Part shown: positions 1 to 64,000 of the stretch, piece after piece
How positions within the stretch are numbered: the stretch's first letter is position 1
Layout of the letters: each line of letters starts with the position of its first letter
NCBI GenBank assembly: GCA_964490365.1
Contig: CAZBAG010000003.1
Location: 18,116-82,115 of the forward strand
DNA from: an uncultured Candidatus Saccharibacteria bacterium
Lineage (GTDB): Bacteria > Patescibacteriota > Minisyncoccia > Phycocordibacterales > CSBR16-119
Direction: 5' to 3'
DNA length: 64,000 nucleotides
The notes under the pieces: generated by a model
Databases searched by the model: none
What the model saw: only the letters and a program-made list of their open reading frames with translations
Told to the model about the DNA's origin: nothing
Position numbers and translations under genes: made by a program

Positions 1-1142
1 CTTCCTCAAAAATTCTTGAAGGATATGTTGCCGTTTACAATGCAAAAGTTATTGAAGACTTAAAGAACGAAGGTGCGGTTATTTTAGGTCGCACTAACAT
101 GGATGAATTCGCGATGGGTTCTTCAACAGAAACATCTGCATATGGAATTACAAAAAATCCAGTGAACACAGAAACCGTGGCTGGTGGTTCATCCGGAGGT
201 TCTGCTGCTGCAGTTGCTATGAGTGGCGCACTCTTTGCTCTTGGATCAGATACTGGCGGATCAATCAGACAGCCGGCAGGGTTTTGTGGTGTTGTTGGGC
301 TCAAACCAACCTATGGAACTATTTCCCGAAGTGGACTTATGGCAATGGGATCGTCTCTTGATATTATCGGTCCATTCACAAAAACAGTAGAAGATTCTGA
401 AATTATTTTTACCACACTTGCCAAAGAAGATGTAAAAGATAGTACGTGTGTTAAAGAATCTGAAAGAGTTTGTATAAAAAAAGAAGTGAAAAAGATTGGT
501 GTTCCGCGAGGGTTTCTACAGGGAGATGGAATTCATAAAGAGACTCTTCTTAATTTTGAAAAAAGCCTAGAAAAGTTAAAGAGTCTCGGCTATGAAATTG
601 TTGATATTGAAGTTCCTTTTATGGAATATTCACTTGCCGTGTATTACGTGTTGATGCCAGCTGAAGTCTCTACAAACCTTTCTCGTTTTGATGGTATTCG
701 GTTTGGACTTTCTGTTTCTGGAAAAGACGTGGCGGATTCATACAAAAAAACAAAAGAAGCTGGATTTGGAGCAGAAGCAAAACGAAGAATCTTACTCGGT
801 ACATACGTACTTTCTCATGGTTACTATGACGCCTACTACAACAAGGCAATAAAAATGCGACACAAAATTACAGAAGAAATGAACAAGGTATTCGAACATG
901 TTGATCTTATTGTTACGCCAACAACGCCGAGTCCTGCGTTTAAACCGGGCGCTAAAGCAAGTCCACTTGAAATGTATATGTCAGATGTGTTTACCGTGCC
1001 AGCAAACATTACTGGTGTTCCAGCGATTTCATTACCTGCAGGATTTTCAAGTGACGGACTTCCGCTCGACATTCAACTCATGGCGCCACACTTCGGAGAA
1101 CAGTTACTCTTTGAAGTGGGTAAAAAATTTGAGGTACAATAG
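1..1142 (+). CDS. gatA: Glutamyl-tRNA(Gln) amidotransferase subunit A, 5'-truncated by the window edge (reading frame runs from nt 3)
   Basis: The open frame runs from the window start. It contains the GRTNMDEFAMGSS motif and the amidase signature GGSSGGSAAAVA. It ends with TAG at 1140-1142. Confidence 0.9.
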   Translation, partial: SSKILEGYVAVYNAKVIEDLKNEGAVILGRTNMDEFAMGSSTETSAYGITKNPVNTETVAGGSSGGSAAAVAMSGALFALGSDTGGSIRQPAGFCGVVGLKPTYGTISRSGLMAMGSSLDIIGPFTKTVEDSEIIFTTLAKEDVKDSTCVKESERVCIKKEVKKIGVPRGFLQGDGIHKETLLNFEKSLEKLKSLGYEIVDIEVPFMEYSLAVYYVLMPAEVSTNLSRFDGIRFGLSVSGKDVADSYKKTKEAGFGAEAKRRILLGTYVLSHGYYDAYYNKAIKMRHKITEEMNKVFEHVDLIVTPTTPSPAFKPGAKASPLEMYMSDVFTVPANITGVPAISLPAGFSSDGLPLDIQLMAPHFGEQLLFEVGKKFEVQ

Positions 1143-1148
1143 GTCTAT

Positions 1149-1706
1149 ATGCAATCAATCAATATAGAATTTATCTTTCAAAAAATGTATAAGCTGATTA
1201 CCGGAGGACTTTCTGTCGATGGTAGTGGTTTTTTGAGAACGGTTGATAGTGTTGTCACGTTTATATTTTCGGTTGTTGCACTGATCGCTATTACGGTTAT
1301 TTTGTATGTGATTGTGCGAAAAAGTGAAATGCGAGAAAGGAAAGCTAAAAAGCTGAGTAGACCTCTTGAGGCAGAAATTGAAGTGTATAAAAAGAATGAT
1401 CGATGGCAAACAGTGCTCGATCACGTGCATTCAACCAACTCCTCTGATTGGCGACTTGCTATTATCGAAGCCGATAATATTTTAGACGAAATGATGACTC
1501 GGATGGGATACAGAGGAGATAATTTGGGAGAAAAACTTAAATCAGTCGAAGCATCAGATTTTGATACACTTCAAGAAGCATGGGAGGCACATAAAGTGAG
1601 AAATAAAATTGCTCATGAAGGTCTTAATTTCCAAATTGATCATCGAGAAGCAAAACGAGTGATCGCTCAATTTGAAAAAGTTTTCAAAGAATTTGAATTC
1701 ATTTAA
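1149..1706 (+). CDS. Hypothetical membrane-anchored protein (one transmembrane segment, helical C-terminal domain)
   Basis: A 185-aa ORF lies directly downstream of gatA with a hydrophobic segment VVTFIFSVVALIAITVILYVIV. No family was recognised. Confidence 0.45.
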   Translation: MQSINIEFIFQKMYKLITGGLSVDGSGFLRTVDSVVTFIFSVVALIAITVILYVIVRKSEMRERKAKKLSRPLEAEIEVYKKNDRWQTVLDHVHSTNSSDWRLAIIEADNILDEMMTRMGYRGDNLGEKLKSVEASDFDTLQEAWEAHKVRNKIAHEGLNFQIDHREAKRVIAQFEKVFKEFEFI

Positions 1707-1767
1707 GATTGTTTTAAAATCTTGCAAAAAGCTAAAAAGTATGTAGAATTAAACCACTGAAGTATAT

Positions 1768-1830
1768 CGCGGGTACCGCAGTGGTAGTTCCAAAAGGAAC
1801 TTATAGTGCGAATAACCTGAGGTTATGATG
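1768..1830 (+). pseudogene. Degenerate tRNA-fMet-like partial copy with a hairpin insertion
   Basis: It shares the CGCGGG 5' end, the GCAGTGGTAG D-arm and an ATAACCTGA(G)G anticodon-arm segment with the genuine tRNA-fMet 100 nt downstream. A GTTCCAAAAGGAAC hairpin is inserted in the D-loop. The T-arm and acceptor 3' end are missing. Confidence 0.35.
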
Positions 1831-1866
1831 TAAAAGTTGTTGTAGTTAGGTTTAAACAAAATAGAT

Positions 1867-1937
1867 CGCGGGGTAGAGCAGTGGTAGCTCATCAGGCTCA
1901 TAACCTGAAGGCGGCCGTTCGAGTCGGCCCCCCGCAA
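1867..1937 (+). tRNA. Initiator tRNA-fMet (anticodon CAT)
   Basis: Manual fold: acceptor CGCGGGG/CCCCGCA with a C1-A72 mismatch (bacterial initiator hallmark). D-arm GAGC..GCTC, anticodon loop CTCATAA, T-arm GGCCG-TTCGAGT-CGGCC. CCA is not encoded. A hairpin plus T-run terminator follows at 1947-1976. Confidence 0.8.
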
Positions 1938-2023
1938 CATGTAAAACAAAAGCGTCCTCTGGGCGCTTTTGTTTTAGCTCACAAAGCTTGACTTTATTTA
2001 AAATATATAGTATATTAAAAGCC

Positions 2024-2365
2024 AACGAACTTTCAACCATTCCAAACCAAACACTGAATCGCCATGGGACACTCTGAAGAGAATGAAGCTCGCTATGTTG
2101 CTGAGACTGATATCAAAGCTGAAATGAGCAGAGCTGAGGGCGAGGATCCGTCATTCCTGCCCGGAGAACTGGACGGCGCGATAAAAGCGATATGCGGAGC
2201 ATCTGATCGAGCACCCTTGGAGGATGTTGCCACTGATCAGTTCAAAGGCTTTCCCTCGGGCGATCACATGATGGGTAAGCTTTTCGACCGTTGCGCAACA
2301 AGCGGGCACGCTGCATTCTATTGATGTTGGTGCGCTGATAAAGGACCTTCTCAAACCGAGAAGGT
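2024..2365 (+). other. GC-rich promoter-to-terminator transcription unit embedded in the tRNA cluster: candidate structured ncRNA or foreign small ORF (2064-2324, 86 aa)
   Basis: A near-consensus sigma70 promoter, TTGACT-17 nt-TATATT, sits at 1988-2016. A strong intrinsic terminator GGACCTTCTC-AAACC-GAGAAGGTCC plus T-run sits at 2341-2375. GC is about 50% against about 38% in the flanks. The 86-aa ORF is low-complexity and its codon usage is unlike the neighbours. Confidence 0.3.
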
Positions 2366-2420
2366 CCTTTGTGCTTTTTATCTTGAAAATTACTTCATTC
2401 TATGTTACTTTGTATCCATT

Positions 2421-2494
2421 GTCGGGGTAGCTCAGATGGTTAGAGCGTAGCACTCATAACGCTAAGGTCGTGGGTTCGACTCCCACCCTCGACA
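2421..2494 (+). tRNA. tRNA-Met (anticodon CAT; elongator type, could be lysidine tRNA-Ile2)
   Basis: Manual fold: acceptor GTCGGGG/CCTCGAC, D-arm GCTC-AGATGGTTA-GAGC, anticodon loop CTCATAA, T-arm GTGGG-TTCGACT-CCCAC. Confidence 0.75.
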
Positions 2495-2559
2495 CAATTT
2501 TCAAGCGTTGGCAAACGTATCTCTTTGTGATAAACTTGCGACGTTGGAAGTTAATATTT

Positions 2560-2633
2560 GCGGTCGTAGCTCAACTGGTTAGAGCACCCGCCTGTCACGT
2601 GGGAGGTTACGGGTTCAAGTCCCGCCGATCGCG
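2560..2633 (+). tRNA. tRNA-Asp (anticodon GTC)
   Basis: Manual fold: acceptor GCGGTCG/CGATCGC, D-arm GCTC-AACTGGTTA-GAGC, anticodon loop CTGTCAC, T-arm ACGGG-TTCAAGT-CCCGC. A terminator hairpin follows at 2641-2672. Confidence 0.8.
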
Positions 2634-2787
2634 CAAATTAAGAAAAGCCTGACATGTAAAGTCAGGTTTTTCTTATGGTAGGAGGGGAGTAATGTTTGGG
2701 AAACATTACGTTCGGGACTTGAAAACCTTTTGAGCTTAAAACTCCGCTTGTGAAGTTTTAACCAAAAGGTGTACTGAAGCTGTAAGC

Positions 2788-2814
2788 TTCAAGTCCTAGC
2801 AATCGCGCAAATAC
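2788..2814 (+). repeat. Direct repeat of the 3' end of tRNA-Asp (T-loop plus acceptor 3' strand), about 155 bp downstream of the gene
   Basis: TTCAAGTCCTAGCAATCGCGCAAAT matches the tRNA-Asp 3' end TTCAAGTCCCGCCGATCGCGCAAAT at 22 of 25 positions. Confidence 0.55.
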
Positions 2815-2863
2815 AAAAAGAGTCTTTGTAAAAAGGCTCTTTTTGTTTTAATATGTTCTCATT

Positions 2864-2936
2864 GCCGTTGTAGCTCAGTTGGTAGAGCACACCCATGGTA
2901 AGGGTGAGGTCTCGGGTTCGATTCCCGACAATGGCT
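2864..2936 (+). tRNA. tRNA-Thr (anticodon GGT)
   Basis: Manual fold: acceptor GCCGTTG/CAATGGC, D-arm GCTC-AGTTGGTA-GAGC, anticodon stem CACCC/GGGTG with loop ATGGTAA, T-arm TCGGG-TTCGATT-CCCGA. Confidence 0.8.
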
Positions 2937-3065
2937 CCTTTGGAGACATTGAGCAGGCTTTTGCCTGCGATCGGAATCGAAAGGCGGAGGTATATTTTTG
3001 TTTGAGCTTTGCTCAAGGCAAAAATACCGAGCCGGGGTCGCGAAATTTTTCCGTCAGGAAAAATA

Positions 3066-3084
3066 TTTGTGACCGATTCCCGAC
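3066..3084 (+). repeat. Direct repeat of the 3' end of tRNA-Thr, about 130 bp downstream of the gene
   Basis: GATTCCCGACAATGGCTC is identical to the last 18 nt of the tRNA-Thr gene at 2920-2937. Confidence 0.6.
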
Positions 3085-3143
3085 AATGGCTCACATATTT
3101 ACTTTTTCTTGTTTTTGTTGTATTGTCAGCAAAAACAAAGTTC

Positions 3144-3644
3144 ATGCAACTTCAACCCACAAAAAAGGCTTTGAAAGCCCTTAGTCTTTTGACCTCTGCG
3201 CTGGCAGAAGATGCTCTGACCGATAAACAAAGGGCTCACATTGCTGAAGTTTTAGAAGCTCTAGCTGAAAACCCTAAAAGTGTATCTATCAACAGATCTC
3301 AACTTGAGCTTGTTTGGCCAGATTCAGAAAGGTATCTTGGTGCGGATCACGGTGGTAGACTTGCAGTCCTAATTTCTCCTGCTTTTGACCGTCAAAAGAA
3401 GAAGTTGCAGGCCATGCTTGTGTCTTGTGGTATTCAACCAACAAGAATTACAATATTATGTTCAAGTGAGCGTAATGTCGAGGCAATGCTCGGTTCTCAT
3501 CATTGTAGGGCGGTAATTTTCATGAACAGTATCCCTAAAAGGCTTATTGACGGTCTACCCGTGGAAACATCTGCACCCCTAAAAGGTCTCAGGAGTGAGC
3601 AGGTTCGTCAGGCAGTTGACAACCTCAGGAAATTGCTAAGCTGA
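3144..3644 (+). CDS. Hypothetical protein, GC-rich relative to the flanks, immediately after the tRNA-Thr 3' repeat
   Basis: The ORF starts at ATG 3144 (the upstream part of the track ORF overlaps the tRNA repeat). It ends with TGA at 3642-3644. GC is about 45%. No family was recognised. Confidence 0.4.
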   Translation: MQLQPTKKALKALSLLTSALAEDALTDKQRAHIAEVLEALAENPKSVSINRSQLELVWPDSERYLGADHGGRLAVLISPAFDRQKKKLQAMLVSCGIQPTRITILCSSERNVEAMLGSHHCRAVIFMNSIPKRLIDGLPVETSAPLKGLRSEQVRQAVDNLRKLLS

Positions 3645-3721
3645 GCTCTAACATTCATCAAAAAGTCCTGTCTATGACAGGGCTTTTTTCTTTCTATCTT
3701 ATTTGATATAGTGGCGTTACT

Positions 3722-4600
3722 ATGACAAATGAAGAAATAACTTCACAGATTCAATCTCTTGAAGCAGAGATGGCTCGGCCAGATTTTTGAACAAATAAAG
3801 TAGAAGCTCAATCTACAATAAAAAAAATCCAAGAACTAAAAGATAAACTAGAAGGGTTAGCAAAGTACGATAAAAAATCAGCCATTCTTAATATTTTTGC
3901 TGGGGCAGGTGGTGATGATGCCGAAGACTTTGTAAGAATTTTATACGAAATGTATTCACGTTTTTGTGATGCGCATAATTTTTCACAAAAAATTACGAGT
4001 GCTCACACAAACGAACGAAATGGCTATCGAGCGATTTCTATCGAGATTACCGGGAAAAATGTATACGGACTTTTAAAGAGAGAATCGGGCGTACACAGGC
4101 TTGTAAGAATTTCTCCTTTTAATGCAAATGCAAAGCGCCATACTTCGTTTGCTATGGTTGAATTTATTCCTCTGATTGAGCATGTTGATGATTTTATTCT
4201 TCCAAAAGATGACGTAGAGGTTTCTTTTGCTCGAAGTTCTGGTCCTGGTGGACAAAACGTGAACAAACGCGATACTGCTGTTCGTCTGGTCCATGTGCCA
4301 ACAGGTATTGCCGTGCATGTTGAGTCAGAGCGTAGTCAAGAAGCGAATCGAGAAAAAGCAGAGCACATGTTACGAGGGAAACTCATAAAAATTCTTGAAG
4401 AAAAGCAGAAAGAAACACTCGGAGAGCTTGCTATTTCAAAGGTTGTCGACAATGAATGGGGTAGTCAAATACGTTCATATGTCTTCCATCCGTATCAAAT
4501 GGTGAAAGACCATCGGACTGGTGTGGAGATTCGTGATATTGAAAAAGTGCTAAAATCTGGGGAAATCGACGAATTTATTGAGGCAGAACGCTCATTATAG
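3722..4600 (+). CDS. prfB: Peptide chain release factor 2 with an in-frame UGA at codon 23 (3788-3790), the canonical prfB recoding position
   Basis: Downstream of the UGA the same frame stays open and encodes [28 protein letters not shown], the RF2-specific SPF motif ([16 protein letters not shown]) and GGQ (GPGGQNVNK). An N-terminal [28 protein letters not shown], ends at the UGA. The +1 frame hits TAG after four codons. Confidence 0.75.
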
Positions 4601-4639
4601 CTATTCTGTGGATTTGAAAATTTTGCTATACTATATTCC

Positions 4640-5323
4640 ATGATACGTTTTGAAAATGTAACAAAAATCTACCCAAACGCGGCTGAAGCATCTGTTGAAG
4701 GACTAAATTTTGAAATAAAATCAGGGGAATTTGTCTCTATTGTGGGGCACTCTGGAGCTGGAAAAACAACTATTGTTAAACTTTTGCTCGGCGAAGAAAA
4801 GCCATCCGATGGGAATATTTTTTTTGATGAGATAGAAGTAAACACACTTCGTTCATCAAAATTAACAAACCTACGAAGAAGAATTGGTACTGTCTTCCAA
4901 GATTTTCGTCTGTTGCCGAATAAAACTGCTTATGAAAATATTGCCTTTGCGATGGAATCTGCGGGTAAAACAGACGAAGAGATCGAATCGGATGTTCCAC
5001 ACGTTCTTGATCTTGTTGATCTAGGGTCAAAAGCTTTTCATTTCCCACACCAAATGTCTGGTGGAGAAAAACAGCGTCTTTCTATTGCGCGAGCAATTAT
5101 TAACAATCCAGAAGTTGTTGTCGCTGATGAACCAACGGGTAATCTTGATCCAGTAAATACTTACGAGGTTGTTCATATTTTGAAAAAAATTAATAGTTTA
5201 GGAACCACGGTTATTCTTACTACTCACAACAAAGGTGTGGTTGATGCGATTCATAAACGAGTGATTACGCTTGAAGATGGAAAGATGGTTCGTGATGATG
5301 AGAAAGGAAAATATATCATTTAG
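4640..5323 (+). CDS. ftsE: Cell division ABC transporter ATP-binding protein FtsE
   Basis: Walker [13 protein letters not shown] signature [14 protein letters not shown] and Walker [12 protein letters not shown]. It is followed by an FtsX-like permease gene. Confidence 0.85.
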
Positions 5324-5338
5324 AGCAGTAGGATATGA

Positions 5339-5456
5339 ATCCCGATAGTGACCGCGGTCGCTAAGGGTAGTAGAATAGAAATTAAGTTTATTATTATCAG
5401 ATTTTTTAAGAATAACGATAGGAAGCATTAAGACCGCGACCTGTCACTATCGGGAT
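5339..5456. repeat. Long imperfect inverted repeat (about 21/25-bp arms, about 70-nt loop) filling the ftsE-ftsX intergenic region and overlapping the ftsX start codon
   Basis: The left arm is ATCCCGATAGTGAC-CGCGGTC (5339-5359). The right arm GACCGCGACCTGTCACTATCGGGAT (5432-5456) is its reverse complement with a 4-nt bulge. The right arm contains the ftsX ATG at 5455. Confidence 0.6.
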
Positions 5457-6378
5457 GAAAGTATTAGATATAAAAAGAGTTGTACGAGGAGGGTTTCTAA
5501 ATTTCGTTCGAAACGGTTTTGTGTCTTTGTCTTCTGTGCTTGTGATGACTATTACGCTTTCTGTTATTACGCTCATTATTCTTTCTCAGGCAGTTCTTAA
5601 TTTTTCGTTGAGTCAACTCCAAGACAAAGTAGACGTTACTGTTTTCTTTACTGTTGGTGCTTCCGAATCTGAAATTTTGGGTATTAAAGGTCAGCTTGAA
5701 CAGTTGCCTGAAGTTGCAAGTGTTGAATATATTTCTGCAGAACAAGCACTAGCAAATTTCAGAGAGCGACATTCTACCGACTATCTTACTTTACAAGCTC
5801 TTGAAGAGCTCGATGAAAATCCTTTGGGCGCAACACTAAATATTGAAGCAATAGAAGCCTCTGAATATGAACAAATTGCAAACTTCTTAGAGTCGGGCGA
5901 CGCCCTTCAAAGCAACCAACAAGTTATTATTGATAAGGTAAACTATTTCCAAAACAAACTGGTCATTGACCGTCTTATTTCTATCACCGAAGGTGCAAAG
6001 AAGCTTGGCTTGGGTATTACGCTCGTTCTTGTGTGTATTTCTGTCATTATTACTTTTAACACGCTACGACTTAATATTTATATCGTGCGAGAAGAAATTG
6101 GCGTTATGCGTGTTGTGGGTGCTGAAAACCACTATATTCGAGGTCCATTTATGGTTGAGGGAATGTTGTATGGACTTGTCTCTGCGTTTATTACTATGCT
6201 CATCTTCTATCCGATCTCACTGTGGCTTGGTGCAAACATGACAGACTTTTTGGGAATCAATCTTAACACCTACTACTTTGCGAACTTTTTCCAACTCTTT
6301 GTGATCACTGCAGTGTTCGGAATGTTGCTCGGTATGATTTCTAGTTTCCTTGCAACAAGAGCATATCTTAAAAAATAA
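5455..6378 (+). CDS. ftsX: Cell division permease FtsX
   Basis: A 307-aa protein with an N-terminal transmembrane segment, a large extracytoplasmic loop and three C-terminal transmembrane segments. It lies immediately after ftsE. Confidence 0.8.
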   Translation: MKVLDIKRVVRGGFLNFVRNGFVSLSSVLVMTITLSVITLIILSQAVLNFSLSQLQDKVDVTVFFTVGASESEILGIKGQLEQLPEVASVEYISAEQALANFRERHSTDYLTLQALEELDENPLGATLNIEAIEASEYEQIANFLESGDALQSNQQVIIDKVNYFQNKLVIDRLISITEGAKKLGLGITLVLVCISVIITFNTLRLNIYIVREEIGVMRVVGAENHYIRGPFMVEGMLYGLVSAFITMLIFYPISLWLGANMTDFLGINLNTYYFANFFQLFVITAVFGMLLGMISSFLATRAYLKK

Positions 6379-6398
6379 CAATACAAACATCACTTCAT

Positions 6399-8060
6399 AT
6401 GTCAGAAAAAAGATCAAAAACAAAATATATCTTTGTGGTCGGGGGAGTGATGTCTGGCGTTGGTAAGGGAATCACAACAGCTTCAATCGGTACTATTATA
6501 AAAAGTAAAGGCTTAAGGGTCAGCTTGATAAAAGCCGACCCTTATTTAAATGTGGATGCTGGTACGATGAACCCAACAGAACATGGAGAAGTGTTTGTGA
6601 TGGATTCTGGTCTTGAAACTGATCAAGATATGGGTAACTACGAGCGCTTTTTGAATCAAACCCTTCCAAAGGAAAACTATATGACGAACGGCATGGTCTT
6701 TAAGTATGTGATTGATAAAGAGCGCGCGCTTGGATACAAAGGTAAATGTGTTGAACCAACATATCATATTACCGAAGAAATTATTCGGCGTATTCATGAA
6801 TCGGTAAAGAAAACAGATGCAGAAGTTGTGGTTGTAGAAGTTGGTGGTACTGTGGGTGAATACCAAAATGCTATTTTTCTAGAAGCCGCACGTCAACTTA
6901 AACTAAAAAACCCAAAGGATGTTATGTTTGTGATGGTGTCATATTTGCCGACTCCTTCTTCGATTGGTGAAATGAAAACAAAGCCAACTCAAAATGCCGT
7001 TATACAAATGAACTCGTATGGAGTAAGTCCAAATATTATTATTGCCCGGGCCGAGCTTCCTATTGATAAAAAAAGAAAAGAAAAAATTGCCAACATGACA
7101 GGGCTTCTTTCTGCGGATGATGTTATTGCCGCTCCAAATGTAAAAAGTATTTACGAGGTGCCTATTAATTTTGAAAATGATGGGCTAGGAACAAGAATTC
7201 TCAGTCATTTTGGTTTGAAGTCTCGAAAAAATAATCTTAAAGAGTGGAGAAGTGTGGTGATGAAAAAGACTCAGAAAGAAGTGAATATTGCAGTTGTCGG
7301 TAAATATTTTGATACGGGGGACTTTGTACTCTCTGACGCATATATCTCAATTATTGAAGCATTGAAAATTTCAGGAATACACCTGGGGGTCAAAACAAAC
7401 CTTCACTGGCTTGATGCAAAAAAGTTCGAAACTAATGGGAAAAAAGAATTGGCAAAACTTGTAAAATATGACGGTATTTTAGTGCCAGGAGGATTTGGCG
7501 AAACAGGCATTGAAGGAAAGATAAAAGTTATTGAATATGCCAGAGTCAACAAGATTCCATATTTCGGAATTTGTTATGGTATGCAGCTTATGGTTGTTGA
7601 GTACGCAAGAAATGTCCTGGGTCTTAAGAACGCTCATACTGTAGAGATTAATGAAAAGACCGAACATCCAGTGGTGGATATTATGCCGGAGCAAAGAAAA
7701 AAGCTTGAAGTGAAAGAATATGGAGCTTCAATGCGTCTTGGTACATACGAAGCGATCTTGAAGAAAAATACGATTGCTTTTGATGCTTATAAAAAATCAA
7801 AGATTCTTGAGCGCCATCGTCATCGCTATGAAGTGAATCCTGATTATGTGGACATGCTTGAAAAAGCAGGACTTGTATTTTCTGGTAAATCTCCAAATGG
7901 TGTACTCATGGAAATAGCAGAACTTCCGACAACACAGCATCCATTTTTCTTAGGAACACAATTCCACCCAGAATTCCTTGCACGAGTATTAGAACCACAT
8001 CCATTGTTTACAGAGTTTGTAAAAGTTTGCACAAGTAAGGGTAATAAAAAATCTCTTTGA
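6399..8060 (+). CDS. pyrG: CTP synthase
   Basis: N-terminal KYIFVVGGVMSGVGKGITTASIG and a C-terminal glutamine amidotransferase domain with GICYGMQ. The protein is 553 aa. Confidence 0.95.
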   Translation: MSEKRSKTKYIFVVGGVMSGVGKGITTASIGTIIKSKGLRVSLIKADPYLNVDAGTMNPTEHGEVFVMDSGLETDQDMGNYERFLNQTLPKENYMTNGMVFKYVIDKERALGYKGKCVEPTYHITEEIIRRIHESVKKTDAEVVVVEVGGTVGEYQNAIFLEAARQLKLKNPKDVMFVMVSYLPTPSSIGEMKTKPTQNAVIQMNSYGVSPNIIIARAELPIDKKRKEKIANMTGLLSADDVIAAPNVKSIYEVPINFENDGLGTRILSHFGLKSRKNNLKEWRSVVMKKTQKEVNIAVVGKYFDTGDFVLSDAYISIIEALKISGIHLGVKTNLHWLDAKKFETNGKKELAKLVKYDGILVPGGFGETGIEGKIKVIEYARVNKIPYFGICYGMQLMVVEYARNVLGLKNAHTVEINEKTEHPVVDIMPEQRKKLEVKEYGASMRLGTYEAILKKNTIAFDAYKKSKILERHRHRYEVNPDYVDMLEKAGLVFSGKSPNGVLMEIAELPTTQHPFFLGTQFHPEFLARVLEPHPLFTEFVKVCTSKGNKKSL

Positions 8061-8061
8061 A

Positions 8062-8928
8062 CTATATAGTCGTTGAAAGTATAATTGCTGATAGAATTGC
8101 GACAAGAAGACCAATGTATTGGTGCTTGAGTAATTTCTCTTTTGTAATAAAAATTCCGAGAAGTACAGCAATAATGATGTAACTTTCAGAGATTGCAACC
8201 GCAATGCCAATAGGAGTAGAAACCATCGCGATTGCAAACGCTATCCATGCGATGTTGTCTAAGATCATCATGGGCGCAAGCACTTTCGGATATTCTATAA
8301 GATGAATCAAAGTATCTTTTATTTTTCTTTGTCTGGCAATAAAAATAAAAGATCCCACTAAAGAAACACTATTAATAACAAAGTTAATCATAAGTGGATT
8401 TGTTTCTCGTGCACCCCATCCAACAAAAAAATTTGTAATACCCATAAGTAGCGCAGATAAGAAAGCGATTTTTATTCCTTTTTCAAAAATAATTCGTTTA
8501 CTTACTGTGATATCTTTGTATGAAATCAAGAAAAGACCGATCATCAGAATTAGAATAAGTATGATTTGTAGAGTGGAAAGAGGTTCTCGAAGGATAAAAA
8601 AAGCAAAGATACTTGAAACCACTATTTCAAATGACCAAATAGGTTCAACTATAGAAAGCTTTCCTTTCTTGAGTGCCTCAAATTCAAAAAGTGCAGCCAC
8701 GAAAAGTAATATAGCCGCTGTAAATATAATATAGACAATGTTTGATGGTAGTAGTACAATCTTGCCAATATCTGACCATACAAAAGGTAAAACCATTACT
8801 GTTCCAAAAAGAGCAATGAGGAACAAGGTTTGCCAGTCACCAATTTTTCTTGTTGATTTTTGTATAAAAAAATCACCAACACCCCACGCTATCATTGCTA
8901 TAAAAGCCGAGATAATTCCTGTTGTCAT
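8062..8928 (-). CDS. EamA/DMT-family membrane transporter (about 10 transmembrane segments)
   Basis: A polytopic 288-aa membrane protein with two similar halves typical of EamA-like transporters. Confidence 0.55.
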   Translation of the reverse strand: MTTGIISAFIAMIAWGVGDFFIQKSTRKIGDWQTLFLIALFGTVMVLPFVWSDIGKIVLLPSNIVYIIFTAAILLFVAALFEFEALKKGKLSIVEPIWSFEIVVSSIFAFFILREPLSTLQIILILILMIGLFLISYKDITVSKRIIFEKGIKIAFLSALLMGITNFFVGWGARETNPLMINFVINSVSLVGSFIFIARQRKIKDTLIHLIEYPKVLAPMMILDNIAWIAFAIAMVSTPIGIAVAISESYIIIAVLLGIFITKEKLLKHQYIGLLVAILSAIILSTTI

Positions 8929-8931
8929 ACA

Positions 8932-9651
8932 TTATTCTTCTCGCATCGGTGCATTTTTTACAATTCGCACAATCTCATCCTCATCATCGGTAATTGTGTA
9001 GAGATTAAGATCTTCTGGGGATATAGTTTCAAATTCTTTGAGCATCGTTTCGCGTATCATCCTATCAAGTGGTTCCCAGAATTTTTTACCAACTAATATT
9101 ATTGGCACTTTTGAAATTTTACCTGTTTGAACGAGCGTTAAAATTTCAAAGAGTTCATCAAAGGTTCCAAATCCACCAGGGAAGTAAAGATACGCTTCAG
9201 CAGAATATGCCATGAGAACCTTTCGTGTAAAAAAGAAATAGAACGGTATTTCGTCAGTAACATACCTATTTGTATACTGTTCCATTGGAAGCTTAATTGT
9301 TAAACCAAAAGATGGTTTTCCCATTTCGTAAGCGCCACGGTTTCCAGCTTCCATAATACCTGGTCCACCACCAGTAACGATTGAATAGCCAAGCTCTCCA
9401 GCGATACGTCGAGACAGTCTAAGTGCTCGTTGATAGTCTTCATGGCCTTCAGCTAAACGGGCAGAGCCCCAAAAAGTTACCGATTTGTTATGATCTTTGC
9501 TACTTTTGATAATATCAAAACCTTGGCGAAATTCTTCATTGATAACACAAATACGAGTTTCTGTTTCGTCTCCATCTGTGACATAGATACATCCGCTTTT
9601 AATTTCATCAAGAGTGAGGCGTTTTGGTCGAAATGGTTTTTGCTCTTTCAT
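8932..9651 (-). CDS. LOG-family (TIGR00730) Rossmann-fold nucleotide phosphoribohydrolase
   Basis: Motifs VTGGGPGIMEAGNRGA and PGGFGTFDELFE. Confidence 0.75.
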   Translation of the reverse strand: MKEQKPFRPKRLTLDEIKSGCIYVTDGDETETRICVINEEFRQGFDIIKSSKDHNKSVTFWGSARLAEGHEDYQRALRLSRRIAGELGYSIVTGGGPGIMEAGNRGAYEMGKPSFGLTIKLPMEQYTNRYVTDEIPFYFFFTRKVLMAYSAEAYLYFPGGFGTFDELFEILTLVQTGKISKVPIILVGKKFWEPLDRMIRETMLKEFETISPEDLNLYTITDDEDEIVRIVKNAPMREE

Positions 9652-9724
9652 ACGTCATCTATTGTATCTTATTTTGAGAAAAATGATGAGTTCTGGTATA
9701 ACTGAGATGTGTGAAAACACTCAT

Positions 9725-9795
9725 TGCCAGATCGTCTAATGGTAGGACAACGGTTTCTGGTACCGTTTATCTTGGTTCGAGCCCAAGTCTGGCAG
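9725..9795 (+). tRNA. tRNA-Gln (anticodon CTG)
   Basis: Manual fold: acceptor TGCCAGA/TCTGGCA with U1-A72 as in bacterial tRNA-Gln. D-arm GTCT-AATGGTA-GGAC, anticodon stem ACGGT/ACCGT with loop TTCTGGT, T-arm CTTGG-TTCGAGC-CCAAG. Confidence 0.8.
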
Positions 9796-9812
9796 CAGTA
9801 AAGTATATTTCA

Positions 9813-10325
9813 CTATCTTCTTCTCTCAAAAAGATGGGTTACTGCGCAACCTAAAATACCGCCCATAATAAGTGCATCAAAAGGGAATTCAGTGTGTTCT
9901 TCTGATTCAGCATGGTGAGTTTCTTCCGAAGTTTCTACATGTTTATGATTACCTAAAAGAAGAAGCGACAGGAGTCCAACTAATATACCAGCAAGAATTG
10001 CTTTTAAGGCGTTGTGTGAATGACGTTTAAATTCGCTTACAAGAAACACGATATCAAACAGCGCGTGTATTCCGTGAAAGATTAATTCGCCAGTTGTATA
10101 TGACAAGCCAACACTAACATGTTGAGACCACTCAATAGTCATATGCACTGCAAGTAGCAGGATTGTCACAAAGCCTTTTCTTGCATGCGCAAAATAGGCA
10201 AGGAGGACACCAGACAGTAGGGCAATGCCACTGAGTACTGTCCAATCAATATTCTTTGCATGAATGCCAAGTACGACAATGTACAAGACAAGAAATATTT
10301 TAAATAGAATTTCTTTCGTTCGCAT
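9813..10325 (-). CDS. His-rich polytopic membrane protein, possibly a HupE/UreJ-like metal transporter
   Basis: A 170-aa protein with about five transmembrane segments and His clusters (HKHVETSEETHHAESEEHTEF; HMTIEWSQH). It is divergent from a Fur-family regulator across a palindromic operator. Confidence 0.4.
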   Translation of the reverse strand: MRTKEILFKIFLVLYIVVLGIHAKNIDWTVLSGIALLSGVLLAYFAHARKGFVTILLLAVHMTIEWSQHVSVGLSYTTGELIFHGIHALFDIVFLVSEFKRHSHNALKAILAGILVGLLSLLLLGNHKHVETSEETHHAESEEHTEFPFDALIMGGILGCAVTHLFERRR

Positions 10326-10335
10326 AGTACTTCAA

Positions 10336-10380
10336 CAAGTATATTCTATTTGCAAGTAACTTGCAAATAGAATATACTTG
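10336..10380. promoter_or_regulatory. Perfect 22-bp-arm palindrome (candidate Fur-family operator) between divergent genes
   Basis: CAAGTATATTCTATTTGCAAGT-A-ACTTGCAAATAGAATATACTTG. It ends 4 bp before the fur ATG and lies 10 bp upstream of the start of the divergent membrane-protein gene. Confidence 0.6.
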
Positions 10381-10384
10381 TCCC

Positions 10385-10714
10385 ATGAAGAACTCACTCT
10401 ACAAAGATGAAATTTTAGAAATCCTGTCTCAAGAACATTTACTGTCTATTGCTGATATTCAAAAAAAAGTATCAGCAGATTTTTCTACCGTGTTTCGCAA
10501 TCTTGAAAGTTTGGTAAAGGATAATATTGTAAAAAAAGTTCTTATTTCAAAAGATGTTGTTATGTATGAAATAAAAACAGAAGCATCACACGACCATTTT
10601 GTGTGTGATGACTGTGGAAGTGTTGCATCGGTAACTCTTCCGTATAAAAAAAAGCAGGGAGTGGGATACATTCATGACATTGTTATGCGGGGTACATGTA
10701 AAGCGTGTCTCTAA
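10385..10714 (+). CDS. Fur-family metal-responsive transcriptional regulator (Fur/Zur/Nur-like)
   Basis: N-terminal wHTH (ILEILSQEHLLSIADIQKK...VFRNLESL), HDHFVCDDCGSV metal site and C-terminal CKAC. Start taken at ATG 10385 rather than the TTG of the track ORF. Confidence 0.75.
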   Translation: MKNSLYKDEILEILSQEHLLSIADIQKKVSADFSTVFRNLESLVKDNIVKKVLISKDVVMYEIKTEASHDHFVCDDCGSVASVTLPYKKKQGVGYIHDIVMRGTCKACL

Positions 10715-10757
10715 TTGTCCACACGTATTTTTAATAGTTCTATTCTATAATAACCAT

Positions 10758-11051
10758 ATGGAAACTCTTGTGCAGGCAAATATCTTTTTCTTTATTACCT
10801 CGATCGCGGTTCTTGTTATTTCTTTTTTTGTTATTGTACTCTTGATCAAGCTCCGAAGATTGGTTTCTTCAGTGAATGCACTTGTCGAAAAGCTTAAAAA
10901 CACCAGTGATTACATGGGAGAAGAGGCAAAAGACCTTATCGATGACATTAAACAAAGTCCAATTTTTAGATTTATGTTTCCTCGGCGAAAGAAAAGAGTT
11001 GCTTCTGATGCTGTCAAAACAGTCCCTCCTAAAATAAGAAGAAAAGTCTAG
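10758..11051 (+). CDS. Small membrane protein (N-terminal transmembrane segment, coiled C-terminus)
   Basis: ORF from ATG 10758. Transmembrane segment FFFITSIAVLVISFFVIVLLI. Confidence 0.4.
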   Translation: METLVQANIFFFITSIAVLVISFFVIVLLIKLRRLVSSVNALVEKLKNTSDYMGEEAKDLIDDIKQSPIFRFMFPRRKKRVASDAVKTVPPKIRRKV

Positions 11052-11120
11052 TATAGAAATAGTAAAAGGAGTATAATATATCTGTCGCCTATTATCATTA
11101 TTTTTTAAGTAAAAAATCCG

Positions 11121-11501
11121 ATGAAAAAAGTTGCAAAAAAGACAGAAGGAAAAAAAAGTAATGTCGGCAAAGCAGTGGCTGTAGGTGCAGCAGCTGTGGT
11201 TGCTGGTGCAGCAGCGTATGCGCTACTTGGTCCAAACGGTAAAAAGAATCGAGCAAAAGTTGTAAAAGCTGTTGGTGTTGTGAAAAAGAAAGTTGCAGCA
11301 AATAAAGACGTGAAAGCTGCAGCCGCTACTATCAAAAAAGTTATGACTGGTGCTAAAAAAGATGCAAAAGTTATTGCGTCAAAAACAAAAACAGCCGTTA
11401 AAAAGGCTACAGGAAGTGCTAAAAAGGTTGTGAAGAAAGTTGTAACAACTACAAAAGCTGTCGTAAAGAAGGTTGCTAAAAAAGTTCCAGGAAAGAAATA
11501 A
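11121..11501 (+). CDS. Lys/Ala/Val-rich histone H1-like basic protein
   Basis: A 126-aa protein made almost entirely of KK(A/V)xK repeats with a short hydrophobic stretch near the N-terminus. Confidence 0.55.
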   Translation: MKKVAKKTEGKKSNVGKAVAVGAAAVVAGAAAYALLGPNGKKNRAKVVKAVGVVKKKVAANKDVKAAAATIKKVMTGAKKDAKVIASKTKTAVKKATGSAKKVVKKVVTTTKAVVKKVAKKVPGKK

Positions 11502-11524
11502 TTATCCATTAATTAATACGTTCT

Positions 11525-11707
11525 ATGGAAGGTCAAAATAATGGAAGTGGGGTAAATACTATTTTGATTGTCATTGTTATCTTGATACTTGGTTTTTTCG
11601 GGTATCGATATATAACTGACAGACAACAAAATAGTGCAGAAGAGCAAGAGGGAATTAATATTGATTTTTCTCTTGGTGAAGAAAACGGAGAAAGTTTGCC
11701 ACAATAG
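11525..11707 (+). CDS. Small membrane protein, hypothetical
   Basis: A 60-aa protein with one transmembrane segment (ILIVIVILILGFFGY) and an acidic tail. Confidence 0.3.
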   Translation: MEGQNNGSGVNTILIVIVILILGFFGYRYITDRQQNSAEEQEGINIDFSLGEENGESLPQ

Positions 11708-11760
11708 ATATTAGGTTACACAAAGAGGTCGTTTTATAAATATTAAGAATTACAATATTT

Positions 11761-11913
11761 ATGCTTACAACAATCGCTTTCGTACTACTCATATTATGGA
11801 TCCTTGGTGTCGTAGGTGCGTACACTATAGGTTGGTTTATTCACATTCTGTTGGTTGCCGCCGTTATCATGTTTCTCATTCGAATCATTAGGGGTCAAAA
11901 TCCAATAGAATAG
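11761..11913 (+). CDS. lmo0937-family small membrane protein (50 aa; absent from the ORF track because it is under 60 aa)
   Basis: MLTTIAFVLLILWILGVVGAYTIGWFIHILLVAAVIMFLIRIIRGQNPIE matches the LWILG...HILLV...RGR pattern of this family. A terminator AAGCAGCCCTTCGGGGCTGTTTT follows. Confidence 0.55.
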   Translation: MLTTIAFVLLILWILGVVGAYTIGWFIHILLVAAVIMFLIRIIRGQNPIE

Positions 11914-12058
11914 CATCTCAAAGCAGCCCTTCGGGGCTGTTTTGGTTTGGGGGTTATTAGCTTCACAAGTCTTTCTCTACATGGTATAGTAAACGTCCAA
12001 CTATCTCCTTTAAAGGAGGCCCCGACTATTCGGGGTAAATTTTTTAAGTTAATTTTGT

Positions 12059-13846
12059 ATGGAAATCAGAAATATCGCAATTATTGCTCACGTGGACCAC
12101 GGTAAGACAACGCTTACTGACGCTATTTTACGTCAAAATGAAATGGCAGATGAAACAGTATCTATGGATTCAAACGATCTTGAAAAAGAGCGAGGAATCA
12201 CTATTTACGCAAAAAACACTTCGGTGTATTACAAAGGTACAAAAATTAATATTGTAGACACTCCTGGCCACGCCGACTTTGGTTCAGAAGTTGAACGAGT
12301 ATTAAAAGCTGTTGACTCAGTGCTTTTGATCGTTGATGCTGCGGAAGGACCAATGCCTCAAACAAAATTCGTACTTAAAAAATCTCTTGAACTTGGACTT
12401 AAACCTATTTTAGTGCTTAATAAAATTGATAAACCTGCAGCAGACGTGAATGCTGCCCATGATGCGGTATATGAACTCTTTTTTGAGCTTGGTGCATCTG
12501 ATGAACAACTCGATTTCAAAACAGTATACGCAATTGGCCGAGCTGGTACTGCAAAGCTTGCTATGCAAGATGAAATGAAAGATCTAACCCCGCTCCTTGA
12601 TCTTGTGCTTCAAGAAGTACCTTCAGTTTCTGGTGAAGATAAAATTGTAGGACCACTCAAGGCTCAAGTATTTAACCTGGCGTATGACAACTTCCTAGGA
12701 AGAATGGGTGTGTGTCGAATGTATCAAGGTGTTATTAAAGACGGACAAAAAGTATTTGCAAAAGATACTAGCGGAGCACTCCATAGTGGTAAAATCACGA
12801 AACTTTTTACTTTTGAAGGTATGCAACGAAAATCCGTTGAAGGAGCTGTTGCTGGTGACATTATTATGATTTCAGGTCTTCCAGATATTTTCATCGGTCA
12901 AACAATTGTTGATATTGAAACAACTGACCCAATGCCTGAAATTAAAGTTGACGAACCAACCGTTTCCTTCAACATGATGGTGAACGATTCTCCGTTTGTT
13001 GGGCGAGCAGGTAAATTGCTTACGTCACGACAAATCCGAGAGCGACTCGAAAAAGAACTTGAGGTAAACGTGGGTCTTCGAGTTGATTTTGGTGATCAAG
13101 GTAAATTTAAGGTTTATGGACGAGGTGAACTTCACTTGGCAATTCTCATTGAAAATATGCGACGCGAAGGGTTTGAGCTCGCTGTGTCACAACCTGAAGT
13201 AATCATTAAAGATATTGATGGAGAAAAGAGTGAACCTTTCGAAGAGGCAACGATCGTTGTTCCAGAAGAATTTTCTGGTGCCGTTATCGAGAAAATGGGC
13301 AAACGAAAAGGTTTGATGCAAAACATGGAACACGATGGAAACAACGTGAAGATGATCTTCGTTGTTCCGACTCGTGGTCTTCTTGGGTATAGAAATGAAT
13401 TCGTTGTCGATACTCGAGGTGAAGGAATTCTTACAACAATTTTCCACGGCTTCATGCCATATGCTGGTACAGTAACAAAAACAGAATTTGGATCAATGGT
13501 GTCTATGGAAAACGGCAAGGCACTCGCCTTTGCTCTCGATAACCTACAAGAGCGTGGAGTGCTGTATATTCCTGTGAACACAGAAGTATACGAAGGTATG
13601 GTGATTGGATACACCGTGAAGGGCGAAGACATGGTGGTAAATCCAACAAAAGGAAAACAGCTTACCAACATGCGTGCTTCTGGTTCTGATGAGGCTGTGA
13701 AGGTTGTTCCGCCGTTACTTCTTACACTTGAGCTTGCGATGAGTATGATTCGAGGAGATGAACTTCTCGAAGTTACACCAGATGCAGTTCGTCTTCGAAA
13801 GATTTTCTTAAAGGAAGGTGAGAGAAAGAGAGGTTCTAAAAATTAA
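12059..13846 (+). CDS. typA: Translational GTPase TypA/BipA
   Basis: [10 protein letters not shown]1, DTPGHADF G3, NKIDK G4. Overall 595-aa EF-G-like architecture. Confidence 0.95.
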
Positions 13847-13854
13847 AACTATAA

Positions 13855-13886
13855 AAAATCCGCCATTCTCTGGCGGATTTTTTATA
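13855..13886. terminator. Bidirectional intrinsic terminator between convergent typA and the pseudouridine synthase gene
   Basis: AAAAATCCGCCATTCTCTGGCGGATTTTTTAT. Confidence 0.7.
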
Positions 13887-14589
13887 AAACTTCTTTTAAA
13901 AATTCTTCTAATTCTTTACCTTTAATTTCTCTATAAGTGTTTGGTCGTAGTTTGCCAAGCAAAATGTTCATGATACGAACTCTTTGAAGTGACTTCACCT
14001 GATAGTTGAGTGAAGCACACATGCGACGAATTTGTCTATTTTTCCCTTCAGTGATAATAATTTCAAATGTATGACTGTCGAGTTTTCGCACCTTTGCTTT
14101 TTTTGTCATTTCTTTTCCAAGACGAACACCATCACGAAGTTTAACCATAAACATGTGTTCTATGGCGTGATTAACGGTCACCACATATTCTTTCTCATGG
14201 TTATATACACCACTTAAAAGTTTTTCTGTAATACGTCCATCGTTGGTGATAATTAAAAGACCGCTTGAGTCTTTGTCGAGGCGCCCTAGTGGAAAGACTC
14301 TAAAAGGGAATTGAATAATATCTTTAATTTCTTCTTCACCTTCTTGTTTGCCGACCGTGGTAACACCAACAGGTTTGTTGTATGCATAATACACAAGTTT
14401 TTCTTCTTTTGTGTTTTTGAGTGTCACTGTGTCGCTTGACTCGACAGTGTCACCAAGCTTTGCTCGTTTTCCATTAATCAGAACTTTACCAAGGGAAATA
14501 AGCTTGTCGGCGCCGCGACGTGTTGCAATACCTTGATCAGCTAAGTATTTGTTGATTCGTGTTCCGTTGTTTTTGTTATCTGGTGTCAT
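13882..14589 (-). CDS. rRNA pseudouridine synthase, RsuA/RluB family (S4 domain plus catalytic domain)
   Basis: N-terminal S4 RNA-binding domain (RINKYLADQGIATRRGADKLI) and catalytic core with KDSSGLLIITNDG. Confidence 0.85.
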   Translation of the reverse strand: MTPDNKNNGTRINKYLADQGIATRRGADKLISLGKVLINGKRAKLGDTVESSDTVTLKNTKEEKLVYYAYNKPVGVTTVGKQEGEEEIKDIIQFPFRVFPLGRLDKDSSGLLIITNDGRITEKLLSGVYNHEKEYVVTVNHAIEHMFMVKLRDGVRLGKEMTKKAKVRKLDSHTFEIIITEGKNRQIRRMCASLNYQVKSLQRVRIMNILLGKLRPNTYREIKGKELEEFLKEVL

Positions 14590-15748
14590 GAAGGCCGTAC
14601 GTTGGTATAAGTGCCAATAAAACGATAAGTCCTAAGATAATAAACAAATTTTGAATATTTGCAAAGGATAGGGCAATGGTTGCAATAATTGGACTTATAA
14701 GAAATGCGACAGAGGAAGTGTTGCGGAAAACAGAGATTGTTCGAGTATCTTCCTTGTCAATTTTTTTAAAAAAGTAACTTTCTGTTGTTACTTGTATGAG
14801 GCTCGCACCAATACGAGTTAGAGCAAGTCCACAAGCCCAAATCCAAACCTCCTTTCCGGTGATAAATCCAAGTGCAATAGTACACAAGCTGACAATAATA
14901 ATACCCGCGACCATCATTTCTTTTTCACCAAGAATTTTATCGGCAATAGTGCCCCAGGGAATATCAAAGAGGACATAGGGTATGTGCATGACTGCAAACA
15001 CTACACCAATTTCTTGCCACGATAGACCAACGTACTCAGACAGGTACAGAGGGGTGTAGATAGTCATCCATGCGAAGAAGAAGTTAAGTGTTAACGATAC
15101 AAGATATACATTTTTAAGATCAGTTCGCTTGAAAAGATTTTTCACCCCTAAAAAGAAGTTCATTTTTTTATCTTCGGGAAAAATATGCACATCTTTAAAC
15201 TGATGTACAAAGTAATAGAGCATACAGGCAATAAGGAGACCCGATGTTAAATATACACCTTTGAAGTAGACAGTATTTACCAGAATACCGGCAAGAAATG
15301 GTCCAATGAGAAATGCGAAGTTGTACACAGTCAGGTAAATACCCCGAGTATTTCCAGCCGAGGTGTTTTTTGAATAGTGCGACAGAAGTACATCGACAGA
15401 TAAAAACATTGCTATGGCAGAAACCCAGTAGGTTATGAAGAAGAGTTGTAATATTAGTTGATTTTTACAAGCAACAAGAGCAACAACAGATAAGACATAC
15501 AACGCGCCAACACTACTGAGTGTCTTCACTAATCCATACCGATGGAAAATTTTTGGTGTGTAGGATATATAGATAAGCGAAGCAAGTGATGCCGCGGCAA
15601 AAAGTAACCCAACAAGATGAGGAGACGTAAAACTTTCAACAAAGCTCGAGTCTACATAGGACGTCAGAGCTACACTTATCGTTAAGATAAAGCTTACACC
15701 GAAAATAGATTTTAAGTTACTATGTGAGAGCTTCTGCACCATACACAT
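14576..15748 (-). CDS. MFS-family transporter
   Basis: A 390-aa protein with 12 predicted transmembrane segments in two six-helix halves. Confidence 0.65.
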   Translation of the reverse strand: MCMVQKLSHSNLKSIFGVSFILTISVALTSYVDSSFVESFTSPHLVGLLFAAASLASLIYISYTPKIFHRYGLVKTLSSVGALYVLSVVALVACKNQLILQLFFITYWVSAIAMFLSVDVLLSHYSKNTSAGNTRGIYLTVYNFAFLIGPFLAGILVNTVYFKGVYLTSGLLIACMLYYFVHQFKDVHIFPEDKKMNFFLGVKNLFKRTDLKNVYLVSLTLNFFFAWMTIYTPLYLSEYVGLSWQEIGVVFAVMHIPYVLFDIPWGTIADKILGEKEMMVAGIIIVSLCTIALGFITGKEVWIWACGLALTRIGASLIQVTTESYFFKKIDKEDTRTISVFRNTSSVAFLISPIIATIALSFANIQNLFIILGLIVLLALIPTYGLHDTR

Positions 15749-15759
15749 AGTCTAACAAA

Positions 15760-17706
15760 CTATGAGCTGAGAATAACGGGGATAACCACAGGTCGTTTTC
15801 CAGTAGCTTGGAATAGGAACTTTGTTACCTTACGTGTGATCGTATCTTTTACATAGTCAAAATCAACCGGATCCATACCAGCAATTGTTTCTTCAGTTGT
15901 TTTCTTAATCATGTTTCGTGCTTTCTTAAGAAGTTCTTGATTTTCTTTTAAGTAGACAAAACCCCGAGAAATAAGATCAGGAGATTTTTTTACTTGCTTC
16001 GTTTTCATATTGATCATGACAACCATAACGAAGATACCGTCTTGAGCGAGTGCTTTTCGGTCTCGGATCACAAGATGTTGTGTATCCGATACAGAAAGCC
16101 CATCGATAATAACCGCTTCGCCTGGAACTTTTTCTTTTCGCTTAACGATTTCTTTACCTTCATTTACAATTTCAATAATACTTCCGTTATCAGGAACGAC
16201 AATATTAGTTTTTGGGCATCCCAGAGTTTCTGCAAGTTCTGCGTGCATCTTGAGACGGTGGTGGTGTCCGTGTACCGGCATAAAGAATTTGTAGTTAATT
16301 TGCTTGTGAAGCCATTCAAGTTCACCTCGTTTTCCGTGACCAGATGCGTGAACAACATTGTCCATATACGTGATTACTTTTGCATCGCCTCGGTAGAGGT
16401 TGTCTTTCAAACTATCAACAGCAGCTTCGTTTCCTGGAATAACTGACGAAGAAAGCACAATCGTGTCTGTTGCACCAAGCTTGATTTGCTTGTGAGTTCC
16501 GTTCGCCATTCTCATCAGCGCGGCAAATTCTTCACCTTGTGCGCCAGTAGCAATAAGTACAATCTTATGAGGTGGATAATCATCCATGTCCTCAATACCG
16601 ATGACATGTTTGAAGTCAGTCAGTTTAAGTTCTTTGGCAATACCAACGTTTGTTTTCATTGAACGTCCTTCAACAACAACATACTTGCCATATCTCGTTG
16701 CTGAATTGATAAATTCAAGAATTCGTTCTACTTGAGAAGCGAATGTACCAATGATTAATCTACCCGGAGCATTTTTAATAATAGTATCAATATTACTAAT
16801 TACTTCAGCTTCAGAACCAGACCAGCCAGGACTTGTAATACCTGTCGAGTCCATGGTCATAAGAAGTACGTTTCTGTCTTTAAACATTTTGTATTGTTCA
16901 AATTCTTTTGGTAGAGGAACGCCATCTTTGTTATCAACACGAACGTCTCCTGTTGAAACAATATCACCAAATGGTGTTTCAATAATTACTCCTGTTGAAT
17001 CTGGGATTGAGTGAGTAAGCCCAAAAAATCGAACTTTAAAGTCAGGAGAAATTGGAAGCGCACCGTCTGCAGCTTCAACAACTTTAATGTTGAGTTTTAG
17101 ACCTGGAAAATCTTCAGCTTTTGCTTTTACAAGCAATGCCCCGAATTCCCGTGTGTAGATAGGTGGATTACCAATTCGTTCAATAAGATAGGGAATACCT
17201 CCAATGTGATCAAGGTGGCCGTGGGTGATCACCATCGCTTTAATCTTGTGCTTGTTTGCCTCAAGATATTTTGTGTTTGGAATCATGTAGTCAATTCCTG
17301 GATTTTCTTCATCGGCAAAACCAATACCAGCATCTATAACGATAATCTGGTCGTTGAGTTCTACCATGGTCATATTTCTTCCGATTTCTTCAACTCCACC
17401 GAGTGGAATAACTCGAATTACATTTTTTTCTGGAGGCTGAATAGAACTAAGCTCTCGTCGCCCGTGTGGTGCACCGCTTTTGTTTCGATCTCTGACAGGT
17501 GCGCCAGTTCTCATTTGAGAAGGAGCAGGGCGTCGTGGACGCACCCCAGTGTTGGCCGTGGTTTCTGGTCGAGAAGAATTTTTATTATTAAATCTTCTTC
17601 CTCCTCCACGAGAGCTGTGTTGGTTTCGCGTACCAGTATAGGGGGTACGATTTCTATTGTTTTGACCGCTATGTGAAGGTCCTGTGTTGTTTGATTTTTG
17701 ATCCAT
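15760..17706 (-). CDS. rnj: Ribonuclease J with an approximately 95-aa Arg/Gly/Asn-rich N-terminal extension
   Basis: Metallo-beta-lactamase HGHLDHIGG motif, beta-CASP domain and a C-terminal domain. The first roughly 95 residues are low-complexity (RGGGRRFNNKNSSRP...). Confidence 0.9.
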   Translation of the reverse strand: MDQKSNNTGPSHSGQNNRNRTPYTGTRNQHSSRGGGRRFNNKNSSRPETTANTGVRPRRPAPSQMRTGAPVRDRNKSGAPHGRRELSSIQPPEKNVIRVIPLGGVEEIGRNMTMVELNDQIIVIDAGIGFADEENPGIDYMIPNTKYLEANKHKIKAMVITHGHLDHIGGIPYLIERIGNPPIYTREFGALLVKAKAEDFPGLKLNIKVVEAADGALPISPDFKVRFFGLTHSIPDSTGVIIETPFGDIVSTGDVRVDNKDGVPLPKEFEQYKMFKDRNVLLMTMDSTGITSPGWSGSEAEVISNIDTIIKNAPGRLIIGTFASQVERILEFINSATRYGKYVVVEGRSMKTNVGIAKELKLTDFKHVIGIEDMDDYPPHKIVLIATGAQGEEFAALMRMANGTHKQIKLGATDTIVLSSSVIPGNEAAVDSLKDNLYRGDAKVITYMDNVVHASGHGKRGELEWLHKQINYKFFMPVHGHHHRLKMHAELAETLGCPKTNIVVPDNGSIIEIVNEGKEIVKRKEKVPGEAVIIDGLSVSDTQHLVIRDRKALAQDGIFVMVVMINMKTKQVKKSPDLISRGFVYLKENQELLKKARNMIKKTTEETIAGMDPVDFDYVKDTITRKVTKFLFQATGKRPVVIPVILSS

Positions 17707-17738
17707 GTTTATCAGTAGTTATAAATAATAATGTTTTA

Positions 17739-19454
17739 TTAATGAATGAAGTTCCACACTTTCTCAGTTCTGACATACCAGGTATTGACGTGACTCAATC
17801 GTTCAGAAGGGAGTGTGATATTAGTAATGTTAATATTGTGAATCTTGTCGTCCATCAGATAAATGAAATCTGGGGCGTATATAAATAGTGCGGGTAAATC
17901 TTTTTTAATCTCACTATCGATATCGGTAAAATATTTATGCTTCTCATCTTCATTTTGTGAGGTGAGGATTTTTTCAAGTAAACCATCTACCTTACTATTG
18001 GTGTAGCTTGCAATATTGAGTCCTGGGTCATTACGCTGACTTGAATGCCAGAATGCGAACAAATCTGATTCACTACTAATGATTTGTCCAAAGAACAGTG
18101 ATTCATAATCGCGTGGACGTATAACGCTTTGGTTAAGGTTGCCGATTTCAAAAACTTTTACATCAACAGCAATACCTACGCGTTTCAAATCTTCTTTGAT
18201 TAAGTTCGTGGTTGCTTGAAGTTCTGGGGCGTCGCCCGTAGAAATTGAAAATTTAAGAGCAGTTCCATTTTTTGTTCGCATGCCATCACTTCCGAGCACC
18301 CAACCTTCTCGATCAAGAAGTGAATTTGCTTGTGCAATTTCTTCTGTCTGAGTGCTCATTGTGGTTGAACCAGCCCCCTCATGCATCATTTTTGGAATAG
18401 GACCATCAATAACTTGTCCGTATCCTCCAAGTACTGTGGTTACGATAGTGTCTTTATCAATTGCTAAATGAATAGCTTGTACAATATTTTTATTTCTAAA
18501 AATCTCTTGTTTATTGCTATTGAAAAATAGACCAAAAATCCTTGAAAGATTTACATGGGTAATTGTTTCTCCTTCAGATTCAAGCGCTCGTGCTTGCGTG
18601 CCACTGATTGCGTTTATTTGATCAATCTTATGTTTGCGAAATGCTTTGGTTAGGTCTTCTTCGTTTCGATAGAAGACAAATGTTATTTTATGAATATAGG
18701 CTGGCGCACCAGTGTAGTTTTTAAATGCAACAAGAGAGATGCTCTCGATGAGGCCATTCTTCTTCTTTTCAATATGAGAAATTTTATATGGTCCAGATCC
18801 AATCGCACTAATATTACTATCAGAGAATGTAAAATCTTCAGTATCTAAATCTCTCCATAGATGTGCTGGTAAAATTCCGATAGAGGCATTTTCAAGAAAA
18901 TTGCCATATGATGCCGCAAGTTTAAATTCCACCGTTCGTTCATCAATTTTGGTAACAGACACGTTTTGCCAGTTTGCTTGATGTGGACTCTTGAGTGAGC
19001 CATTTTGTATTTGAGTGATCGTAAACACAACATCGTCAGCCGTAACCCTTGTATTGTCGTGAAAAACAGCAGAAGGTTTTAGTATAAAAGTATACAAAGT
19101 TTTTTCATTGTTTACTGTGTAGCTTTCTGCCAAATCATATTCCATAACTCCATCAGAGCTTTTTTTCATGAGTCCTGAAAAAAGAATCGTCGTAAGATCT
19201 TTATCTGTACTTGTACTTGCAAGAACAGGATTGATAAATCGTGGCGATCCAATCACTCCTTCTTTAATAGAGCCACCAGCAAGCGGTCTCTCGACAAGGT
19301 ATTTTTCATTGAGAGTATCTAAAATAAGAAAACCACTTACAAAAAATATGGTAAGTAAGAGTAAAAAGAGAAGCATTTGGCCATACGTAAACGCGTGAAT
19401 AGCCTGATTAATTTTAATTTTTGAGGAGAACGTATTCCCCGAATCTTTGTTCAT
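17739..19454 (-). CDS. ABC transporter substrate-binding protein, family 5 (peptide/nickel type), N-terminally anchored
   Basis: A 571-aa protein with an N-terminal transmembrane anchor and an OppA/DppA-like fold pattern. Confidence 0.7.
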   Translation of the reverse strand: MNKDSGNTFSSKIKINQAIHAFTYGQMLLFLLLLTIFFVSGFLILDTLNEKYLVERPLAGGSIKEGVIGSPRFINPVLASTSTDKDLTTILFSGLMKKSSDGVMEYDLAESYTVNNEKTLYTFILKPSAVFHDNTRVTADDVVFTITQIQNGSLKSPHQANWQNVSVTKIDERTVEFKLAASYGNFLENASIGILPAHLWRDLDTEDFTFSDSNISAIGSGPYKISHIEKKKNGLIESISLVAFKNYTGAPAYIHKITFVFYRNEEDLTKAFRKHKIDQINAISGTQARALESEGETITHVNLSRIFGLFFNSNKQEIFRNKNIVQAIHLAIDKDTIVTTVLGGYGQVIDGPIPKMMHEGAGSTTMSTQTEEIAQANSLLDREGWVLGSDGMRTKNGTALKFSISTGDAPELQATTNLIKEDLKRVGIAVDVKVFEIGNLNQSVIRPRDYESLFFGQIISSESDLFAFWHSSQRNDPGLNIASYTNSKVDGLLEKILTSQNEDEKHKYFTDIDSEIKKDLPALFIYAPDFIYLMDDKIHNINITNITLPSERLSHVNTWYVRTEKVWNFIH

Positions 19455-19470
19455 AGATAAATTGACCCGT

Positions 19471-19692
19471 TTAGATCACGGCCAAGATAGAAGAAACAAC
19501 AAGAAGGACAGCTAACACAATAGTTAGTCTAAATAGGAACTTTTCAAAACCTCTTCTTGTATGGTAGGTGCTACCACTGTCGTTTCCACTACCAAACGCA
19601 CCGCCTAAGCTGGCTTCAGATTTTTGTAGTAAAACACTTATTATTAATAGAATGGATAGTATAATCTGTACCCAAGGTAATATACTGTTCAT
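19471..19692 (-). CDS. secG: Preprotein translocase subunit SecG
   Basis: A 73-aa protein from the second ATG: MNSILPWVQIILSILLIISVLLQKSEASLGGAFGSGN...RRGFEKFLFRLTIVLAVLLVV. Two transmembrane segments and a Gly-rich loop are typical of SecG. Confidence 0.65.
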   Translation of the reverse strand: MNSILPWVQIILSILLIISVLLQKSEASLGGAFGSGNDSGSTYHTRRGFEKFLFRLTIVLAVLLVVSSILAVI

Positions 19693-19838
19693 GCTCCCTA
19701 TACTATCAGATTTAAAAACTAAGGCAAGTCGGCAAAAATATGCACTTTTTGAATAGAATGATGTACTTTTCAAAAAAACTCTGTTTGGTATGATTAAGGT
19801 ATAGACTTATTACTAATATAAGTTTTCATAGTAACGTT

Positions 19839-20360
19839 ATGTTTTTCGAAACCCTTAAAGCAAATCTTCTCATTATTATATTTTTCGGCATAGTTCTTTT
19901 ACTCGGTTATTGGGCTGTTATTTCTTTGCAGGTTAACCCCGAAGAATTTACTGCGCAAACAACAGACGTTCGTCCTATTATTGAAAACGAACCAACTGGA
20001 TATGGCACTGTTGTTGATTCAAATCCAGAAACATCTGTAACGCCAGCACCTCCTTCATCCACACCATCTAGTCAGACACCATCCACGACATCTGGTGAGC
20101 ATGAAAATCTTATTGCAGACTTGCAAGAGCTTGTTGATGACAATGTGCTTATGAAAAAGGGAAGTCGTGGCACGCGAGTAGGAACAGTGCAAGAATTTTT
20201 AAATATCTACAACGGCACTGATTCAAAAATTGATAATGACTACGGAGCAACAACTGAAAATCAAATAAAAGCATTTCAAAAAGCAGAAGGACTTACATCA
20301 GATGGACAAGCAGGGCCAGGAACCTATACAAAAATGATTGAGTGGTTACGCAAACAATAA
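19839..20360 (+). CDS. Membrane-anchored protein with a Pro/Ser/Thr linker and a C-terminal peptidoglycan-binding-like domain
   Basis: N-terminal transmembrane segment, a PAPPSSTPSSQTPSTTSG linker and a C-terminal ...TRVGTVQEFL...LTSDGQAGPGTY segment resembling PG_binding_1. Confidence 0.55.
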   Translation: MFFETLKANLLIIIFFGIVLLLGYWAVISLQVNPEEFTAQTTDVRPIIENEPTGYGTVVDSNPETSVTPAPPSSTPSSQTPSTTSGEHENLIADLQELVDDNVLMKKGSRGTRVGTVQEFLNIYNGTDSKIDNDYGATTENQIKAFQKAEGLTSDGQAGPGTYTKMIEWLRKQ

Positions 20361-20574
20361 ACAAAAAAATTTCACACACTCGTGTGAATTTTTTTTATAA
20401 TTATTTTTGAAAAATATTTTTGTAAAGTTTTCCACAAAAGTTTTTCTTTTTTATTGTTTTATTTTTTGTATAAGAGATAATTATCTATGTAAGTGTAATA
20501 GTTTTCATAAGTTAGAAAATAATTTATGTATGTCGGAACTGTTACTTTTATTATTTAGTTGTTAAATAACTATC

Positions 20575-20679
20575 ATGGCTGCAAAAAAGAAAGCAAAGAA
20601 AGTAGCAAAGAAAAAAGTTGCTAAAAAGAAAGTAGCAAAAAAGACAGCGAAGAAGAAATCTTCTCGCCGCCGAAGATAA
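20575..20679 (+). CDS. 34-aa Lys-rich basic peptide (MAAKKKAKKVAKKKVAKKKVAKKTAKKKSSRRRR)
   Basis: The ATG lies in an AT-rich leader. A strong terminator AACCCCGTAACAGGGGTTCTTATTTTT follows at 20703-20735. Below the ORF-track threshold. Confidence 0.4.
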   Translation: MAAKKKAKKVAKKKVAKKKVAKKTAKKKSSRRRR

Positions 20680-20786
20680 TTCTCAGTTGTCTGCCTTGTA
20701 AATAAGAACCCCGTAACAGGGGTTCTTATTTTTATGGTTTCTGTCGCTCCTTTTATAACACCCCCAAAAATGCTACTATCTTTAGT

Positions 20787-23318
20787 ATGTCATTTTTAAC
20801 GAATATAAAGGCTCTTTTTGGTGATCAAAACCAGTCTTTTCTTAACCAATCAAAGAAAATAGTAGAAAAAATCAATAGTCTGGAATCTGAAATTTCAGCA
20901 CTTTCTGATGAAGATTTTCCTCGAAAAACAGCAGAATTAAAAGAACGTCTCCAACAAGGAGAAAGTCTCGACGATATTTTACCTGAAGCTTTTGCACTTG
21001 TTCGAGAAGTGTCTGTTCGAACTCGCGGACAAAGACATTACGATGTACAGCTCATCGGTGGTATTGCCATACATAAAGGTAATATTGCTGAAATGAGAAC
21101 AGGAGAAGGAAAAACTCTCGTGGCAACGCTACCAGCATATTTAAATGCACTAACAGGCGAAGGTGTGCATGTGGTAACTGTGAACGACTTCTTGGCGCGA
21201 CGTGATGCAACATGGATGGGGCAAGTGTACAGCAAGCTCGGCCTTTCTGTCGGAATTGTTAACTCACAAGGCGTGTCATATTTGTATGATGCAACAATCA
21301 CTGGAGAAAAAGACGAAGAACGAGATGAAGTTGGTTCATTTAAAGTGGTGTATGAATTTCTGAAGCCATGTACACGCAAAGAAGCCTATGCCGCAGATAT
21401 TACCTATGGAACAAATAATGAATTTGGTTTCGACTATTTGCGCGACAATTTAGCGATCATGAAAGACGGAATTGTTGGTAGACCATATAATTTTGCAATT
21501 GTTGATGAAATCGACTCTATTCTTATCGACGAAGCGCGAACCCCACTCATCATCTCGGCTCCAGCAGAAGATTCAGAAAGTTTGTATACAAAATTTGCTG
21601 ATATCGCAAAGATACTTAACAAAACAGAACACTACGAAGTTGATGAGAAATTACGAGCAATTACCCTAAACGACGCAGGTATTCAAAAAGCAGAAAGCAT
21701 GCTCGGTATTGAAAATATTTATACAGAAAAGGGAATTAAGCTAGTTCACCATCTTGAAACTGCTGTCCGTGCACAAGCTTTGTTTTCTCGTGATAAAGAG
21801 TATGTAGTGAATAATGGTGAAGTTATTATTATTGACCAATCTACTGGCCGTATGATGCCGGGCCGACGTTTCAACCAAGGACTCCACCAAGCACTCGAAG
21901 CAAAAGAAGGAGTAAAAATTCAAAAAGAAACAAAGACTGTTGCTTCAATTACGTATCAAAACTACTTTAAGTTTTATAAAAAACTTTCAGGTATGACAGG
22001 TACGGCAAAAACTTCAAGTGAAGAATTTTTTGGTGTGTATGGTCTCGATGTAATCACGATTCCAACGCATAAAAATATTGCGAGAGTTGATCTCAACGAC
22101 CAAATCTACCAAACAGAGATAGGTAAATTTAAGGCGATTGCAAAGAAAATAAAAGAAGTTCACCAAACTGGTCAGCCAATACTTATTGGTACTATTTCTA
22201 TTGAACGAAACGAAATGCTTTCTAATTTCTTGAATCAAGAAGGTGTTCCTCACACGATCTTGAATGCTAAAAAGCATGAAAGTGAAGGAGAGGTGATCGC
22301 CGGAGCAGGAAGACTGGGTGCAGTGACCATTGCAACCAACATGGCTGGAAGAGGTATCGACATTAAACTTGGTGGCGAACTCGCAACAGAAGAAGAGTCA
22401 AAAAAGATTAAAGATCTTGGTGGATTGTTTGTGCTTGGTACTGAACGACACGAATCAAGAAGAATCGACAATCAGCTTCGAGGTCGTGCAGGACGACAAG
22501 GTGATCCAGGAACAACTCAGTTCTTTGTATCACTCGACGATGATTTGATGCGAGTATTCGGAGGCGATCGAATTAAAACAATGATGGGACGATTTGGTAT
22601 TGCTGAAGATCAGCCAATAGAAAACAACATGATTACCGGAGCTCTTGAAAGTGCTCAGAAAAAGATTGAAGGGTTTAACTATGATGCACGTAAACGTACT
22701 CTTGAGTACGATAATGTACTTAGTACTCAACGGAAAGCCGTCTATGAGCGAAGACGAAAGATGCTTTTCGCAGACGACGTCGAAATTAAAAACCATCTTG
22801 TTTCTCTTGCTTCTGATACTGCTCGTATCGACCAAGTTATTACAGAAAAAATCGCTCTTGTTGGCGAGGAGGCTTTCTGGAAAACAGTTCGAAGAATCAT
22901 TCTCCATGTTACTGATGTGTTGTGGACTGAACACCTCGAAACCATGGATTATGTACGTTCATCAGTAAACTTGCGAGCGTACGGACAACGAGAGCCGCTT
23001 ATTGAATACACAAAAGAAGGTTTGAATCTGTATCGAGTTATGGAATCAATGCTCGGAGAACAAGTGCTTTCACTTGTTGAAACAATTAGGCCAACTGAGG
23101 CTCAGCAAGAAGTGCGAGAAGCACCAAAACAATATATTGAAAATTCTGGAAAAGATGAAGAAGTTAAAGGGAAAACTATTACAAACACTGATGCAGATAA
23201 GATTGGTAGGAATGATATAGTGATTATCGAAAAAGATGGAAAGATAGAAGAAATGAAATTTAAAAAAGCAGAGAGTTTGCTTGCTGAAGGTTGGGTGTTG
23301 AAAGGGAAGAAGGATTAA
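20787..23318 (+). CDS. secA: Preprotein translocase ATPase SecA
   Basis: DEAD-like motor motifs (MRTGEGKTLVATL, VDEIDSILIDEARTPLIIS) and 843-aa length. A terminator follows at 23325-23362. Confidence 0.95.
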   Translation: MSFLTNIKALFGDQNQSFLNQSKKIVEKINSLESEISALSDEDFPRKTAELKERLQQGESLDDILPEAFALVREVSVRTRGQRHYDVQLIGGIAIHKGNIAEMRTGEGKTLVATLPAYLNALTGEGVHVVTVNDFLARRDATWMGQVYSKLGLSVGIVNSQGVSYLYDATITGEKDEERDEVGSFKVVYEFLKPCTRKEAYAADITYGTNNEFGFDYLRDNLAIMKDGIVGRPYNFAIVDEIDSILIDEARTPLIISAPAEDSESLYTKFADIAKILNKTEHYEVDEKLRAITLNDAGIQKAESMLGIENIYTEKGIKLVHHLETAVRAQALFSRDKEYVVNNGEVIIIDQSTGRMMPGRRFNQGLHQALEAKEGVKIQKETKTVASITYQNYFKFYKKLSGMTGTAKTSSEEFFGVYGLDVITIPTHKNIARVDLNDQIYQTEIGKFKAIAKKIKEVHQTGQPILIGTISIERNEMLSNFLNQEGVPHTILNAKKHESEGEVIAGAGRLGAVTIATNMAGRGIDIKLGGELATEEESKKIKDLGGLFVLGTERHESRRIDNQLRGRAGRQGDPGTTQFFVSLDDDLMRVFGGDRIKTMMGRFGIAEDQPIENNMITGALESAQKKIEGFNYDARKRTLEYDNVLSTQRKAVYERRRKMLFADDVEIKNHLVSLASDTARIDQVITEKIALVGEEAFWKTVRRIILHVTDVLWTEHLETMDYVRSSVNLRAYGQREPLIEYTKEGLNLYRVMESMLGEQVLSLVETIRPTEAQQEVREAPKQYIENSGKDEEVKGKTITNTDADKIGRNDIVIIEKDGKIEEMKFKKAESLLAEGWVLKGKKD

Positions 23319-23373
23319 TAAAAAAGAAAAAGCCCTGAGCGCGTCGCGTCAGGGCTTTTTTATATGTAGAGAA

Positions 23374-23802
23374 TCATTGATTTTTGAAATCAAGACCATA
23401 TCCTTCAAGTAGTTGTTCCAGTTCTTCAATGGTTTTCTTACCCATGTTGTGCATCTGTAGTAACCTGCTCCTGCTATAAAGTACAAGGTCTCCTAGTGTT
23501 TCAATTTTAAGATATTGGAGTATCTTCTGAGCTCTGACAGACAGGTTACAGTCAACAATCTTTTTGTTTAGCACGTGATCAGGCGGGAGTCTGAGTTTGT
23601 CGATTGCTCTTGAGAGTAGTACCCACTCATCTTCACGCGTGTCAGTGTTGGGTCGAAAAACAAATTCAATAGAGTCTTTAACTTTTCCTCTTTTGATTGT
23701 TACTGATTCTCTGAGTTGTTCAGGAATGCCTGGAAATACTTTGCTTGTCAGATCACTCTTGTTAAGTTCTATTGAAATGCTCCCGAGCTTTATGATTGCC
23801 AT
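23374..23802 (-). CDS. Stand-alone protein with an RNA polymerase alpha-subunit C-terminal-domain-like helix-hairpin-helix fold
   Basis: The C-terminal 60 aa (LSVRAQKILQYLKIETLGDLVLYSRSRLLQMHNMGKKTIEELEQLL) resembles the alpha-CTD helix-hairpin-helix. The N-terminal 80 aa are unassigned. Confidence 0.45.
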   Translation of the reverse strand: MAIIKLGSISIELNKSDLTSKVFPGIPEQLRESVTIKRGKVKDSIEFVFRPNTDTREDEWVLLSRAIDKLRLPPDHVLNKKIVDCNLSVRAQKILQYLKIETLGDLVLYSRSRLLQMHNMGKKTIEELEQLLEGYGLDFKNQ

Positions 23803-24143
23803 GTTCGATGGTTCTTGTTGTTCAGTTCATTGTTATTTTTTACATAATTTTACATTTTTGTCAATTTTTTAACCCTTTAAAATAAGGATTTTGGGTCAAA
23901 ATGAGCCAAAATATTGAGAAAAAACTTTTAGGTTGCAGAAGGGAAAATACTCAAAAACTCATATTTTAAAGCGTTTATAGGACTTGACAGACTAAAATTT
24001 TAGGGTATTGACAAAAAAAATAGGGCATGCTAAGATATGGACGTAAGTCCCGTCGGGGGCTTTTTTGTTTGCCTAAGGGTGAACAACGACCATTTATAAC
24101 TACATAGTAGTTTCAAAAGACTTGTTTAAGTCTTTTTCTATGA

Positions 24144-24830
24144 GTGGTCTTCTGTCATGGTGTTGTCGGAGCGAAACCGTCACATATGAATAAAATATAT
24201 AAGAGTTTCAGCAATTCATTGCACTCGTTTATCCTCTTACCTTTACTGGTAACGAATATTTCTGGAGGTGTCGATAGTAAGATCGATCTTTCTGGGCTCG
24301 AGGATAGCATTAAGTCTGGTTTCGGAGTAACCGAAATGATAGATGAGCAAACAGCTCTTTTAAATGAACAAAAGGTAAAAGCTGCTAAAATCGACGCATA
24401 CTTCGGTAAATATAATTTACCAGCCGAAGGGCATGGTATGGCGATGGTTGTTGCGGCTGAAAAATATGGCCTCGACTGGAGATTACTTCCTGCTCTTGCA
24501 AAACTTGAGACAACAGGAGGAAAGCATACGTGTAAAAATCCAAAAGGTGTAAACAACTGGTTTGGATGGGGTTCTTGTAAGATTGGATTCGATTCCGTTG
24601 AAGAATCATTCGATGTTATCGCAAAGAACCTAACAGGAAATAATCCTAAGACTGCACATTACTATAAAGGTAAGAGTGTAGAAAAAATTCTAGAAGTATA
24701 TAACCCACCAGCAACTCCAGGTATTACTCCTAACTACCACAAACTTGCGTTTAAGATTATGGGCGAGATTGAAGGTATGGATGTAAACCAAGAGGCCCTT
24801 AAACAAGACATGCTTGTCTTGAATAAGTAA
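24144..24830 (+). CDS. Secreted hypothetical protein (the start may be the internal ATG at 24186)
   Basis: Signal-like N-terminus. A -35/-10 pair (TTGACA-17-TAAGAT) lies at 24011-24039. No family was recognised. Confidence 0.45.
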   Translation: MVFCHGVVGAKPSHMNKIYKSFSNSLHSFILLPLLVTNISGGVDSKIDLSGLEDSIKSGFGVTEMIDEQTALLNEQKVKAAKIDAYFGKYNLPAEGHGMAMVVAAEKYGLDWRLLPALAKLETTGGKHTCKNPKGVNNWFGWGSCKIGFDSVEESFDVIAKNLTGNNPKTAHYYKGKSVEKILEVYNPPATPGITPNYHKLAFKIMGEIEGMDVNQEALKQDMLVLNK

Positions 24831-24932
24831 AAATAAGTAAACAAAAATCCGCGCAGAAATGCGCGGCTTTTTGTTGTGTGAGTTGTGTAAAAAGACAAGA
24901 CCGCGAAATATTCGCGGTCGAGCTTGTCTTAC

Positions 24933-25148
24933 TTAGTAGTCTTCTTGCAGGATTAACCTGTCATTTCTTTCATTGGCCTTAGCTTCACGCCAGACTCCAT
25001 GAAAGAATTCACGGACCTGCCTTTTTGAAGTTGTTAGTAAGTTGTTAAAGTGTGCGTTTAGTGCCTTGAGGAACAGAAAGCTTTCCTCTTTAGACAACTC
25101 ATGTTCGGCTATACGGATAGCCTCTGTTTGTCCATCTGTTGTCCACAT
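24933..25148 (-). CDS. Small hypothetical protein (71 aa)
   Basis: An ORF between dnaE and two terminator hairpins at 24838-24931. Confidence 0.25.
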   Translation of the reverse strand: MWTTDGQTEAIRIAEHELSKEESFLFLKALNAHFNNLLTTSKRQVREFFHGVWREAKANERNDRLILQEDY

Positions 25149-25200
25149 GATGTATTGTACTGGTTTATTTTATTTTACTGATTCAGTAATATTTAGTCAA

Positions 25201-28200
25201 TTAAATCTCCTTCAAAGATTCAATCATAATACTTTTTTCTCCATCACGAATGGTGAGTTTACCTTTCACTGCAATACACTTATTTTCGATAAGAAGTGTT
25301 GCGTATTCACGAAATGTTTCTGGGAAGGCGACAGCCTCTATGGTTCCTGTAAGATCAGCAAGTTTTATAAATGCCATTTGTCCACCTTTCTTTGTAATCA
25401 CTTTTCGGATACTTTCAATCATTGCTGCACAGACAACGTTCATATTTTGGTAACCAATTTCAGCTAACTTTTTAAAATCCATACCACTTTTATCTATTTT
25501 TTCTTTGACACGCTCAAGAGGGTGTCCAGAAATATAGAGGCCCAATAGCTCTTTTTCCCATACAAGTTTTTCTTCTTTTGTTGCAATGCCACCATCCTTA
25601 ATGGTTAGTTTTGATTTTGGTGTCATGTCAGCTCCAAACAGAGATCCTTGATTCTTATCAACTTTCGAAAATGATTTATTAAAAGCCAAGAGCTCTTCCA
25701 TACTTTGTAGAAATGTTCCTCTATCGCCAAAATCATCCATGGCTCCAGCTTTGATAAGTGCCTCGAGTGATTTCTTTGTGAGGTTTTTGTGTTGTACTCG
25801 CTCAAGGAAATCTTCCATTGAATTAAATTTACCTCTCACCTTTCTTTCTTCAATAATTGCATCAGAAATATCGTACCCCAAGTTTTTAATGGTGTAGAAT
25901 CCAAAGCGAATTTTATCAAGCTGTTCTCCTTCAACGCGCCTAATCACCGTGAAGTTTCCAAAACATTCATTAATGTTTGGTGGAAGTACTTCAATATTCA
26001 TCTTTTTACATTCGTGAATAATTTCAGAGACTCGCTCCACATCTCCCGACTCGGCGGTGAGGATGGCTGTCATATAGGGTACAGGGAAGTTTGCTTTCAT
26101 GTATGCAGTCTGGTACGCCAAACGTCCGTAACTCGCAGCGTGAGCTTTGTTAAAGCCGTAGGCAGCAAATGGTTCGATAAGAGCCCAAAGTTCTTCAGCT
26201 TTCTTTTCAGTCATACCGTTTTTCAAAAGACCTTCCATAAGTTTTTCTTTTTCAGCCATCATAACTTCAGGAATTTTCTTTCCCATTGCTTTTCGAAGTT
26301 TGTCGGCTTCAAGCCAAGAATATCCAGCAAGTTTAATAGAAATCATCATCACGTCATCTTGGTAGGTGATCACACCATAGGAAAGATCAAGAATATCTTT
26401 CATACGAGGATCAAGAAAACGAATAAGGGCGTGATTGTGTTTTCGTTTGATATATTCTGGAATCATTTCCATTGGTCCAGGCCGATAGAGTGCCACCATG
26501 GCGTTGATATCGTCAATAACTGATGGCGCAAGCTCCTTTAAATACCGTGTCATACCAGATGAAGATAGCTGGAATACACCCATTGTTTTTCCTTCAGCAA
26601 GCATTTTAAATGTTTTGGGATCATCCATGGGGATGTTTTCAACTTCAATTTTTACACCCTCTATTTTATCCACGAGCGTCACCGAGTCAGCAAGGATGGC
26701 TAAGTTTCGAAGTCCTAGGAAGTCGAATTTAATAAGCCCAGCAGCTTCAACAGCGTGCATGTCGTATTGAGTGATAATTTTTCCACCCTTAGGATCGAGT
26801 TGTACAGGAGCATAGTCATCGACACTTGTTGGAGAAATCACCACGCCCGCGGCATGTACAGAAATGTGTCGTGCACAGCCTTCAATTTTCTTTGCCATGT
26901 CAATTACTTCTTTGACGACTTTGTCATTTTCATACATTTCTTTAAGTTCTGGTTCAATACCAATAGCAATATCAATCGTCATAGGAAAGCCCTGTTTTCC
27001 AAGGGGAATGAGTTTTGAAATTTTATCACCAACATCATATGGGTACCCAAGTGCTCGTGCTACATCACGCACTGCTCCACGAGCTTGCATGGTTCCAAAG
27101 GTACCAATTTGCGCTACTGCACGTTCACCATATTTTCGCTTTGCGTACTCAATCACTTCATCACGTCGATTATCGGCAAAGTCCATATCAATATCGGGAG
27201 CTGATGGACGTTCAGGGTTAAGAAATCGTTCAAAGGGAAGTTTAAAACGAAATGGATCAACGTTCGTGATACCAAGGAGATAGGTGGTGATTGAACCAGC
27301 AACAGAACCTCGAATGTTCGTTAGAATACCATTTTCGTTGGCAAAGCGAATAAGGTCACCCACAATAAGGAGGTAAATAGAAAATCCTTTATTTTTAATA
27401 ATTTCAAGTTCATAGTCTATTCTTTTGATAATTTCTGCAGATTCTTGTCCGTATCGTTTTGGAATTCCTTCAAGAACATATTTTCTAAGTTGTGTTTCTG
27501 GGGTGTGCCCATCTTCAAGACCAAACTTTGGAAATACCCATGAACCAAGTTCAAGGTTAATGTCTACCATGTCAGCGACTTTTACTGTGTTCTCAACGGC
27601 TTCTGGGATATCTTTAAAATATGTTAAAGCACCTTCAGGATTTATGAAGTGGTAGTCACCGGTGAATTTAAAGTTTGTACTGTTGGTGTTGATAGCGAGA
27701 AGGGTATTGTGAGCTTCGTTGTCATGTTCATGCAGGTAGTGTGAATCCCACGTTGCGACAATAGGAATATCATATTTTTTTGAAAGTGTTTGAAGACCCT
27801 CTTTCACAAGTTCAGTTCCTTCAACTTCACTGTGGTTCATGAATTCAAGAAAGAAATTTTCCTTGCCGAAAATGCTGATATATTTTTCAATAATCTGTTC
27901 TGCGCGTTCTTGGTTTTTAGCACGAAGTGCATGAGCAAGTTCTCCAGCAGGGCATCCTGAAAGACAAATAATACCTTCAGAGTATGTTCTTAAAATCTCT
28001 TCATCCATACGGGGTTTGTAGTAGTAGCCTTCAAGAAATGAAAGTGAAACAAGCTTCATTAAGTTTCGATATCCTGTGTTATTTTTTGCAAGAAGAGTAA
28101 GGTGATATCTTTTACTATCGACACCAGACTCTTTATCGTGTCGTGTTCGCTCGGCAATATATGCCTCTACACCAATAATTGGTTTAATCCCAGCATCTTT

Positions 28201-28368
28201 ACATTCTTTGTAAAATTCAATTGCTCCATACATTGCGCCGTGATCGGTAATTGCAAGTGCGGGCATATTAAATTCTTTTGCTTTTGCTACAAGATCCTCA
28301 ATTTTAGAAAGCCCATCCAGGAGGGAATAGTGAGAATGAGTGTGGAGATGGACAAACTTTGCTGACAT
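25201..28368 (-). CDS. dnaE: DNA polymerase III alpha subunit
   Basis: PHP domain [13 protein letters not shown], polymerase core, and an OB fold near the C-terminus. The protein is 1055 aa. Confidence 0.95.
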
Positions 28369-28394
28369 AAGTGGCTATATTTTAGCATAAAACC

Positions 28395-29015
28395 ATGTGG
28401 TACTATAGGCAGATGGAATACCCTTATTTTATAGGAGTAGACGAGGTGGGGCGTGGTCCGGTGGCTGGTCCTGTCTATGTTTGCGCGTTGTTTATTTCAG
28501 CAGAAAATCTACAAACCTTACTTACGGAGGCAGGAAAATTGCCACTTCGAGATTCCAAAAAGCTCACAGAGAACATGCGTAAAAAGTGGTTTACCAAAAT
28601 CACAGAGTATGCCGATAAAGGTTTTTTGAAATATGTTGTTTCAAAGGCTTCAGCAAAAGAAATTGATGACAAGGGAATTGCCGTCTGCATTAAAGCGAGC
28701 GTGAAAAACTCTGTTATAAAAATTGATGCTGACAAAGAAACCACAAAAGTATTTTTAGATGGAGGACTTTCGGTCGGAGAACATTTTATTGAAGAATCTG
28801 TTATTAAGGGTGATGAAACGATTCCGGCTATCTCTCTTGCTTCTATCGTTGCAAAAGTGCTCAGAGATCAAGAAATGGTTGAGTTAGGTATTCAGTATCC
28901 TGAATACCAATTTGAGAAGCATAAGGGATATGGTACAAAAGCTCATCTCGATGCAATTAGTCGACATGGTTTAACCGAGATACACAGGACAACTTTTTTA
29001 AAGAACTATATTTAA
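28395..29015 (+). CDS. rnhB: Ribonuclease HII
   Basis: GVDEVGRGPVAGPVYV catalytic motif. Confidence 0.9.
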   Translation: MWYYRQMEYPYFIGVDEVGRGPVAGPVYVCALFISAENLQTLLTEAGKLPLRDSKKLTENMRKKWFTKITEYADKGFLKYVVSKASAKEIDDKGIAVCIKASVKNSVIKIDADKETTKVFLDGGLSVGEHFIEESVIKGDETIPAISLASIVAKVLRDQEMVELGIQYPEYQFEKHKGYGTKAHLDAISRHGLTEIHRTTFLKNYI

Positions 29016-29019
29016 TAAT

Positions 29020-29664
29020 ATGAAAAAACCAGACGATATTCTACTCATAGACAAACCAAAAGGAATTTCTTCTTTTGACGTTATTCGCATACTCAGAAAG
29101 AAATTAGGTATCAGAAAAATGGGACACGCTGGTACGCTTGATCCACTTGCAACTGGACTTATGATCATTGGTGTTGAATCTGGAACAAAAAAATTAAATG
29201 ACTATATAAAACTTGATAAAAGTTATACGGCAGATATTTTGTTTGGGAGAAAAACAACAACAGGGGACATGGAGGGGGAAATCGTGGAAGAAACACAGAT
29301 AGCTTTTGTTGAAGATGATTACTTGAAAGAACTCATGCATGCTTTTCACGGTGAATTTTTATTGTTGCCTCCAATCTATTCTGCAATTAAAAAAGATGGA
29401 AAGCCTTTGTATGCCTACGCAAGAAATGGGGAAGAGGTGAAAGTCGAACCAAGAAAAATGATTGTATATAAAAGTAAATTTTTAGGAAGTGAAAAAGTGC
29501 CAGAAGGATTTATTGCACGGGTCTCGTTCGATGTTGCGTCGGGCGTATACATACGATCTTTAGTAGAAAAAATAGGGGAACTTGTAGGTGTTCCCGCAAC
29601 TCTTTATGATCTCCGGAGAACAAAAATAGGGAAGTTTAGTGTGACAAAAGCCGAGAAACTATAG
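29020..29664 (+). CDS. truB: tRNA pseudouridine(55) synthase
   Basis: GHAGTLDPLATGLMIIG motif with the catalytic Asp. Confidence 0.9.
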   Translation: MKKPDDILLIDKPKGISSFDVIRILRKKLGIRKMGHAGTLDPLATGLMIIGVESGTKKLNDYIKLDKSYTADILFGRKTTTGDMEGEIVEETQIAFVEDDYLKELMHAFHGEFLLLPPIYSAIKKDGKPLYAYARNGEEVKVEPRKMIVYKSKFLGSEKVPEGFIARVSFDVASGVYIRSLVEKIGELVGVPATLYDLRRTKIGKFSVTKAEKL

Positions 29665-29780
29665 CCCAACATAAGGGTTTTTCAGCATGTTCGTGGCGTG
29701 CTCAAGATGCTTGACTTTTAAGTTATTTTATGCTATAAATAAAGAGAGGATAAACAAGTACCTTAACACCCCTACATACC

Positions 29781-30716
29781 ATGAAGAACCTCACACTCCT
29801 TGTTGTGATGCTTCTGTCATTTCTCTCTGGAGACGTGGCACAAGCACAGAATTACGAAGTTCGTTGGATAGACCGCATTGGTTCTAACAACGTAACGGTT
29901 GTTGCGGACTACGATAGCTTCAATGATCCAGTCTACCGTCGAGTATATCGAAACAACAGCACTGTCTTCTATCAACCCATCTGGGTTGCAATTGCAGAAG
30001 ATGTGTTGACTGGAAATGGTGTCGATACCATTGTTCTCAGTACTGGCGGCGATCTCTTGATCAAGATCCTTGATCAGAACTACATTGAGATGGAAGAATT
30101 TACCCATCGATTCCAGGAATCTGTGATCGCTGTACCAACAATGACCGTGCATGATGCGATCTATGGACAAGCACCCATGGTGAGCTTCCGCACTGACATA
30201 CATGCACCATATGGTTTGGGTCGCCCCTCTCAATATGTAACAAAGTTGCACTGCGAGCTGGAACGCACAAGCCCGGCTGGATACATGCAAACGGTTACGT
30301 TCACTTACCCTGTCAACATTGCACCCATTGCACATTTCGAACTCCCATTCCAATTCTTCGGTGATTACTGCTTCAGGTGGTATATCACTGATGAGCATGT
30401 GAGTTTGAATGAAGTACATTTCGGTGAGATTGAAGTTTGGAGTTCTGATCTCTATTGCTTCTCATACGGAAGTACTGGATTCCAGAGTGAAGGACTCAAG
30501 GCCGAGTTTGGCTCATTCCCAAATCCGTTTACCGATATCGTGACGATCACGTCACCATCTGAAACGGAGTACCGGGTTTCGAATCTCTCTGGGCAAACAG
30601 TGGCTTTCGGAAAGCTCTTCGTCGGCGACAATCGTATCGACGCGCTCTCCGGACTCACTCCTGGTATGTACATTCTTGAAACCAGCCTTGGTTCTACCAA
30701 GCTGATCAAGCAATAA
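29781..30716 (+). CDS. Secreted protein with a type IX secretion system (T9SS) type-A C-terminal sorting domain
   Basis: Signal peptide MKNLTLLVVMLLSFLSGDVAQAQ. The C-terminal 65 aa, FPNPFTDIVTITSPSETEYRVSNLSGQTVAFGKLFVGDNRIDALSGLTPGMYILETSLGSTKLIKQ, follows the Por-secretion CTD pattern. The gene has higher GC than the flanks. A strong terminator follows at 30722-30766. Confidence 0.7.
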   Translation: MKNLTLLVVMLLSFLSGDVAQAQNYEVRWIDRIGSNNVTVVADYDSFNDPVYRRVYRNNSTVFYQPIWVAIAEDVLTGNGVDTIVLSTGGDLLIKILDQNYIEMEEFTHRFQESVIAVPTMTVHDAIYGQAPMVSFRTDIHAPYGLGRPSQYVTKLHCELERTSPAGYMQTVTFTYPVNIAPIAHFELPFQFFGDYCFRWYITDEHVSLNEVHFGEIEVWSSDLYCFSYGSTGFQSEGLKAEFGSFPNPFTDIVTITSPSETEYRVSNLSGQTVAFGKLFVGDNRIDALSGLTPGMYILETSLGSTKLIKQ

Positions 30717-30809
30717 ACCCTTCTTCATGGGAGACCCCGCGACGCAATGCGTTCGCGGGGTTTTTCGTTGTATACTTATAAGCAGATGAACCTTTAAAAA
30801 CCTTGGAAT

Positions 30810-31613
30810 ATGAACACCAGATTTGTGCTTGCGCTCTCGTGTGTCGTTTTTTCAACGACTGTTCTTGCCCAAGATGTTCTCAATATGAGGACAGGTTTTG
30901 TGCCAAATGTCTTGGATAGTAACAACTTTTACTATTCTGTAAGCTTTTCGTACATTGTCCCCAAAAAGGAGGCAACAACGTTTCAGAAAAGTCGTTTGCG
31001 TGAAGATGCAATACAAGGAAATCGTCTGACAAAGGCAAAGATGGAAATGGTTTTGTTTCCTCTCACGAAATACAAACAAGACATTCACCCGCACTTATTT
31101 GTGCGCCTCGACATGATTCCTTCGAGTTATCTGTCGTCTCGATTTGGCGCTGGGGTATCGAGTAAAAAGCTTCAATCCAGCCTTGGCGTGTTTTACGGAA
31201 CGTATTATCGTAGGGTTCCGTATGAATCAAATTTCATCACAAGGCGAAAGCGGTCATTCGAGAACTACAACCTTACAGGAGTATACCTTCAATCTTCAAG
31301 TGTCGATGCAAACTTTTTCTTTGCTCTCGCTCTTGAAAAGACGCACACCTTTATCTCAGCACGTGTTGGGATTGTGGCAGGAAATTTCTTATGTCTTGGT
31401 GAAGCTGGTTCGCGACTTCGCACCCTTGAAGGCGTTATGCACTACGAAACACTTTCTGGTTTCGGTCTTGGCGCAGCGGTTGCACCATTTGATGGAATGA
31501 GATTTGAAACACTCTGGGTGGTACCAGATCCTCGTGATGTTGAGGAGCAGGCACGGCTTCAAACCAAACTTACCAGAGGAGTTTTGGTAAGTGTGTCATA
31601 TTTCGTGAACTGA
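30810..31613 (+). CDS. Secreted hypothetical protein with a Gram-negative-style signal peptide (MNTRFVLALSCVVFSTTVLAQ)
   Basis: A 267-aa protein in the same higher-GC block as the T9SS-CTD gene. A terminator follows at 31617-31652. Confidence 0.5.
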   Translation: MNTRFVLALSCVVFSTTVLAQDVLNMRTGFVPNVLDSNNFYYSVSFSYIVPKKEATTFQKSRLREDAIQGNRLTKAKMEMVLFPLTKYKQDIHPHLFVRLDMIPSSYLSSRFGAGVSSKKLQSSLGVFYGTYYRRVPYESNFITRRKRSFENYNLTGVYLQSSSVDANFFFALALEKTHTFISARVGIVAGNFLCLGEAGSRLRTLEGVMHYETLSGFGLGAAVAPFDGMRFETLWVVPDPRDVEEQARLQTKLTRGVLVSVSYFVN

Positions 31614-31647
31614 TTCATCAGATCGAAGGCTTCGCCTTCGATCTTTT

Positions 31648-33207
31648 TTATAATCCAAGATTTCTTCGTATTTTTCGGATAGTAAGTGCTCTTGTTATGA
31701 TGATGATAAGTCCGATAATCAAGAGTGCTCCAAGCGCTATTATTTCTACTCCAAGAGAATCAATGATCGAATCAAAAGGAATGATACTATTGCTTTTTAT
31801 TTTCACTTCTACTGGCACAGACCACTCACTTTGAGCACCTCGTCCATCTGATACTCTAAATGATACAAATACTGTACCTTTTCTTAGGTCTTTTTGTTCA
31901 AACGTAAATTTACCACTGGCACTTTGGAATTCATCTTGGATGAGGAAATTGTTTTTCTTGCTGGTTAATTTTGCTTCGACATTACCATTCGGAATAGTTT
32001 CTCCTTTAATAATAAGTGTGTCCCCAACCATAATTTCCGCAGGGTATGAAGTTACTTTTGGTACTTCTAGAGCTTCTACGATAATAGGTAGGAACGTTTC
32101 ATTTTTATTACCAGCTCGGTCGTATGCCGTGATAACAAGCTCGTGTTCCCCTGGATTAATAGTTTCAAGTTTCAGATCACCAGACGGCAACGTTTCGTAA
32201 TCTAATTTTTCGTTGTTTATTGAAAGTTCAAAATTCTTTACACATGAAGTCGTGTCTTTCACGCTAAGAGAAATAACTGGTTTTGGATCGGTGAGATCTG
32301 ACCTCTTTATTTCCCGTGCCTCTATACTTGGCGGCGTGTGATCAATTTTGATCTTGAAATGTTCTGTTTCTGTCCATCCTGAGTTGTTTTGCAGAGACAA
32401 GTGGAAATACCATGTTCCATCTTCTACATTTTCATATCGTTTCTCTACAATTGCAGGACTGTTGATTGTTGTGGGTTCTGTTGTCGGATTTTTGTCAAAA
32501 GCTATCTTACTTGCAAGAATATCTTGGCCTATATCCCATGAAAAGGCGGCCGTGTTTTCTCTTCGCCAGACAACACCTGGGTGCGTGCTCGATGTAATAA
32601 TTGAATCTGCTTCACACACTTCTTCTTGTGTCACAATGGTTTCTTCTGAAGGTTTTAATTCTTCCAGATCAATGACTTCTGGTTCTTGCTTTGTAACTTC
32701 CGTGATCGTGAACGATGCATCACTGACACTTGTGAGAACATTGGTGCCGACACCATCATTTGCAAGAACTGAAGATGAAGCAATTTTCACTTGTGCAAGC
32801 CCAGTAGCTTTACCTTTAAATGTAACAGTAGCGAGTCTACCAGAAGCCCCCTTGTATCCTGGAGTTAGTACGACGCCCTCAAGTTTAATTTCTCCTGTAC
32901 TGTTTGAAAATGTCGGTTCTTGAGCCCAGAAGTCTACGATAGAACCGGTTTTTGAAATAGATACTACTTGAAGTGTAGTGGTAGGAAAGGTGATACGAAG
33001 AGCTGCGGCATTCATTGCTTGCTCTGTGCTCGATACGTTGATATTTACAGAGAAGTTGCTGTTTTGGGCATATGAACCACTCGACGGCGAAAGGTTAAGT
33101 GTTGCAGCGAACACCCCAAATGGATAGGTAAGTATTGTTATGGCGATAAAAATACCTAAGAAACCCGTTCTTTGATTTTTCTGAATTCTTTTGACTGTTT
33201 TCTCCAT
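31648..33207 (-). CDS. Cohesin-domain cell-surface protein with a C-terminal membrane anchor
   Basis: Probable start MEKTV at 33207. The N-terminal domain NSNFSVNINVSS...AALRITFPTTTLQVVSISKTGSIV...GRLATVTFKGKATGLAQVKI reads as a cohesin module. Ig-like repeats follow. The C-terminal transmembrane segment is IIALGALLIIGLIIIIT with a basic tail. Confidence 0.6.
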   Translation of the reverse strand: MEKTVKRIQKNQRTGFLGIFIAITILTYPFGVFAATLNLSPSSGSYAQNSNFSVNINVSSTEQAMNAAALRITFPTTTLQVVSISKTGSIVDFWAQEPTFSNSTGEIKLEGVVLTPGYKGASGRLATVTFKGKATGLAQVKIASSSVLANDGVGTNVLTSVSDASFTITEVTKQEPEVIDLEELKPSEETIVTQEEVCEADSIITSSTHPGVVWRRENTAAFSWDIGQDILASKIAFDKNPTTEPTTINSPAIVEKRYENVEDGTWYFHLSLQNNSGWTETEHFKIKIDHTPPSIEAREIKRSDLTDPKPVISLSVKDTTSCVKNFELSINNEKLDYETLPSGDLKLETINPGEHELVITAYDRAGNKNETFLPIIVEALEVPKVTSYPAEIMVGDTLIIKGETIPNGNVEAKLTSKKNNFLIQDEFQSASGKFTFEQKDLRKGTVFVSFRVSDGRGAQSEWSVPVEVKIKSNSIIPFDSIIDSLGVEIIALGALLIIGLIIIITRALTIRKIRRNLGL

Positions 33208-34049
33208 ATAACTAAGAAGAGTACAAAAATGAGCGCTAATGTTACGATAAGAATTTTTTGGTTTACACATTGTGCGCCAAAGCATGCGCTATTTGGAATA
33301 TCTACTCGAACTACTCGCTCATTTCCATAGTAGTCTTTTGCTTTAACATATATTTTCTCATTAATTTTTTGGTTTTTCAATATATATGGACTCTCTGCCT
33401 GTTCAAAAAGTTTTTTACCTTCTAACACAGAATAGCTTCGTATGCCAGAGCCCTTATCAATTGCTTCAAAGACAAGTACATACTTGTTATTTGCAATGGT
33501 TGGATCTTTTACTAACAGTGCGTCAAATTGTTCGGGTGGAGTAGTATCTGTCCATGTTAGTTTACTTGGTACTTCGCCGGGCAACAGGCTTCTTACTGGG
33601 ATTTCTTTGTCTTGTGTGTTCAGCGTCTCTTCTGTGCCAAGTCCATTATTTTTAAATATTGATATATTTTTCAGCTCGACAGGGAAGACGCCCGCTTCTT
33701 TTGGAACGATAACAAGTTCAAAAAGAGTACCACTGCCTTGTAATCCACCAGCAATAATTCCTGCAAATGAGATAGTGTTTGTTTTTGATTTGCTCGGATT
33801 TTCAATCCATGCAGAGATCACAGAATTCCTAGTGATGATCTGTATGATCTCAAAAGATGGATCAACAGAAAGTGTTCCGGATACAGCATTGTACGACTCC
33901 AATTCTGTTTGAAAGTTTATTTCGAGAAGTAACTCGTCTCCAACTTTTTGATTGGCAGGTCCAGAGTTTTTTTGCTGTAGCGTAAGAGAACCCGCCAAGG
34001 CTGTGTTGGTTGTGAGTAGAAAAATAAGAATGTAAATGAAATATTTCAT
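33156..34049 (-). CDS. Second cohesin-domain protein with a signal peptide and C-terminal membrane anchor
   Basis: VGDELLLEINFQTELESYNAVSGTLSVDPSFEIIQI...GSGTLFELVIVPKEAGVFPVELKNISIF follows the cohesin pattern. C-terminal transmembrane segment ILIVTLALIFVLFLVIW. Confidence 0.6.
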   Translation of the reverse strand: MKYFIYILIFLLTTNTALAGSLTLQQKNSGPANQKVGDELLLEINFQTELESYNAVSGTLSVDPSFEIIQIITRNSVISAWIENPSKSKTNTISFAGIIAGGLQGSGTLFELVIVPKEAGVFPVELKNISIFKNNGLGTEETLNTQDKEIPVRSLLPGEVPSKLTWTDTTPPEQFDALLVKDPTIANNKYVLVFEAIDKGSGIRSYSVLEGKKLFEQAESPYILKNQKINEKIYVKAKDYYGNERVVRVDIPNSACFGAQCVNQKILIVTLALIFVLFLVIWRKQSKEFRKIKERVS

Positions 34050-34055
34050 ATGTGA

Positions 34056-35090
34056 TTATCCTGTCCAATGGAAAGCAAGAATACTAAAATCAACCAAGTT
34101 TATTTTTCCATCACCGTTGAGGCATGAAGTTTCTTTGATAATAATTTCTCCAGATAATGGTTTGTTAAACCAAAAGGCTGCGATAGAGAAGTCGATCAAA
34201 TCGATTCGACTATCATCGTTGAGGTCTGCTGTGCAGGATGAGGCTCCTGGAACTTTGAGAATATTTTGATCTCCCACTTGAAAGGCAACTCGTTTTCCGA
34301 ATCCACTCGATTCTCCTGTGGTCAGGTTTGTTTTTGATCGACCGCTGTGTGAACCTTCTTCAAGTGGAGCAGAGTTAAAATTGTACAGATACACACCATC
34401 TTCATCTGATGTTGCGTTGACGAATACCTGTGTCTCTGAGTTTACTTCAATCGTAACGTTACTTTCTGGAACGGTCTGTCCAAAAATCACAATATCATCC
34501 CCTCTCTTTACTTCAGATTTATCAACATCGATAGTTGGCGAGAGAAAGATTCCCGTAACATCGGTGGTTGAACCCTGGGTGATAAATACAGGGAAGGAGA
34601 ATGGATTTGACTCCACATTATTTTCATCACGACTTTTAACGGTGAAGTTATAGTTTCCAGGATTGAGGTCAAGAAGGTTTACTCGGAAACGAGCGTCCGG
34701 GCCAGCAATTGTTTCAACTGCAATAACACCATCTTTTAAAATCGTGACTCTGGAAAGAGGGTAGGCACGACCAGAAAAGGTAACACCTGTGTCTGGCGGG
34801 CGTGATCCTCCACCACCTCCGCCTCCACCACCACTCGAAGAATTTGATTCGCTATCATCGGTATATGAAGAGCAACCTGGGTCGTTAGGAAAGTCTATGA
34901 GTGTATCAGAGTCATTGTCTTGCCCGTCGAAACATTGTGGGGCGGGAACGATTGTGATCGTAAAGTTCGATGTTTCATCAGATTGTAGTTGTGTCGCCTG
35001 TATAAAGAAAAAGTATACGAAGCCACCAACCAATAGAGTCGCTAGTAGATAGAGTAATTTTTTTGCTAAAACTGTCATATTAACTTGCAA
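34056..35090 (-). CDS. Dockerin-domain protein (N-terminal anchor, poly-Gly linker, Ig-like domain, C-terminal dockerin)
   Basis: Two calcium-binding dockerin repeats: DLNDDSRIDLIDFSIAAF and NGDGKINLVDFSILAF. A GGGGGGGGG linker is present. Confidence 0.65.
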   Translation of the reverse strand: MQVNMTVLAKKLLYLLATLLVGGFVYFFFIQATQLQSDETSNFTITIVPAPQCFDGQDNDSDTLIDFPNDPGCSSYTDDSESNSSSGGGGGGGGGSRPPDTGVTFSGRAYPLSRVTILKDGVIAVETIAGPDARFRVNLLDLNPGNYNFTVKSRDENNVESNPFSFPVFITQGSTTDVTGIFLSPTIDVDKSEVKRGDDIVIFGQTVPESNVTIEVNSETQVFVNATSDEDGVYLYNFNSAPLEEGSHSGRSKTNLTTGESSGFGKRVAFQVGDQNILKVPGASSCTADLNDDSRIDLIDFSIAAFWFNKPLSGEIIIKETSCLNGDGKINLVDFSILAFHWTG

Positions 35091-37467
35091 TGATTGAAAG
35101 TGTCATGTTAATAGAGTAACTATCAGCAGGTTGCTCAGCTGGAATTGTCTGAGATATTCCAATACCTGTAATATCCCAATAACAGTTTGTATCTGCACCA
35201 CTTGCTGCGCTCGCTAAGGTGATCGCATCTGTTACTCCTTCGCTATATGAACTACTACTTCCGCTAGAAATATTAGTGAGTGTACATCCACCTTCTGGAG
35301 TAATCGTGCTTGCCCCAGGGTTGAGTGTCATACGTCCACCGAGTGAATCCGCGTCACCACCATCTCCAGCGTTTGCTGTGGGGTCATTGAAATCATAGTC
35401 TGTGGTTCCATTCCAAAAAGCAGTTGCACCAGCGTCTGCAGCGAGTGATAGTGTCCATGTGGCTGTCCCTGTTCCATTATCAACTCTTACTTTCTGAGAA
35501 GTTGTTCCAAAAGTACCCGTGGCAGTTTGATGCACAAAAGATACGTTTGCCCCGTTCATGCCAACAGAAGGTGATCCAACCGTAGTGCCACCAGCATCAA
35601 CAATGTCGACAGACAAAGCTCCTCCTGCAGATGTTGTTATTTCAGGAATAACAGAATATGTATCAAGTAATGTTCCACCTGACTCTACAACTCGAAAACA
35701 ATACGAGGTGTTTGCGGGCGCACCATTATCGATAAGTGAAAAATCCCATTTTCCGTCTTGTCCGGTGTTAATTGTAGAGACGGAGTTAGTGAAGTTGTTT
35801 AATTCTTCGTAGTCTTGATTAACAATCGTGTCTGCGCTGTGTGTTGGATCATTTGCGTTTGAGGTAAGGTTGTCTCCATCAGTAGGAGATGCGTTATTGT
35901 TATATGCTATAGCGGTGGCGCCCGTTACATCTGCATAGGTTTCTCCAGAAAATCCAGTGTCACATGTTCCAGATTTTTGTGCAAACTGTAACTTAAAATT
36001 TTTACCACTTGTTGTTAGGTTTGCATTTGAAATATGAAGGAGGAGTCGTAATCGAAAAGCTCCACCAGTTACGCTGATGGTTCCTGCAGTATCTTGTGAT
36101 GCAAGAGCAGTTCCTACGTCAGTTGAGTCGTTGTTTGCAAAAAATCGATAGGCGGATTGTTCTGTAGCGCTCGCTGGTAGTGTAAACAGAAATGTCGTAG
36201 CGTTATATGTTACGTTACCCGTACCCGTCCCCCCAGCAGTAACAAGACTTCTAATGGCAATTGTGTCAGTACTCGTTATTGTGTCAGTGTTTGTCGTGTC
36301 TTGAAACCATCCTGTTGTACCCTGGAGATTGGTAATATCGTTATTTCCATTTGTACCACTAATACGCATACGGATACTCATATCTCGGTTAGATGCATTG
36401 GCAGATACATAGATACCAAACTTTGATACTTCCCCTACTGAACCGATAAACATTTTCTGTTGTGTTTCTGTTGATGTGTTTGTGCCCAAACCACCAATCG
36501 GCGATATCCATATAGATGATGCTGTTGAGGAACGAGTGAAAGCAGATGCACCTAAGAACGTTATTTGTTGTGGGTTATCTGAAACCAAAGTGATTTGAAA
36601 GTTTCTAATGTTAATATTTCCACCAGATCCAAGGGTGGAAAAAGAGAAGTTTACTAAATCACCCGCTGTTATTGAGTCAGTATTGCTCGTGTCTCGTAAA
36701 AGTCCCGAGACGCCGCTCCCAAATACGACCGACTGGTTTCCATTTCCAGCGTTTTTACGAAAACGAAACGTTGTGTTTGTTGTTCTGGCATTAGCGGAAA
36801 CATACGCTCCAAAGTTTGAAGCCACCGAACCATGATTAATCATATTTTGCACGATAGGCTCTGTTGTTGATGAAAGAAGGTTTCCAACAGGGTATGTGTA
36901 TCGTGTGGTATTGTTGGTTGCAAAACTCGCAAGAGCAGAAGCAGCCATCAAGAATTGTGTTGTACTTCCATCGCTTGCTTCAAAGAAAATTGTTACCGAG
37001 TTTAATGTAATAGTACCAGCTGTATAGGTGATTTGCATATTAATCAAATCACCCGCCGAAACACTATCAGAGTTTGTCGTATCTTGAAAAAGACCTGTTA
37101 GGGTTGAACCAATGGTGACAGTATTATTTCCATCTGCTCCATTTTTGCGAAACTTTACGGTTGTGTCTCCTGTTGCATTTGCCGCAGCAACAAGGACGGA
37201 TAGTCCTGTAAACGTACCAGCTTTCGGTACATAGAACTGAACCTCTGCTTCTGTTGCTGTTGCAGTGGCACGAGCATGTACAATAGGGTAGTAGTTAGCA
37301 CCTATCGTACTAGCCCCGTTAAATGATACGACATGAGGAACTTTGTATCCTCCTGTAGCCTTGACCTCTTTTGGAATTATAAGAAGAGGGTAAAATATTA
37401 ATACAATAGTTAAAAAAATAACTTGAATTTTTTTTAAAGAAAATAACTTTTTCAATTTAGTAGTCAT
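35080..37467 (-). CDS. Large Thr/Asn/Gly-rich surface protein with about 60-aa internal repeats and a C-terminal domain shared with the 39416-40117 protein
   Basis: N-terminal anchor. At least three repeats of the form (F/I)R(F/M)RKNG.(N/D)GN..V..G....GL(F/L).DT.N.D..(S/T)AGDL.N. The C-terminal 150 aa ends ...QTIPAEQPADSYSINMTLSIIAS. Confidence 0.6.
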   Translation of the reverse strand: MTTKLKKLFSLKKIQVIFLTIVLIFYPLLIIPKEVKATGGYKVPHVVSFNGASTIGANYYPIVHARATATATEAEVQFYVPKAGTFTGLSVLVAAANATGDTTVKFRKNGADGNNTVTIGSTLTGLFQDTTNSDSVSAGDLINMQITYTAGTITLNSVTIFFEASDGSTTQFLMAASALASFATNNTTRYTYPVGNLLSSTTEPIVQNMINHGSVASNFGAYVSANARTTNTTFRFRKNAGNGNQSVVFGSGVSGLLRDTSNTDSITAGDLVNFSFSTLGSGGNINIRNFQITLVSDNPQQITFLGASAFTRSSTASSIWISPIGGLGTNTSTETQQKMFIGSVGEVSKFGIYVSANASNRDMSIRMRISGTNGNNDITNLQGTTGWFQDTTNTDTITSTDTIAIRSLVTAGGTGTGNVTYNATTFLFTLPASATEQSAYRFFANNDSTDVGTALASQDTAGTISVTGGAFRLRLLLHISNANLTTSGKNFKLQFAQKSGTCDTGFSGETYADVTGATAIAYNNNASPTDGDNLTSNANDPTHSADTIVNQDYEELNNFTNSVSTINTGQDGKWDFSLIDNGAPANTSYCFRVVESGGTLLDTYSVIPEITTSAGGALSVDIVDAGGTTVGSPSVGMNGANVSFVHQTATGTFGTTSQKVRVDNGTGTATWTLSLAADAGATAFWNGTTDYDFNDPTANAGDGGDADSLGGRMTLNPGASTITPEGGCTLTNISSGSSSSYSEGVTDAITLASAASGADTNCYWDITGIGISQTIPAEQPADSYSINMTLSIIAS

Positions 37468-38159
37468 TAGTTAACAATGTTTATTTGACAGATTGCAGTA
37501 GAGGTTTTTTCTGGATTTTTTAAAGTATATAGAATTGGTATGTTAAAAGAACCTTGTTGTGCACCATTTTGCTTGGACACCAAAACCAATACAGAAGATT
37601 CTTTCTGTTCAATTGTTTTTGTGTATGATCCAGTAGCAACTATTTTTACATTAATACCATCTGGGAGACTTCCAATTTCTAAGTTCTCAACACCTGGCTG
37701 GTTTGCCTTGGTAAGCATAATACTCACTTGCGTTGTACCGTTTCCAAGATCTGTAGAAAAGTCAGAAAGTGTGCATGAGTGTGTTGCGTTCGGATCAATA
37801 ACTATTTTTCTTGTAACTTGTCTTTCAGATAGATTTGGTATTGTAGCTGGTCGCCAAATAACCTTAGGTTCTTCTATAATTGGCTCAACAATAGCATCTC
37901 CCAGGGCCTCAAGTTCTCTATCTGTCGGTAATTCCTCAACCCCTTCGTTGGTTGACTCAGGTTGACTTTCGTCTGTGTTACTAGAAGTTTCAACACTATT
38001 TTCTATCTGTTCTCTTGGCACAAGAATTTCAGAAGATGGTTCATTCTCTGAAGTCTCAACCTCGTTATTTGGCACTTCTTGAGAATATGAAATATGCGTT
38101 GTCAGTATGAACATTGTCACTATACCTATTTTAAACAAGTGATTTTTCATGTTATGCAT
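37467..38159 (-). CDS. Secreted acidic protein, hypothetical
   Basis: Signal peptide and a Glu/Ser-rich linker. No family was recognised. Confidence 0.45.
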   Translation of the reverse strand: MHNMKNHLFKIGIVTMFILTTHISYSQEVPNNEVETSENEPSSEILVPREQIENSVETSSNTDESQPESTNEGVEELPTDRELEALGDAIVEPIIEEPKVIWRPATIPNLSERQVTRKIVIDPNATHSCTLSDFSTDLGNGTTQVSIMLTKANQPGVENLEIGSLPDGINVKIVATGSYTKTIEQKESSVLVLVSKQNGAQQGSFNIPILYTLKNPEKTSTAICQINIVN

Positions 38160-38190
38160 AGTATATCAATAATAATAAACGAAAATATAG

Positions 38191-39387
38191 TTATTTTTGA
38201 GGGGAATTGGGCGTATTTTTTCTTGGTGGTAACTTAATGATCTGACCATTATTAATACTGTACGGTGGACGTATATTATTTACCTCTGCAATAATTTCCC
38301 AATGTACTTTGTATTTTTTTGACAAGCTTTCCAGAGTATCGTTTTTCTCTACTCGATAGGTTGTCCATTTTTGTATCCATTTTTTCTTTTTCTTATGCAA
38401 TCTCCAGAGTGCAAATATGCAAATAAGTCCGAGCAGGATTACAATTTCTGAAATGAGCCCAAGGAGTGTTGGGGCAGATACAAACCATTTCGTTGCAGAT
38501 TTTACTTGTACAAGCTGACTACCACTTTTCACACCAATACTTGCACCAGAGTCTTCGTCATATTCAAATGTTGCTTTCGCAAAATAAAGCCCTCCCCAAA
38601 ATGGTTTTTTGAGTTCAAAGTTAAAATCGTACACTTCGTCGCGAAGGACAGGAAATTCTCCACCAAATTTCTCATGTGAAAGGCCAAAGAAATATCTGAC
38701 ATTGATTATTACATTGGTGTCGATAGATACATTACCAGTGTTTTTGACAGATGGCTTTAAATAGACAGATTTATTCTTCTTTTCAATACTAAAATCGTTG
38801 AATTCCAGTTTTCGAATCACCTCTCCCGGAACACTAATCGCCACTCGTACACCACTACGCAGGCTGAGTGACACCCCAACATCATCAGATGTTTTTTCTT
38901 TTATTTCTTGTATAAGTACGCAACCGTTATGTTCTCCAACGGAAGCTTGTGCTGGAACTTTTATACTAAAAGGTATGAGAATTTCTGTTCCCGCAGGAAT
39001 AGTGAGTTCGACAGTACTAGGGATACTGCCATTTTTTACTGTTTCAATGTCTTCTTCAAGATCTTGAATGTTAAATTGTATCCAATTTCCAACACCTACT
39101 GGTTCTTCTGATATTTGTGTACAAGCAAAACCGCCACCACTTGAGCGTAGTGAGTCTCTCGCATACAAAAGCAGGTTTTTAGGAGTATTAGTGCTATTAA
39201 TAACTTTTACACCTTCACCTACAGATTCACCAGGCTTGATGGTTTGAACAAAAATAGATTCAGTGCGAGGATTATCCGCTCTTGGATATGCTGGCTTTAC
39301 TCCAAAACTTACTGCCGAGCTCGTGCTAGGAAAAAAGATAACAAAGAAAAAAGTAAGGAAAGAAATCCTTAAAAAGGTGGATATCAT
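38191..39387 (-). CDS. Cell-surface protein with a signal peptide, an approximately 300-aa ectodomain, a transmembrane anchor, a KKKKK stop-transfer and a C-terminal LysM domain (DUF916/DUF3324-like architecture)
   Basis: Ectodomain start FGVKPAYPRADNPRTESIFVQTIKPGESVGEGVKVINSTNTPKN. Transmembrane segment LLGLISEIVILLGLICIFALW. LysM-like segment YRVEKNDTLESLSKKYKVHWEIIAEVNNIRPPYSINNGQIIKLP. Confidence 0.5.
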   Translation of the reverse strand: MISTFLRISFLTFFFVIFFPSTSSAVSFGVKPAYPRADNPRTESIFVQTIKPGESVGEGVKVINSTNTPKNLLLYARDSLRSSGGGFACTQISEEPVGVGNWIQFNIQDLEEDIETVKNGSIPSTVELTIPAGTEILIPFSIKVPAQASVGEHNGCVLIQEIKEKTSDDVGVSLSLRSGVRVAISVPGEVIRKLEFNDFSIEKKNKSVYLKPSVKNTGNVSIDTNVIINVRYFFGLSHEKFGGEFPVLRDEVYDFNFELKKPFWGGLYFAKATFEYDEDSGASIGVKSGSQLVQVKSATKWFVSAPTLLGLISEIVILLGLICIFALWRLHKKKKKWIQKWTTYRVEKNDTLESLSKKYKVHWEIIAEVNNIRPPYSINNGQIIKLPPRKNTPNSPQK

Positions 39388-39415
39388 ACTTTATAGTATA
39401 TCAAATAAACTTATT

Positions 39416-40117
39416 TTAAGAAGCGAGAATCGACAGTGTCATGTTGATGTCGTAGTCGTTTGCAGCTGGTTGTTCTGCTGGGATTGTTTGAGCAATATCA
39501 ATGTCTTGTACCGTCCAATCTCCCACGTCGTTTGCTCCTGCCGCCGCCGTTACAAGAGTAATTGAATCAGTGGTTCCTTGATTGAATGCGTTTGAAGATC
39601 CAAGAGTTACGTTTGATGTGGTACATGTGTCACACGCTCCAACCGTGAGCGTTCCCCCAGAAGCATCAACCGTCATTTGTCCACCAAGTGAATCTGCATC
39701 GCCGCCGTCGGTACATCCAGCTGATGTTGGATCGTTAAAATCGAAATCAGTACCCGCTGAATCCCAAACCGCTGTTGGGCCAGATGCTGCCAAAGATACG
39801 GTAAAACCGTTATCAGCGGCGTCAGGGTTTTGAATATAAATTTGTTGACTTGTAGTACCAAATGTACCGTTTGTTGTTTGACACGAAAAGCTAAAAGCAG
39901 TTGAACCGAGTGCTACGGAAGGGGAGCCAACGGTAACGTAACTTGCATTGGTGATATCTACAGAAAGGGTTCCCGCCGTAATTGTTTGTTGGAAATTTGA
40001 AGTACTTGCCGCCAGAACAATACCTGTTACGGTGAGAGAAAAGAGAAAAATAAATCCTACTACTAATAGTTTAGAAAACGGGATTCTTGAAATAAAAAAT
40101 GTACCTAGTTTTTCCAT
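39416..40117 (-). CDS. Small surface protein paralogous to the C-terminal domain of the 795-aa protein
   Basis: The conserved blocks GTFGTTSQ, DFDFNDPT, DGGDADSLGG and the tail QTIPAEQPAANDYDINMTLSILAS align with the C-terminus of the 35080-37467 protein. Confidence 0.6.
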   Translation of the reverse strand: MEKLGTFFISRIPFSKLLVVGFIFLFSLTVTGIVLAASTSNFQQTITAGTLSVDITNASYVTVGSPSVALGSTAFSFSCQTTNGTFGTTSQQIYIQNPDAADNGFTVSLAASGPTAVWDSAGTDFDFNDPTSAGCTDGGDADSLGGQMTVDASGGTLTVGACDTCTTSNVTLGSSNAFNQGTTDSITLVTAAAGANDVGDWTVQDIDIAQTIPAEQPAANDYDINMTLSILAS

Positions 40118-40209
40118 TGAATATGAAATACTCTAACAAGCACATAATACCATCAATTCACTATTACGCCACAAGAGTCACCCTGTGGAAAGTGTGAATA
40201 ACTTAGTGT

Positions 40210-41331
40210 ATGATGGTTGTAATGTTGAAAAATCTCGTTACTGGAAAAATAGAGAAGGTAAAAATATTTTCACAAAAATATAAGGTGTATGTTATGCCAG
40301 TGGTCCTTATCATTGGTTTTTTAATTGACTTTATTACTTTGCGACGGGTTGATGGCCTGTTTGATAATATTCTGCTTTCTAGTCATATTTTTATTGTGGG
40401 TCTATCAATCACACTACTCTTTTCGAAGGACACCGCACTCGGTGCACGGCTAAGAATTTTGCAACATGCTCAGAAGATAGAGTATCTCATGCTTTTTTCT
40501 TTTGGTGCGCTTTTTTCTGGTTCGATTATTTTCTTTTCTAAAAGTGCTTCATTATCAGCATCGTGGCCATTTTTTCTCTTACTCCTTATTCTTATGCTAG
40601 GGACTGAGTTTCAAAAGAAATATTTCCAAAGATTGATTTTCCAAATCAATTTTTACTATGTTGCGTTGTTCTCATATTTGATTGTACTTGTGCCGGTGCT
40701 CAAGCGAGATATGGGTCCAGATATTTTTGTGGCAAGCGGTATCTTGAGTTTAATTTTGATTGGCCTTTTCTTTCTGTTTCTTGGAGCAATTGATCATAAA
40801 AAGATGAAGCTCTATGCTCGAAAAATGATTTCCGGCATTCTGGCTATTTTCGTGTTTTTTAATTTCTTATATTTTGCAAATATTATTCCACCTATTCCAC
40901 TTTCGCTGAAGTTTACGGGTGTCTATCATTCGGTATATCGAGTGTCGGCAAATAATTATGTCGGAACATACGAGGGAGCGCCACCAGTATATTTTTGGAA
41001 AAAACGAAGCACTACAGTTCATCGAGATCCAAATGGCTCGGTCTATGTGTTTAGTTCAGTGTTTGCTCCAACAAATTTAGATACAAATATTTACCACCAG
41101 TGGCAATATTTTGATCCAGTAAAAAAAGAATGGATTGATTCAACAAAGATTAAACTGGGAGTTTCGGGAGGTAGGGAAGAAGGTTTCCGGGGATATTCGT
41201 TTAAGAGAAGTCTAACGAATGGTGTATGGCGAGTGATTGTTGAAACAGAGCGAGGACAAAAACTTGGTCAGATTAAGTTTGAGATTGCACCCAAACAAGG
41301 AGATATTATTCTAAAAGAAGAATTACTGTAA
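40210..41331 (+). CDS. Polytopic membrane protein with a C-terminal soluble domain, hypothetical
   Basis: A 373-aa protein with about seven N-terminal transmembrane segments. A terminator follows at 41340-41375. Confidence 0.45.
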   Translation: MMVVMLKNLVTGKIEKVKIFSQKYKVYVMPVVLIIGFLIDFITLRRVDGLFDNILLSSHIFIVGLSITLLFSKDTALGARLRILQHAQKIEYLMLFSFGALFSGSIIFFSKSASLSASWPFFLLLLILMLGTEFQKKYFQRLIFQINFYYVALFSYLIVLVPVLKRDMGPDIFVASGILSLILIGLFFLFLGAIDHKKMKLYARKMISGILAIFVFFNFLYFANIIPPIPLSLKFTGVYHSVYRVSANNYVGTYEGAPPVYFWKKRSTTVHRDPNGSVYVFSSVFAPTNLDTNIYHQWQYFDPVKKEWIDSTKIKLGVSGGREEGFRGYSFKRSLTNGVWRVIVETERGQKLGQIKFEIAPKQGDIILKEELL

Positions 41332-41378
41332 AAGCTAAATAAAGAAAAAACCCCTCAAGAGGGGTTTTTCTTTGTGAA

Positions 41379-41582
41379 TTAGATTCGGCTCACGTTAACG
41401 GCGTTAGGACCTTTTGGACCTTGTTCCATTTCGAATTGAACTTTATCTCCTTCTCGCAGACTATTGAATTCTACACCAACAAGATTTGTTGCGTGGAAAA
41501 ATAGGTCTTTTGCTGATTCTTGATCTGGCTTAATAAAACCAAAACCTTTATCAGTAACTCTTGCGATTGTGCCTGTTTGCAT
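41379..41582 (-). CDS. cspA: Cold-shock protein (CspA family)
   Basis: GTIARVTDKGFGFIKP and VQFEMEQGPKGPNAVNV are the RNP motifs of the cold-shock domain. Confidence 0.9.
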   Translation of the reverse strand: MQTGTIARVTDKGFGFIKPDQESAKDLFFHATNLVGVEFNSLREGDKVQFEMEQGPKGPNAVNVSRI

Positions 41583-41705
41583 GCTCTATAAGAGAAACTA
41601 CTTCTAAAATATCAAACCGATGGCTGTAGTTTTAAACCCGACTTCGTTTCTCTTACAGGTCAAATTTGATACGTCTATTAAAGCACGTTTCTTTACAGGG
41701 GTCAA

Positions 41706-42476
41706 TTATATGAGAAAAAAGAGTATGCCAGCTCCCGCAATAATTCGGTATACGCCAAATACCATAAACGAATGATGCTGTATAAACCGCATAAGAAATC
41801 TGATGGCGATATAGGCAGAAACAAACGCTACAACGAAGCCAAGAACGAGCTCGAACAGGTGCTCCTTATTTATGAGAACTTCTGATTGCAATATATCGTA
41901 TCCTGAAGCCGCAACGATGGTCGGGATGGCAAGGAGAAACGAGAATTCTATAATTGCTGTTCGTGATATGCCAAGCCCCATACCACCAAGAATGGTTGCA
42001 CCTGACCTTGATACTCCAGGAATGATCGCCAGTGTCTGTATCAGTCCAACCAAAAAGCTTTTCTTGTAGGAAATATCTTCTACCATCTCCACCCCTTTTT
42101 TCTTGTCAGTAGAGAAGTATTCAAAAAGTATAATCACAATACCTCCTACGATCATTGCAAGGGCGATAGTGGAGAGATTTTCAAGAAGAACGTCTTTGAC
42201 AAGTTGGTAGAGTAAAAAGCCAATACCAGCAGTTGGTATCCATGCTACAAGTACTTTTTTCCACAACGTACGACTTTTGAATATTTTTTGAGCGTACAAG
42301 TAAAGCACTGCTAAGATTGCACCAAGCTGAATAATAATTATGAACGATTTAAAGAAATCCGTTTCTGGAATTCCTAAAAGCTTTCCCGTAATAATAAGAT
42401 GTGCAGTTGATGATATGGGTAAAAATTCTGTAAGCCCTTCAACAATACCAAGCACAACGCTATCAAATGGAGTCAT
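41706..42476 (-). CDS. uppP: Undecaprenyl-diphosphatase
   Basis: VLGIVEGLTEFLPISSTAHL N-terminal motif. A 256-aa polytopic protein. Confidence 0.9.
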   Translation of the reverse strand: MTPFDSVVLGIVEGLTEFLPISSTAHLIITGKLLGIPETDFFKSFIIIIQLGAILAVLYLYAQKIFKSRTLWKKVLVAWIPTAGIGFLLYQLVKDVLLENLSTIALAMIVGGIVIILFEYFSTDKKKGVEMVEDISYKKSFLVGLIQTLAIIPGVSRSGATILGGMGLGISRTAIIEFSFLLAIPTIVAASGYDILQSEVLINKEHLFELVLGFVVAFVSAYIAIRFLMRFIQHHSFMVFGVYRIIAGAGILFFLI

Positions 42477-42538
42477 GGTAGTAGTATATCAAAAATACAC
42501 GACTATGAGGGTTTCTCTATGATTGCTATAATCGAGGC

Positions 42539-43177
42539 ATGAAAATAATTGCGTTATCGTGTTCTCCTTCTCGCGGGAGAAATTCTGACACCATGCTGGA
42601 CAGTTTTATCGAGGGTATCCGAGAAGTGCCATTGCTCTCGGTTGAAAAAATTTATCTTCAAGATATTCCGATCGATTACTATACATTTGAAAACAGTAAA
42701 GGAGTCTTGCCACACGAAAGTAAGTTTAAAGAACTAACCAATAGTCTTCGTAATGATGCTATCGGTCTTGTTATTGCAACTCCAACATATAACTTTTCGG
42801 TTCCAGCTCACTTAAAGAATTTCATTGACCGACTTCGATTTATAGCACTCGATATGAATGCAAAGAATAGTTTGGGGCAGCCTGTTGGACAGCTTCGTCA
42901 TCTGAAAACATATTTCTTAGTTTCCGGTGGTACGCCTTCGTGGGCAGAAAAAATATTATTTTTTGCCTTTCCTCCATTTTGGTTACGAGGAGTATTTCTC
43001 TATTTTGGTGCACGAGTAATGGGCGCAACCTATACAGGAGATATTCGTGCATTTGAAAATAAAAAGTTACTTGCCAAGTGTAAACAAAAAGGAAAACAAT
43101 ATGGGCAGCAAATCTCTTCCGGTGCTCGTCAGGGTATTCTCGAACATATCTTTTGGCGACCCCCTCAGAGTAAATAA
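42539..43177 (+). CDS. Flavodoxin-like fold NAD(P)H-dependent FMN reductase-type protein
   Basis: Motifs LSCSPSRGRNSDT and ATPTYNFSVPAHLKNFIDRL. Confidence 0.55.
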   Translation: MKIIALSCSPSRGRNSDTMLDSFIEGIREVPLLSVEKIYLQDIPIDYYTFENSKGVLPHESKFKELTNSLRNDAIGLVIATPTYNFSVPAHLKNFIDRLRFIALDMNAKNSLGQPVGQLRHLKTYFLVSGGTPSWAEKILFFAFPPFWLRGVFLYFGARVMGATYTGDIRAFENKKLLAKCKQKGKQYGQQISSGARQGILEHIFWRPPQSK

Positions 43178-43218
43178 CCCTCTATTTTTGAGGTAATTTT
43201 GTGATATACTCTTGTACT

Positions 43219-44628
43219 ATGAAAACAAAGTATACAAAGATTGTTGCAACGCTCGGTCCCGCTTCGGCCAAAGAAGATATTCTCAAAAAAATGTTTGAGG
43301 CTGGTTTAAATGTTGTTCGAATGAACTTTAGTCATGGAGACCATGCTACTCATCAAAAAAACCTTAACCTTGTAAGAAGGGTTGCAAAGAAGATTGGCGT
43401 AAGGGTTGTCATTTTGCAGGATTTGTCAGGGCCAAAAATTCGTATTGGTGAATTTAAAGAGGGATCAATTTCTCTCGTAGCTGGACAAGAATTTACACTC
43501 ACAACAGAAAAGGTGTTAGGTGACAACAGTATGGTTCATGTGAACTACGCCAAGCTCCCAGAAGAAGTTTCTGTTGGCGGAGATATTATGATCTTCGATG
43601 GAAAAATTCGTCTGAAAGTAAAAAATATCAAAGGGAAACATGTTGTCTGCACGGTGGTGAGCGGCGGAGAAATCTCAAATAAAAAAGGTGTAAATATTCC
43701 AGGTGCACATTTGTCTATAAAATCTCTCACAGAAAAAGACAAACAAGATGTGGCCTTTGGTATAAAAAATAAAGTCGAGTTTATTGCGTTCTCGTTTGTG
43801 CGGACAGGTGACGACGTGACTGAGCTCCGTTCTATTTTGCAAAAAGCAAAATCAAAAAGCTTGATCATTTCTAAAATAGAAACAACAGAGGCGGTAGAAC
43901 ATTTTGACGCTATTTTAGCGGCAACAGACGGTGTGATGGTTGCCCGAGGTGACCTTGCCGTTGAAATTGGTGCAGAATATGTTCCGGGTGTTCAAAAAGC
44001 AATTATTTCAAAATGTAACAATGCTGGTAAACCAGTGATTACCGCTACACAAATGCTTGATTCAATGGAGCACGCACCAGTGCCAACACGAGCTGAAGTC
44101 TCGGACGTGGCAAATGCAATTTTCGACGGCACCGATGCAGTGATGCTTTCAGGTGAAACAGCAACAGGTGAATATCCCGTTGAAGCAATTGCGGTGATGA
44201 ATCGTGTTGCGCTCGCAACTGAAGCAACTCTGCCAAAAAGAAAATTCATTGATCTTACTGACGCTCACAATACGATTAATGCAGTAACACTCTCAGTAGT
44301 TCGAGTCGCTGAAGATGTTGATGCAAAGGCAATTATCGCCCTGACAGAATCTGGTCTTACGGCGAAAATGGTTTCTCGTTTTCGAGCGCCATTTCCTATT
44401 TTCAGTATTAGTCCTAACGACTTCTCCTGTAGTCAGCTCATGCTTTCGTACGGTGTTATGCCAGTGAAAATGACATGCTCAAAGCACGTTGATACCTTCA
44501 CTAAGCAAATACAGAAATTTGTTCTTGATAACAAGATTGCGAAAAAGGGTGAAAAGATTGTTCTGTCTGCTGGTATGCCGTTTGGTAAGGTTGGTAGCAC
44601 GAATACGCTCTTTGTATTAGCTATTTAA
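43219..44628 (+). CDS. pyk: Pyruvate kinase
   Basis: KTKIVATLGPAS, MNFSHGDH and MVARGDLAVEIG motifs. Start taken at the internal ATG (MKTKYTKIVATLGPAS). Confidence 0.9.
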   Translation: MKTKYTKIVATLGPASAKEDILKKMFEAGLNVVRMNFSHGDHATHQKNLNLVRRVAKKIGVRVVILQDLSGPKIRIGEFKEGSISLVAGQEFTLTTEKVLGDNSMVHVNYAKLPEEVSVGGDIMIFDGKIRLKVKNIKGKHVVCTVVSGGEISNKKGVNIPGAHLSIKSLTEKDKQDVAFGIKNKVEFIAFSFVRTGDDVTELRSILQKAKSKSLIISKIETTEAVEHFDAILAATDGVMVARGDLAVEIGAEYVPGVQKAIISKCNNAGKPVITATQMLDSMEHAPVPTRAEVSDVANAIFDGTDAVMLSGETATGEYPVEAIAVMNRVALATEATLPKRKFIDLTDAHNTINAVTLSVVRVAEDVDAKAIIALTESGLTAKMVSRFRAPFPIFSISPNDFSCSQLMLSYGVMPVKMTCSKHVDTFTKQIQKFVLDNKIAKKGEKIVLSAGMPFGKVGSTNTLFVLAI

Positions 44629-44721
44629 CAATGCCTAAAACGGGTGTATACTATAGGTAAGACTATTGTGAAATAGTTAAGGAACGATAGTTTATTATAA
44701 AAATAACATCTAGTTTATTCT

Positions 44722-44973
44722 ATGAATACGAAAACCGCCTTGATCATTTTGGGTGCCGCCGTGCTTATCATTGCTATTATTGCGATTGCTCGTCCAAAGT
44801 CAGATTCTACAGGAGACGAGCCAAAAATTGATCCGGTAACAGGTGAAGTGATTCTTGGAACTGGTGGACCAGAAGATGGAACAGGAGAAGGTGCAGTGCC
44901 TGCTGATCCAAAAGATCCAAACGCTCCAGCAAACCCAACATTTCCTAAAACAGGATTTAAACCAGTTAAATAA
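44722..44973 (+). CDS. Small Pro/Gly-rich membrane-anchored protein, hypothetical
   Basis: An 83-aa protein with an N-terminal transmembrane segment and a PxP-rich tail. A terminator follows at 44975-45006. Confidence 0.35.
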   Translation: MNTKTALIILGAAVLIIAIIAIARPKSDSTGDEPKIDPVTGEVILGTGGPEDGTGEGAVPADPKDPNAPANPTFPKTGFKPVK

Positions 44974-45002
44974 AAAATAAAAATGCCGTAGTTACGGCAT
45001 TT

Positions 45003-45572
45003 TTATTTGTTCAATTTTTCTGTGAAAATAACAAGTCGCGATTCATGAGTGTTCAACCAATCGTTCCAGGTTCCGTCACAGGTGATTAGGTTGAGTCTCG
45101 ATATACCATCAGATGATGTAAAAATTTCTGACGTGTCGGCATAGAGGGGAAATTCTTTTATTTTGGTAACTCTAAAATGAGTTATTTCTCCATAATTATT
45201 TGTTACTGATACAACATCATCAAGGGCTATATTTTTTAGTTCTGTGAATACTGCATCTTCTCCGTTCATCCAGTTTACATGTCCGGCAAATACAGCACTC
45301 CCCGAGTCTCCTGGTTTTGTGCCAAACCGATACCAACCAACGTTTGTTCCAAGTGTTGGCACAGCCATGGCGCCATCGAGCATGCCCACTAGCTCAACAG
45401 GTGCATTCACGTTAATACTAGGAATCGTTATCTTTACTGGATAGGTTTCTTTCTGGGGAGTGACGTGCTCTATAGCAGGGACTACTTCAACGTCTTGTGT
45501 GGGTCTTAAAAAGGCAACAACACAAAGGGCCGTAAAGCTTGTAAAAGCAAGAATAGACGGTAGATTTTTCAT
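45003..45572 (-). CDS. Sortase-family transpeptidase
   Basis: Start at the internal MKNLPSILAFTSFTALCVVAFL transmembrane anchor. Catalytic His (VFAGHVNW) and LITCDG Cys motif. Confidence 0.7.
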   Translation of the reverse strand: MKNLPSILAFTSFTALCVVAFLRPTQDVEVVPAIEHVTPQKETYPVKITIPSINVNAPVELVGMLDGAMAVPTLGTNVGWYRFGTKPGDSGSAVFAGHVNWMNGEDAVFTELKNIALDDVVSVTNNYGEITHFRVTKIKEFPLYADTSEIFTSSDGISRLNLITCDGTWNDWLNTHESRLVIFTEKLNK

Positions 45573-45637
45573 GTCGATAGTATAGTATATATCATTGTGT
45601 GAAGATAGCTTGTCTTTATGGTATATAATGACATTAT

Positions 45638-45964
45638 ATGTTGCATAAAAAAGAAATTTCCAACAGCATTGCACATAAATTGCCTGATGATTTGCGAAAG
45701 GCACTCATGTCTTCAAACAAAGCACTTTTGGCGTGGGAAGATATTACACCACTTGCTCGTAATGAATGGATTTGTTGGACAATTTCAGTGAAACAACAAG
45801 TAACAAGAAACGAACATGTAAAAAGAGTTGTTTCTGAACTTGTAGAAGGTAAACGTCGACCATGTTGTTGGATGGGGTGTAGTCATCGAAAAGATAAACC
45901 AGTGGGCTCTTCACAAAAATTTGTTTTAAGTAGGCAATCTAAAAAGAGAACAAAACAACACTAA
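45638..45964 (+). CDS. YdeI/OmpD-associated family protein (DUF1905-like)
   Basis: DLRKALMSSNKALLAWEDITPLARNEWICWTISVKQQVTRNEHVKRVV pattern. Confidence 0.45.
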   Translation: MLHKKEISNSIAHKLPDDLRKALMSSNKALLAWEDITPLARNEWICWTISVKQQVTRNEHVKRVVSELVEGKRRPCCWMGCSHRKDKPVGSSQKFVLSRQSKKRTKQH

Positions 45965-45966
45965 TT

Positions 45967-46434
45967 ATGAAGCATTTTATGAAAAATACCCTCACATTGA
46001 TTTCCCAGATTATTCTCGCGCTTATCGGCATTGTTGCGCTCATTCTGATGATCAAACTTCCATTAACAGAAGGAAGGGCTGCATACTTAGATCTTCTAAG
46101 TATCTACACTGATCCGCTCATCACCCACGCCTACATAGCATCTATTCCTTTCTTTATTGGGCTCTATCAAGCGTGTGTTTTGCTCGGGTGCATACGCCAG
46201 AACAAACTATTTTCACCGAGTTCAGTGAAAGCCCTGAAAGTAATAAAGTTGTGCGCAGTAGTAACAAGTTTTTTTGTTATATTGGCAGGAGTATACATTG
46301 CACTATTTCACGCAGAAGGTGATGATCCAGCTGGTTTTCTTGCTTTATGCATAATGATCATCTTTGTTTCTACTATTGTTGCAATTTGTGCAAATATGTT
46401 TGAGAGGAAGTTACAAAGAGCTCTTCAAAGATAA
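45967..46434 (+). CDS. Membrane protein, hypothetical (4 transmembrane segments)
   Basis: A 155-aa polytopic protein. Confidence 0.4.
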   Translation: MKHFMKNTLTLISQIILALIGIVALILMIKLPLTEGRAAYLDLLSIYTDPLITHAYIASIPFFIGLYQACVLLGCIRQNKLFSPSSVKALKVIKLCAVVTSFFVILAGVYIALFHAEGDDPAGFLALCIMIIFVSTIVAICANMFERKLQRALQR

Positions 46435-46490
46435 AAAACTTCAATTTTCAAATAATCGTTTTTTATATCCAACTTTGATAAAATTATCCT

Positions 46491-46892
46491 ATGGATTTAA
46501 TCAGTATTACACCCAAAGATTCAATTATTTTTCAAGACAACAAAGTTTTAGTCGCCTTGGCATTTGAACCAATTACGCATGGTCACGCTATTGTTATTTG
46601 GAAAAATGGCAACCAAGACATTAATCAACTCCAAACAGAAGATTATGAATATTTGATGGATGTTGTGGGGGTTATAAGAGAAACTCTTAAAAGTTTTTAT
46701 AATCTCGAAAAGGTATACCTGATGTATCTTGATGAAATAAACTGGGTACACTGGCATCTTGTTCCTCGATATGATGAAAAAGGTTTTAATGTGCTCACTC
46801 ATAAACCCGAAAGAATTTATGATTTTCAAGACGTGAAAGAATTGGCTGATATATTCAAAAAACTTCACCAGAAGATGATTATTGAAAATTAG
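46491..46892 (+). CDS. HIT-family hydrolase-like protein
   Basis: Histidine-triad-like VHWHLVPR near the C-terminus. Confidence 0.5.
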   Translation: MDLISITPKDSIIFQDNKVLVALAFEPITHGHAIVIWKNGNQDINQLQTEDYEYLMDVVGVIRETLKSFYNLEKVYLMYLDEINWVHWHLVPRYDEKGFNVLTHKPERIYDFQDVKELADIFKKLHQKMIIEN

Positions 46893-47006
46893 TTTTTCTT
46901 CTGTTCTCGCAGTAAAAAGAGGATTTTAAGTATATCTGTGCAACTTTCATGTAAAAAGAAAACACCCCGAAAGGTATTTCCTTTTGGGGTGTTTGATGGG
47001 ATTCTC

Positions 47007-47603
47007 TTAATCCTGCTCGGCAATTGCAACTTCTTCTGCGAACCATTTCGAAATCATGGTGTCATATTTCGCAGTTGAAGCGAATGCTTCACTCGCCAAG
47101 AACTGGCGTGTGCCAACACTGGTGTTTCCAAGCTCAGCCAGCTCCTTGATCACGTTGTCATACTGAGCTGGGTTGGTCAGAACGCTCACGTGTTTCTAGT
47201 TCTTGGATCCTGCGCGGATGAGTGATGGCCCACCGATGTCGATTTGTTCAATCGATGGGTTTCCTTCAAAGTCGTAAAGATTCACGACAACGATGTCAAA
47301 CGCATACTGGATGCCGACTTGGCGCGCTTCCAGTATGTGTTGCTCATTGTCCCTGTCGTACAATATTCCACCGAAGATCTTGGAGTTCAGAGTCTTCAGT
47401 CTTCCATCCATAATGGAAGGGAACTCTGTAATCTCAGATGCATCCAAGACATGAAGTCCTGCTCTTCGGATGATATCGGCTGTGCCACCAGTCGACACAA
47501 GATCCAGTCCGGTTGTAGATATTGCTTGTGCGATTTCGACAATGATACTCTTATCCGTAACAGACAAGAGTGCCGCCCTTCGTAATTTGTTGCTCATGAT
47601 CAT
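47007..47603 (-). pseudogene. purH: Relic of the bifunctional purine biosynthesis gene purH: the MGS-like domain is intact, then a frameshift, then about 60 aa of the AICARFT linker, then nothing
   Basis: 47196-47603 encodes MIMSNKLRRAALLSVTDKSIIVEIAQAI...VVVNLYDFEGNPSIEQIDIGGPSLIRAGSKN, matching the PurH N-terminus. 47007-47189 is in another frame and encodes ...TSVGTRQFLASEAFASTAKYDTMISKWF. The remaining roughly 300 aa of the catalytic domain are absent. GC is about 47%. Confidence 0.7.
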
Positions 47604-47671
47604 GCCATTTTTTTATATTTTACATAGATTTATATAAAAAGAAACCCCAAGAGTTTTTAACTCTTGGGGTG

Positions 47672-48062
47672 GATAAGGTTGGTGTACCTCACGTTCCGTT
47701 TCAGTTAAGCAGCTAACGGTTTCGTTAAACTTTCTCGTGGACTCACGTCTAGACGTAATGGATTAATAGGGCTCGTCGACTACTAATGTGATCTGATCCC
47801 GGTCACGACCAGATCCGTCGAGGCAATGTTAACATAGCTGCCCAACCACGGGGTTCTTTGTTGAGATGCTCTAGAACATCTAGAAGGTGCTTTCAAGTGA
47901 CTTAGTAAGAACCATTCAAAAATTGCCACTCATCCCCAAGCGTTAACTCTCCTTGGAGAACCAGAGATAGAGGGGTTATGTATTTTTTGGTACACCGGTC
48001 AACCTTTCAATATGAGTTTATATGAAAGCGATTGATGAGTAAAGAAGGGAACAACTAATTAA
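47672..48062. other. Unassigned 390-nt GC-rich region bracketed by two bidirectional terminator hairpins: candidate structured ncRNA or further decayed gene remnant
   Basis: Hairpins at 47641-47672 (AAACCCCAAGAGTTTTTAACTCTTGGGGT) and 48061-48092 (AAAAAGTCCGGTATTACCGGACTTTTT). A long-range 8-bp complement pairs GGTGTACC at 47684 with GGTACACC at 47987. No ORF longer than 40 codons. Confidence 0.3.
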
Positions 48063-48288
48063 AAAGTCCGGTATTACCGGACTTTTTCTTTGCTCGACTT
48101 AGTCCACGAGGTTGTAACCTTTTGGCAATCATATTTAACTGCCAATAAAGAGCACATTTATATCCCGAATTATAGGGACGGGTTGTTTAAGATTGAGCGG
48201 CCGACGGCTGAGGAAATGGCTGCAGCTTTGTAGAAGGTAGAGATATTCACAGTTGACTTGAATACCCCCTAGGGGGTATCATGTTGAT

Positions 48289-48552
48289 ATGAATACAAAC
48301 AAAGAAAAGATGGCTCGTCGCCTAAAAATCATTGAAGGTCAGGTTCGAGGTTTAAGAGAGATGGTCGAAAAAGGGACTTACTGCATTGATGTGATTACCC
48401 AAAGCTCTGCAATCAAGCAAGGACTTTCGAATGTCGAGGATATGCTCATGGAGCATCACCTTTCGCATTGTGTAGTGAACCAAATAAAAGGCGGTACTCC
48501 TGATAAGGCTGTCGGTGAAGTTCTTAAGGTTTATAAGTTAAAGCGCAAATAA
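48289..48552 (+). CDS. csoR: CsoR/RcnR-family metal-sensing transcriptional repressor
   Basis: An 87-aa four-helix-bundle family with YCIDV...HLSHC (Cys-His-Cys ligand set). Confidence 0.8.
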   Translation: MNTNKEKMARRLKIIEGQVRGLREMVEKGTYCIDVITQSSAIKQGLSNVEDMLMEHHLSHCVVNQIKGGTPDKAVGEVLKVYKLKRK

Positions 48553-48555
48553 ACT

Positions 48556-50880
48556 ATGACCACTGCTAAAACCTACAGAGTAAAAGGAATGCACTGCGCG
48601 TCATGCGCCGGCATTATTGAGAAGACTTTCAAAAAGACTGAGGGTGTCCAGTCTGCAGAGGTTAACTATGGGACCGAAACGGCAAAAATTTCATATGACG
48701 AATCAAAAACAAACCCTCATCATCTTTCACAAAAAATAGAAAAGTTCGGATACTCTCTCGCTCTGGATCAAGACAATCCTCATAATCATGCAGGTCCCAC
48801 AGCCGAAGAAATGGGTATGTCTCCGAGCGAACATGCAGCACATCTTGGTCTAAATCAAACCAAGAAAGAAAAATTGGCTGAAGTTGCAGCTCAGAGAATA
48901 CTTGTACTTTCAGCTTTGCCTCTTGCTGTCATTGCAGCCTTTGTTATGGGTTGGGATATTTTTGCTCAGTACGGCCTGGTAGCTGAAATGAGCTATATCA
49001 TCAAAGAGTTTTTTCATCACCTTCTGCCTCTCCTTGCAACATATACGCTCTTTGTTGTTGGTAAGCCTTATCTCCAGGGTTTTTATCGATTCCTTCGCTA
49101 TGGCAAAGCGAATATGGATACACTTATCGGTATAGGAACAGTCGCTGCATTTTTATACAGTTTTGCGGTGACCGCTTTTGAAGATGTCCTCAGACCTTTT
49201 ATAAACGTTGATTATCAATACTACGACGTAACCATAGTTGTCATCACCTTTATTGCTCTTGGCAAATATTTAGAGGCTTGGTCCAAAATAAAAACTGGTG
49301 ATGCAATTGAGAAGCTTCTTAACCTTCAGGCAAAAACTGCTCTTGTGGTCCGAGACGGAAAAGAAATTGAGATTTCAGTAAATGATGTAAAGCATAACGA
49401 TCTCATAATTGTTAAACCAGGAGCAAAGATTCCGGTGGATGGTGTGATAACCGAAGGATCATCTTTTGTAGACGAATCAATGGTTACCGGTGAACCAATG
49501 CCAGCCCAAAAGAAAATCGGAGACTCAGTCGTAGCGGGAACAATCAACACAAACGGATCATTTACATTTAAAGCTACGAAAGTTGGTTCAGAAACTCTAC
49601 TCGCACAAATAATCAAAATGGTTGAAGACGCTCAAGGTAGCAAGGCACCTATTCAAGCATTGGCCGATAAAATTTCATCCGTCTTTGTACCAATTGTCCT
49701 CGTTATCGCATTCCTTACCCTTGGCGCTTGGTTATTCTTCGGATCGCAATATCTTGGTTTTTCTCAAGCGCTTTCATTCGGTCTTGTGTCGTTTGTCGGC
49801 ATACTCGTGATCGCTTGCCCTTGTGCACTTGGTCTCGCAACTCCTACGGCAATTATCGTCGGCGTTGGAAAGGGTGCTAAAGAAGGTATCCTCATTAAAG
49901 ATGCGGCAACACTAGAGAAACTCCACAAGGTAAATACAGTGGTGGTTGATAAGACAGGTACGATCACGAAAGGAAAGCCAGCTCTTGTGGATATTCAAAA
50001 TCTTTCAGATAAAAAGGATGACGAACTTGTATCCATCCTTGCATCGCTTGAAAAGAAATCAGAACACCCGATCGCCCATGCGATCGTAAGCTATGCGCAA
50101 GAGAAAAACATTCGGGTATCTAATATTTCAAATTTCGAGGGCATACAAGGTAAAGGACTTAAGGGAACAATTAGTGGAACTGAATACTTTGTTGGCAATG
50201 CCAAACTCATTAAAGACCTGAGTATTTCATTCGATTCGTCAAAAGTTGAGCAGTTCACAGCTCAAGGAAAAACTCCGGTCATTCTCGCAACTAAAGAAAA
50301 GGTTCTCGGTTTTGTCATGGTGGCCGATGAAATAAAAGCGGAATCGATTGAAGCAGTAAAAAATCTCCACTCGCTTGGTATCAAAGTAGTGATGCTCACC
50401 GGCGATGATGAAAAGGCAGCAAAATACATTGCCTCATTGGTTGGTATTGATGATGTGGTTGCGCACGTACTTCCTGAAGACAAATTGAAAAAGATTGAGG
50501 AGCTGCAGTCACAAGGTCGAGTGGTTGCCATGGCAGGTGATGGTGTAAACGACGCTCCTGCACTCGCTCAAGCTGATGTGGGTATTGCCATGGGGACCGG
50601 AACTGATGTGGCTATCGAATCGGCCGGCATTACACTTCTCGGGGGTGATATTTCAAAGCTCGTAAAAGCTATCAAACTTTCAAAAATGACCATGCGCGGC
50701 ATCAAACAGAATCTCTTCTGGGCTTTCATCTACAATATTGTCGGTATTCCTCTTGCAGCTGGGGCGTTATATCCAGTCTTCGGTTGGCTCCTTAATCCCG
50801 TCTTTGCCGGATTTGCCATGGCGATGTCTTCGGTATCGGTCGTATCAAACTCACTTAGGATTAAAGCTCAAAAACTATAA
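48556..50880 (+). CDS. copA: Copper-translocating P1B-type ATPase
   Basis: N-terminal HMA domain GMHCASCAG, transmembrane CPC motif, DKTGTIT phosphorylation site and GDGVNDAP. Confidence 0.95.
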
Positions 50881-50885
50881 TTATC

Positions 50886-51917
50886 ATGTCTACACAAACA
50901 CAGAAATACACCTTTCACGTTCATGGCATGCACTGCAACTCCTGTGTACTTATGACTGAAAGTGAGATCGGCGATCTGCCGAACGTCACTCATGTTAAAT
51001 CGAGCTTGAAAAATCATTCAGTTCAAGTAATTGGCGACTTTAGAAATAAGACATTGGAACAGATCGCAGAAGAACTTACCGTCCCCCTCAAGCCTCATGG
51101 CTATACTGTGTCAGTTGAAAAACAAAAACATAATGCCAAATGGGGAGACTTTAAAATTGCGATCCCAATCGCACTAAGTTTTGCTGTCCTCTTTGTAGTC
51201 CTGCAGAAACTGGGAATTGTTAACCTAGTGAGCGCAGGCAATGTCACATACGGCACTGCTTTCGTGATCGGTATCATTGCTTCACTTTCAACATGCATGG
51301 CAGTTGTCGGCGGGCTAGTTCTATCAATGTCAGCAACTTTTGCTAAAGAGGGCGACAAGATAAAACCTCAGCTTATGTTCCATGCTGGACGAATAGCCTC
51401 ATTCTTTGTACTCGGTGGAGTAATTGGTGCGATCGGGTCAGCATTTACACTCAATACTTCTGCGACGTTTATCCTGAGTTTGATAATTGGCATAGTCATG
51501 CTCATCCTCGGTATCAATCTTCTCGATACATTCCATTGGGCAAAAAAGTTGCAGCCGTCAATGCCGAAGTTTATTGCTAAGCATGCTCATAGCGTATCAA
51601 AGTTCAATCATACACTTACGCCGCTTCTTGTAGGTATTGTTACTTTTTTCCTGCCATGCGGATTCACACAGTCAATGCAACTTTATACGCTTACCACTGG
51701 TAATTTCCTTCATGGCGGACTGACTATGCTCGCGTTTGCACTTGGAACATTGCCAGTTCTCGCGCTCATTAGTTTTAGCTCATTCAGTATTCAAAAAAGT
51801 TCAAAGGCAGGAGTGTTCTTTAAGACTGCAGGGCTTATTGTGATTATGTTCGCATTATTCAATCTCATTAATAGTCTGGTAGTGATCGGAGTCATACCGC
51901 CAATATTTAACTTCTAG
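50886..51917 (+). CDS. HMA-domain protein fused to a CcdA/DsbD-type thiol-disulfide membrane domain
   Basis: N-terminal GMHCNSCV metal-binding domain. The membrane part has Cys in transmembrane segment 1 (LSTCMAV) and in a later segment (FLPCGF), as in CcdA/DsbD/MerT-like proteins. Confidence 0.6.
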   Translation: MSTQTQKYTFHVHGMHCNSCVLMTESEIGDLPNVTHVKSSLKNHSVQVIGDFRNKTLEQIAEELTVPLKPHGYTVSVEKQKHNAKWGDFKIAIPIALSFAVLFVVLQKLGIVNLVSAGNVTYGTAFVIGIIASLSTCMAVVGGLVLSMSATFAKEGDKIKPQLMFHAGRIASFFVLGGVIGAIGSAFTLNTSATFILSLIIGIVMLILGINLLDTFHWAKKLQPSMPKFIAKHAHSVSKFNHTLTPLLVGIVTFFLPCGFTQSMQLYTLTTGNFLHGGLTMLAFALGTLPVLALISFSSFSIQKSSKAGVFFKTAGLIVIMFALFNLINSLVVIGVIPPIFNF

Positions 51918-51930
51918 TATAATTCTAATC

Positions 51931-52320
51931 ATGAAAGCAACTATTATTTCAGTCATTGTGGCGGTGTCCCTCATCGGGGGAGCTTTCTTGCTTAGCCGAG
52001 GAAGTTCTAGCGATGATAATTCTATTCCCGCAAACAATGTCAGCATCGTGGATGGAAAACAAATAATCGAGATACGAGCAAAAGGCGGATACCGGCCACG
52101 AAAGAGTATTGCGAAAGCCGGCATGCCTACAGTGTTGCGATTCAATACCGCAGGCACATTCGACTGCTCATCCTCGGTACGCATTCCAAGTCTCAATATC
52201 AGCAAAGGTCTGCTACAGTCAGGTTCTACTGACATAGATATTGGTACCGGAAAGCTGGGAACACTTCAGGGTTCATGCGGAATGGGCATGTATCCGTTTG
52301 AAGTTGAGTTTCAAAGTTAA
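51931..52320 (+). CDS. Small secreted cupredoxin-like protein
   Basis: Signal anchor followed by a beta-rich domain with Cys and Met ligand candidates (FDCSSS...GSCGMGMYPFEVEF). Confidence 0.45.
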   Translation: MKATIISVIVAVSLIGGAFLLSRGSSSDDNSIPANNVSIVDGKQIIEIRAKGGYRPRKSIAKAGMPTVLRFNTAGTFDCSSSVRIPSLNISKGLLQSGSTDIDIGTGKLGTLQGSCGMGMYPFEVEFQS

Positions 52321-52346
52321 TTATTATTAATGTAAATTAAAAATAT

Positions 52347-52715
52347 ATGACAACAAATAAAAAATTAGAATGGATATTGAGGATTGGTGTAGCCGGTGAA
52401 TTTTTGGGGCATGGTATTTTCGCACTTCAAGGTAAAGCTGATTGGATAAAGTGGACACAGCAGCTTTCAGGTATGGAAGCCTCAACTGCTACAACTTTTA
52501 TTTTTATCGTCGGTCTCGTCGATGTTCTCTTGGCTATTCTGGTTCTAGTAAAACCGGTCCGTCCCATCCTACTTTGGATGGCATTTTGGGGGTTTTGGAC
52601 AGCGCTTGTTCGCCCGCTAGTCGGAATGCCTATATGGGATTTCATCGAGCGTTTCGCTAACTGGGCAGCACCGTTGGCTCTCTACTACGTTTATAGAGTG
52701 AACAAGGATAAGTAG
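52347..52715 (+). CDS. DoxX-like small membrane protein
   Basis: A 122-aa protein with 3-4 transmembrane segments. Confidence 0.35.
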   Translation: MTTNKKLEWILRIGVAGEFLGHGIFALQGKADWIKWTQQLSGMEASTATTFIFIVGLVDVLLAILVLVKPVRPILLWMAFWGFWTALVRPLVGMPIWDFIERFANWAAPLALYYVYRVNKDK

Positions 52716-52720
52716 CTTGT

Positions 52721-52960
52721 TTAAGGTACAAAGTTTGCAGCCTTCTCAGTTGCAGCATCTTTAGCAGGTTGGACTTGTTCGTGCCAACAAACGTCTATAT
52801 CCCATCTGATTGGCCATTCAAATACACAATTAGTTACAAATCGATAAGCAAATATGCAAATAAAGCTGACAGCGAAAATACTTATAAAAAGTATCCACTG
52901 GAACTTTTCAAATTCAGTCATTTTCTTTTCTCTGTGTCTGTGAAATCTGCGACGACTCAT
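52721..52960 (-). CDS. Small membrane protein, hypothetical (79 aa), last gene of the minus-strand operon headed by the RelA/SpoT-fusion gene
   Basis: Overlaps the upstream ORF by 4 nt (operon-like). One transmembrane segment. Confidence 0.3.
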   Translation of the reverse strand: MSRRRFHRHREKKMTEFEKFQWILFISIFAVSFICIFAYRFVTNCVFEWPIRWDIDVCWHEQVQPAKDAATEKAANFVP

Positions 52961-53271
52961 AGTATTGGATTATTATTTTCGTCCACTCGATGATATTTTT
53001 CTTTAAGAATTTTCGTGAATTCATCAAGTTCAGTTTTACTAACCCACTTAGCATTGTAGAATTTTACAAACGCAAACCACTCTTCAGTTGTTGGAGTAAA
53101 GAAGTGAACCATATTGTTTGCGTACTGATCATCCCATGTCCGAATATCAACTCTGCCGTAGGCCCAGTCTCTGATTTTAGGATTTATCAGGGTCGGATCA
53201 GTCCAACCTTGTTCCACAAATATCAGTTGGAATTTGTCTTTGTATTCAGCTGGAGTTTCTTGATCGTTCAT
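52957..53271 (-). CDS. Hypothetical 104-aa protein immediately downstream of the RelA/SpoT-fusion gene
   Basis: Same strand, 77-bp gap to the 974-aa gene. Trp/acidic-rich. No family was recognised. Confidence 0.35.
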   Translation of the reverse strand: MNDQETPAEYKDKFQLIFVEQGWTDPTLINPKIRDWAYGRVDIRTWDDQYANNMVHFFTPTTEEWFAFVKFYNAKWVSKTELDEFTKILKEKYHRVDENNNPIL

Positions 53272-53348
53272 GTCCGCATTTTAACTTCAAACAAAAGATT
53301 AGTGAATGAATGGTAAAAATAGGGTTCCATTCACTGGTTTTATTGAAA

Positions 53349-56273
53349 TTAAGGGCCAAACTCTCGTTTTCGAATCTCAACACCCTCCTCGGCTCGTTTT
53401 CGTTCGTGCATGATTCTTACGTTAAGGTATTTTTCGTATTCCACAGCAAAATTCTTTACGGCGGTATGAGGATCGGTCTTAAGTTTCTGTGCATCCGCTT
53501 TCTTTGCTTCGTAGGCTGTTACAAAACCGTCTTCTCCCATGACTACACCTGTTTGAGAAAGACTACCGAATAGCGAACCCCGAATCTCATCATATTTGGC
53601 ATGGTCATGGTATTTTTTAGCGATTGCTTTTACTACGCCAAATAGAAAATCCTCCCCTTGGCGTTTATTAATTATGGATAAAACTATATCCAGTTCTTCT
53701 TTTCCACCATTATTTACAAGATCAACCAGGGACTGCTCAAAGGTGGGGCTGAAACTTGAAAAGATTTCTTCCAAAAGATGGCTAGCTTCCCATCGAAACA
53801 ACCATTTGTTTTTCTTGCCACCTTTACTGAACCATGCCAAAAGCATAGGTATAATTTTTGTCTCATTTTTCTTTAAGGCAGCATTGAGTTTGTGAAAATT
53901 AAAGGGAACAGCATCGTATCTGTCATATATGTTTCTCTCACGTTTTGATTTAAGTTCGACTCTTTTGTAGAAAAAATCAATTATCTTTTCAGGATACTTT
54001 TCAGCAAGCGGCATCAGAACCTCCTCGATATGATAGTCGATGTGTGGGAACATCAATAAGTTTTCAACAAGTACGTCAAAGTCTTTTTCAGAAAAATCCT
54101 TTAAAATAGATTCTCCTCGAAACCAGACGTTCTGAATCCACCAGTAGTTTTTATTTTTTGTAAGCTCTTTAAGTGTCTTTATAAATAAAGCTCTCGTGTT
54201 TTTATATTTTGGGTAGTTTCTGACTATTGAACCTGTGATGTTGTTAAGGGCTTGCAAATCCTTCTTTGCTTTTGCCTTAGTGAATATTTTATTCAAGATT
54301 TTTCCATCAATTTCTTCCACATAGTCAAATAGGCGTGCTGAAACCGCTAAATGCTTATCATCCATGGTCCATTCACTGACAATCTGTTTTGCCTTCTTCT
54401 TTTGAGGGCCTGACCAAATTCCAGCTATAAGGTGAATGAGAAACGGATCAAGCTCTGGAGTATCGATGAGTTGCAGAGCAAGGTTGGTTTTTTGCTTTCC
54501 AAGCTCATAAAGGAATTTGTTGAAATATTGAAATTCGCCTGGCTCGACGCTGGAGTAGTTTTTAATAATTTTTAGAATTTTAAGTTTCCATTCAGGAATA
54601 TTTTCCTGGGTAATATCCTGCACATATTGAGATACCTGATTGTTTCTTGTTTTTGCTGCTTTACCCCAATCCATTTCCTCGTCAAAACGTCCATCATAGC
54701 CAACAAGCACTCTGTACATTTGGTAATCCTGATTTGAGTGGATTATGGCATCTAAATCTCCAATACGAGCAAAAGACTCTCTCTTAAATCTCCTTATAAG
54801 CCAGTATGACTGCTCCTCAATTTCTTTCATGATCTCATTTTCAGCAGATGGGAGTATAGAAATATAAAAATCAATTAGCTCATTAGTGTTTTCGATAATG
54901 ACCTTCTCCATTTCTTCGTTCTTTTCTCCTCGATCTGAAGTGTAAGATGCTTGCTGTAGTCTTTTCAGCACTTTCTCTTTTAGACTGACGCTGGGAGCAA
55001 GGAAGTAGAGCTTTTTACCAAGTGCCAGCGTTCTTTTTCTGACCTCGAGAAGTGGTTTGTCGGGGTGTAAGGCTCCGAAATGAAAAGTGAATGTTTTATA
55101 ATCAGTCATCTCATGACCCTCAAAAGAAGGGTCGAGAAGGTGACCAACTGCTTCGGCAGCAAGATCAAATCGTTTTAATGTCTCAGCTTCACTCCACGCT
55201 TCAATTTTTTCCAAAAGAAGAATTTGCATTTGATATCCTATCTGTTTCAATGCCCTAAGATCGTACTGTGCAAAATGCTCGAATACTTTCAATACCTTTG
55301 CTTTAATATCCTTGTCTGTATCTTCAGCAATCTCTGCTAACAAATCAAAAGCTTCTATTGGTCTATGAAATCTAAGTTTTTCGATTATATCGAGACACAC
55401 GATTGCCACATCTTTATATGAATGACCGGCAAGCTTACCAAAAGGGGTCTCCATTGGCTCAGTTTTGGTATTTTTTGCTTTGGCGATTACAGCTTTAATT
55501 ATCGTTGCCGCATTAAGGTGTTCTGGAGTCTTGTCTCCAAATTCTTCGATGTATTTTAAAAGGAGCTTTAAATTTTCGTGCAATTCATTATTTGATTTTG
55601 AATCAAGTACGCTCTTAAGAAAGGACTCGTCAAAGATTTTTTTACCTTCCTTTACCTTTTGAATCTCTTTTGCAATGAAGTCAAAAGTATACTGGGCTTC
55701 CTTGATATGATTCTTCATCGTATCTGCCAGGCGTTTTTGTAGAGATTCAAAGGTATGTGAATCAAAGTTTTTGATTTCATCATCAGGTTTATAGGTAGAA
55801 TCATGAGCCATTTCTGACCATGCATGATAAAGGACTGTGGTGAGCTGAATTTCGCATTTTAGTCCATTGAATCTTTGATACTTTGCTGATTTCAAAAGGT
55901 CGTCTTTTAATTTAACAATCAAATGTGATGCATTGTAACCATCTGTAGAAAATCTAAGGTTATGTTTGACAACCTCGAATTCTTTGAATAACAGGTTTGC
56001 AAATCTATCAATATTATCTGTATAAAAAATAACTCTGCAGCCAGAAAGATCATCTATTTCAAGTAAATCTTTAACATTTACCTTGCCACTCTCCAGCTTT
56101 CTTTTTAAGTGATCAGGGTCTTTTTCTCTACTTGCAACCATTTGGTATCCAAATGATTCATTTTTTAATATACTCTCCAAAATTGATTTTACTTCGAGAG
56201 CAAAATCATGAAAGTCCTCCTTTCTCTTTTTATAGCTTTCAATTAAGGTTTTAATATTTTCTTCTTTTGACAT
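53349..56273 (-). CDS. 974-aa protein with an N-terminal RelA/SpoT-type nucleotidyltransferase (alarmone-synthetase-like) domain fused to an approximately 800-aa all-helical C-terminal region
   Basis: RelA/SpoT synthetase-fold motifs are present: DDLSGCRVIFY (compare DxxGxRVI), YNASHLIVKL (compare YRSLHTAV) and CEIQLTTVLYHAWSEMAHDSTYK (compare EIQIRTxxMHxxAExGxAAHWxYK). The remainder is helical with no recognised domain. Confidence 0.75.
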   Translation of the reverse strand: MSKEENIKTLIESYKKRKEDFHDFALEVKSILESILKNESFGYQMVASREKDPDHLKRKLESGKVNVKDLLEIDDLSGCRVIFYTDNIDRFANLLFKEFEVVKHNLRFSTDGYNASHLIVKLKDDLLKSAKYQRFNGLKCEIQLTTVLYHAWSEMAHDSTYKPDDEIKNFDSHTFESLQKRLADTMKNHIKEAQYTFDFIAKEIQKVKEGKKIFDESFLKSVLDSKSNNELHENLKLLLKYIEEFGDKTPEHLNAATIIKAVIAKAKNTKTEPMETPFGKLAGHSYKDVAIVCLDIIEKLRFHRPIEAFDLLAEIAEDTDKDIKAKVLKVFEHFAQYDLRALKQIGYQMQILLLEKIEAWSEAETLKRFDLAAEAVGHLLDPSFEGHEMTDYKTFTFHFGALHPDKPLLEVRKRTLALGKKLYFLAPSVSLKEKVLKRLQQASYTSDRGEKNEEMEKVIIENTNELIDFYISILPSAENEIMKEIEEQSYWLIRRFKRESFARIGDLDAIIHSNQDYQMYRVLVGYDGRFDEEMDWGKAAKTRNNQVSQYVQDITQENIPEWKLKILKIIKNYSSVEPGEFQYFNKFLYELGKQKTNLALQLIDTPELDPFLIHLIAGIWSGPQKKKAKQIVSEWTMDDKHLAVSARLFDYVEEIDGKILNKIFTKAKAKKDLQALNNITGSIVRNYPKYKNTRALFIKTLKELTKNKNYWWIQNVWFRGESILKDFSEKDFDVLVENLLMFPHIDYHIEEVLMPLAEKYPEKIIDFFYKRVELKSKRERNIYDRYDAVPFNFHKLNAALKKNETKIIPMLLAWFSKGGKKNKWLFRWEASHLLEEIFSSFSPTFEQSLVDLVNNGGKEELDIVLSIINKRQGEDFLFGVVKAIAKKYHDHAKYDEIRGSLFGSLSQTGVVMGEDGFVTAYEAKKADAQKLKTDPHTAVKNFAVEYEKYLNVRIMHERKRAEEGVEIRKREFGP

Positions 56274-56289
56274 GAATATTTGTTTACGT

Positions 56290-56308
56290 GTTGATAACTG
56301 GGGTTGAT
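56290..56308. promoter_or_regulatory. Direct repeat GTTGAT-N7-GTTGAT in the 65-bp divergent promoter region, just upstream of a TATAAT box (56327-56332): candidate operator for the LexA-fusion protein
   Basis: GTTGATAACTGGGGTTGAT. It lies between the RelA/SpoT-fusion start (56273, minus strand) and the LexA-methylase start (56339). Confidence 0.35.
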
Positions 56309-56338
56309 GACTTTCTATTTATTTTCTATAATATCACC

Positions 56339-57799
56339 ATGATTACAAAGAAGCAAAAAAGTGTCCTAGATTTCATCACTGATTATCAAAAGAGTAAGGG
56401 GTATGCTCCCGCTCTTGAGGAGATAAGGAAGAAATTTAAACTTGCTTCTGTTTCAACTGCTCATCATCATGTGACAAAGCTTCGTGATTTGGGATATCTT
56501 GAGAAAGAAGAGAACAAACCTAGAGCAATTGATATCGTGGATAGAGAGATGATGGTAAAAATCCCTCTTCTTGGAACTATTGCAGCAGGACAACCCATTG
56601 AAGCTATACAAAATAAAGAGACTATTGCTGTGGCTAAAAGCAAAATACCTTCCTCTTCTGAGGTCTATGCTTTACGTGTTGTCGGAAATAGTATGATTGA
56701 GGAAAATATTAATGATGGAGACATTATTTTAGTAAAAAATCAGCAGACAGCAGAGAATGGACAGAAAGTTGTAGCTCTTATAGATAATCAAGAAACAACA
56801 CTAAAGAAATTTTATAAAGAAAAAGGACATATTCGACTCCAGCCAGCAAATAAGGATATGGAACCTCTTATTTTTAAGAGTACTAAAGATGTATCTGTTC
56901 AAGGCGTAGTGCTTGATGTGATAAAAGAACAAAGGTCCCTTCCTCTAGAGTTACCAGAACAAAAAGAATTAGAAAAATTTAAGGAACTTCCTTTAAATAA
57001 ATTTATATGTGGTGACGCGATACATTATCTTCGAAGACTACCAGATAGGTCAGTAGATCTAATTGTCGCAGATCCTCCTTACAATCTTTCTAAGGGAAGT
57101 AATATCCGTTTTGATAACCAAGTTAATAAACTTAAGGGTTTTGGTGGTACCTGGAATAAAGTTATGGAGCAATGGGATAGCATGCCAATGGCGGATTATT
57201 TTGAATTTACTATTAAGTGGGTACAGGAAGCAAAAAGAGTTTTAAAACCTACAGGTTCTATATGGGTATTTGGAACTTACCACAATATTGGAATTATTAA
57301 CTTTATTTTCCAAACTCTCGGCATCGAAATTATCAATGAAGTAGTTTGGTATAAACGTAATGCTTTTCCAAATCTAGCAGGGCGAAGATTTACAGCAAGT
57401 CACGAGACATTATTGTGGGGTCATGTTGGAAATGAAAAGAGACAATATTACTTTGACTATAAACAATCTAAAAGTTATGCAGACCCTTCTGATTTATTAA
57501 AGGCGGGAGGAAAACAGATGCGTACTGTTTGGGATATTCCAAACAACAAAGGAGCCGGGGAGATTAGCTTTGGTAAGCACCCAACCCAAAAACCATTGAG
57601 TGTTTGTAAAAGGATAATCTCTTTAACTTCTAAACCAGGTGATGTTGTCGTAGCTCCTTTTGGAGGTGCTGGAAGTGAGTGTGTTGCAGCAAAAGAATTA
57701 GGTAGAAATTATTTAGGGTTTGAGCTTGATCAGCAGTATGTGGATATAGCACAGAAACGACTTTCAGCTGTTCGTAATCAAGATACACTTTTCTCATAA
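56339..57799 (+). CDS. Fusion of a complete LexA-type repressor (wHTH plus S24 autopeptidase) to an N6-adenine/N4-cytosine DNA methyltransferase (beta class, DPPY)
   Basis: LexA half: wHTH (LEEIRKKFKLASVSTAHHHVTKLRDLGYLE), cleavage site LLGTIAAGQP, Ser motif LRVVGNSM and Lys motif QKVVALIDNQETTLKKF. Methylase half: DLIVADPPYN (motif IV), a VVVAPFGGAGSE C-terminal AdoMet motif, beta-class order. Start taken at ATG 56339. Confidence 0.85.
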   Translation: MITKKQKSVLDFITDYQKSKGYAPALEEIRKKFKLASVSTAHHHVTKLRDLGYLEKEENKPRAIDIVDREMMVKIPLLGTIAAGQPIEAIQNKETIAVAKSKIPSSSEVYALRVVGNSMIEENINDGDIILVKNQQTAENGQKVVALIDNQETTLKKFYKEKGHIRLQPANKDMEPLIFKSTKDVSVQGVVLDVIKEQRSLPLELPEQKELEKFKELPLNKFICGDAIHYLRRLPDRSVDLIVADPPYNLSKGSNIRFDNQVNKLKGFGGTWNKVMEQWDSMPMADYFEFTIKWVQEAKRVLKPTGSIWVFGTYHNIGIINFIFQTLGIEIINEVVWYKRNAFPNLAGRRFTASHETLLWGHVGNEKRQYYFDYKQSKSYADPSDLLKAGGKQMRTVWDIPNNKGAGEISFGKHPTQKPLSVCKRIISLTSKPGDVVVAPFGGAGSECVAAKELGRNYLGFELDQQYVDIAQKRLSAVRNQDTLFS

Positions 57800-57803
57800 T
57801 GTC

Positions 57804-58610
57804 ATGATTCTAAAACCCTTTATAAAATGGACCGGAAGTAAACGGTCCCAAGCTGAAGAAATAACCTCTTATTTTCCTAAAGAGATTGATACTTACTACG
57901 AACCGTTTTTAGGTAGTGGTGCAATTTTAGGACATCTGAAACCAAAAAAGGCTGTAGGTGGAGATGTAAATAAACCCCTCATTGAGCTTTGGAAAATATT
58001 GAAGGAAGATCCAGAAAAAGTTGCAAAGGAGTATACAAAACATTGGCAATCATTACAGGATGAGGGTCACTTATATTTCTATAAAATAAGAGAACGGTTC
58101 AATAAAAAGCAATCACCAATAGACTTTCTTTTTCTAACCAGGACATGTGTAAATGGTCTTATTCGCTATAACAAAAATGGAGAATTTAATAATTCACTAC
58201 ACCATACACGTAAGGGAATGAATCCTGAGCAACTAAGAAAGATCATTCTTCAGTGGGCTATTCTTATTAAAAGCTACAGATTTTCAGATCAATCTTACGA
58301 GATAACAACAAAAGACGCTGGTAAAAATGATTTTGTGTATCTGGACCCTCCTTATGCAAACACTGGGACTAGATATTTTGGAGGAATCGATTATGACAAT
58401 TTCATTAGTTACCTTGAACAGTTAAATAAGAAGGGTATAAAATTCGCTCTTTCATTTGACGGTACCAGAGGAGATAAATCCTTTGTCGTTGAGATTCCAA
58501 AACATTTATACAAACGGCACATTCTCGTTCACTCGGGAAACTCTGCTTTTAATAAGGTCCAGAACGGAAAGGTGGAGAAAGTTCACGAATCTCTTTACCT
58601 GAATTATTGA
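57804..58610 (+). CDS. Dam-family (D12 class) N6-adenine DNA methyltransferase
   Basis: FIKWTGSKRS, YYEPFLGSGAI (AdoMet site) and LDPPYANTG motifs in alpha-class order. Confidence 0.85.
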   Translation: MILKPFIKWTGSKRSQAEEITSYFPKEIDTYYEPFLGSGAILGHLKPKKAVGGDVNKPLIELWKILKEDPEKVAKEYTKHWQSLQDEGHLYFYKIRERFNKKQSPIDFLFLTRTCVNGLIRYNKNGEFNNSLHHTRKGMNPEQLRKIILQWAILIKSYRFSDQSYEITTKDAGKNDFVYLDPPYANTGTRYFGGIDYDNFISYLEQLNKKGIKFALSFDGTRGDKSFVVEIPKHLYKRHILVHSGNSAFNKVQNGKVEKVHESLYLNY

Positions 58611-60625
58611 TGCAGCACTAAACTAATAATTCCCTTAAATCTATCAGCAAGTTTTTGAAGGGTCGGAATAAGTATAAGCCCAGTCTCTTTTGCTGTTATA
58701 TGTATTATGGTCACCTTATTATCGGTGTTAAATTCTACACCCAGAGCAATATCAGATTTGCTTACCTTTAAGGTTGATTTCAGATCTTTTTCATTTTGAT
58801 AGCGAAAAGCAACACCAGATAAACCAGCCAGGTCGTTAGTATATTCATCTACAGTTCTTAACCAATCGTCTTTACTATACTCACGAAAAGCTATTGGTTT
58901 TTTACTTAAAAGCGCGTGTACATATTTTATCAATCGCGGCCCAATACTTTTCTCTAATGTAAAAGATGTATCTTTCGATTCCATCGAGAGTAAAATCTTA
59001 TCGTTTATGAATTGTATGATGTGGTCTGGCCGTTTAGAAGATTTACCAGATACTCTTGGAAGCGAAGTCCATCGCAATTCTAGTTTCTTGGTAGGTTCGT
59101 AAATGCTTATGCCACTCCAATCGCCACCTGGCGGATTACACAATGATTCATATACTCCTTGCGTTAACGCATTTGAGAAAAGTAGATGCAATACAGCATC
59201 AACATCATGTTCACCAAAATTAGGTATTTCTTTTGATGCAGGTAGAGCCTTCTTTTCAAACACCTTATCGTTTGGACTAACTAAAAGGCCATAATTTTTC
59301 AGTGAACTACTTGTACTACTATCCACTAGTATTCCATTACTAAGATTAACGATTGCTTCCCAAAGTCCATTAATTGAAGCAAGTTTTCTCATATCTTTTT
59401 CAAGCAAGGTCCAAGTAGATTGTTTGGCAGGACCATATACTACAGTAAGCAAATCTACATCTTCAATTCCAAATATCATTCGAGCTAAGGGAACTAGTCC
59501 TCGATCAGGTCGAGAGTCGTCACCTCGAGGTTTAAAGCCGGCTACCCAGACACAGACTAAAGGTTTTTCAGATTTTGAAACCCATTGAATGAACTCTGCA
59601 CCAGCCTTTTCGCCATAGATTCTAGTGATTTCTTTGCCAAATTCTGCCCGTTTATCGGTGGGGATAATACATATTGGCATTTCTCTAGAACCTATCGCTC
59701 TGGCCCCATTCTTTATAGTTGTTTCGAGTAGATTCTTAAAAGTGGGCGTTAGAGTTTTGATACCAGTTTTCTTATTCCATGGCATTGCTTTTTTAATCAA
59801 CCAGTTTAACTTTTCTGCACCAGTTTTTTGAGAATAAAGTTCGGTCCATTCAGTTGCAGTCAGAACATCTGATCTTTTACGCTGTGTGGTAAGTATCTCT
59901 AAAATTTTAAGAACCTTTGTCTCGACTTGAGTGTGCGCTTCCTTAAAATCAGTCGAAAGCAAAATTCCTCTCACTATTTCAATTGATTCCTTTGTTCCAA
60001 AGCAATCTTTAAAAATCTCAATGATTTTCTGATCGCTAGATGGACTTGGTATATAAACGGGTAGTGACACCGAATTCCTACTTGCACCTAATACTGCATA
60101 CGCAAATGGAACTAGTGGGTTTGGAAATCGTGCAGCCTTAATTTTTCGATCCGAATCGAGCTCCTGGCCACCTAATTCAGTAAAATACAAATAAGGGATA
60201 CCAGCATATGCCAAAGCAAGAGCTCGCCCTGTTCTTTGCCACGCATTATTGCCTGCAGGGAGTGCCCCACTGAATTCTAGAGCTAGAATAGGAACCTCAC
60301 ACTCTTCTCCTCCACTTATTTCTAATTTTGTAATAATTGCATCAGGAGCTTCTCGCAAGCTTCCGCCAAGAGATGCGATATGATCTGTAAGCGCAAAATT
60401 CCAACGACCATAACCCGCAAAAAACTGTACTGTAAAATCCTCACCGTTTCCGGCAATGAATTTGTATTTTGGAGCGAAGGCCGGTCCAGATATTAATTCT
60501 GGCTGGCTACCACCTAAAGAATTTACTATAAGCTTTAATGCGCTCTCACATTCTAAAATATTGTCTCCATGGATACGCAACTGGTGCTGGGTCATTGAAA
60601 TGTATTGAAAAATATTGTATTTCAA
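58604..60625 (-). CDS. Putative restriction endonuclease partner of the two methyltransferases (673 aa, family not recognised)
   Basis: Convergent with, and overlapping by 7 nt, the Dam-like gene. Large enough for an enzyme cleaving outside its site or a fused specificity domain. The call rests on position only. Confidence 0.4.
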   Translation of the reverse strand: MKYNIFQYISMTQHQLRIHGDNILECESALKLIVNSLGGSQPELISGPAFAPKYKFIAGNGEDFTVQFFAGYGRWNFALTDHIASLGGSLREAPDAIITKLEISGGEECEVPILALEFSGALPAGNNAWQRTGRALALAYAGIPYLYFTELGGQELDSDRKIKAARFPNPLVPFAYAVLGASRNSVSLPVYIPSPSSDQKIIEIFKDCFGTKESIEIVRGILLSTDFKEAHTQVETKVLKILEILTTQRKRSDVLTATEWTELYSQKTGAEKLNWLIKKAMPWNKKTGIKTLTPTFKNLLETTIKNGARAIGSREMPICIIPTDKRAEFGKEITRIYGEKAGAEFIQWVSKSEKPLVCVWVAGFKPRGDDSRPDRGLVPLARMIFGIEDVDLLTVVYGPAKQSTWTLLEKDMRKLASINGLWEAIVNLSNGILVDSSTSSSLKNYGLLVSPNDKVFEKKALPASKEIPNFGEHDVDAVLHLLFSNALTQGVYESLCNPPGGDWSGISIYEPTKKLELRWTSLPRVSGKSSKRPDHIIQFINDKILLSMESKDTSFTLEKSIGPRLIKYVHALLSKKPIAFREYSKDDWLRTVDEYTNDLAGLSGVAFRYQNEKDLKSTLKVSKSDIALGVEFNTDNKVTIIHITAKETGLILIPTLQKLADRFKGIISLVLHQ

Positions 60626-60788
60626 TTCTACTTCAATTTCTTCATTTTTCCTATCTGGATCAAAGCGCCGCCGAATTAGCCCCTAAATTGCCCTGTGTAC
60701 GCTTTTCGCAGCATGTTCAGGGCTTTTTACGTTCCTGGACCAATACCCTCAAATTTGCACATATTCGGACCTACACTTAAAAGGTCCT

Positions 60789-61060
60789 AAAAGTAATGCA
60801 CACCGATTTGCATATTTTATGGCATTAGGATTACAGCAGTCCTTTAGGGCAAAAGTAATGCACCATTTTTTGCTCTTTTGGGACAGTACGATTACAGCAA
60901 TCCTTTAAGGTAAAAGTAATTCCTATATTTAGACACTTTTGCATCTATAGGATTAAGTAGTTCTTTGGTCCAAGTAATTCCTGCAGTTAGAAAATTATAG
61001 GACCTTAGAATAAACAAATCGGCGATCCAAAAGTAATGCACGCAATTTTGCACGAAATTG
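60789..61060. repeat. Iteron-like array: 4-5 degenerate tandem units of about 60 bp, each containing AAAAGTAATGCAC and (C)GATTACAGCARTCCTTTARGG
   Basis: AAAAGTAATGCAC occurs at 60789, 60851 and 61029, with variants AAAAGTAATTCC at 60912 and AAGTAATTCC at 60972. GATTACAGCAGTCCTTTAGGG is at 60830 and GATTACAGCAATCCTTTAAGG at 60891. An interlocking hairpin lies at 61088-61136. Confidence 0.55.
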
Positions 61061-61326
61061 GATCTACGATACATAACACTTCCAGTTGCGCGGAAAGAGC
61101 TGAGTCACTCGCAACTGGGACTCAGCTCTTTCTGTTTTCAGGAAGTCTGATACAAGGTCGAACACCCTCATGCTAAGCAAACAAGCCCTAGAAGAATATA
61201 AGGAAATTCATAAGCAGGAAACCAATACGATCCTAGCTGATGAAGTCTTGCTTGATGAGGCAATTAATCTCCTCACGCTTTTTGATCGCGTCTATCGGCC
61301 GATCAAGAAAGTGTGGCTACAAGAAT

Positions 61327-62238
61327 ATGGAAGGAATCACACTCGATCCAGAATGGGAACTACCAAACAGAAAAGAAGAGATTGCGCATCAGTATCATCT
61401 GAAGAAAATACAAGAACTTCAACAGATGGTAGATCGGTCCAAGTTGCGGGGTAAACGCAGGGTCACACGATTTTTTGTCGATAATGAATATGTGGAGAAC
61501 GGCTATATGGAAAAATTGCCGAAGCTCTGTACCTTGGTGTATCAAGGACTCTTATATCATGGCAATACCGAAACGCAGACAGCGTGGCCGAGTTTTAAGA
61601 AACTCACCGGACACACTGGAGAAAAGAATCGAAACTACATATCAAATGCTCTTCGGTTGCTCAAAGAGTGCGGCATCATTGGTGTGGTCCAGTGCAAGAA
61701 AGGATTTAAAACCTTAAACCTTTACTATTTTCAGTCGACCGAATATTGGATTAGTCTCGAACATACTACTAAACGTCTTAAGCTTACCGATAGCCTTGCG
61801 CAGTATCCAAACGTGACCCTCCGTAGTATCAAAAGACGTGGTGTCCGTAGGAAGAACGTTGATACTCTAACTAACCAAATAAATAACAATCCGAATTCTG
61901 TAACTAGCATCGGAGATGTCTTAGCAAGGAGAATGCAGAAATGGCAGAAAAGCCCAGAGGTTGCTATTCCAGAGGGTTCTCGCAATACTGTCGTTCGCAC
62001 AGCATATGAGGGAGATGTAGAGGTAAGTACCATACACTTAGATAGCCCAGATATACCCGAGGAAAATGGTGAAAAAACGGTACTCCGTAGTGTTCCAGAA
62101 GATACCACGCAGGTTCCCGTAATAACGGGAAATTTACGGGAAAAAATCGCTGAATTGGATACCACGCAAACACACCATGAATTAGCCCTAGAAGACATAA
62201 CCAAAGAAGATATTGGACCAGGTAGCGCAACATTATAA
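61327..62238 (+). CDS. Winged-helix replication-initiator-like protein (HTH_36/RepA-like)
   Basis: LVYQGLLYHGNTETQTAWPSFKKLTGHTGEKNRNYISNALRLLKECGIIGV reads as a Rep-type winged helix. Start taken at ATG 61327. An overlapping upstream ORF 61170-61454 lies in another frame. Confidence 0.45.
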   Translation: MEGITLDPEWELPNRKEEIAHQYHLKKIQELQQMVDRSKLRGKRRVTRFFVDNEYVENGYMEKLPKLCTLVYQGLLYHGNTETQTAWPSFKKLTGHTGEKNRNYISNALRLLKECGIIGVVQCKKGFKTLNLYYFQSTEYWISLEHTTKRLKLTDSLAQYPNVTLRSIKRRGVRRKNVDTLTNQINNNPNSVTSIGDVLARRMQKWQKSPEVAIPEGSRNTVVRTAYEGDVEVSTIHLDSPDIPEENGEKTVLRSVPEDTTQVPVITGNLREKIAELDTTQTHHELALEDITKEDIGPGSATL

Positions 62239-63874
62239 AACCATGAATAAAACACAACCAATCAAATACTTTCTCTATGCCCGTAAATCGAGCGAGGCAG
62301 AAGATCGACAAGCAGCATCCATCGATGCTCAAAAGGACGAACTCTTAAAGATCGCTAAAGAACAAGGGCTGGTTATCGTTGATATCTTGGAAGAATCACA
62401 ATCAGCCAAGAAGCCAGGAAGACCAGTATTCAACAAAATGCTTGAGAGAATCTATAAAAGCGAAGCCAACGGTATTGTATGTTGGAAATTGGACCGACTA
62501 GCCCGTAATCCAGTAGACGGTGGACAGATAAGTTGGATGTTGCAGCAGAGTGTGATAGCTCAGATTGTTACCTTCGGCCGAACGTATTATCCAACTGACA
62601 ACGTTCTCATGATGCAGGTTGAGCTTGGAATGGCCAACCAATACATCCGAGATCTTTCAGTAAACGTAAAGAGAGGACTCGCTAAGAAGGTCAGAGAAGG
62701 TTGGCTTCCAAGCGGGGCACCGATTGGGTACATGAGCACACCCGATAGAGATAAAGGATTTAAAACAATCAGTATCGATCCAAACCGATTCCCAGTGGTC
62801 CGCAGACTCTTTGACCTTATGCTTACCGGCACTTACACTGTGGCTCAAATTTGGAATATATCCCGTAAGGAGTTGAATTTGAAAACATATCAGCGAAGAA
62901 ATATTGGTGGTAAGCATCTTTCAAAAAGTGCAGTGTATGCAATTTTAAGCAATCACTTTTACTACGGATGGTTTGAGTACCCATATAAAAGCGGAGAATG
63001 GCATAAGGGCGCACATGAGCCGATGATTACCGAAGATGAGTTTAATAAGGTTCAAGTACTTATGGGGCGCAAGACAACTCCTCGGCTTGAGAAGAATTTA
63101 AGTTTTGCTTTTACAGGGCTTATGAAGTGCGGCACCTGTGGTTGTAGTATTACGGCTCAAGCCAAAGTTAAGCGATGTAAGAATGGCAACGTCCACCATT
63201 ATGTCTACTACAACTGCACCAAGAAGAAAGTCGATACCAACTGTCCAGAGCGATGTGTCGAACTAAAGGATCTGACACTCGATATCAAAGAAAAAATAAG
63301 TGAGATCACTATTTCAGAAAAGTTTAAGAACTGGGCTATCAAGCATCTCCATGTAATGAGAAAGAATGAAGCTGACAGTGATACGTTGGTCCTTAAAGGA
63401 AAGCATAAAGAACTTGAAGAAGTTACTAAGAATTTGCAGTCACTTACGCTTAATTTCACCTCACCAAAGAACCAAGACCGATTATTGATATCTGATGATG
63501 AATACCAGAACCTCAAAGCCGGAATGGTTAAACGAAAGCTAATTCTTGAAGATGAGCTCAAGGTCCAAAAGAAACAGGTCCTTGAGTGGGTGGAACTTAC
63601 CGAGCGAACCTTTGATTTTGCATGTTATGCCCATATTTGGTTTGAAAAAGGAGACGATAAGACGAGGAGGGCGATACTTTCATGTTTAGGCTCGAACCTC
63701 ACCCTAAAAGGCAAAAAACTCTTTGTTAATTACCATTCTTTCATCAAGACGATGATGAAAAGTCGTCAGGCGGTTGAAGAAGAATTAGAGAAGGTTAGAA
63801 CCTCTGAAAAGCGAGTCTATAAAAGACAAAACCCCACAAATCGTGAGGTTTCGTCACTAGGGCTCCCCGAGTAG
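62213..63874 (+). CDS. Large serine recombinase (resolvase catalytic domain, recombinase domain and zinc ribbon)
   Basis: N-terminal YARKSSEAEDRQAASIDAQ...CWKLDRLARN with the catalytic Ser, a recombinase domain and a CGTCGC...YYNC zinc ribbon. The protein is 553 aa. The last five codons are templated by a tRNA 3'-end-like sequence. Confidence 0.9.
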   Translation: MDQVAQHYKTMNKTQPIKYFLYARKSSEAEDRQAASIDAQKDELLKIAKEQGLVIVDILEESQSAKKPGRPVFNKMLERIYKSEANGIVCWKLDRLARNPVDGGQISWMLQQSVIAQIVTFGRTYYPTDNVLMMQVELGMANQYIRDLSVNVKRGLAKKVREGWLPSGAPIGYMSTPDRDKGFKTISIDPNRFPVVRRLFDLMLTGTYTVAQIWNISRKELNLKTYQRRNIGGKHLSKSAVYAILSNHFYYGWFEYPYKSGEWHKGAHEPMITEDEFNKVQVLMGRKTTPRLEKNLSFAFTGLMKCGTCGCSITAQAKVKRCKNGNVHHYVYYNCTKKKVDTNCPERCVELKDLTLDIKEKISEITISEKFKNWAIKHLHVMRKNEADSDTLVLKGKHKELEEVTKNLQSLTLNFTSPKNQDRLLISDDEYQNLKAGMVKRKLILEDELKVQKKQVLEWVELTERTFDFACYAHIWFEKGDDKTRRAILSCLGSNLTLKGKKLFVNYHSFIKTMMKSRQAVEEELEKVRTSEKRVYKRQNPTNREVSSLGLPE

Positions 63875-63895
63875 GATTCGAACCTACGGCCAATC
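63866..63895 (-). repeat. Truncated tRNA 3' end (T-arm plus acceptor 3' strand) on the minus strand, abutting the recombinase stop: probable attachment-site core
   Basis: The reverse complement reads GTAGG-TTCGAAT-CCTAC-TCGGGGA-G. No compatible 5' half was found in the remaining 105 nt of the window. Confidence 0.45.
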
Positions 63896-64000
63896 GATTA
63901 CATGTATCCTAAAATTACTTAAAGGCATGGACTATATCATCACCATGTTCCAAATGGAATTTAGGTGCAAGGCGCTTCGATTTTGAATTTCAAAACCTAC

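What the first reader, a model, noticed from the sequence alone, without database searches (positions are those of the whole stretch)
56339..60625. Three-gene restriction-modification module with two methyltransferases of different classes and an unusually large putative endonuclease
A beta-class DPPY methylase (fused to LexA) and a Dam-like alpha-class methylase lie in tandem, convergent with a 673-aa ORF that overlaps the Dam gene end by 7 nt. Paired methylases are typical of Type IIS systems, which need one methylase per strand, or of DpnII/MboI-type systems with dsDNA plus ssDNA GATC methylases. The 673-aa partner is much larger than DpnII/MboI nucleases, and no nuclease motif was recognised by eye. 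This is therefore either a Type IIS-like enzyme or a new nuclease partner.
Basis: inference. Interest (0 to 1): 0.5.

Follow-up and report, generated by a model that had tools for sequence, protein, structure and literature searches.

The report
LexA-fused BsmI-type restriction-modification cassette
This is a complete three-gene restriction-modification cassette of the well-studied BsmI type; its large nuclease is normal for that family, and its one unusual feature is that a protective methylase is fused to the DNA-damage repressor LexA, which probably ties methylase production to DNA damage.

Summary
The three ORFs are real. The "unusually large" nuclease is a full-length homologue of the Type IIS enzyme BsmI (PDB 9f38, E 5e-90, 32% identity). 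Every residue of BsmI's two active sites is conserved, so its size is normal for the family. The beta-class and Dam-like methylases match the two halves of a fused 626-aa Type II methylase profile. The order M1, M2, then convergent R holds in every one of 80 genome loci long enough to show it. The RM module itself is therefore an ordinary new member of the BsmI/Mva1269I family, probably recognising GAATGC or a related site.

The notable part is the LexA fusion. It is intact (Ala-Gly site, Ser118, Lys156) and conserved in about 113 of the best 120 protein clusters, all from Patescibacteria-like sources. A conserved direct-repeat box, TTTCKAT-N4-TTTCKAT, overlaps its -10 element at 56312-56329. 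The same box precedes stand-alone Patescibacterial lexA genes and covaries with the recognition helix. Close LexA relatives also head DpnI, MutH-like and other methylase genes.

Most likely mechanism: a LexA-autorepressed methylase operon that is derepressed by DNA damage. I found no description of this in the literature I could read.

The parts
56289..56297 (+). DnaA-box-like element TGTTGATAA, one mismatch from TGTGGATAA, upstream of the -35 hexamer. Whether it belongs to the system is uncertain.
   Evidence: TGT[GT]GATAA occurs in the same orientation in 11 of 22 Patescibacterial lexA promoter regions, against 0.005 expected per 120 nt. The window sequence was read.
56304..56332 (+). Predicted sigma-70-type promoter of the lexA-M1/M2 operon: -35 TTGATG (56304-56309), 17-nt spacer, -10 TATAAT (56327-56332). 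The -10 ends 6 nt before the ATG, so the mRNA would be leaderless or nearly so.
   Evidence: It is the best promoter-like site in 56100-61300, matching 10 of 12 positions. The sequence was read.
56312..56329 (+). LexA box: direct repeat TTTCTAT-TTAT-TTTCTAT with an 11-bp period, filling the spacer and overlapping the -10 element.
   Evidence: It scores 20.1 bits and is the only PWM hit of at least 15 bits in the 64-kb window. The same box sits in the lexA promoter of almost every related locus examined (none was identified for L007 or L187's true start). In 1.03 Mb of loci, all hits of 19 bits or more lie at lexA promoters or at one second site in L090/L091. The half-site covaries with the recognition helix.
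56339..57799 (+). lexA-M1 fusion gene, 486 aa. It holds a LexA winged-HTH (nt 56342-56527), an S24 autopeptidase domain (56564-56911) with cleavage site Ala83-Gly84, Ser118 and Lys156, a variable linker, and a beta-class N6-adenine methylase (57053-57757) with DPPY at aa 245-248.
   Evidence: Pfam and NCBIfam matches: TIGR00498 lexA scores 183 bits against a cut-off of 111. The fusion is conserved in about 113 of the best 120 clusters and its catalytic features are conserved in alignment A2.
57804..58610 (+). M2: alpha-class, Dam-family N6-adenine methylase of 268 aa, 4 nt downstream of lexA-M1 and so in the same operon.
   Evidence: Pfam MethyltransfD12 and TIGR00571. It matches the C-terminal half (positions 362-626) of the fused methylase profile PDLC03302.
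58604..60595 (-). R: BsmI/Mva1269I-family Type IIS restriction endonuclease of 663 aa, counted from ATG 60595. The bottom-strand site is D11, P84-D85, E107 and Q120-R121. The top-strand site is E462, P523-D524 and E539-S-K541.
   Evidence: PDB BsmI E 5e-90 over the full length. BLASTP gives 32% identity. PADLOC REase_II scores E 1.7e-123. The catalytic residues are invariant in 16 homologues and match those listed for BsmI in PMC11889245.
58604..58610 (.). 7-nt tail-to-tail overlap of M2 and R, with no terminator between the convergent genes.
   Evidence: ORF coordinates. No terminator-like site was found at the junction. Convergent, overlapping or abutting ends recur in the related loci.

Best explanation
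This is a complete, apparently functional Type IIS restriction-modification cassette of the BsmI/Mva1269I family, carried by a Patescibacteria-like genome.

Nuclease. R is a monomer with two different PD-(D/E)xK-type active sites. It binds an asymmetric site, most likely GAATGC or a related ANTG-containing word. It nicks the bottom strand with its N-terminal site and then the top strand with its C-terminal site. This is inferred from homology.

Methylases. M1 (beta class) and M2 (Dam-like) each N6-methylate the adenine on one strand of that asymmetric site. This is inferred.

Regulation. The M1/M2 operon is controlled by its own product. The LexA moiety fused to M1 binds a direct-repeat LexA box that overlaps the -10 element of the operon promoter, and so represses it. 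This is inferred from a conserved box that covaries with the protein.

Damage response. The LexA moiety keeps its Ala-Gly cleavage site and Ser/Lys dyad. RecA-stimulated self-cleavage after DNA damage, including self-restriction, would therefore detach the DNA-binding domain and derepress the methylases. Increased convergent transcription might also lower R expression. That would amount to transcriptional restriction alleviation for a Type II system. This last step is the least certain.
For: Nuclease:
- It aligns with BsmI over residues 6-636 of its 663 (chain residues 4-647 of 676, E 5e-90), at 32% identity. BsmI and its isoschizomer Mva1269I share 30.2% (PMC11889245).
- All BsmI metal ligands and catalytic residues are present and invariant in 16 homologues: D9, PD90-91, E109, QR122-123, E470, PD527-528 and ExK546-548 in BsmI numbering.

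Methylases:
- Both carry DPPY.
- They match the N-terminal and C-terminal halves of one 626-aa Type II methylase profile.
- They are fused into one protein in 7 related loci.
- The order M1, M2, then convergent R is kept in every locus long enough to show it, across many phyla.

LexA moiety:
- It scores above the curated cut-off of the lexA equivalog model.
- The AAG site, the G[ND]SM serine and the TLKK lysine are conserved in all full-length fusions aligned.
- The fusion is found in about 113 of the best 120 clusters, down to 48% identity.

LexA box:
- It is the only strong box in the 64-kb window and overlaps the -10 element.
- The same box precedes lexA in 12 fusion loci and in 8 further loci, 7 with stand-alone LexA genes and 1 with a second fusion family.
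- Helix residue Q or E goes with TTCGGT half-sites in 6 of 6 loci. H, F or Y goes with TTC[GT]A[TG] in 15 of 15. Fisher p is about 1e-4, without correction for phylogeny.

Supporting context:
- HTH-only variants keep the box (L053, L055), which fits an autorepressor role.
- Autorepression by an N-terminal HTH on a methylase is an established mode of RM control (PMC3874152).
- Damage-induced restriction alleviation is established for Type I systems (PMC3874165).
Against: - Nothing here was tested experimentally.
- Specificity cannot be read from the sequence. The base-contacting patch GNQAWQR of BsmI is GNNAWQR here. More distant relatives (BsrI, BtsCI, BsrDI, BtsI) cut other sites. GAATGC is not depleted in the window, at 20 observed against 22 expected.
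- The fate and activity of the S24-methylase fragment after cleavage are unknown. If it is degraded, DNA damage would lower M1 rather than raise it.
- HTH-only and LexA-less versions of the same cassette exist, so SOS coupling is not essential to the system.
- No recA, second lexA or second LexA box lies in the window. I could not tell whether the fusion is the cell's only LexA.
- No convincing R promoter was found, so regulation of R by transcriptional interference is a guess.
Confidence: 0.8

Rival explanations
1. The LexA moiety is only a self-limiting operator-binding module, like the N-terminal HTH of M.SsoII or a C protein. It sets the timing and level of methylase expression when the cassette enters a new cell. 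RecA-dependent cleavage plays no physiological role.
For: - Variants with only the LexA winged-HTH fused to M1 keep the same box (L014, L053, L055; P0191, P0214, P0230).
- Most cassettes in other phyla have no LexA at all.
- HTH-methylase autorepression is well established (PMC3874152).
Against: - The Ala-Gly site, the catalytic Ser and the catalytic Lys are conserved in every full-length fusion aligned, down to about 48% identity. That is hard to explain without selection for cleavage.
- The S24 domain may, however, be kept for dimerisation alone.
Confidence: 0.25
2. The system is a damage-triggered suicide (abortive-infection-like) switch. LexA cleavage marks the S24-methylase fragment for proteolysis, as happens to E. 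coli LexA fragments. Sustained RecA activation, for example during phage infection, then depletes M1 and lets R kill the cell.
For: - The methylase is covalently tied to the part of LexA that is a protease substrate after cleavage in E. coli (my own recollection, not checked here).
- RM systems can act as addiction or toxin-antitoxin modules (PMC3874152).
Against: - Cleavage also derepresses the operon, so synthesis rises.
- M2 is not fused and would persist.
- Hemimethylated sites normally resist cutting, so killing would need more than one replication round without M1.
- No data bear on the stability of the fragment.
Confidence: 0.1
3. The fusion is an artefact (a frameshift or assembly error), or an accidental read-through of the housekeeping lexA gene into an inserted methylase gene, with no function of its own.
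For: - One long-read contig (L187) shows lexA and a methylase split into three short ORFs, so sequencing errors do occur in such loci.
- NCBI names several of the fusions simply 'transcriptional repressor LexA'.
Against: - The same single 484-496-aa ORF occurs in about 113 of the best 120 clusters, from many independent assemblies and sources, at 48-91% identity.
- LexA, M1, M2 and R diverge roughly in parallel between the window's cassette and related ones (87/90/84/90% for L003, 62/70/70/65% for L007).
- The cassette sits between different neighbours in different contigs.
Confidence: 0.03
4. It is a DpnII/MboI-type GATC system, with one methylase for double-stranded and one for single-stranded DNA, plus a novel nuclease.
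For: A beta-class plus Dam-like methylase pair is also the DpnII arrangement (my own recollection, not checked here).
Against: - The nuclease is a full-length BsmI homologue and shows no match to any other nuclease family.
- The best methylase profile for both M1 and M2 is a fused enzyme linked to this nuclease family.
Confidence: 0.01
5. The cassette is decaying: the methylases act as orphans and R is inactive.
For: GAATGC is not avoided in the window.
Against: - All three ORFs are intact.
- All catalytic residues of R are present.
- Identical copies occur in two other assemblies.
- Site avoidance is a weak test on 64 kb, and the specificity is unknown.
Confidence: 0.04

Closest known systems
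BsmI (Bacillus stearothermophilus; PDB 9f38, 9ezd, 9ez5, 9ez7) and its isoschizomer Mva1269I: monomeric Type IIS enzymes cutting GAATGC 1/-1
   Same: - Same length class (663 aa against 676 aa).
- The two proteins align over nearly their whole length.
- Both active sites are conserved: the N-terminal D...PD-Xn-E-X12-QR site and the C-terminal E...PD-Xn-ExK site.
- The conserved patches GFKPRGDD-RPDRG, CNPPGGDWSG and AGN-AWQR are present.
- The nuclease is accompanied by two N6-adenine methylase activities.
   Different: - Identity is only 32%.
- The adenine-contacting Gln119 of BsmI is Asn here, so specificity is unproven.
- M1 and M2 are separate genes, and M1 carries LexA.
- The host is an uncultivated Patescibacteria-like bacterium, not a Bacillus or Micrococcus.
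Methylases with an N-terminal HTH that repress their own promoter (M.SsoII, M.Ecl18kI, M.EcoRII, M.ScrFI; PMC3874152)
   Same: A DNA-binding domain fused to the N-terminus of the methylase, with a predicted operator overlapping the methylase promoter. This gives negative autoregulation of the 'antitoxin'.
   Different: - The DNA-binding part here is a complete, canonical LexA with its S24 autopeptidase domain, not a short HTH.
- The operator is the phylum's general LexA box, so the cassette is wired into the SOS signal.
- The genes converge, so R has no shared control region with the methylase operon.
Controller (C) protein regulated Type II RM systems
   Same: A dedicated transcription factor encoded in the cassette times methylase expression against nuclease expression. 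Some relatives of this cassette (L011, L012) seem to carry an XRE-type HTH gene directly upstream of R.
   Different: The window has no separate C gene. The regulator is fused to the methylase, is cleavable, and sits on the M side rather than the R side.
Damage-induced restriction alleviation of Type I systems (EcoKI; PMC3874165)
   Same: The proposed logic is the same: after DNA damage the cell shifts the balance from restriction towards protection, so that unmodified sites created by repair are not cut.
   Different: In EcoKI this is post-translational (per PMC3874165, which I read only in part). Here it would be transcriptional, through LexA cleavage, and it is only inferred.
Canonical LexA / SOS repressors with direct-repeat boxes (Alphaproteobacteria GTTC-N7-GTTC; Patescibacteria, Sanchez-Osuna et al. 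2017, not readable here)
   Same: - A winged HTH plus S24 domain, above the curated cut-off of TIGR00498.
- An Ala-Gly site and a Ser/Lys dyad.
- An autoregulatory direct-repeat box with an 11-bp period.
- Stand-alone Patescibacterial LexA proteins are up to 82% identical to this moiety.
   Different: It is covalently fused to a DNA methylase and encoded inside a restriction cassette. No other box, and no SOS gene that I looked for (recA, a second lexA), was found in the 64-kb window.

Membership tests
BsmI/Mva1269I family (Class II monomeric two-site Type IIS endonucleases) | Full-length sequence homology to BsmI | tested here: met
   phmmer against the PDB gives E 5e-90, query 16-646 against chain 4-647 of 676. 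BLASTP gives 32% identity over 658 columns, E 6e-99. PADLOC REase_II PDLC03434 scores E 1.7e-123.
BsmI/Mva1269I family (Class II monomeric two-site Type IIS endonucleases) | N-terminal non-canonical bottom-strand site PD-Xn-E-X12-QR, plus the Asp9-equivalent metal ligand | tested here: met
   D11, P84-D85, E107 and Q120-R121, with exactly 12 residues between E107 and Q120. D11, D85, E107, Q120 and R121 are invariant in 16 homologues, and P84 aligns with BsmI Pro90.
BsmI/Mva1269I family (Class II monomeric two-site Type IIS endonucleases) | C-terminal canonical top-strand site PD-Xn-ExK, plus the Glu470-equivalent ligand | tested here: met
   E462, P523-D524 and E539-S540-K541, all invariant in 16 homologues.
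BsmI/Mva1269I family (Class II monomeric two-site Type IIS endonucleases) | Recognition of GAATGC with 1/-1 cleavage, acting as a monomer by sequential nicking | not testable with these tools
   Only indirect evidence is available. The contact patch GNQAWQR is GNNAWQR here, and GAATGC is not depleted. Enzyme assays or methylome data are needed.
Type IIS RM system with one methylase per strand | Two N6-adenine methylase activities genetically linked to the nuclease | tested here: met
   Both methylases carry DPPY. The order M1, M2, then convergent R is kept in all informative loci among 80. M1 and M2 are fused in 7 loci. Both match the halves of PDLC03302.
Type IIS RM system with one methylase per strand | Each methylase modifies a different strand of the asymmetric site | not testable with these tools
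   Strand-resolved methylome data or in-vitro methylation are needed.
LexA (SOS repressor) | LexA winged-HTH plus S24 domain, scoring above the curated family cut-off | tested here: met
   TIGR00498 scores 183.2 bits against a cut-off of 110.95, over aa 2-197. Pfam finds PF01726 and PF00717.
LexA (SOS repressor) | Ala-Gly self-cleavage site and Ser/Lys catalytic dyad | tested here: met
   A83-G84, S118 and K156, conserved in all full-length fusions in alignment A2.
LexA (SOS repressor) | Autoregulatory LexA box in its own promoter | tested here: met
   The box at 56312-56329 overlaps the -10 element. It is conserved across fusion and stand-alone lexA loci and covaries with the recognition helix. 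Actual binding was not shown.
LexA (SOS repressor) | RecA-stimulated cleavage and control of a DNA-repair regulon | not testable with these tools
   No recA, no second lexA and no second box in the 64-kb window. The rest of the genome was not available.
SsoII-type autoregulating HTH-methylases | An N-terminal DNA-binding domain on the methylase, with its operator at the methylase promoter | tested here: met
   Domain order and the box at the promoter. Function is inferred.
SsoII-type autoregulating HTH-methylases | Divergent M and R genes sharing one control region, so that methylase binding also switches on R | tested here: not met
   M and R converge and overlap at their 3' ends. No box lies upstream of R in the window or in related loci.
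DpnII/MboI-type GATC system | A DpnII-family nuclease | tested here: not met
   The nuclease matches only BsmI-family models.

The most novel reading that the evidence does not exclude
In Patescibacteria (CPR bacteria) the SOS repressor LexA has been recruited again and again as the built-in controller of restriction systems. It is covalently fused to at least two different methylase families, one partnered with a BsmI-type and one with a MutH-like nuclease. It also appears as the first gene of operons with DpnI-type methyl-directed nucleases or with other methylases. DNA damage, including damage caused by the restriction enzyme itself or by infection, would then directly reset the restriction/modification balance. 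That would be a Type II, transcriptional counterpart of restriction alleviation, and an autoimmunity safeguard for cells with small genomes and limited repair capacity.
Probability: 0.4. Interest if true: 0.7.

Novelty: new variant of a known kind. Interest (0 to 1): 0.5.

Why it matters
The RM enzymes themselves are routine: one more BsmI-family system, of some use as a source of a new Type IIS or nicking enzyme from uncultivated bacteria.

The LexA fusion is the part worth following. Three observations support this.
- It is an intact, widely conserved LexA-methylase polypeptide with a conserved, covarying LexA box.
- LexA is linked to DpnI-type, MutH-like and other methylase genes in the same phylum.
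- Together these point to direct coupling between the DNA-damage signal and restriction-modification control, which I did not find described in the literature I could read.

If the coupling is real, it gives a testable mechanism for how Type II systems avoid self-restriction after DNA repair. It would also change how "transcriptional repressor LexA" annotations in CPR genomes should be read, since many of them are methylase fusions inside defence cassettes. Finally, it would add restriction systems to the reported Patescibacterial SOS network.

Tried and rejected
- Pfam and NCBIfam gave no hit for the 663-aa protein. PDB sequence search and PADLOC identified it instead.
- Site avoidance was uninformative. 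GAATGC/GCATTC occurs 20 times against 22 expected, and other candidate words (GATC, GAGTC, ACTGG, GGATG and others) are also at expectation.
- I looked in the window for a second lexA, for recA (Walker-motif regex) and for further LexA boxes. None was found.
- I looked upstream of R for a LexA box or any shared motif in 15 loci. None was found. No convincing R promoter was found either.
- Viral contigs hold no LexA-fused methylase among the best 80 matches and only 12 BsmI-like nucleases. This gives no evidence that the cassette is phage-borne.
- Literature searches turned up nothing relevant for LexA-methylase fusions, for LexA with DpnI, or for GAATGC methylomes in Patescibacteria. The key paper on the Patescibacterial SOS network (Sanchez-Osuna et al. 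2017) is not held. It may already describe the box, and perhaps the fusions.
- Rfam finds only tRNAs in the window.
- I did not run structure prediction, because a solved homologue covers the whole nuclease.
- I read the direct repeat GTTGAT-N7-GTTGAT (56290-56308) as a possible operator. I dropped it because it is not conserved in other loci. Only the TGTGGATAA-like part recurs.

Full report
**Observation.** The three ORFs exist as described.
- lexA-M1: 56339..57799 (+), 486 aa.
- M2: 57804..58610 (+), 268 aa.
- Convergent ORF: 58604..60625 (-), whose last 7 nt overlap the end of M2.

The only correction concerns the nuclease start. All close homologues are 660-668 aa, and independent gene calls on identical contigs begin at ATG 60595, which gives 663 aa. 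G+C falls to 0.33-0.37 over 56-59 kb, against 0.41-0.44 around it. That fits an acquired island.

**The nuclease.**
- Pfam and NCBIfam are silent.
- A sequence search of the PDB hits the four BsmI structures at E 5e-90 to 5e-84, over essentially the whole length: query 16-646 of the 673-aa reading against chain 4-647 of 676.
- BLASTP against the BsmI sequence reconstructed from that alignment gives 32% identity over 658 columns. BsmI and its isoschizomer Mva1269I share 30.2% (PMC11889245).
- PADLOC's REase_II model PDLC03434 matches at E 1.7e-123.

The BsmI structure paper lists the two catalytic motifs as 90-PD-X17-E-X12-QR-123 and 527-PD-X17-E-X-K-548, with metal ligands Asp9, Asp91, Glu109, Glu470 and Asp528. 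The equivalents here are D11, P84-D85, E107, Q120-R121, E462, P523-D524 and E539-S-K541. All of these except P84 are invariant in an alignment of 16 homologues at 43-68% identity. The protein is therefore a normal-sized, apparently active member of the monomeric two-site Type IIS class that includes BsmI, Mva1269I, BsrI and BtsCI (PMC3017599 and PMC1950550).

Specificity cannot be read off. BsmI contacts the two central adenines through N118, Q119 and Q122 of the patch GNQAWQR. Here, and in all 16 homologues, the patch is GNNAWQR. GAATGC is not depleted in the window (20 observed, 22 expected). I consider GAATGC or a closely related ANTG-containing word likely but unproven.

**The methylases.** M1's catalytic part (aa 239-473) is a beta-class N6_N4 methylase with DPPY. 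M2 is a Dam-family alpha-class enzyme with DPPY. Both give their best PADLOC hit to one 626-aa Type II methylase profile, PDLC03302. M1 matches positions 8-263 (E 5e-107) and M2 matches positions 362-626 (E 1e-72).

A scan of one genome per species found 235 relatives of the nuclease, of which the best 80 loci were kept. Every locus that extends far enough has the same order: beta-class methylase, Dam-like methylase, then the nuclease converging on them with abutting or overlapping ends. The hosts include Bacteroidota, Chloroflexota, Spirochaetota, Verrucomicrobiota, Patescibacteria and a few archaeal bins. In seven loci M1 and M2 are a single 523-620-aa ORF, the shortest of which is cut by a contig end. 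This is the expected pattern for a Type IIS system with one adenine methylase per strand. It excludes the DpnII-type reading.

**The LexA fusion is real and conserved.** The N-terminal 197 residues score 183 bits on the curated lexA equivalog model, whose cut-off is 111. Of the best 120 protein clusters found with the whole fusion, about 113 carry LexA_DNA_bind, Peptidase_S24 and N6_N4_Mtase together, at 48-91% identity. They come from many independent assemblies named Parcubacteria, Paceibacterota, Kerfeldbacteria, Woesebacteria and Roizmanbacteria.

In an alignment of 21 of them, all full-length fusions conserve three features:
- the cleavage site (IAAGQP; Ala83-Gly84 here);
- the nucleophile (G[ND]SM; Ser118);
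- the general base (TLKK; Lys156).

The linker between S24 and the methylase is variable. Between the window's cassette and related ones the four modules diverge roughly in parallel: LexA/M1/M2/R are 87/90/84/90% identical for L003 and 62/70/70/65% for L007. The flanking genes differ between contigs, so the three-gene cassette, LexA included, behaves as one unit.

Within the nuclease's family the fusion is confined to the Patescibacteria-like clade (L001-L016). Three loci carry only the LexA winged-HTH on M1 (L014, L053, L055). All others have a plain 272-325-aa M1 or the M1-M2 fusion.

**The operator.** Upstream of lexA-M1 in 12 loci I found the same direct repeat, TTTC[GT][AG]T-N4-TTTC[GT][AG]T, with an 11-bp period. 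It lies either across the -10 element or just downstream of it. The window copy is TTTCTATTTATTTTCTAT at 56312-56329. It fills the spacer of the best promoter-like site in the region (TTGATG, 17 nt, TATAAT, 56304-56332) and overlaps its -10 element. The -10 ends 6 nt before the ATG.

A weight matrix built from the eight distinct sites gives these results:
- Only this site scores at least 15 bits in the 64-kb window.
- In 1.03 Mb of fetched loci, every hit of 19 bits or more lies in a lexA promoter, apart from one second site in L090/L091 upstream of a small two-gene operon.
- The box is also present upstream of stand-alone LexA genes (L087, L090, L093, L188, L189), upstream of a second fusion family (L092), and just inside the probably mis-called start of the LexA ORF in L187.

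So this is the general LexA box of these bacteria. That agrees with the statement that Patescibacterial LexA recognises a direct repeat (PMC7739468, citing Sanchez-Osuna et al. 2017). I could not read the 2017 paper itself.

The box covaries with the protein. Loci whose recognition helix reads ST-x-H-Q/E-H have TTCGGT half-sites (6 of 6). Those with H-H/F/Y-H have TTC[GT]A[TG] (15 of 15). Fisher p is about 1e-4 on 18 of these loci, without correction for phylogeny. This is good indirect evidence that the fused LexA binds its own promoter.

**A wider pattern.** The LexA moiety alone has stand-alone relatives up to 82% identical. I looked up seven of them.
- Three (L087, L088/L089, L093/L094) are followed within 6-20 nt by a DpnI-family methyl-directed nuclease (PADLOC mREase_II, E 9e-111).
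- One (L188) is followed after 13 nt by a different Type II methylase.
- One (L187) is a LexA plus methylase split by what looks like frameshift errors.
- One (L189) precedes RhuM and UvrA-like genes.
- One (L090) is solitary and lies near smpB.

A second, clearly different methylase family also occurs as a LexA fusion (P0185, P0216 and others). In L092 that fusion overlaps a MutH-family nuclease gene by 4 nt and sits next to a large serine recombinase. Linkage of LexA to restriction or modification genes is therefore recurrent in this phylum and not peculiar to this cassette.

**Mechanism.**
- Shown by sequence: all domains and catalytic residues are intact, the box is conserved and covaries with the helix, and the box overlaps the -10 element.
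- Inferred from family knowledge: R nicks the bottom strand and then the top strand of an asymmetric site; M1 and M2 protect one strand each; the LexA-M1 dimer represses the M1-M2 operon, as N-terminal HTH domains do in M.SsoII-type enzymes (PMC3874152).
- Speculative: RecA-stimulated cleavage at Ala83-Gly84 releases the HTH, derepresses the methylases and may damp R through convergent transcription across the 7-nt overlap. That would give a transcriptional analogue of the damage-induced restriction alleviation known for Type I systems (PMC3874165).

Two rivals remain open. In one, the LexA moiety is only an autorepressor; the HTH-only variants support this. In the other, cleavage destabilises M1 and turns the cassette into a damage-triggered suicide module. 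The box is the generic LexA box, so the cassette and any resident LexA regulon would cross-regulate each other. Whether the fusion is the cell's only LexA could not be tested, because no recA, second lexA or second box lies in the window.

**Verdict.** The RM module is a new member of a known family. The LexA-methylase fusion, with its conserved LexA box, is a new variant of the known autoregulating-methylase theme. My searches of the held literature found no description of it, with the caveat that the most relevant paper could not be read.

Noticed in passing
window 56289-56297 (TGTTGATAA); also L003, L008, L010, L012, L087, L088, L090, L092, L093, L188: A DnaA-box-like nonamer, TGTGGATAA (the complement of TTATCCACA), lies upstream of the LexA box. 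It is always in the same orientation and occurs in 11 of 22 Patescibacterial lexA promoter regions, against about 0.005 expected per 120 nt. It may be a second regulator site or part of the promoter. Its function is unknown.
   Followed up: partly
window 53349-56273 (-): A 974-aa gene is transcribed divergently from lexA-M1 across a 65-bp region that contains the LexA box. Its N-terminus (aa 26-216) weakly resembles RelA/SpoT-type nucleotide pyrophosphokinases (NCBIfam YjbM, E 5e-6) and the PADLOC defence candidate PDC-S33 (E 2.7e-10). The remaining roughly 750 aa have no match. It could be a LexA-controlled defence or toxin gene. In L003-L005 a DUF4238 gene occupies the same divergent position.
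   Followed up: partly
window 60789-61052 and 61093-61132: The 575-bp non-coding stretch upstream of R holds degenerate tandem repeats of about 61 nt, with the core AAAAGTAATGCAC repeated three times. It also holds a perfect 14-bp inverted repeat, GAAAGAGCTGAGTC/GACTCAGCTCTTTC. These may be iterons, an attachment region of the neighbouring element, or a terminator.
   Followed up: no
window 61240-62238 (+) and 62213-63874 (+): An HTH_36 protein of 332 aa by ORF listing (303 aa in the gene call on the identical contig) is followed by a 553-aa large serine recombinase with Resolvase, Recombinase and Zn_ribbon_recom domains. The pair lies directly beside the cassette, which suggests the RM module sits at the edge of an integrative mobile element. 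L092 also has a large serine recombinase next to its LexA-methylase cassette.
   Followed up: partly
L087:5001-6426, L088:5001-6414, L093:5001-6412: Stand-alone LexA genes 71-82% identical to the fused moiety form apparent two-gene operons with DpnI-family methyl-directed restriction nucleases. The same LexA box lies in their promoters, in a more degenerate form (below the 12-bit PWM cut-off) in L088.
   Followed up: partly
L092:6001-8114: A second, different beta-class methylase family is also fused to full-length LexA. It is followed, with a 4-nt overlap, by a MutH-family (Sau3AI/MutH-like) nuclease. A LexA box (TTTCGATTCATTTTCTAT) and TGTGGATAA lie upstream.
   Followed up: partly
L090:6461-6478 (-): In a genome with a solitary, housekeeping-like lexA, a second strong LexA box (20.7 bits) lies upstream of an operon of two small unannotated genes (63 aa and 156 aa), next to smpB. 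This is a candidate member of the Patescibacterial SOS regulon.
   Followed up: no
L011 (upstream of ~564) and L012 (upstream of ~6986): In two LexA-fusion loci the ORF ending right at the nuclease start translates to an XRE-type HTH C-terminus (for example ...SKIESGQVRLDVTQLLELARLYQKHVTFFLEQ). This suggests that some cassettes also carry a classical controller (C) protein for R. It was judged by eye only.
   Followed up: no
L187:4001-5549: A long-read contig shows LexA, a 35-aa ORF and a 242-aa N6_N4 methylase in series. The LexA box lies inside the called LexA ORF. This is probably a LexA-methylase fusion broken by homopolymer frameshift errors and a mis-called start.
   Followed up: no
window 1867-2938 and 9725-9796: There is a cluster of tRNA genes (Met, Met, Asp, Thr) and a separate tRNA-Gln. 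No other Rfam family is found in the window.
   Followed up: no
window ~48600-52320: Upstream of the island lie a heavy-metal P-type ATPase, an HMA/DsbD_2 protein and a cupredoxin-like protein. These were identified from gene calls on the identical contig L001, and the window coordinates were converted by me.
   Followed up: no

What the first reader, a model, noticed from the sequence alone, without database searches (positions are those of the whole stretch)
60640..61170. Iteron-like tandem repeats plus an interlocking hairpin upstream of the Rep-like gene: probable replication origin carried inside the chromosome
The 13-mer AAAAGTAATGCAC recurs at about 60-bp spacing (60789, 60851, 61029, with two degenerate copies between). 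It alternates with a second conserved block GATTACAGCARTCCTTTARGG. A two-level inverted repeat follows (CCAGTTGCG...CGCAACTGG nested with AAAGAGCTGAGTC...GACTCAGCTCTTT). This is the layout of iteron-type plasmid or phage origins. It sits immediately upstream of a winged-helix initiator-like gene and also forms the upstream region of the divergent putative endonuclease gene.
Basis: seen in the sequence. Interest (0 to 1): 0.5.

Follow-up and report, generated by a model that had tools for sequence, protein, structure and literature searches.

The report
Repeat array plus RNA switch
The repeats and hairpins are real and conserved in more than 60 related mobile elements of ultra-small (Patescibacteria/CPR) bacteria; the hairpins are a two-state RNA leader ahead of a small-protein, Rep-like and integrase operon, and the repeats look like a protein-binding array whose role as a replication origin is possible but unproven.

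Summary
The window holds five ~60-nt units with an AAAAGTAAT core at 60789-61081. Two interlocked inverted repeats follow at 61082-61134.

The region is the non-coding head of a 3.2-kb module (60672-63900). In order, the module holds:
- a terminator-like hairpin
- the repeat array
- the hairpins
- a 94-aa ORF
- a Rep-like winged-helix gene
- a large serine recombinase whose end abuts a tRNA-Asn gene

About 70 Patescibacteria loci carry the same module. None was found in the plasmid or viral collections searched.

The hairpins are not an origin structure. Both helices covary: 99.9% of cells pair and 9 pairs show compensatory changes. All wobbles are G·U on the + strand. The helices abut with zero-length linkers, so they cannot coexist. 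One nucleotide covaries with two alternative partners. This is a bistable + strand RNA with no Rfam match.

The array varies from 0 to about 8 units and shows no base-pairing constraint. It has no DnaA boxes or AT-rich unwinding region. It does not co-vary with the highly variable Rep-like protein.

Best reading: an operator/promoter array plus a leader RNA switch controlling the operon of an integrated element. Origin function remains a minority possibility.

The parts
60672..60735 (+). Left edge of the conserved 3.2-kb module. It holds terminator-like hairpin T1: GCCCTG at 60690-60695 pairs with CAGGGC at 60718-60723, followed by a T-run at 60724-60728. The loop segment GTGTACGCTTTTC is invariant.
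   Evidence: blastn homology to about 55 loci starts sharply at 60670-60680. In the stem, 92% of cells pair and 3 pairs show changes on both sides; most non-Watson-Crick cells that still pair are G·U on the + strand.
60742..60788 (+). Proto-unit: ATTTGCAC, then GGACC (60767-60771), loop TACACTTAAAA, then GGTCC (60783-60787).
   Evidence: Repeat family D2. It is conserved in most loci. Some stem changes are compensatory (GACCC/GGGTC, AACCCT/AGGGTT) but mismatches are also frequent.
60789..61081 (+). Array of five ~60-nt units.
- U1 60789-60850 and U2 60851-60911: AAAAGTAATGCAC type.
- U3 60912-60969 and U4 60971-61028: AAGTAATTCCT type, degenerate.
- U5 61029-61081: AAAAGTAATGCAC type, ending in TACGAT at 61066-61071.
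   Evidence: In 56 distinct arrays, 1-6 units were scored, median spacing is 61 nt, and the last unit lies a fixed 64-68 nt from helix B. Array length runs from 248 to 578 nt in ~60-nt steps. The motif is about 500-fold enriched and always on the + strand.
61082..61118 (+). Helix A of the RNA switch: 61082-61090 pairs with 61110-61118 (9 bp). Its loop contains the 5' arm of helix B.
   Evidence: 100% of 333 cells pair, and 3 of 9 pairs show compensatory changes. L031 adds further compensatory changes.
61091..61134 (+). Helix B of the RNA switch: 61091-61106 pairs with 61119-61134 (16 bp). It is followed by TTTT at 61135-61138.
   Evidence: 99.8% of cells pair and 6 pairs are compensatory. There are 52 G·U cells on the + strand, which would be A·C mismatches on the - strand. 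MFE is -38 kcal/mol with z = -4.1. TTTT follows the helix in 22 of 37 variants.
61126..61145 (+). Helix D, the alternative partner of the 3' arm of helix B: CTCTTTCTG at 61126-61134 pairs with CAGGAAG at 61139-61145.
   Evidence: It forms in all constrained 'state A' folds. 87% of cells pair. Alignment column 55 (window 61128) covaries with both column 23 (helix B) and column 81 (helix D): G/C/G in 17 sequences, A/T/A in 10, A/T/G in 4.
61154..61162 (+). Nearly invariant 9-mer AAGGTCGAA between the switch and the start codon. Its function is unexplained.
   Evidence: Conserved in at least 90% of sequences in alignment A2.
61170..61454 (+). Small ORF of 94 aa. It has a conserved N-terminal helical hairpin (residues 4-58) and a basic disordered tail. 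It overlaps the Rep-like gene by 128 nt in another reading frame.
   Evidence: The ORF stays open for 73-94 codons (mostly 83-94) in the ~58 intact divergent loci; it is truncated in L074 and L080. There are 106 homologue clusters, all unnamed and without a Pfam domain. AF2 pLDDT exceeds 90 for residues 1-50. No PDB fold match.
61327..62238 (+). Rep-like protein of 303 aa. It has a single winged helix (HTH_36, residues ~53-136) and a disordered C-terminal half. It is the most variable gene of the module.
   Evidence: Pfam HTH_36 matches in 25 of 25 members. All named PHROG hits are replication-initiator families. AF2 and Foldseek give DnaD N-terminal domain 2v79 and RepA_N 4pql/5kbj, weakly. 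Identity across loci is 31-85%.
62243..63874 (+). Large serine recombinase with Resolvase, Recombinase and Zn_ribbon_recom domains. Its last codons overlap the tRNA gene on the other strand.
   Evidence: It is 70-93% identical across loci. The conserved end GAGGTTTCGTCACTAGGGCTCC is followed by tRNA sequence in most loci.
63860..64000 (-). tRNA-Asn(GTT) 3' exon at 63860-63900, then the 3' part of a group I intron inserted in the anticodon loop, cut off by the window end. This is the integration target of the element.
   Evidence: ARAGORN finds intact tRNA-Asn at the same junction in L020, L024 and L080. Rfam Intron_gpI reaches gathering score in L013 and L028, and matches weakly (17.8 bits against a gathering score of 50, E 0.014) in the window. 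Intron position 35/36 agrees with PMC13011429.

Best explanation
The finding is the cis-regulatory head of the core operon (small basic protein, Rep-like protein, large serine recombinase) of a mobile element integrated at tRNA-Asn in a Patescibacteria chromosome. It has three parts.

1. A + strand terminator-like hairpin ends and insulates the variable cargo genes upstream (partly shown).
2. A tandem array of 0 to about 8 homologous ~60-nt units follows. Each unit carries an invariant AAAAGTAAT core about 27 nt upstream of a TAnGAT, -10-like hexamer. The units are duplications of the promoter/operator segment. The last unit, at a fixed distance from the switch, is the likely promoter, with a start site near 61078. 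The core motif is read as sequence by a conserved protein, not as a base-paired structure (inferred). The small protein or a host factor is a better candidate than the variable Rep-like protein.
3. The interlocked inverted repeats are the first ~65 nt of the transcript and form a bistable RNA (shown by covariation).
   - State A has hairpin A plus hairpin D.
   - State B has one 16-17-bp hairpin followed by UUUU.
   - State B probably attenuates, or otherwise silences, expression of the replication and integration genes, and state A permits it (inferred).
   - The trigger is unknown.

The array may additionally serve as the element's replication origin after excision, but nothing tested here requires that.
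For: **Conservation and context**
- The module is conserved in about 70 loci with sharp homology boundaries at 60672 and about 63900.
- The order array, switch, small ORF, Rep-like gene, recombinase holds in every locus with enough sequence, apart from two internally deleted derivatives (L074, L080).

**RNA switch**
- Helices A and B pair in 99.9% of cells and have 9 compensatory pairs. No shuffle of 500 reaches the observed values, and slid controls pair in only 36-49% of cells.
- All 52 wobble cells are G·U on the + strand.
- The helices abut with 0-nt linkers, so they are mutually exclusive (inference from pseudoknot geometry).
- Constrained folds give two states of similar energy in all 45 sequences printed (of 60 extracted).
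- Helix D pairs in 87% of cells, and one column covaries with two partners.
- The divergent L031 copy keeps both helices through extra compensatory changes.
- There is one copy per locus, always on the + strand upstream of the operon.

**Array**
- The motif is about 500-fold enriched and strand-fixed.
- The last unit lies a fixed 64-68 nt from helix B.
- Units are homologous to the segment that runs into helix A.
- Proposed unit stems show decay without compensation, with A·C mismatches as common as G·U.
- T1 is a + strand hairpin followed by a T-run. Cargo ORFs end at or just before it in most of the loci listed.

**Operon** (analogy from my own knowledge)
- The small ORF is the first gene, as in plasmid cop-rep operons such as pMV158 copG-repB.
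Against: - No transcription data exist, and no sigma-70 promoter is found by scan. The units lack a -35 hexamer at 17 nt, although host promoters in this window are sigma-70-like.
- The U-tract after helix B is absent in 15 of 37 variants, so classical intrinsic termination cannot be the universal read-out.
- No antisense promoter, leader peptide or ligand pocket was identified, so the trigger is unknown.
- No Shine-Dalgarno sequence is evident before the small ORF.
- The protein that binds the array is not identified.
- Array regions fold better than shuffles on both strands, slightly better on the + strand (z -3.8 against -2.8). Some RNA structure in the array therefore cannot be excluded.
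Confidence: 0.5

Rival explanations
1. The array is an iteron-type origin bound by the Rep-like protein, and the element replicates as a plasmid-like circle after excision. The hairpin region assists initiation, for example as a single-strand priming signal.
For: - Same-orientation direct repeats lie immediately upstream of a gene whose family matches only replication-initiator, DnaD-like and O-like phage families. Its closest folds are DnaD N-terminal domain and RepA_N initiators.
- It is the only repeated DNA in the 3.2-kb module.
- Sub-motifs within a unit recur at about 11-12-bp spacing, which places them on one face of the helix (read by eye).
- Internally deleted derivatives (L074, L080) keep the array together with the att end.
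- A strand-specific hairpin with G·T pairs is also compatible with single-stranded DNA.
Against: - There are no DnaA boxes beyond chance and no AT-rich unwinding element.
- Unit spacing is 56-63 bp and varies.
- Near-identical arrays (type GGTG) occur with Rep clades 0, 1, 2 and 4, which are 31-85% identical. Their recognition-helix residues differ (KNRNYI, TNIRSV, KNPTSI) while AAAAGTAAT is invariant.
- L031 keeps the operon without any array.
- Other Rep-like subfamilies (L016 type) have no upstream repeats.
- The Rep-like protein has one winged helix, not the WH1-WH2 fold of iteron Reps.
- No relative occurs on plasmids or viral contigs, and no circular contigs were found.
- A G·U pair is the majority state in helix B, and two mutually exclusive covarying helices argue for RNA.
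Confidence: 0.25
2. The whole 400-nt region is one long non-coding RNA or 5' UTR. The repeated AAAAGUAAU motifs are RNA-level binding sites that titrate a protein, such as the small basic protein, and so set the state of the downstream switch. This would resemble a CsrB-like sponge.
For: - All units are on the strand of the operon.
- T1 upstream and the switch downstream are both + strand RNA structures.
- Arrays fold better than shuffles, more so on the + strand in 12 of 14 cases.
- The small protein has a basic disordered tail typical of nucleic-acid binders.
Against: - Unit-level stems show no compensatory change and no G·U bias.
- RNAalifold energies are similar on both strands: -67 against -61 kcal/mol.
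- No promoter is identified upstream of the array.
- The terminator-like T1 lies directly upstream.
Confidence: 0.12
3. The array and T1 are recombination accessory DNA: the left attachment arm, or binding sites for the serine recombinase or a directionality factor. On this view the 3.2-kb module is itself the complete mobile unit.
For: - The homology boundary at 60672 is sharp, with unrelated left flanks.
- AGCCCCTA at the left edge is an inverted copy of TAGGGCT at the right end (read by eye).
- Deletion derivatives retain both ends.
- About 2.9-kb contigs occur in a multi-copy MAG.
Against: - Large serine recombinases are not known to need accessory arrays (my own knowledge).
- The inverted similarity is only 7-8 bp and is not centred on the inferred crossover.
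- No inverted copy of the right-end arm was found within 6-10 kb in any locus.
- Co-oriented cargo genes end exactly at T1, which suggests cargo and module are one element.
- Copper-resistance cargo is shared across loci.
Confidence: 0.08
4. The array is a non-functional tandem duplication of the promoter region that drifts in copy number. Only the last unit and the switch matter.
For: - Copy number varies from 0 to about 8.
- Inner units in the window are degenerate (U3, U4).
- Units are homologous to the promoter-proximal segment.
Against: - The 9-mer core is invariant in nearly all units across loci whose Rep-like proteins are only about 31-45% identical to the window's.
- Arrays persist in 56 distinct versions.
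- Orientation and roughly 60-nt phasing are maintained.
Confidence: 0.05

Closest known systems
Rep-leader attenuators and Cop proteins of Gram-positive plasmids (pT181 and pIP501/pAMbeta1 leaders; pMV158 copG-repB operon)
   Same: - A structured leader with mutually exclusive helices lies upstream of a replication gene, and one conformer ends in a hairpin plus U-run.
- A small protein gene sits immediately upstream of rep and is co-oriented with it.
- The promoter/operator lies directly upstream.
   Different: - No antisense countertranscript or promoter for one was found.
- The helices exclude each other by interlocking (A-B-A'-B' with zero-length linkers), not by competing for one shared strand. 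The exception is helix B against helix D.
- The U-run is missing in about 40% of variants.
- The small protein is a helical hairpin with a basic tail, not a ribbon-helix-helix or HTH Cop protein.
- The host is an integrated element in Patescibacteria.
- There is no sequence or Rfam relationship.
Iteron origins of theta plasmids and phages (P1 oriR/incC, R6K gamma, F oriS, pPS10, lambda ori)
   Same: - Several same-orientation direct repeats lie next to the initiator gene.
- In P1 and pPS10 the rep promoter is embedded in the repeats, so the repeats serve for both regulation and initiation.
   Different: - The unit is about 61 bp with a 9-13-bp core, not 17-22 bp at ~22-bp phasing.
- There are no DnaA boxes and no AT-rich unwinding element.
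- The Rep-like protein has one winged helix of the HTH_36/DnaD-like type, not the WH1-WH2 Rep_3 fold.
- The repeats do not co-vary with the Rep-like protein.
Replication modules of integrated satellites and islands (SaPI/PICI pri-rep-ori; phage replisome organisers with HTH_36/DnaD-like domains and ori repeats)
   Same: - A chromosomally integrated element carries its own initiator-like gene next to repeat DNA and an integrase.
- The Rep-like family hits the same PHROG families as phage replication initiators.
   Different: - In SaPIs the origin lies 3' of rep, and Rep is a helicase. Here the repeats are 5' and the protein has no helicase or primase domain.
- The integrase is a large serine recombinase.
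- No relative occurs in viral contigs.
tRNA-targeting integrative islands with large serine recombinases (phiC31/Bxb1-type integrases; SCCmec Ccr; XisF)
   Same: - The recombinase has Resolvase, Recombinase and zinc-ribbon domains. Its best NCBIfam similarities are XisF and CcrB, well below their cut-offs.
- The gene sits at the very end of the element, abutting the attachment site.
- The island carries cargo genes for restriction-modification and copper resistance.
   Different: - The target is the 3' end of tRNA-Asn, which is often intron-containing.
- The recombinase ORF reads into the tRNA on the opposite strand.
- The left end was not located.
- The element carries a Rep-like gene and a structured leader.

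Membership tests
Iteron-type replication origin | Three or more same-orientation direct repeats adjacent to the initiator gene | tested here: met
   Five units lie in the window, and 1-6 or more in 56 distinct arrays, all on the + strand upstream of the Rep-like gene.
Iteron-type replication origin | The repeat sequence is specific to, and co-varies with, its cognate Rep | tested here: not met
   The same array type and an invariant AAAAGTAAT core occur with Rep clades that are 31-85% identical and have different recognition-helix residues.
Iteron-type replication origin | Adjacent AT-rich DNA-unwinding element and DnaA boxes | tested here: not met
   No DnaA box with 1 mismatch or fewer was found. 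AT content peaks at 75% in 40-nt windows, against a locus background of about 58-65%.
Iteron-type replication origin | Initiator of the Rep_3/RepE/pi class (two winged helices) | tested here: not met
   AF2 shows one winged helix followed by a disordered tail. Pfam gives HTH_36 only.
Iteron-type replication origin | Supports autonomous replication in cis | not testable with these tools
   No circular contigs and no plasmid or viral relatives were found. This is negative evidence and not decisive.
Cis-acting RNA switch or attenuator in a 5' leader | Two or more mutually exclusive helices, each supported by covariation | tested here: met
   Helices A and B pair in 99.9% of cells with 9 compensatory pairs. 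Helix D pairs in 87% of cells. One column covaries with two partners.
Cis-acting RNA switch or attenuator in a 5' leader | Structure formed by the sense strand of the downstream gene | tested here: met
   All 52 wobble cells are G·U on the + strand. The reverse-strand covariance-model hits score 24-39 bits against 84-94 bits for the forward strand.
Cis-acting RNA switch or attenuator in a 5' leader | One conformer is an intrinsic terminator (stem followed by a U-tract) | tested here: inconclusive
   TTTT follows helix B in 22 of 37 variants and is absent in 15. The simple terminator scan does not call it, because the loop exceeds 8 nt.
Cis-acting RNA switch or attenuator in a 5' leader | Transcription start upstream of the structure and an identified effector | not testable with these tools
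   No expression data are available. No canonical promoter, no conserved leader peptide (read by eye) and no antisense promoter were found.
Any described RNA family (Rfam 15) | Match to a curated covariance model | tested here: not met
   No hit at gathering score. Only chance-level hits of at most 20 bits appear at E up to 10.
Large-serine-recombinase integrative element | Recombinase with Resolvase, Recombinase and zinc-ribbon domains at an element end next to the attachment site | tested here: met
   The conserved end GAGGTTTCGTCACTAGGGCTCC abuts tRNA-Asn in most loci and abuts unrelated DNA in five.
Large-serine-recombinase integrative element | Second attachment site that delimits the element | tested here: inconclusive
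   No inverted or direct copy of the right-end arm was found within the window or the fetched flanks.
CRISPR array | Identical repeats separated by unique spacers, with cas genes nearby | tested here: not met
   The inter-core segments are themselves conserved between units and between loci. The proteins scanned between 42.5 and 64 kb gave no Cas family; short ORFs there were not scanned.

The most novel reading that the evidence does not exclude
The 3.2-kb module is the self-sufficient replication-and-integration core of an integrative plasmid of Patescibacteria. The AAAAGTAAT array is its origin, the Rep-like protein its initiator, and a previously undescribed bistable leader RNA gates both replication and integrase expression. 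On this reading it would be the first replicon (origin plus initiator plus control RNA) that I know of for the candidate phyla radiation. Neither my knowledge nor the three literature searches run here turned up a plasmid or replicative vector for this group.
Probability: 0.22. Interest if true: 0.78.

Novelty: new variant of a known kind. Interest (0 to 1): 0.55.

Why it matters
- It defines a widespread family of tRNA-Asn-integrating islands in Patescibacteria. I found no description of this family in the literature I could search. The islands carry swappable defence and metal-resistance cargo.
- It adds a covariation-supported two-state RNA motif that matches no Rfam family. Such motifs are rare finds and can be tested directly by probing and reporter assays.
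- Patescibacteria lack genetic tools. If the Rep-like gene plus the array can drive replication, or if the recombinase and its tRNA-Asn site can drive integration, the module is a ready-made chassis for vectors in this group.
- Rep-like genes are shuffled against a constant control region. This is an unusual pattern that bears on how incompatibility and host adaptation evolve in integrated elements.

Tried and rejected
**Leads that gave nothing**
- Rfam at gathering score and at E up to 10: no family.
- blastn and tblastn against plasmids and phages, and pattern and protein scans of IMG/VR: nothing.
- PDB sequence search with the Rep-like profile: nothing.
- Foldseek of the small protein: no meaningful match.
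- Literature searches: no description of this element.

**Ideas rejected**
- True H-type pseudoknot. Rejected because the linkers between the helices are 0 nt while the stems are 9 and 16 bp.
- CRISPR-like array. Rejected because the 'spacers' are conserved.
- Canonical sigma-70 promoter in each unit. The TTGCAC to TAnGAT spacing is 11-12 nt, and no hit comes from the scan.
- Conserved RNA hairpins inside the units (AAAAG/CUUUU with an inner stem). Rejected because pairs decay without compensation and A·C is as common as G·U. Consensus folds on the + and - strands are similar.
- DnaA boxes or an unwinding element: absent.
- Internal origin repeats within the rep or recombinase genes: none.
- Circular contigs: none.
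- Left attachment site by direct or inverted copy of the right end: not found. A 15 of 21 match at 47767 is suggestive only.
- Conserved leader peptide in the switch: the ORF differs between the two variants I read (window and L001).

**Technical notes**
- Ten of the 55 metagenome pattern hits were chance matches in GC-rich DNA and were excluded.
Full report

Yes.
- The 13-mer AAAAGTAATGCAC occurs exactly three times in the 64-kb window, at 60789, 60851 and 61029.
- Two degenerate copies lie between them, at 60912 and about 60971.
- The second block, GATTACAGCARTCCTTTARGG, occurs at 60829 and 60890. Shuffled sequence gives none.
- Tandem Repeats Finder reports a 61-nt period.
- Both inverted repeats are present: CCAGTTGCG at 61082-61090 with CGCAACTGG at 61110-61118, and GAAAGAGCTGAGTC at 61093-61106 with GACTCAGCTCTTTC at 61119-61132.
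- They are interlocked (A-B-A'-B'), not nested.

**2. What surrounds it?**

The genes to the right, in order:
- a 94-aa ORF at 61170-61454
- a 303-aa protein with one HTH_36 winged helix at 61327-62238
- a large serine recombinase at 62243-63874 with Resolvase, Recombinase and Zn_ribbon_recom domains

To the left lie a 673-aa protein with no family match, two DNA methyltransferases (one fused to LexA and an S24 peptidase), a 974-aa protein and a copper-resistance cluster.

A protein-based scan of one genome per species found 37 related loci. Nearly all are in Patescibacteria (CPR) MAGs, on contigs of up to 594 kb. A DNA pattern for the hairpins found 45 further genuine metagenome loci plus 10 chance GC-rich matches.

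blastn of window 50000-64000 against all loci shows homology starting sharply at about 60672 and ending at about 63900. The finding is therefore the non-coding head of a conserved 3.2-kb module.

Gene conservation across loci is uneven:
- the recombinase is 70-93% identical
- the first 53 residues of the small ORF are 58-98% identical in intact copies
- the Rep-like protein is only 31-85% identical

No relative was found in PLSDB plasmids, GenBank phages or IMG/VR. No fetched contig is circular.

**3. The right end is a tRNA.**

The conserved end GAGGTTTCGTCACTAGGGCTCC is followed in most loci by the reverse complement of tRNA-Asn(GTT). ARAGORN calls this tRNA in L020, L024 and L080. In the window and about ten other loci, the tRNA carries a group I intron in the anticodon loop:
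- Rfam Intron_gpI reaches gathering score in L013 and L028
- it gives a partial hit at 63907-64000 in the window
- this matches the published 35/36 introns of Patescibacteria tRNA-Asn (PMC13011429)

In five loci the sequence diverges right after GGGCTCC, which places the crossover at the tRNA 3' end. The element is thus an integrated island with its serine recombinase at the tRNA-proximal end.

The left end was not found. Left flanks differ between loci. They mostly encode co-oriented restriction-modification or defence-like genes that stop exactly at the module boundary.

**4. The interlocked hairpins are a bistable RNA.**

I aligned 37 distinct versions (A2) and counted pairs.

| Helix | Window coordinates | Cells paired | Pairs with compensatory change |
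|---|---|---|---|
| A (9 bp) | 61082-61090 with 61110-61118 | 100% | 3 |
| B (16 bp) | 61091-61106 with 61119-61134 | 99.8% | 6 |
| D (7 bp) | 61126-61134 with 61139-61145 | 87% | 3 |

- No shuffle of 500 reaches the observed values for A and B. Sliding the partner by 1-3 columns drops pairing to 36-49%.
- All 52 non-Watson-Crick cells that still pair are G·U on the + strand. One position is G·U in 27 of 37 sequences. On the - strand these would be A·C mismatches, so the structure belongs to the + strand, the sense strand of the operon.
- A conserved wobble pair favours RNA over single-stranded DNA (inference).
- The 3' end of arm A abuts arm B, and arm A' abuts arm B'. A pseudoknot with stems of 9 and 16 bp and zero-length loops is sterically impossible (established pseudoknot geometry). 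The helices must therefore be alternatives.

Constrained folding gives two states in all 45 sequences printed, of 60 extracted:
- State A, at -20 to -38 kcal/mol, has hairpin A plus hairpin D. Hairpin D pairs the 3' arm of B with a downstream GGAAG(AG) segment.
- State B, at -29 to -47 kcal/mol, has one long hairpin.

Alignment column 55 (window 61128) covaries with its helix-B partner and its helix-D partner together: G/C/G in 17 sequences, A/T/A in 10 and A/T/G in 4. A nucleotide with two covarying partners is the signature of a switch.

A covariance model finds exactly one copy per locus, always on the + strand. It also finds a divergent copy in L031 that keeps both helices through additional compensatory changes. 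Rfam has no matching family.

Helix B is followed by TTTT in 22 of 37 variants. Termination is therefore a plausible read-out, but not a universal one.

**5. The repeat array.**

- Between T1 and the switch lie 248-578 nt, varying in ~60-nt steps.
- The 56 distinct arrays have 1-6 scored units with a median spacing of 61 nt. The last unit lies at a fixed 64-68 nt from helix B.
- L031 has no array at all.
- Units come in several types: AAAAGTAAT followed by GCAC-N7-TGCAC, AAGTAAT followed by TCCTACAGTTAGGAA, and an AATTGATTCCGCA type.
- About 27 nt after the core comes TA(G/C/A)GAT, then a TCC that corresponds to the TTCC opening helix A. The units are therefore tandem duplicates of the segment that runs into the leader.
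- The core is about 500-fold enriched in arrays and always on the + strand.

Tests for RNA structure in the units were negative.
- Proposed stems pair in only 53-94% of units.
- The 5' motif stays constant while the 3' partner decays.
- A·C mismatches are as frequent as G·U.
- Consensus folds score similarly on both strands. Single-sequence z-scores slightly favour the + strand.

The core is therefore read as sequence, most simply by a protein on DNA.

Origin hallmarks are missing: no DnaA boxes and no AT-rich unwinding element. No other repeats exist in the module.

The decisive point against classical iterons is the lack of co-variation with the Rep-like protein.
- Near-identical arrays (type GGTG) sit upstream of Rep-like proteins from four clades.
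- The predicted recognition helices of these clades differ (GEKNRNYISNA, GCTNIRSVISA, GEKNPTSISKA).
- AAAAGTAAT never changes.

Host promoters in the window are sigma-70-like, TTGAnA-17-TAnnnT. The units have a -10-like hexamer but no -35 at 17 nt. The AAAAGTAAT core would be centred near -42, the position of a class II activator site (inference).

**6. The proteins.**

*Rep-like protein*
- AF2 (pLDDT 58) gives an N-terminal helix, one winged helix at residues ~53-136, and a disordered C-terminal half.
- The best Foldseek matches are the DnaD N-terminal domain (probability 0.97) and staphylococcal RepA_N initiators (0.75-0.84). E-values are weak, and Fur and MarR regulators also appear.
- Every named PHROG family hit by family members is a replication initiator, a DnaD-like loader, an O-like protein or a primosomal protein. 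phrog_1032 matches 11 of 25 members, best E 9e-8.
- It is therefore plausibly a replication organiser, but this is not proven.

*Small ORF*
- It stays open for 73-94 codons (mostly 83-94) in the ~58 intact divergent loci. This holds although its last ~40 codons overlap the Rep-like gene in another frame.
- It has 106 unnamed homologue clusters.
- It folds as a confident helical hairpin (residues 4-18 and 24-58) with a basic disordered tail.
- It has no PDB fold match.

**7. Most likely mechanism.**

What is shown:
- a conserved + strand two-state RNA directly upstream of the operon
- a strand-fixed, phased array of sequence motifs that continues into the leader
- a + strand terminator-like hairpin at the cargo boundary (92% of cells paired)

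What is inferred:
- The last unit is the operon promoter/operator.
- Upstream units are extra binding sites for the same factor.
- The RNA starts a few nucleotides before helix A.
- Hairpin A forms first during transcription and favours the A+D state, which is ON.
- Conversion to the more stable hairpin B, followed by its U-run, shuts the operon down.
- An unknown factor sets the balance. Candidates are the small basic protein, the Rep-like protein, or an RNA.

This resembles the Cop-protein and leader-attenuation circuits that set the copy number of Gram-positive plasmids (my own knowledge). The array could double as the origin, as iterons do in P1 or pPS10, but the tests in sections 5 and 6 lower that reading. 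My estimates:
- regulatory head plus RNA switch: 0.5
- iteron origin: 0.25
- long RNA or sponge: 0.12
- recombination accessory site: 0.08
- neutral duplication: 0.05

**8. Novelty and value.**

The components are of known kinds: an integrated island, a serine recombinase, an initiator-like gene, direct repeats and a leader switch. Three things look new.
- The RNA motif matches nothing in Rfam.
- I found no description of this element family.
- The combination occurs in a phylum for which I know of no replicon and no vector.

Shuffling of Rep-like genes against a constant control region is an unusual pattern. I rate interest at 0.55. It would be higher if replication is demonstrated.

Noticed in passing
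window 63860-64000 (- strand): The 3' exon of tRNA-Asn(GTT) is followed by a group I intron inserted at anticodon-loop position 35/36, so ARAGORN misses the gene. The recombinase stop codon (63872-63874) lies inside the tRNA on the opposite strand.
   Followed up: yes
window 56288-57799 (+): A single ORF fuses a LexA DNA-binding domain and an S24 self-cleaving peptidase to an N6/N4 DNA methyltransferase. It sits beside a Dam-like methylase (57804-58610) and a 673-aa protein with no family match (58604-60625, - strand). This could be an SOS-style, cleavage-controlled restriction-modification system.
   Followed up: no
window 53349-56273 (-): A 974-aa protein has no Pfam match and only a weak RelA/SpoT-like (small alarmone synthetase) signal at its N-terminus. 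It sits among the island cargo.
   Followed up: no
window 61327-61454: The small ORF and the Rep-like gene overlap by 128 nt in different reading frames. Both frames stay open in the ~58 intact divergent loci, so the overlap is under selection.
   Followed up: partly
window 61154-61162 and 60696-60708: Two short sequences are almost invariant and unexplained: AAGGTCGAA between the switch and the start codon, and GTGTACGCTTTTC in the loop of the T1 hairpin. The latter resembles the 3' arm of helix B.
   Followed up: no
window 48289-52715; L002, L070, L016, L017, L019, L033: A copper-resistance cluster (CsoR-like repressor, CopA ATPase, HMA-DsbD_2 protein, cupredoxin) recurs at 75-80% DNA identity near Rep-like/recombinase modules in other genomes, in either orientation. 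It is probably shared island cargo.
   Followed up: partly
window 47604-48288: About 680 nt have no ORF of 60 aa or more. The stretch is partly self-complementary and has no Rfam hit. It contains TAATAGGGCTCGTCGACTACTAAT at about 47764, which matches the right-end junction at 15 of 21 positions. It could be the island's left end.
   Followed up: partly
L074 1-520; L080: These are internally deleted derivatives. They keep the array, the switch and a stub of the small ORF, joined directly to the last ~50-270 nt of the recombinase gene and the att end. They may be non-autonomous copies.
   Followed up: partly
L031 1-300: This lineage has the RNA switch (with extra compensatory changes) and the full operon, but no AAAAGTAAT units. 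Its 95-nt upstream region instead holds a palindrome, CTTGTATA..TATACAAG.
   Followed up: partly
L010, L034, L037 (one MAG); L009, L025 (one MAG): Several copies of the module, or of related modules, occur in the same metagenome-assembled genome. Some lie on ~2.9-kb contigs, as expected for a multi-copy element that breaks assemblies.
   Followed up: no
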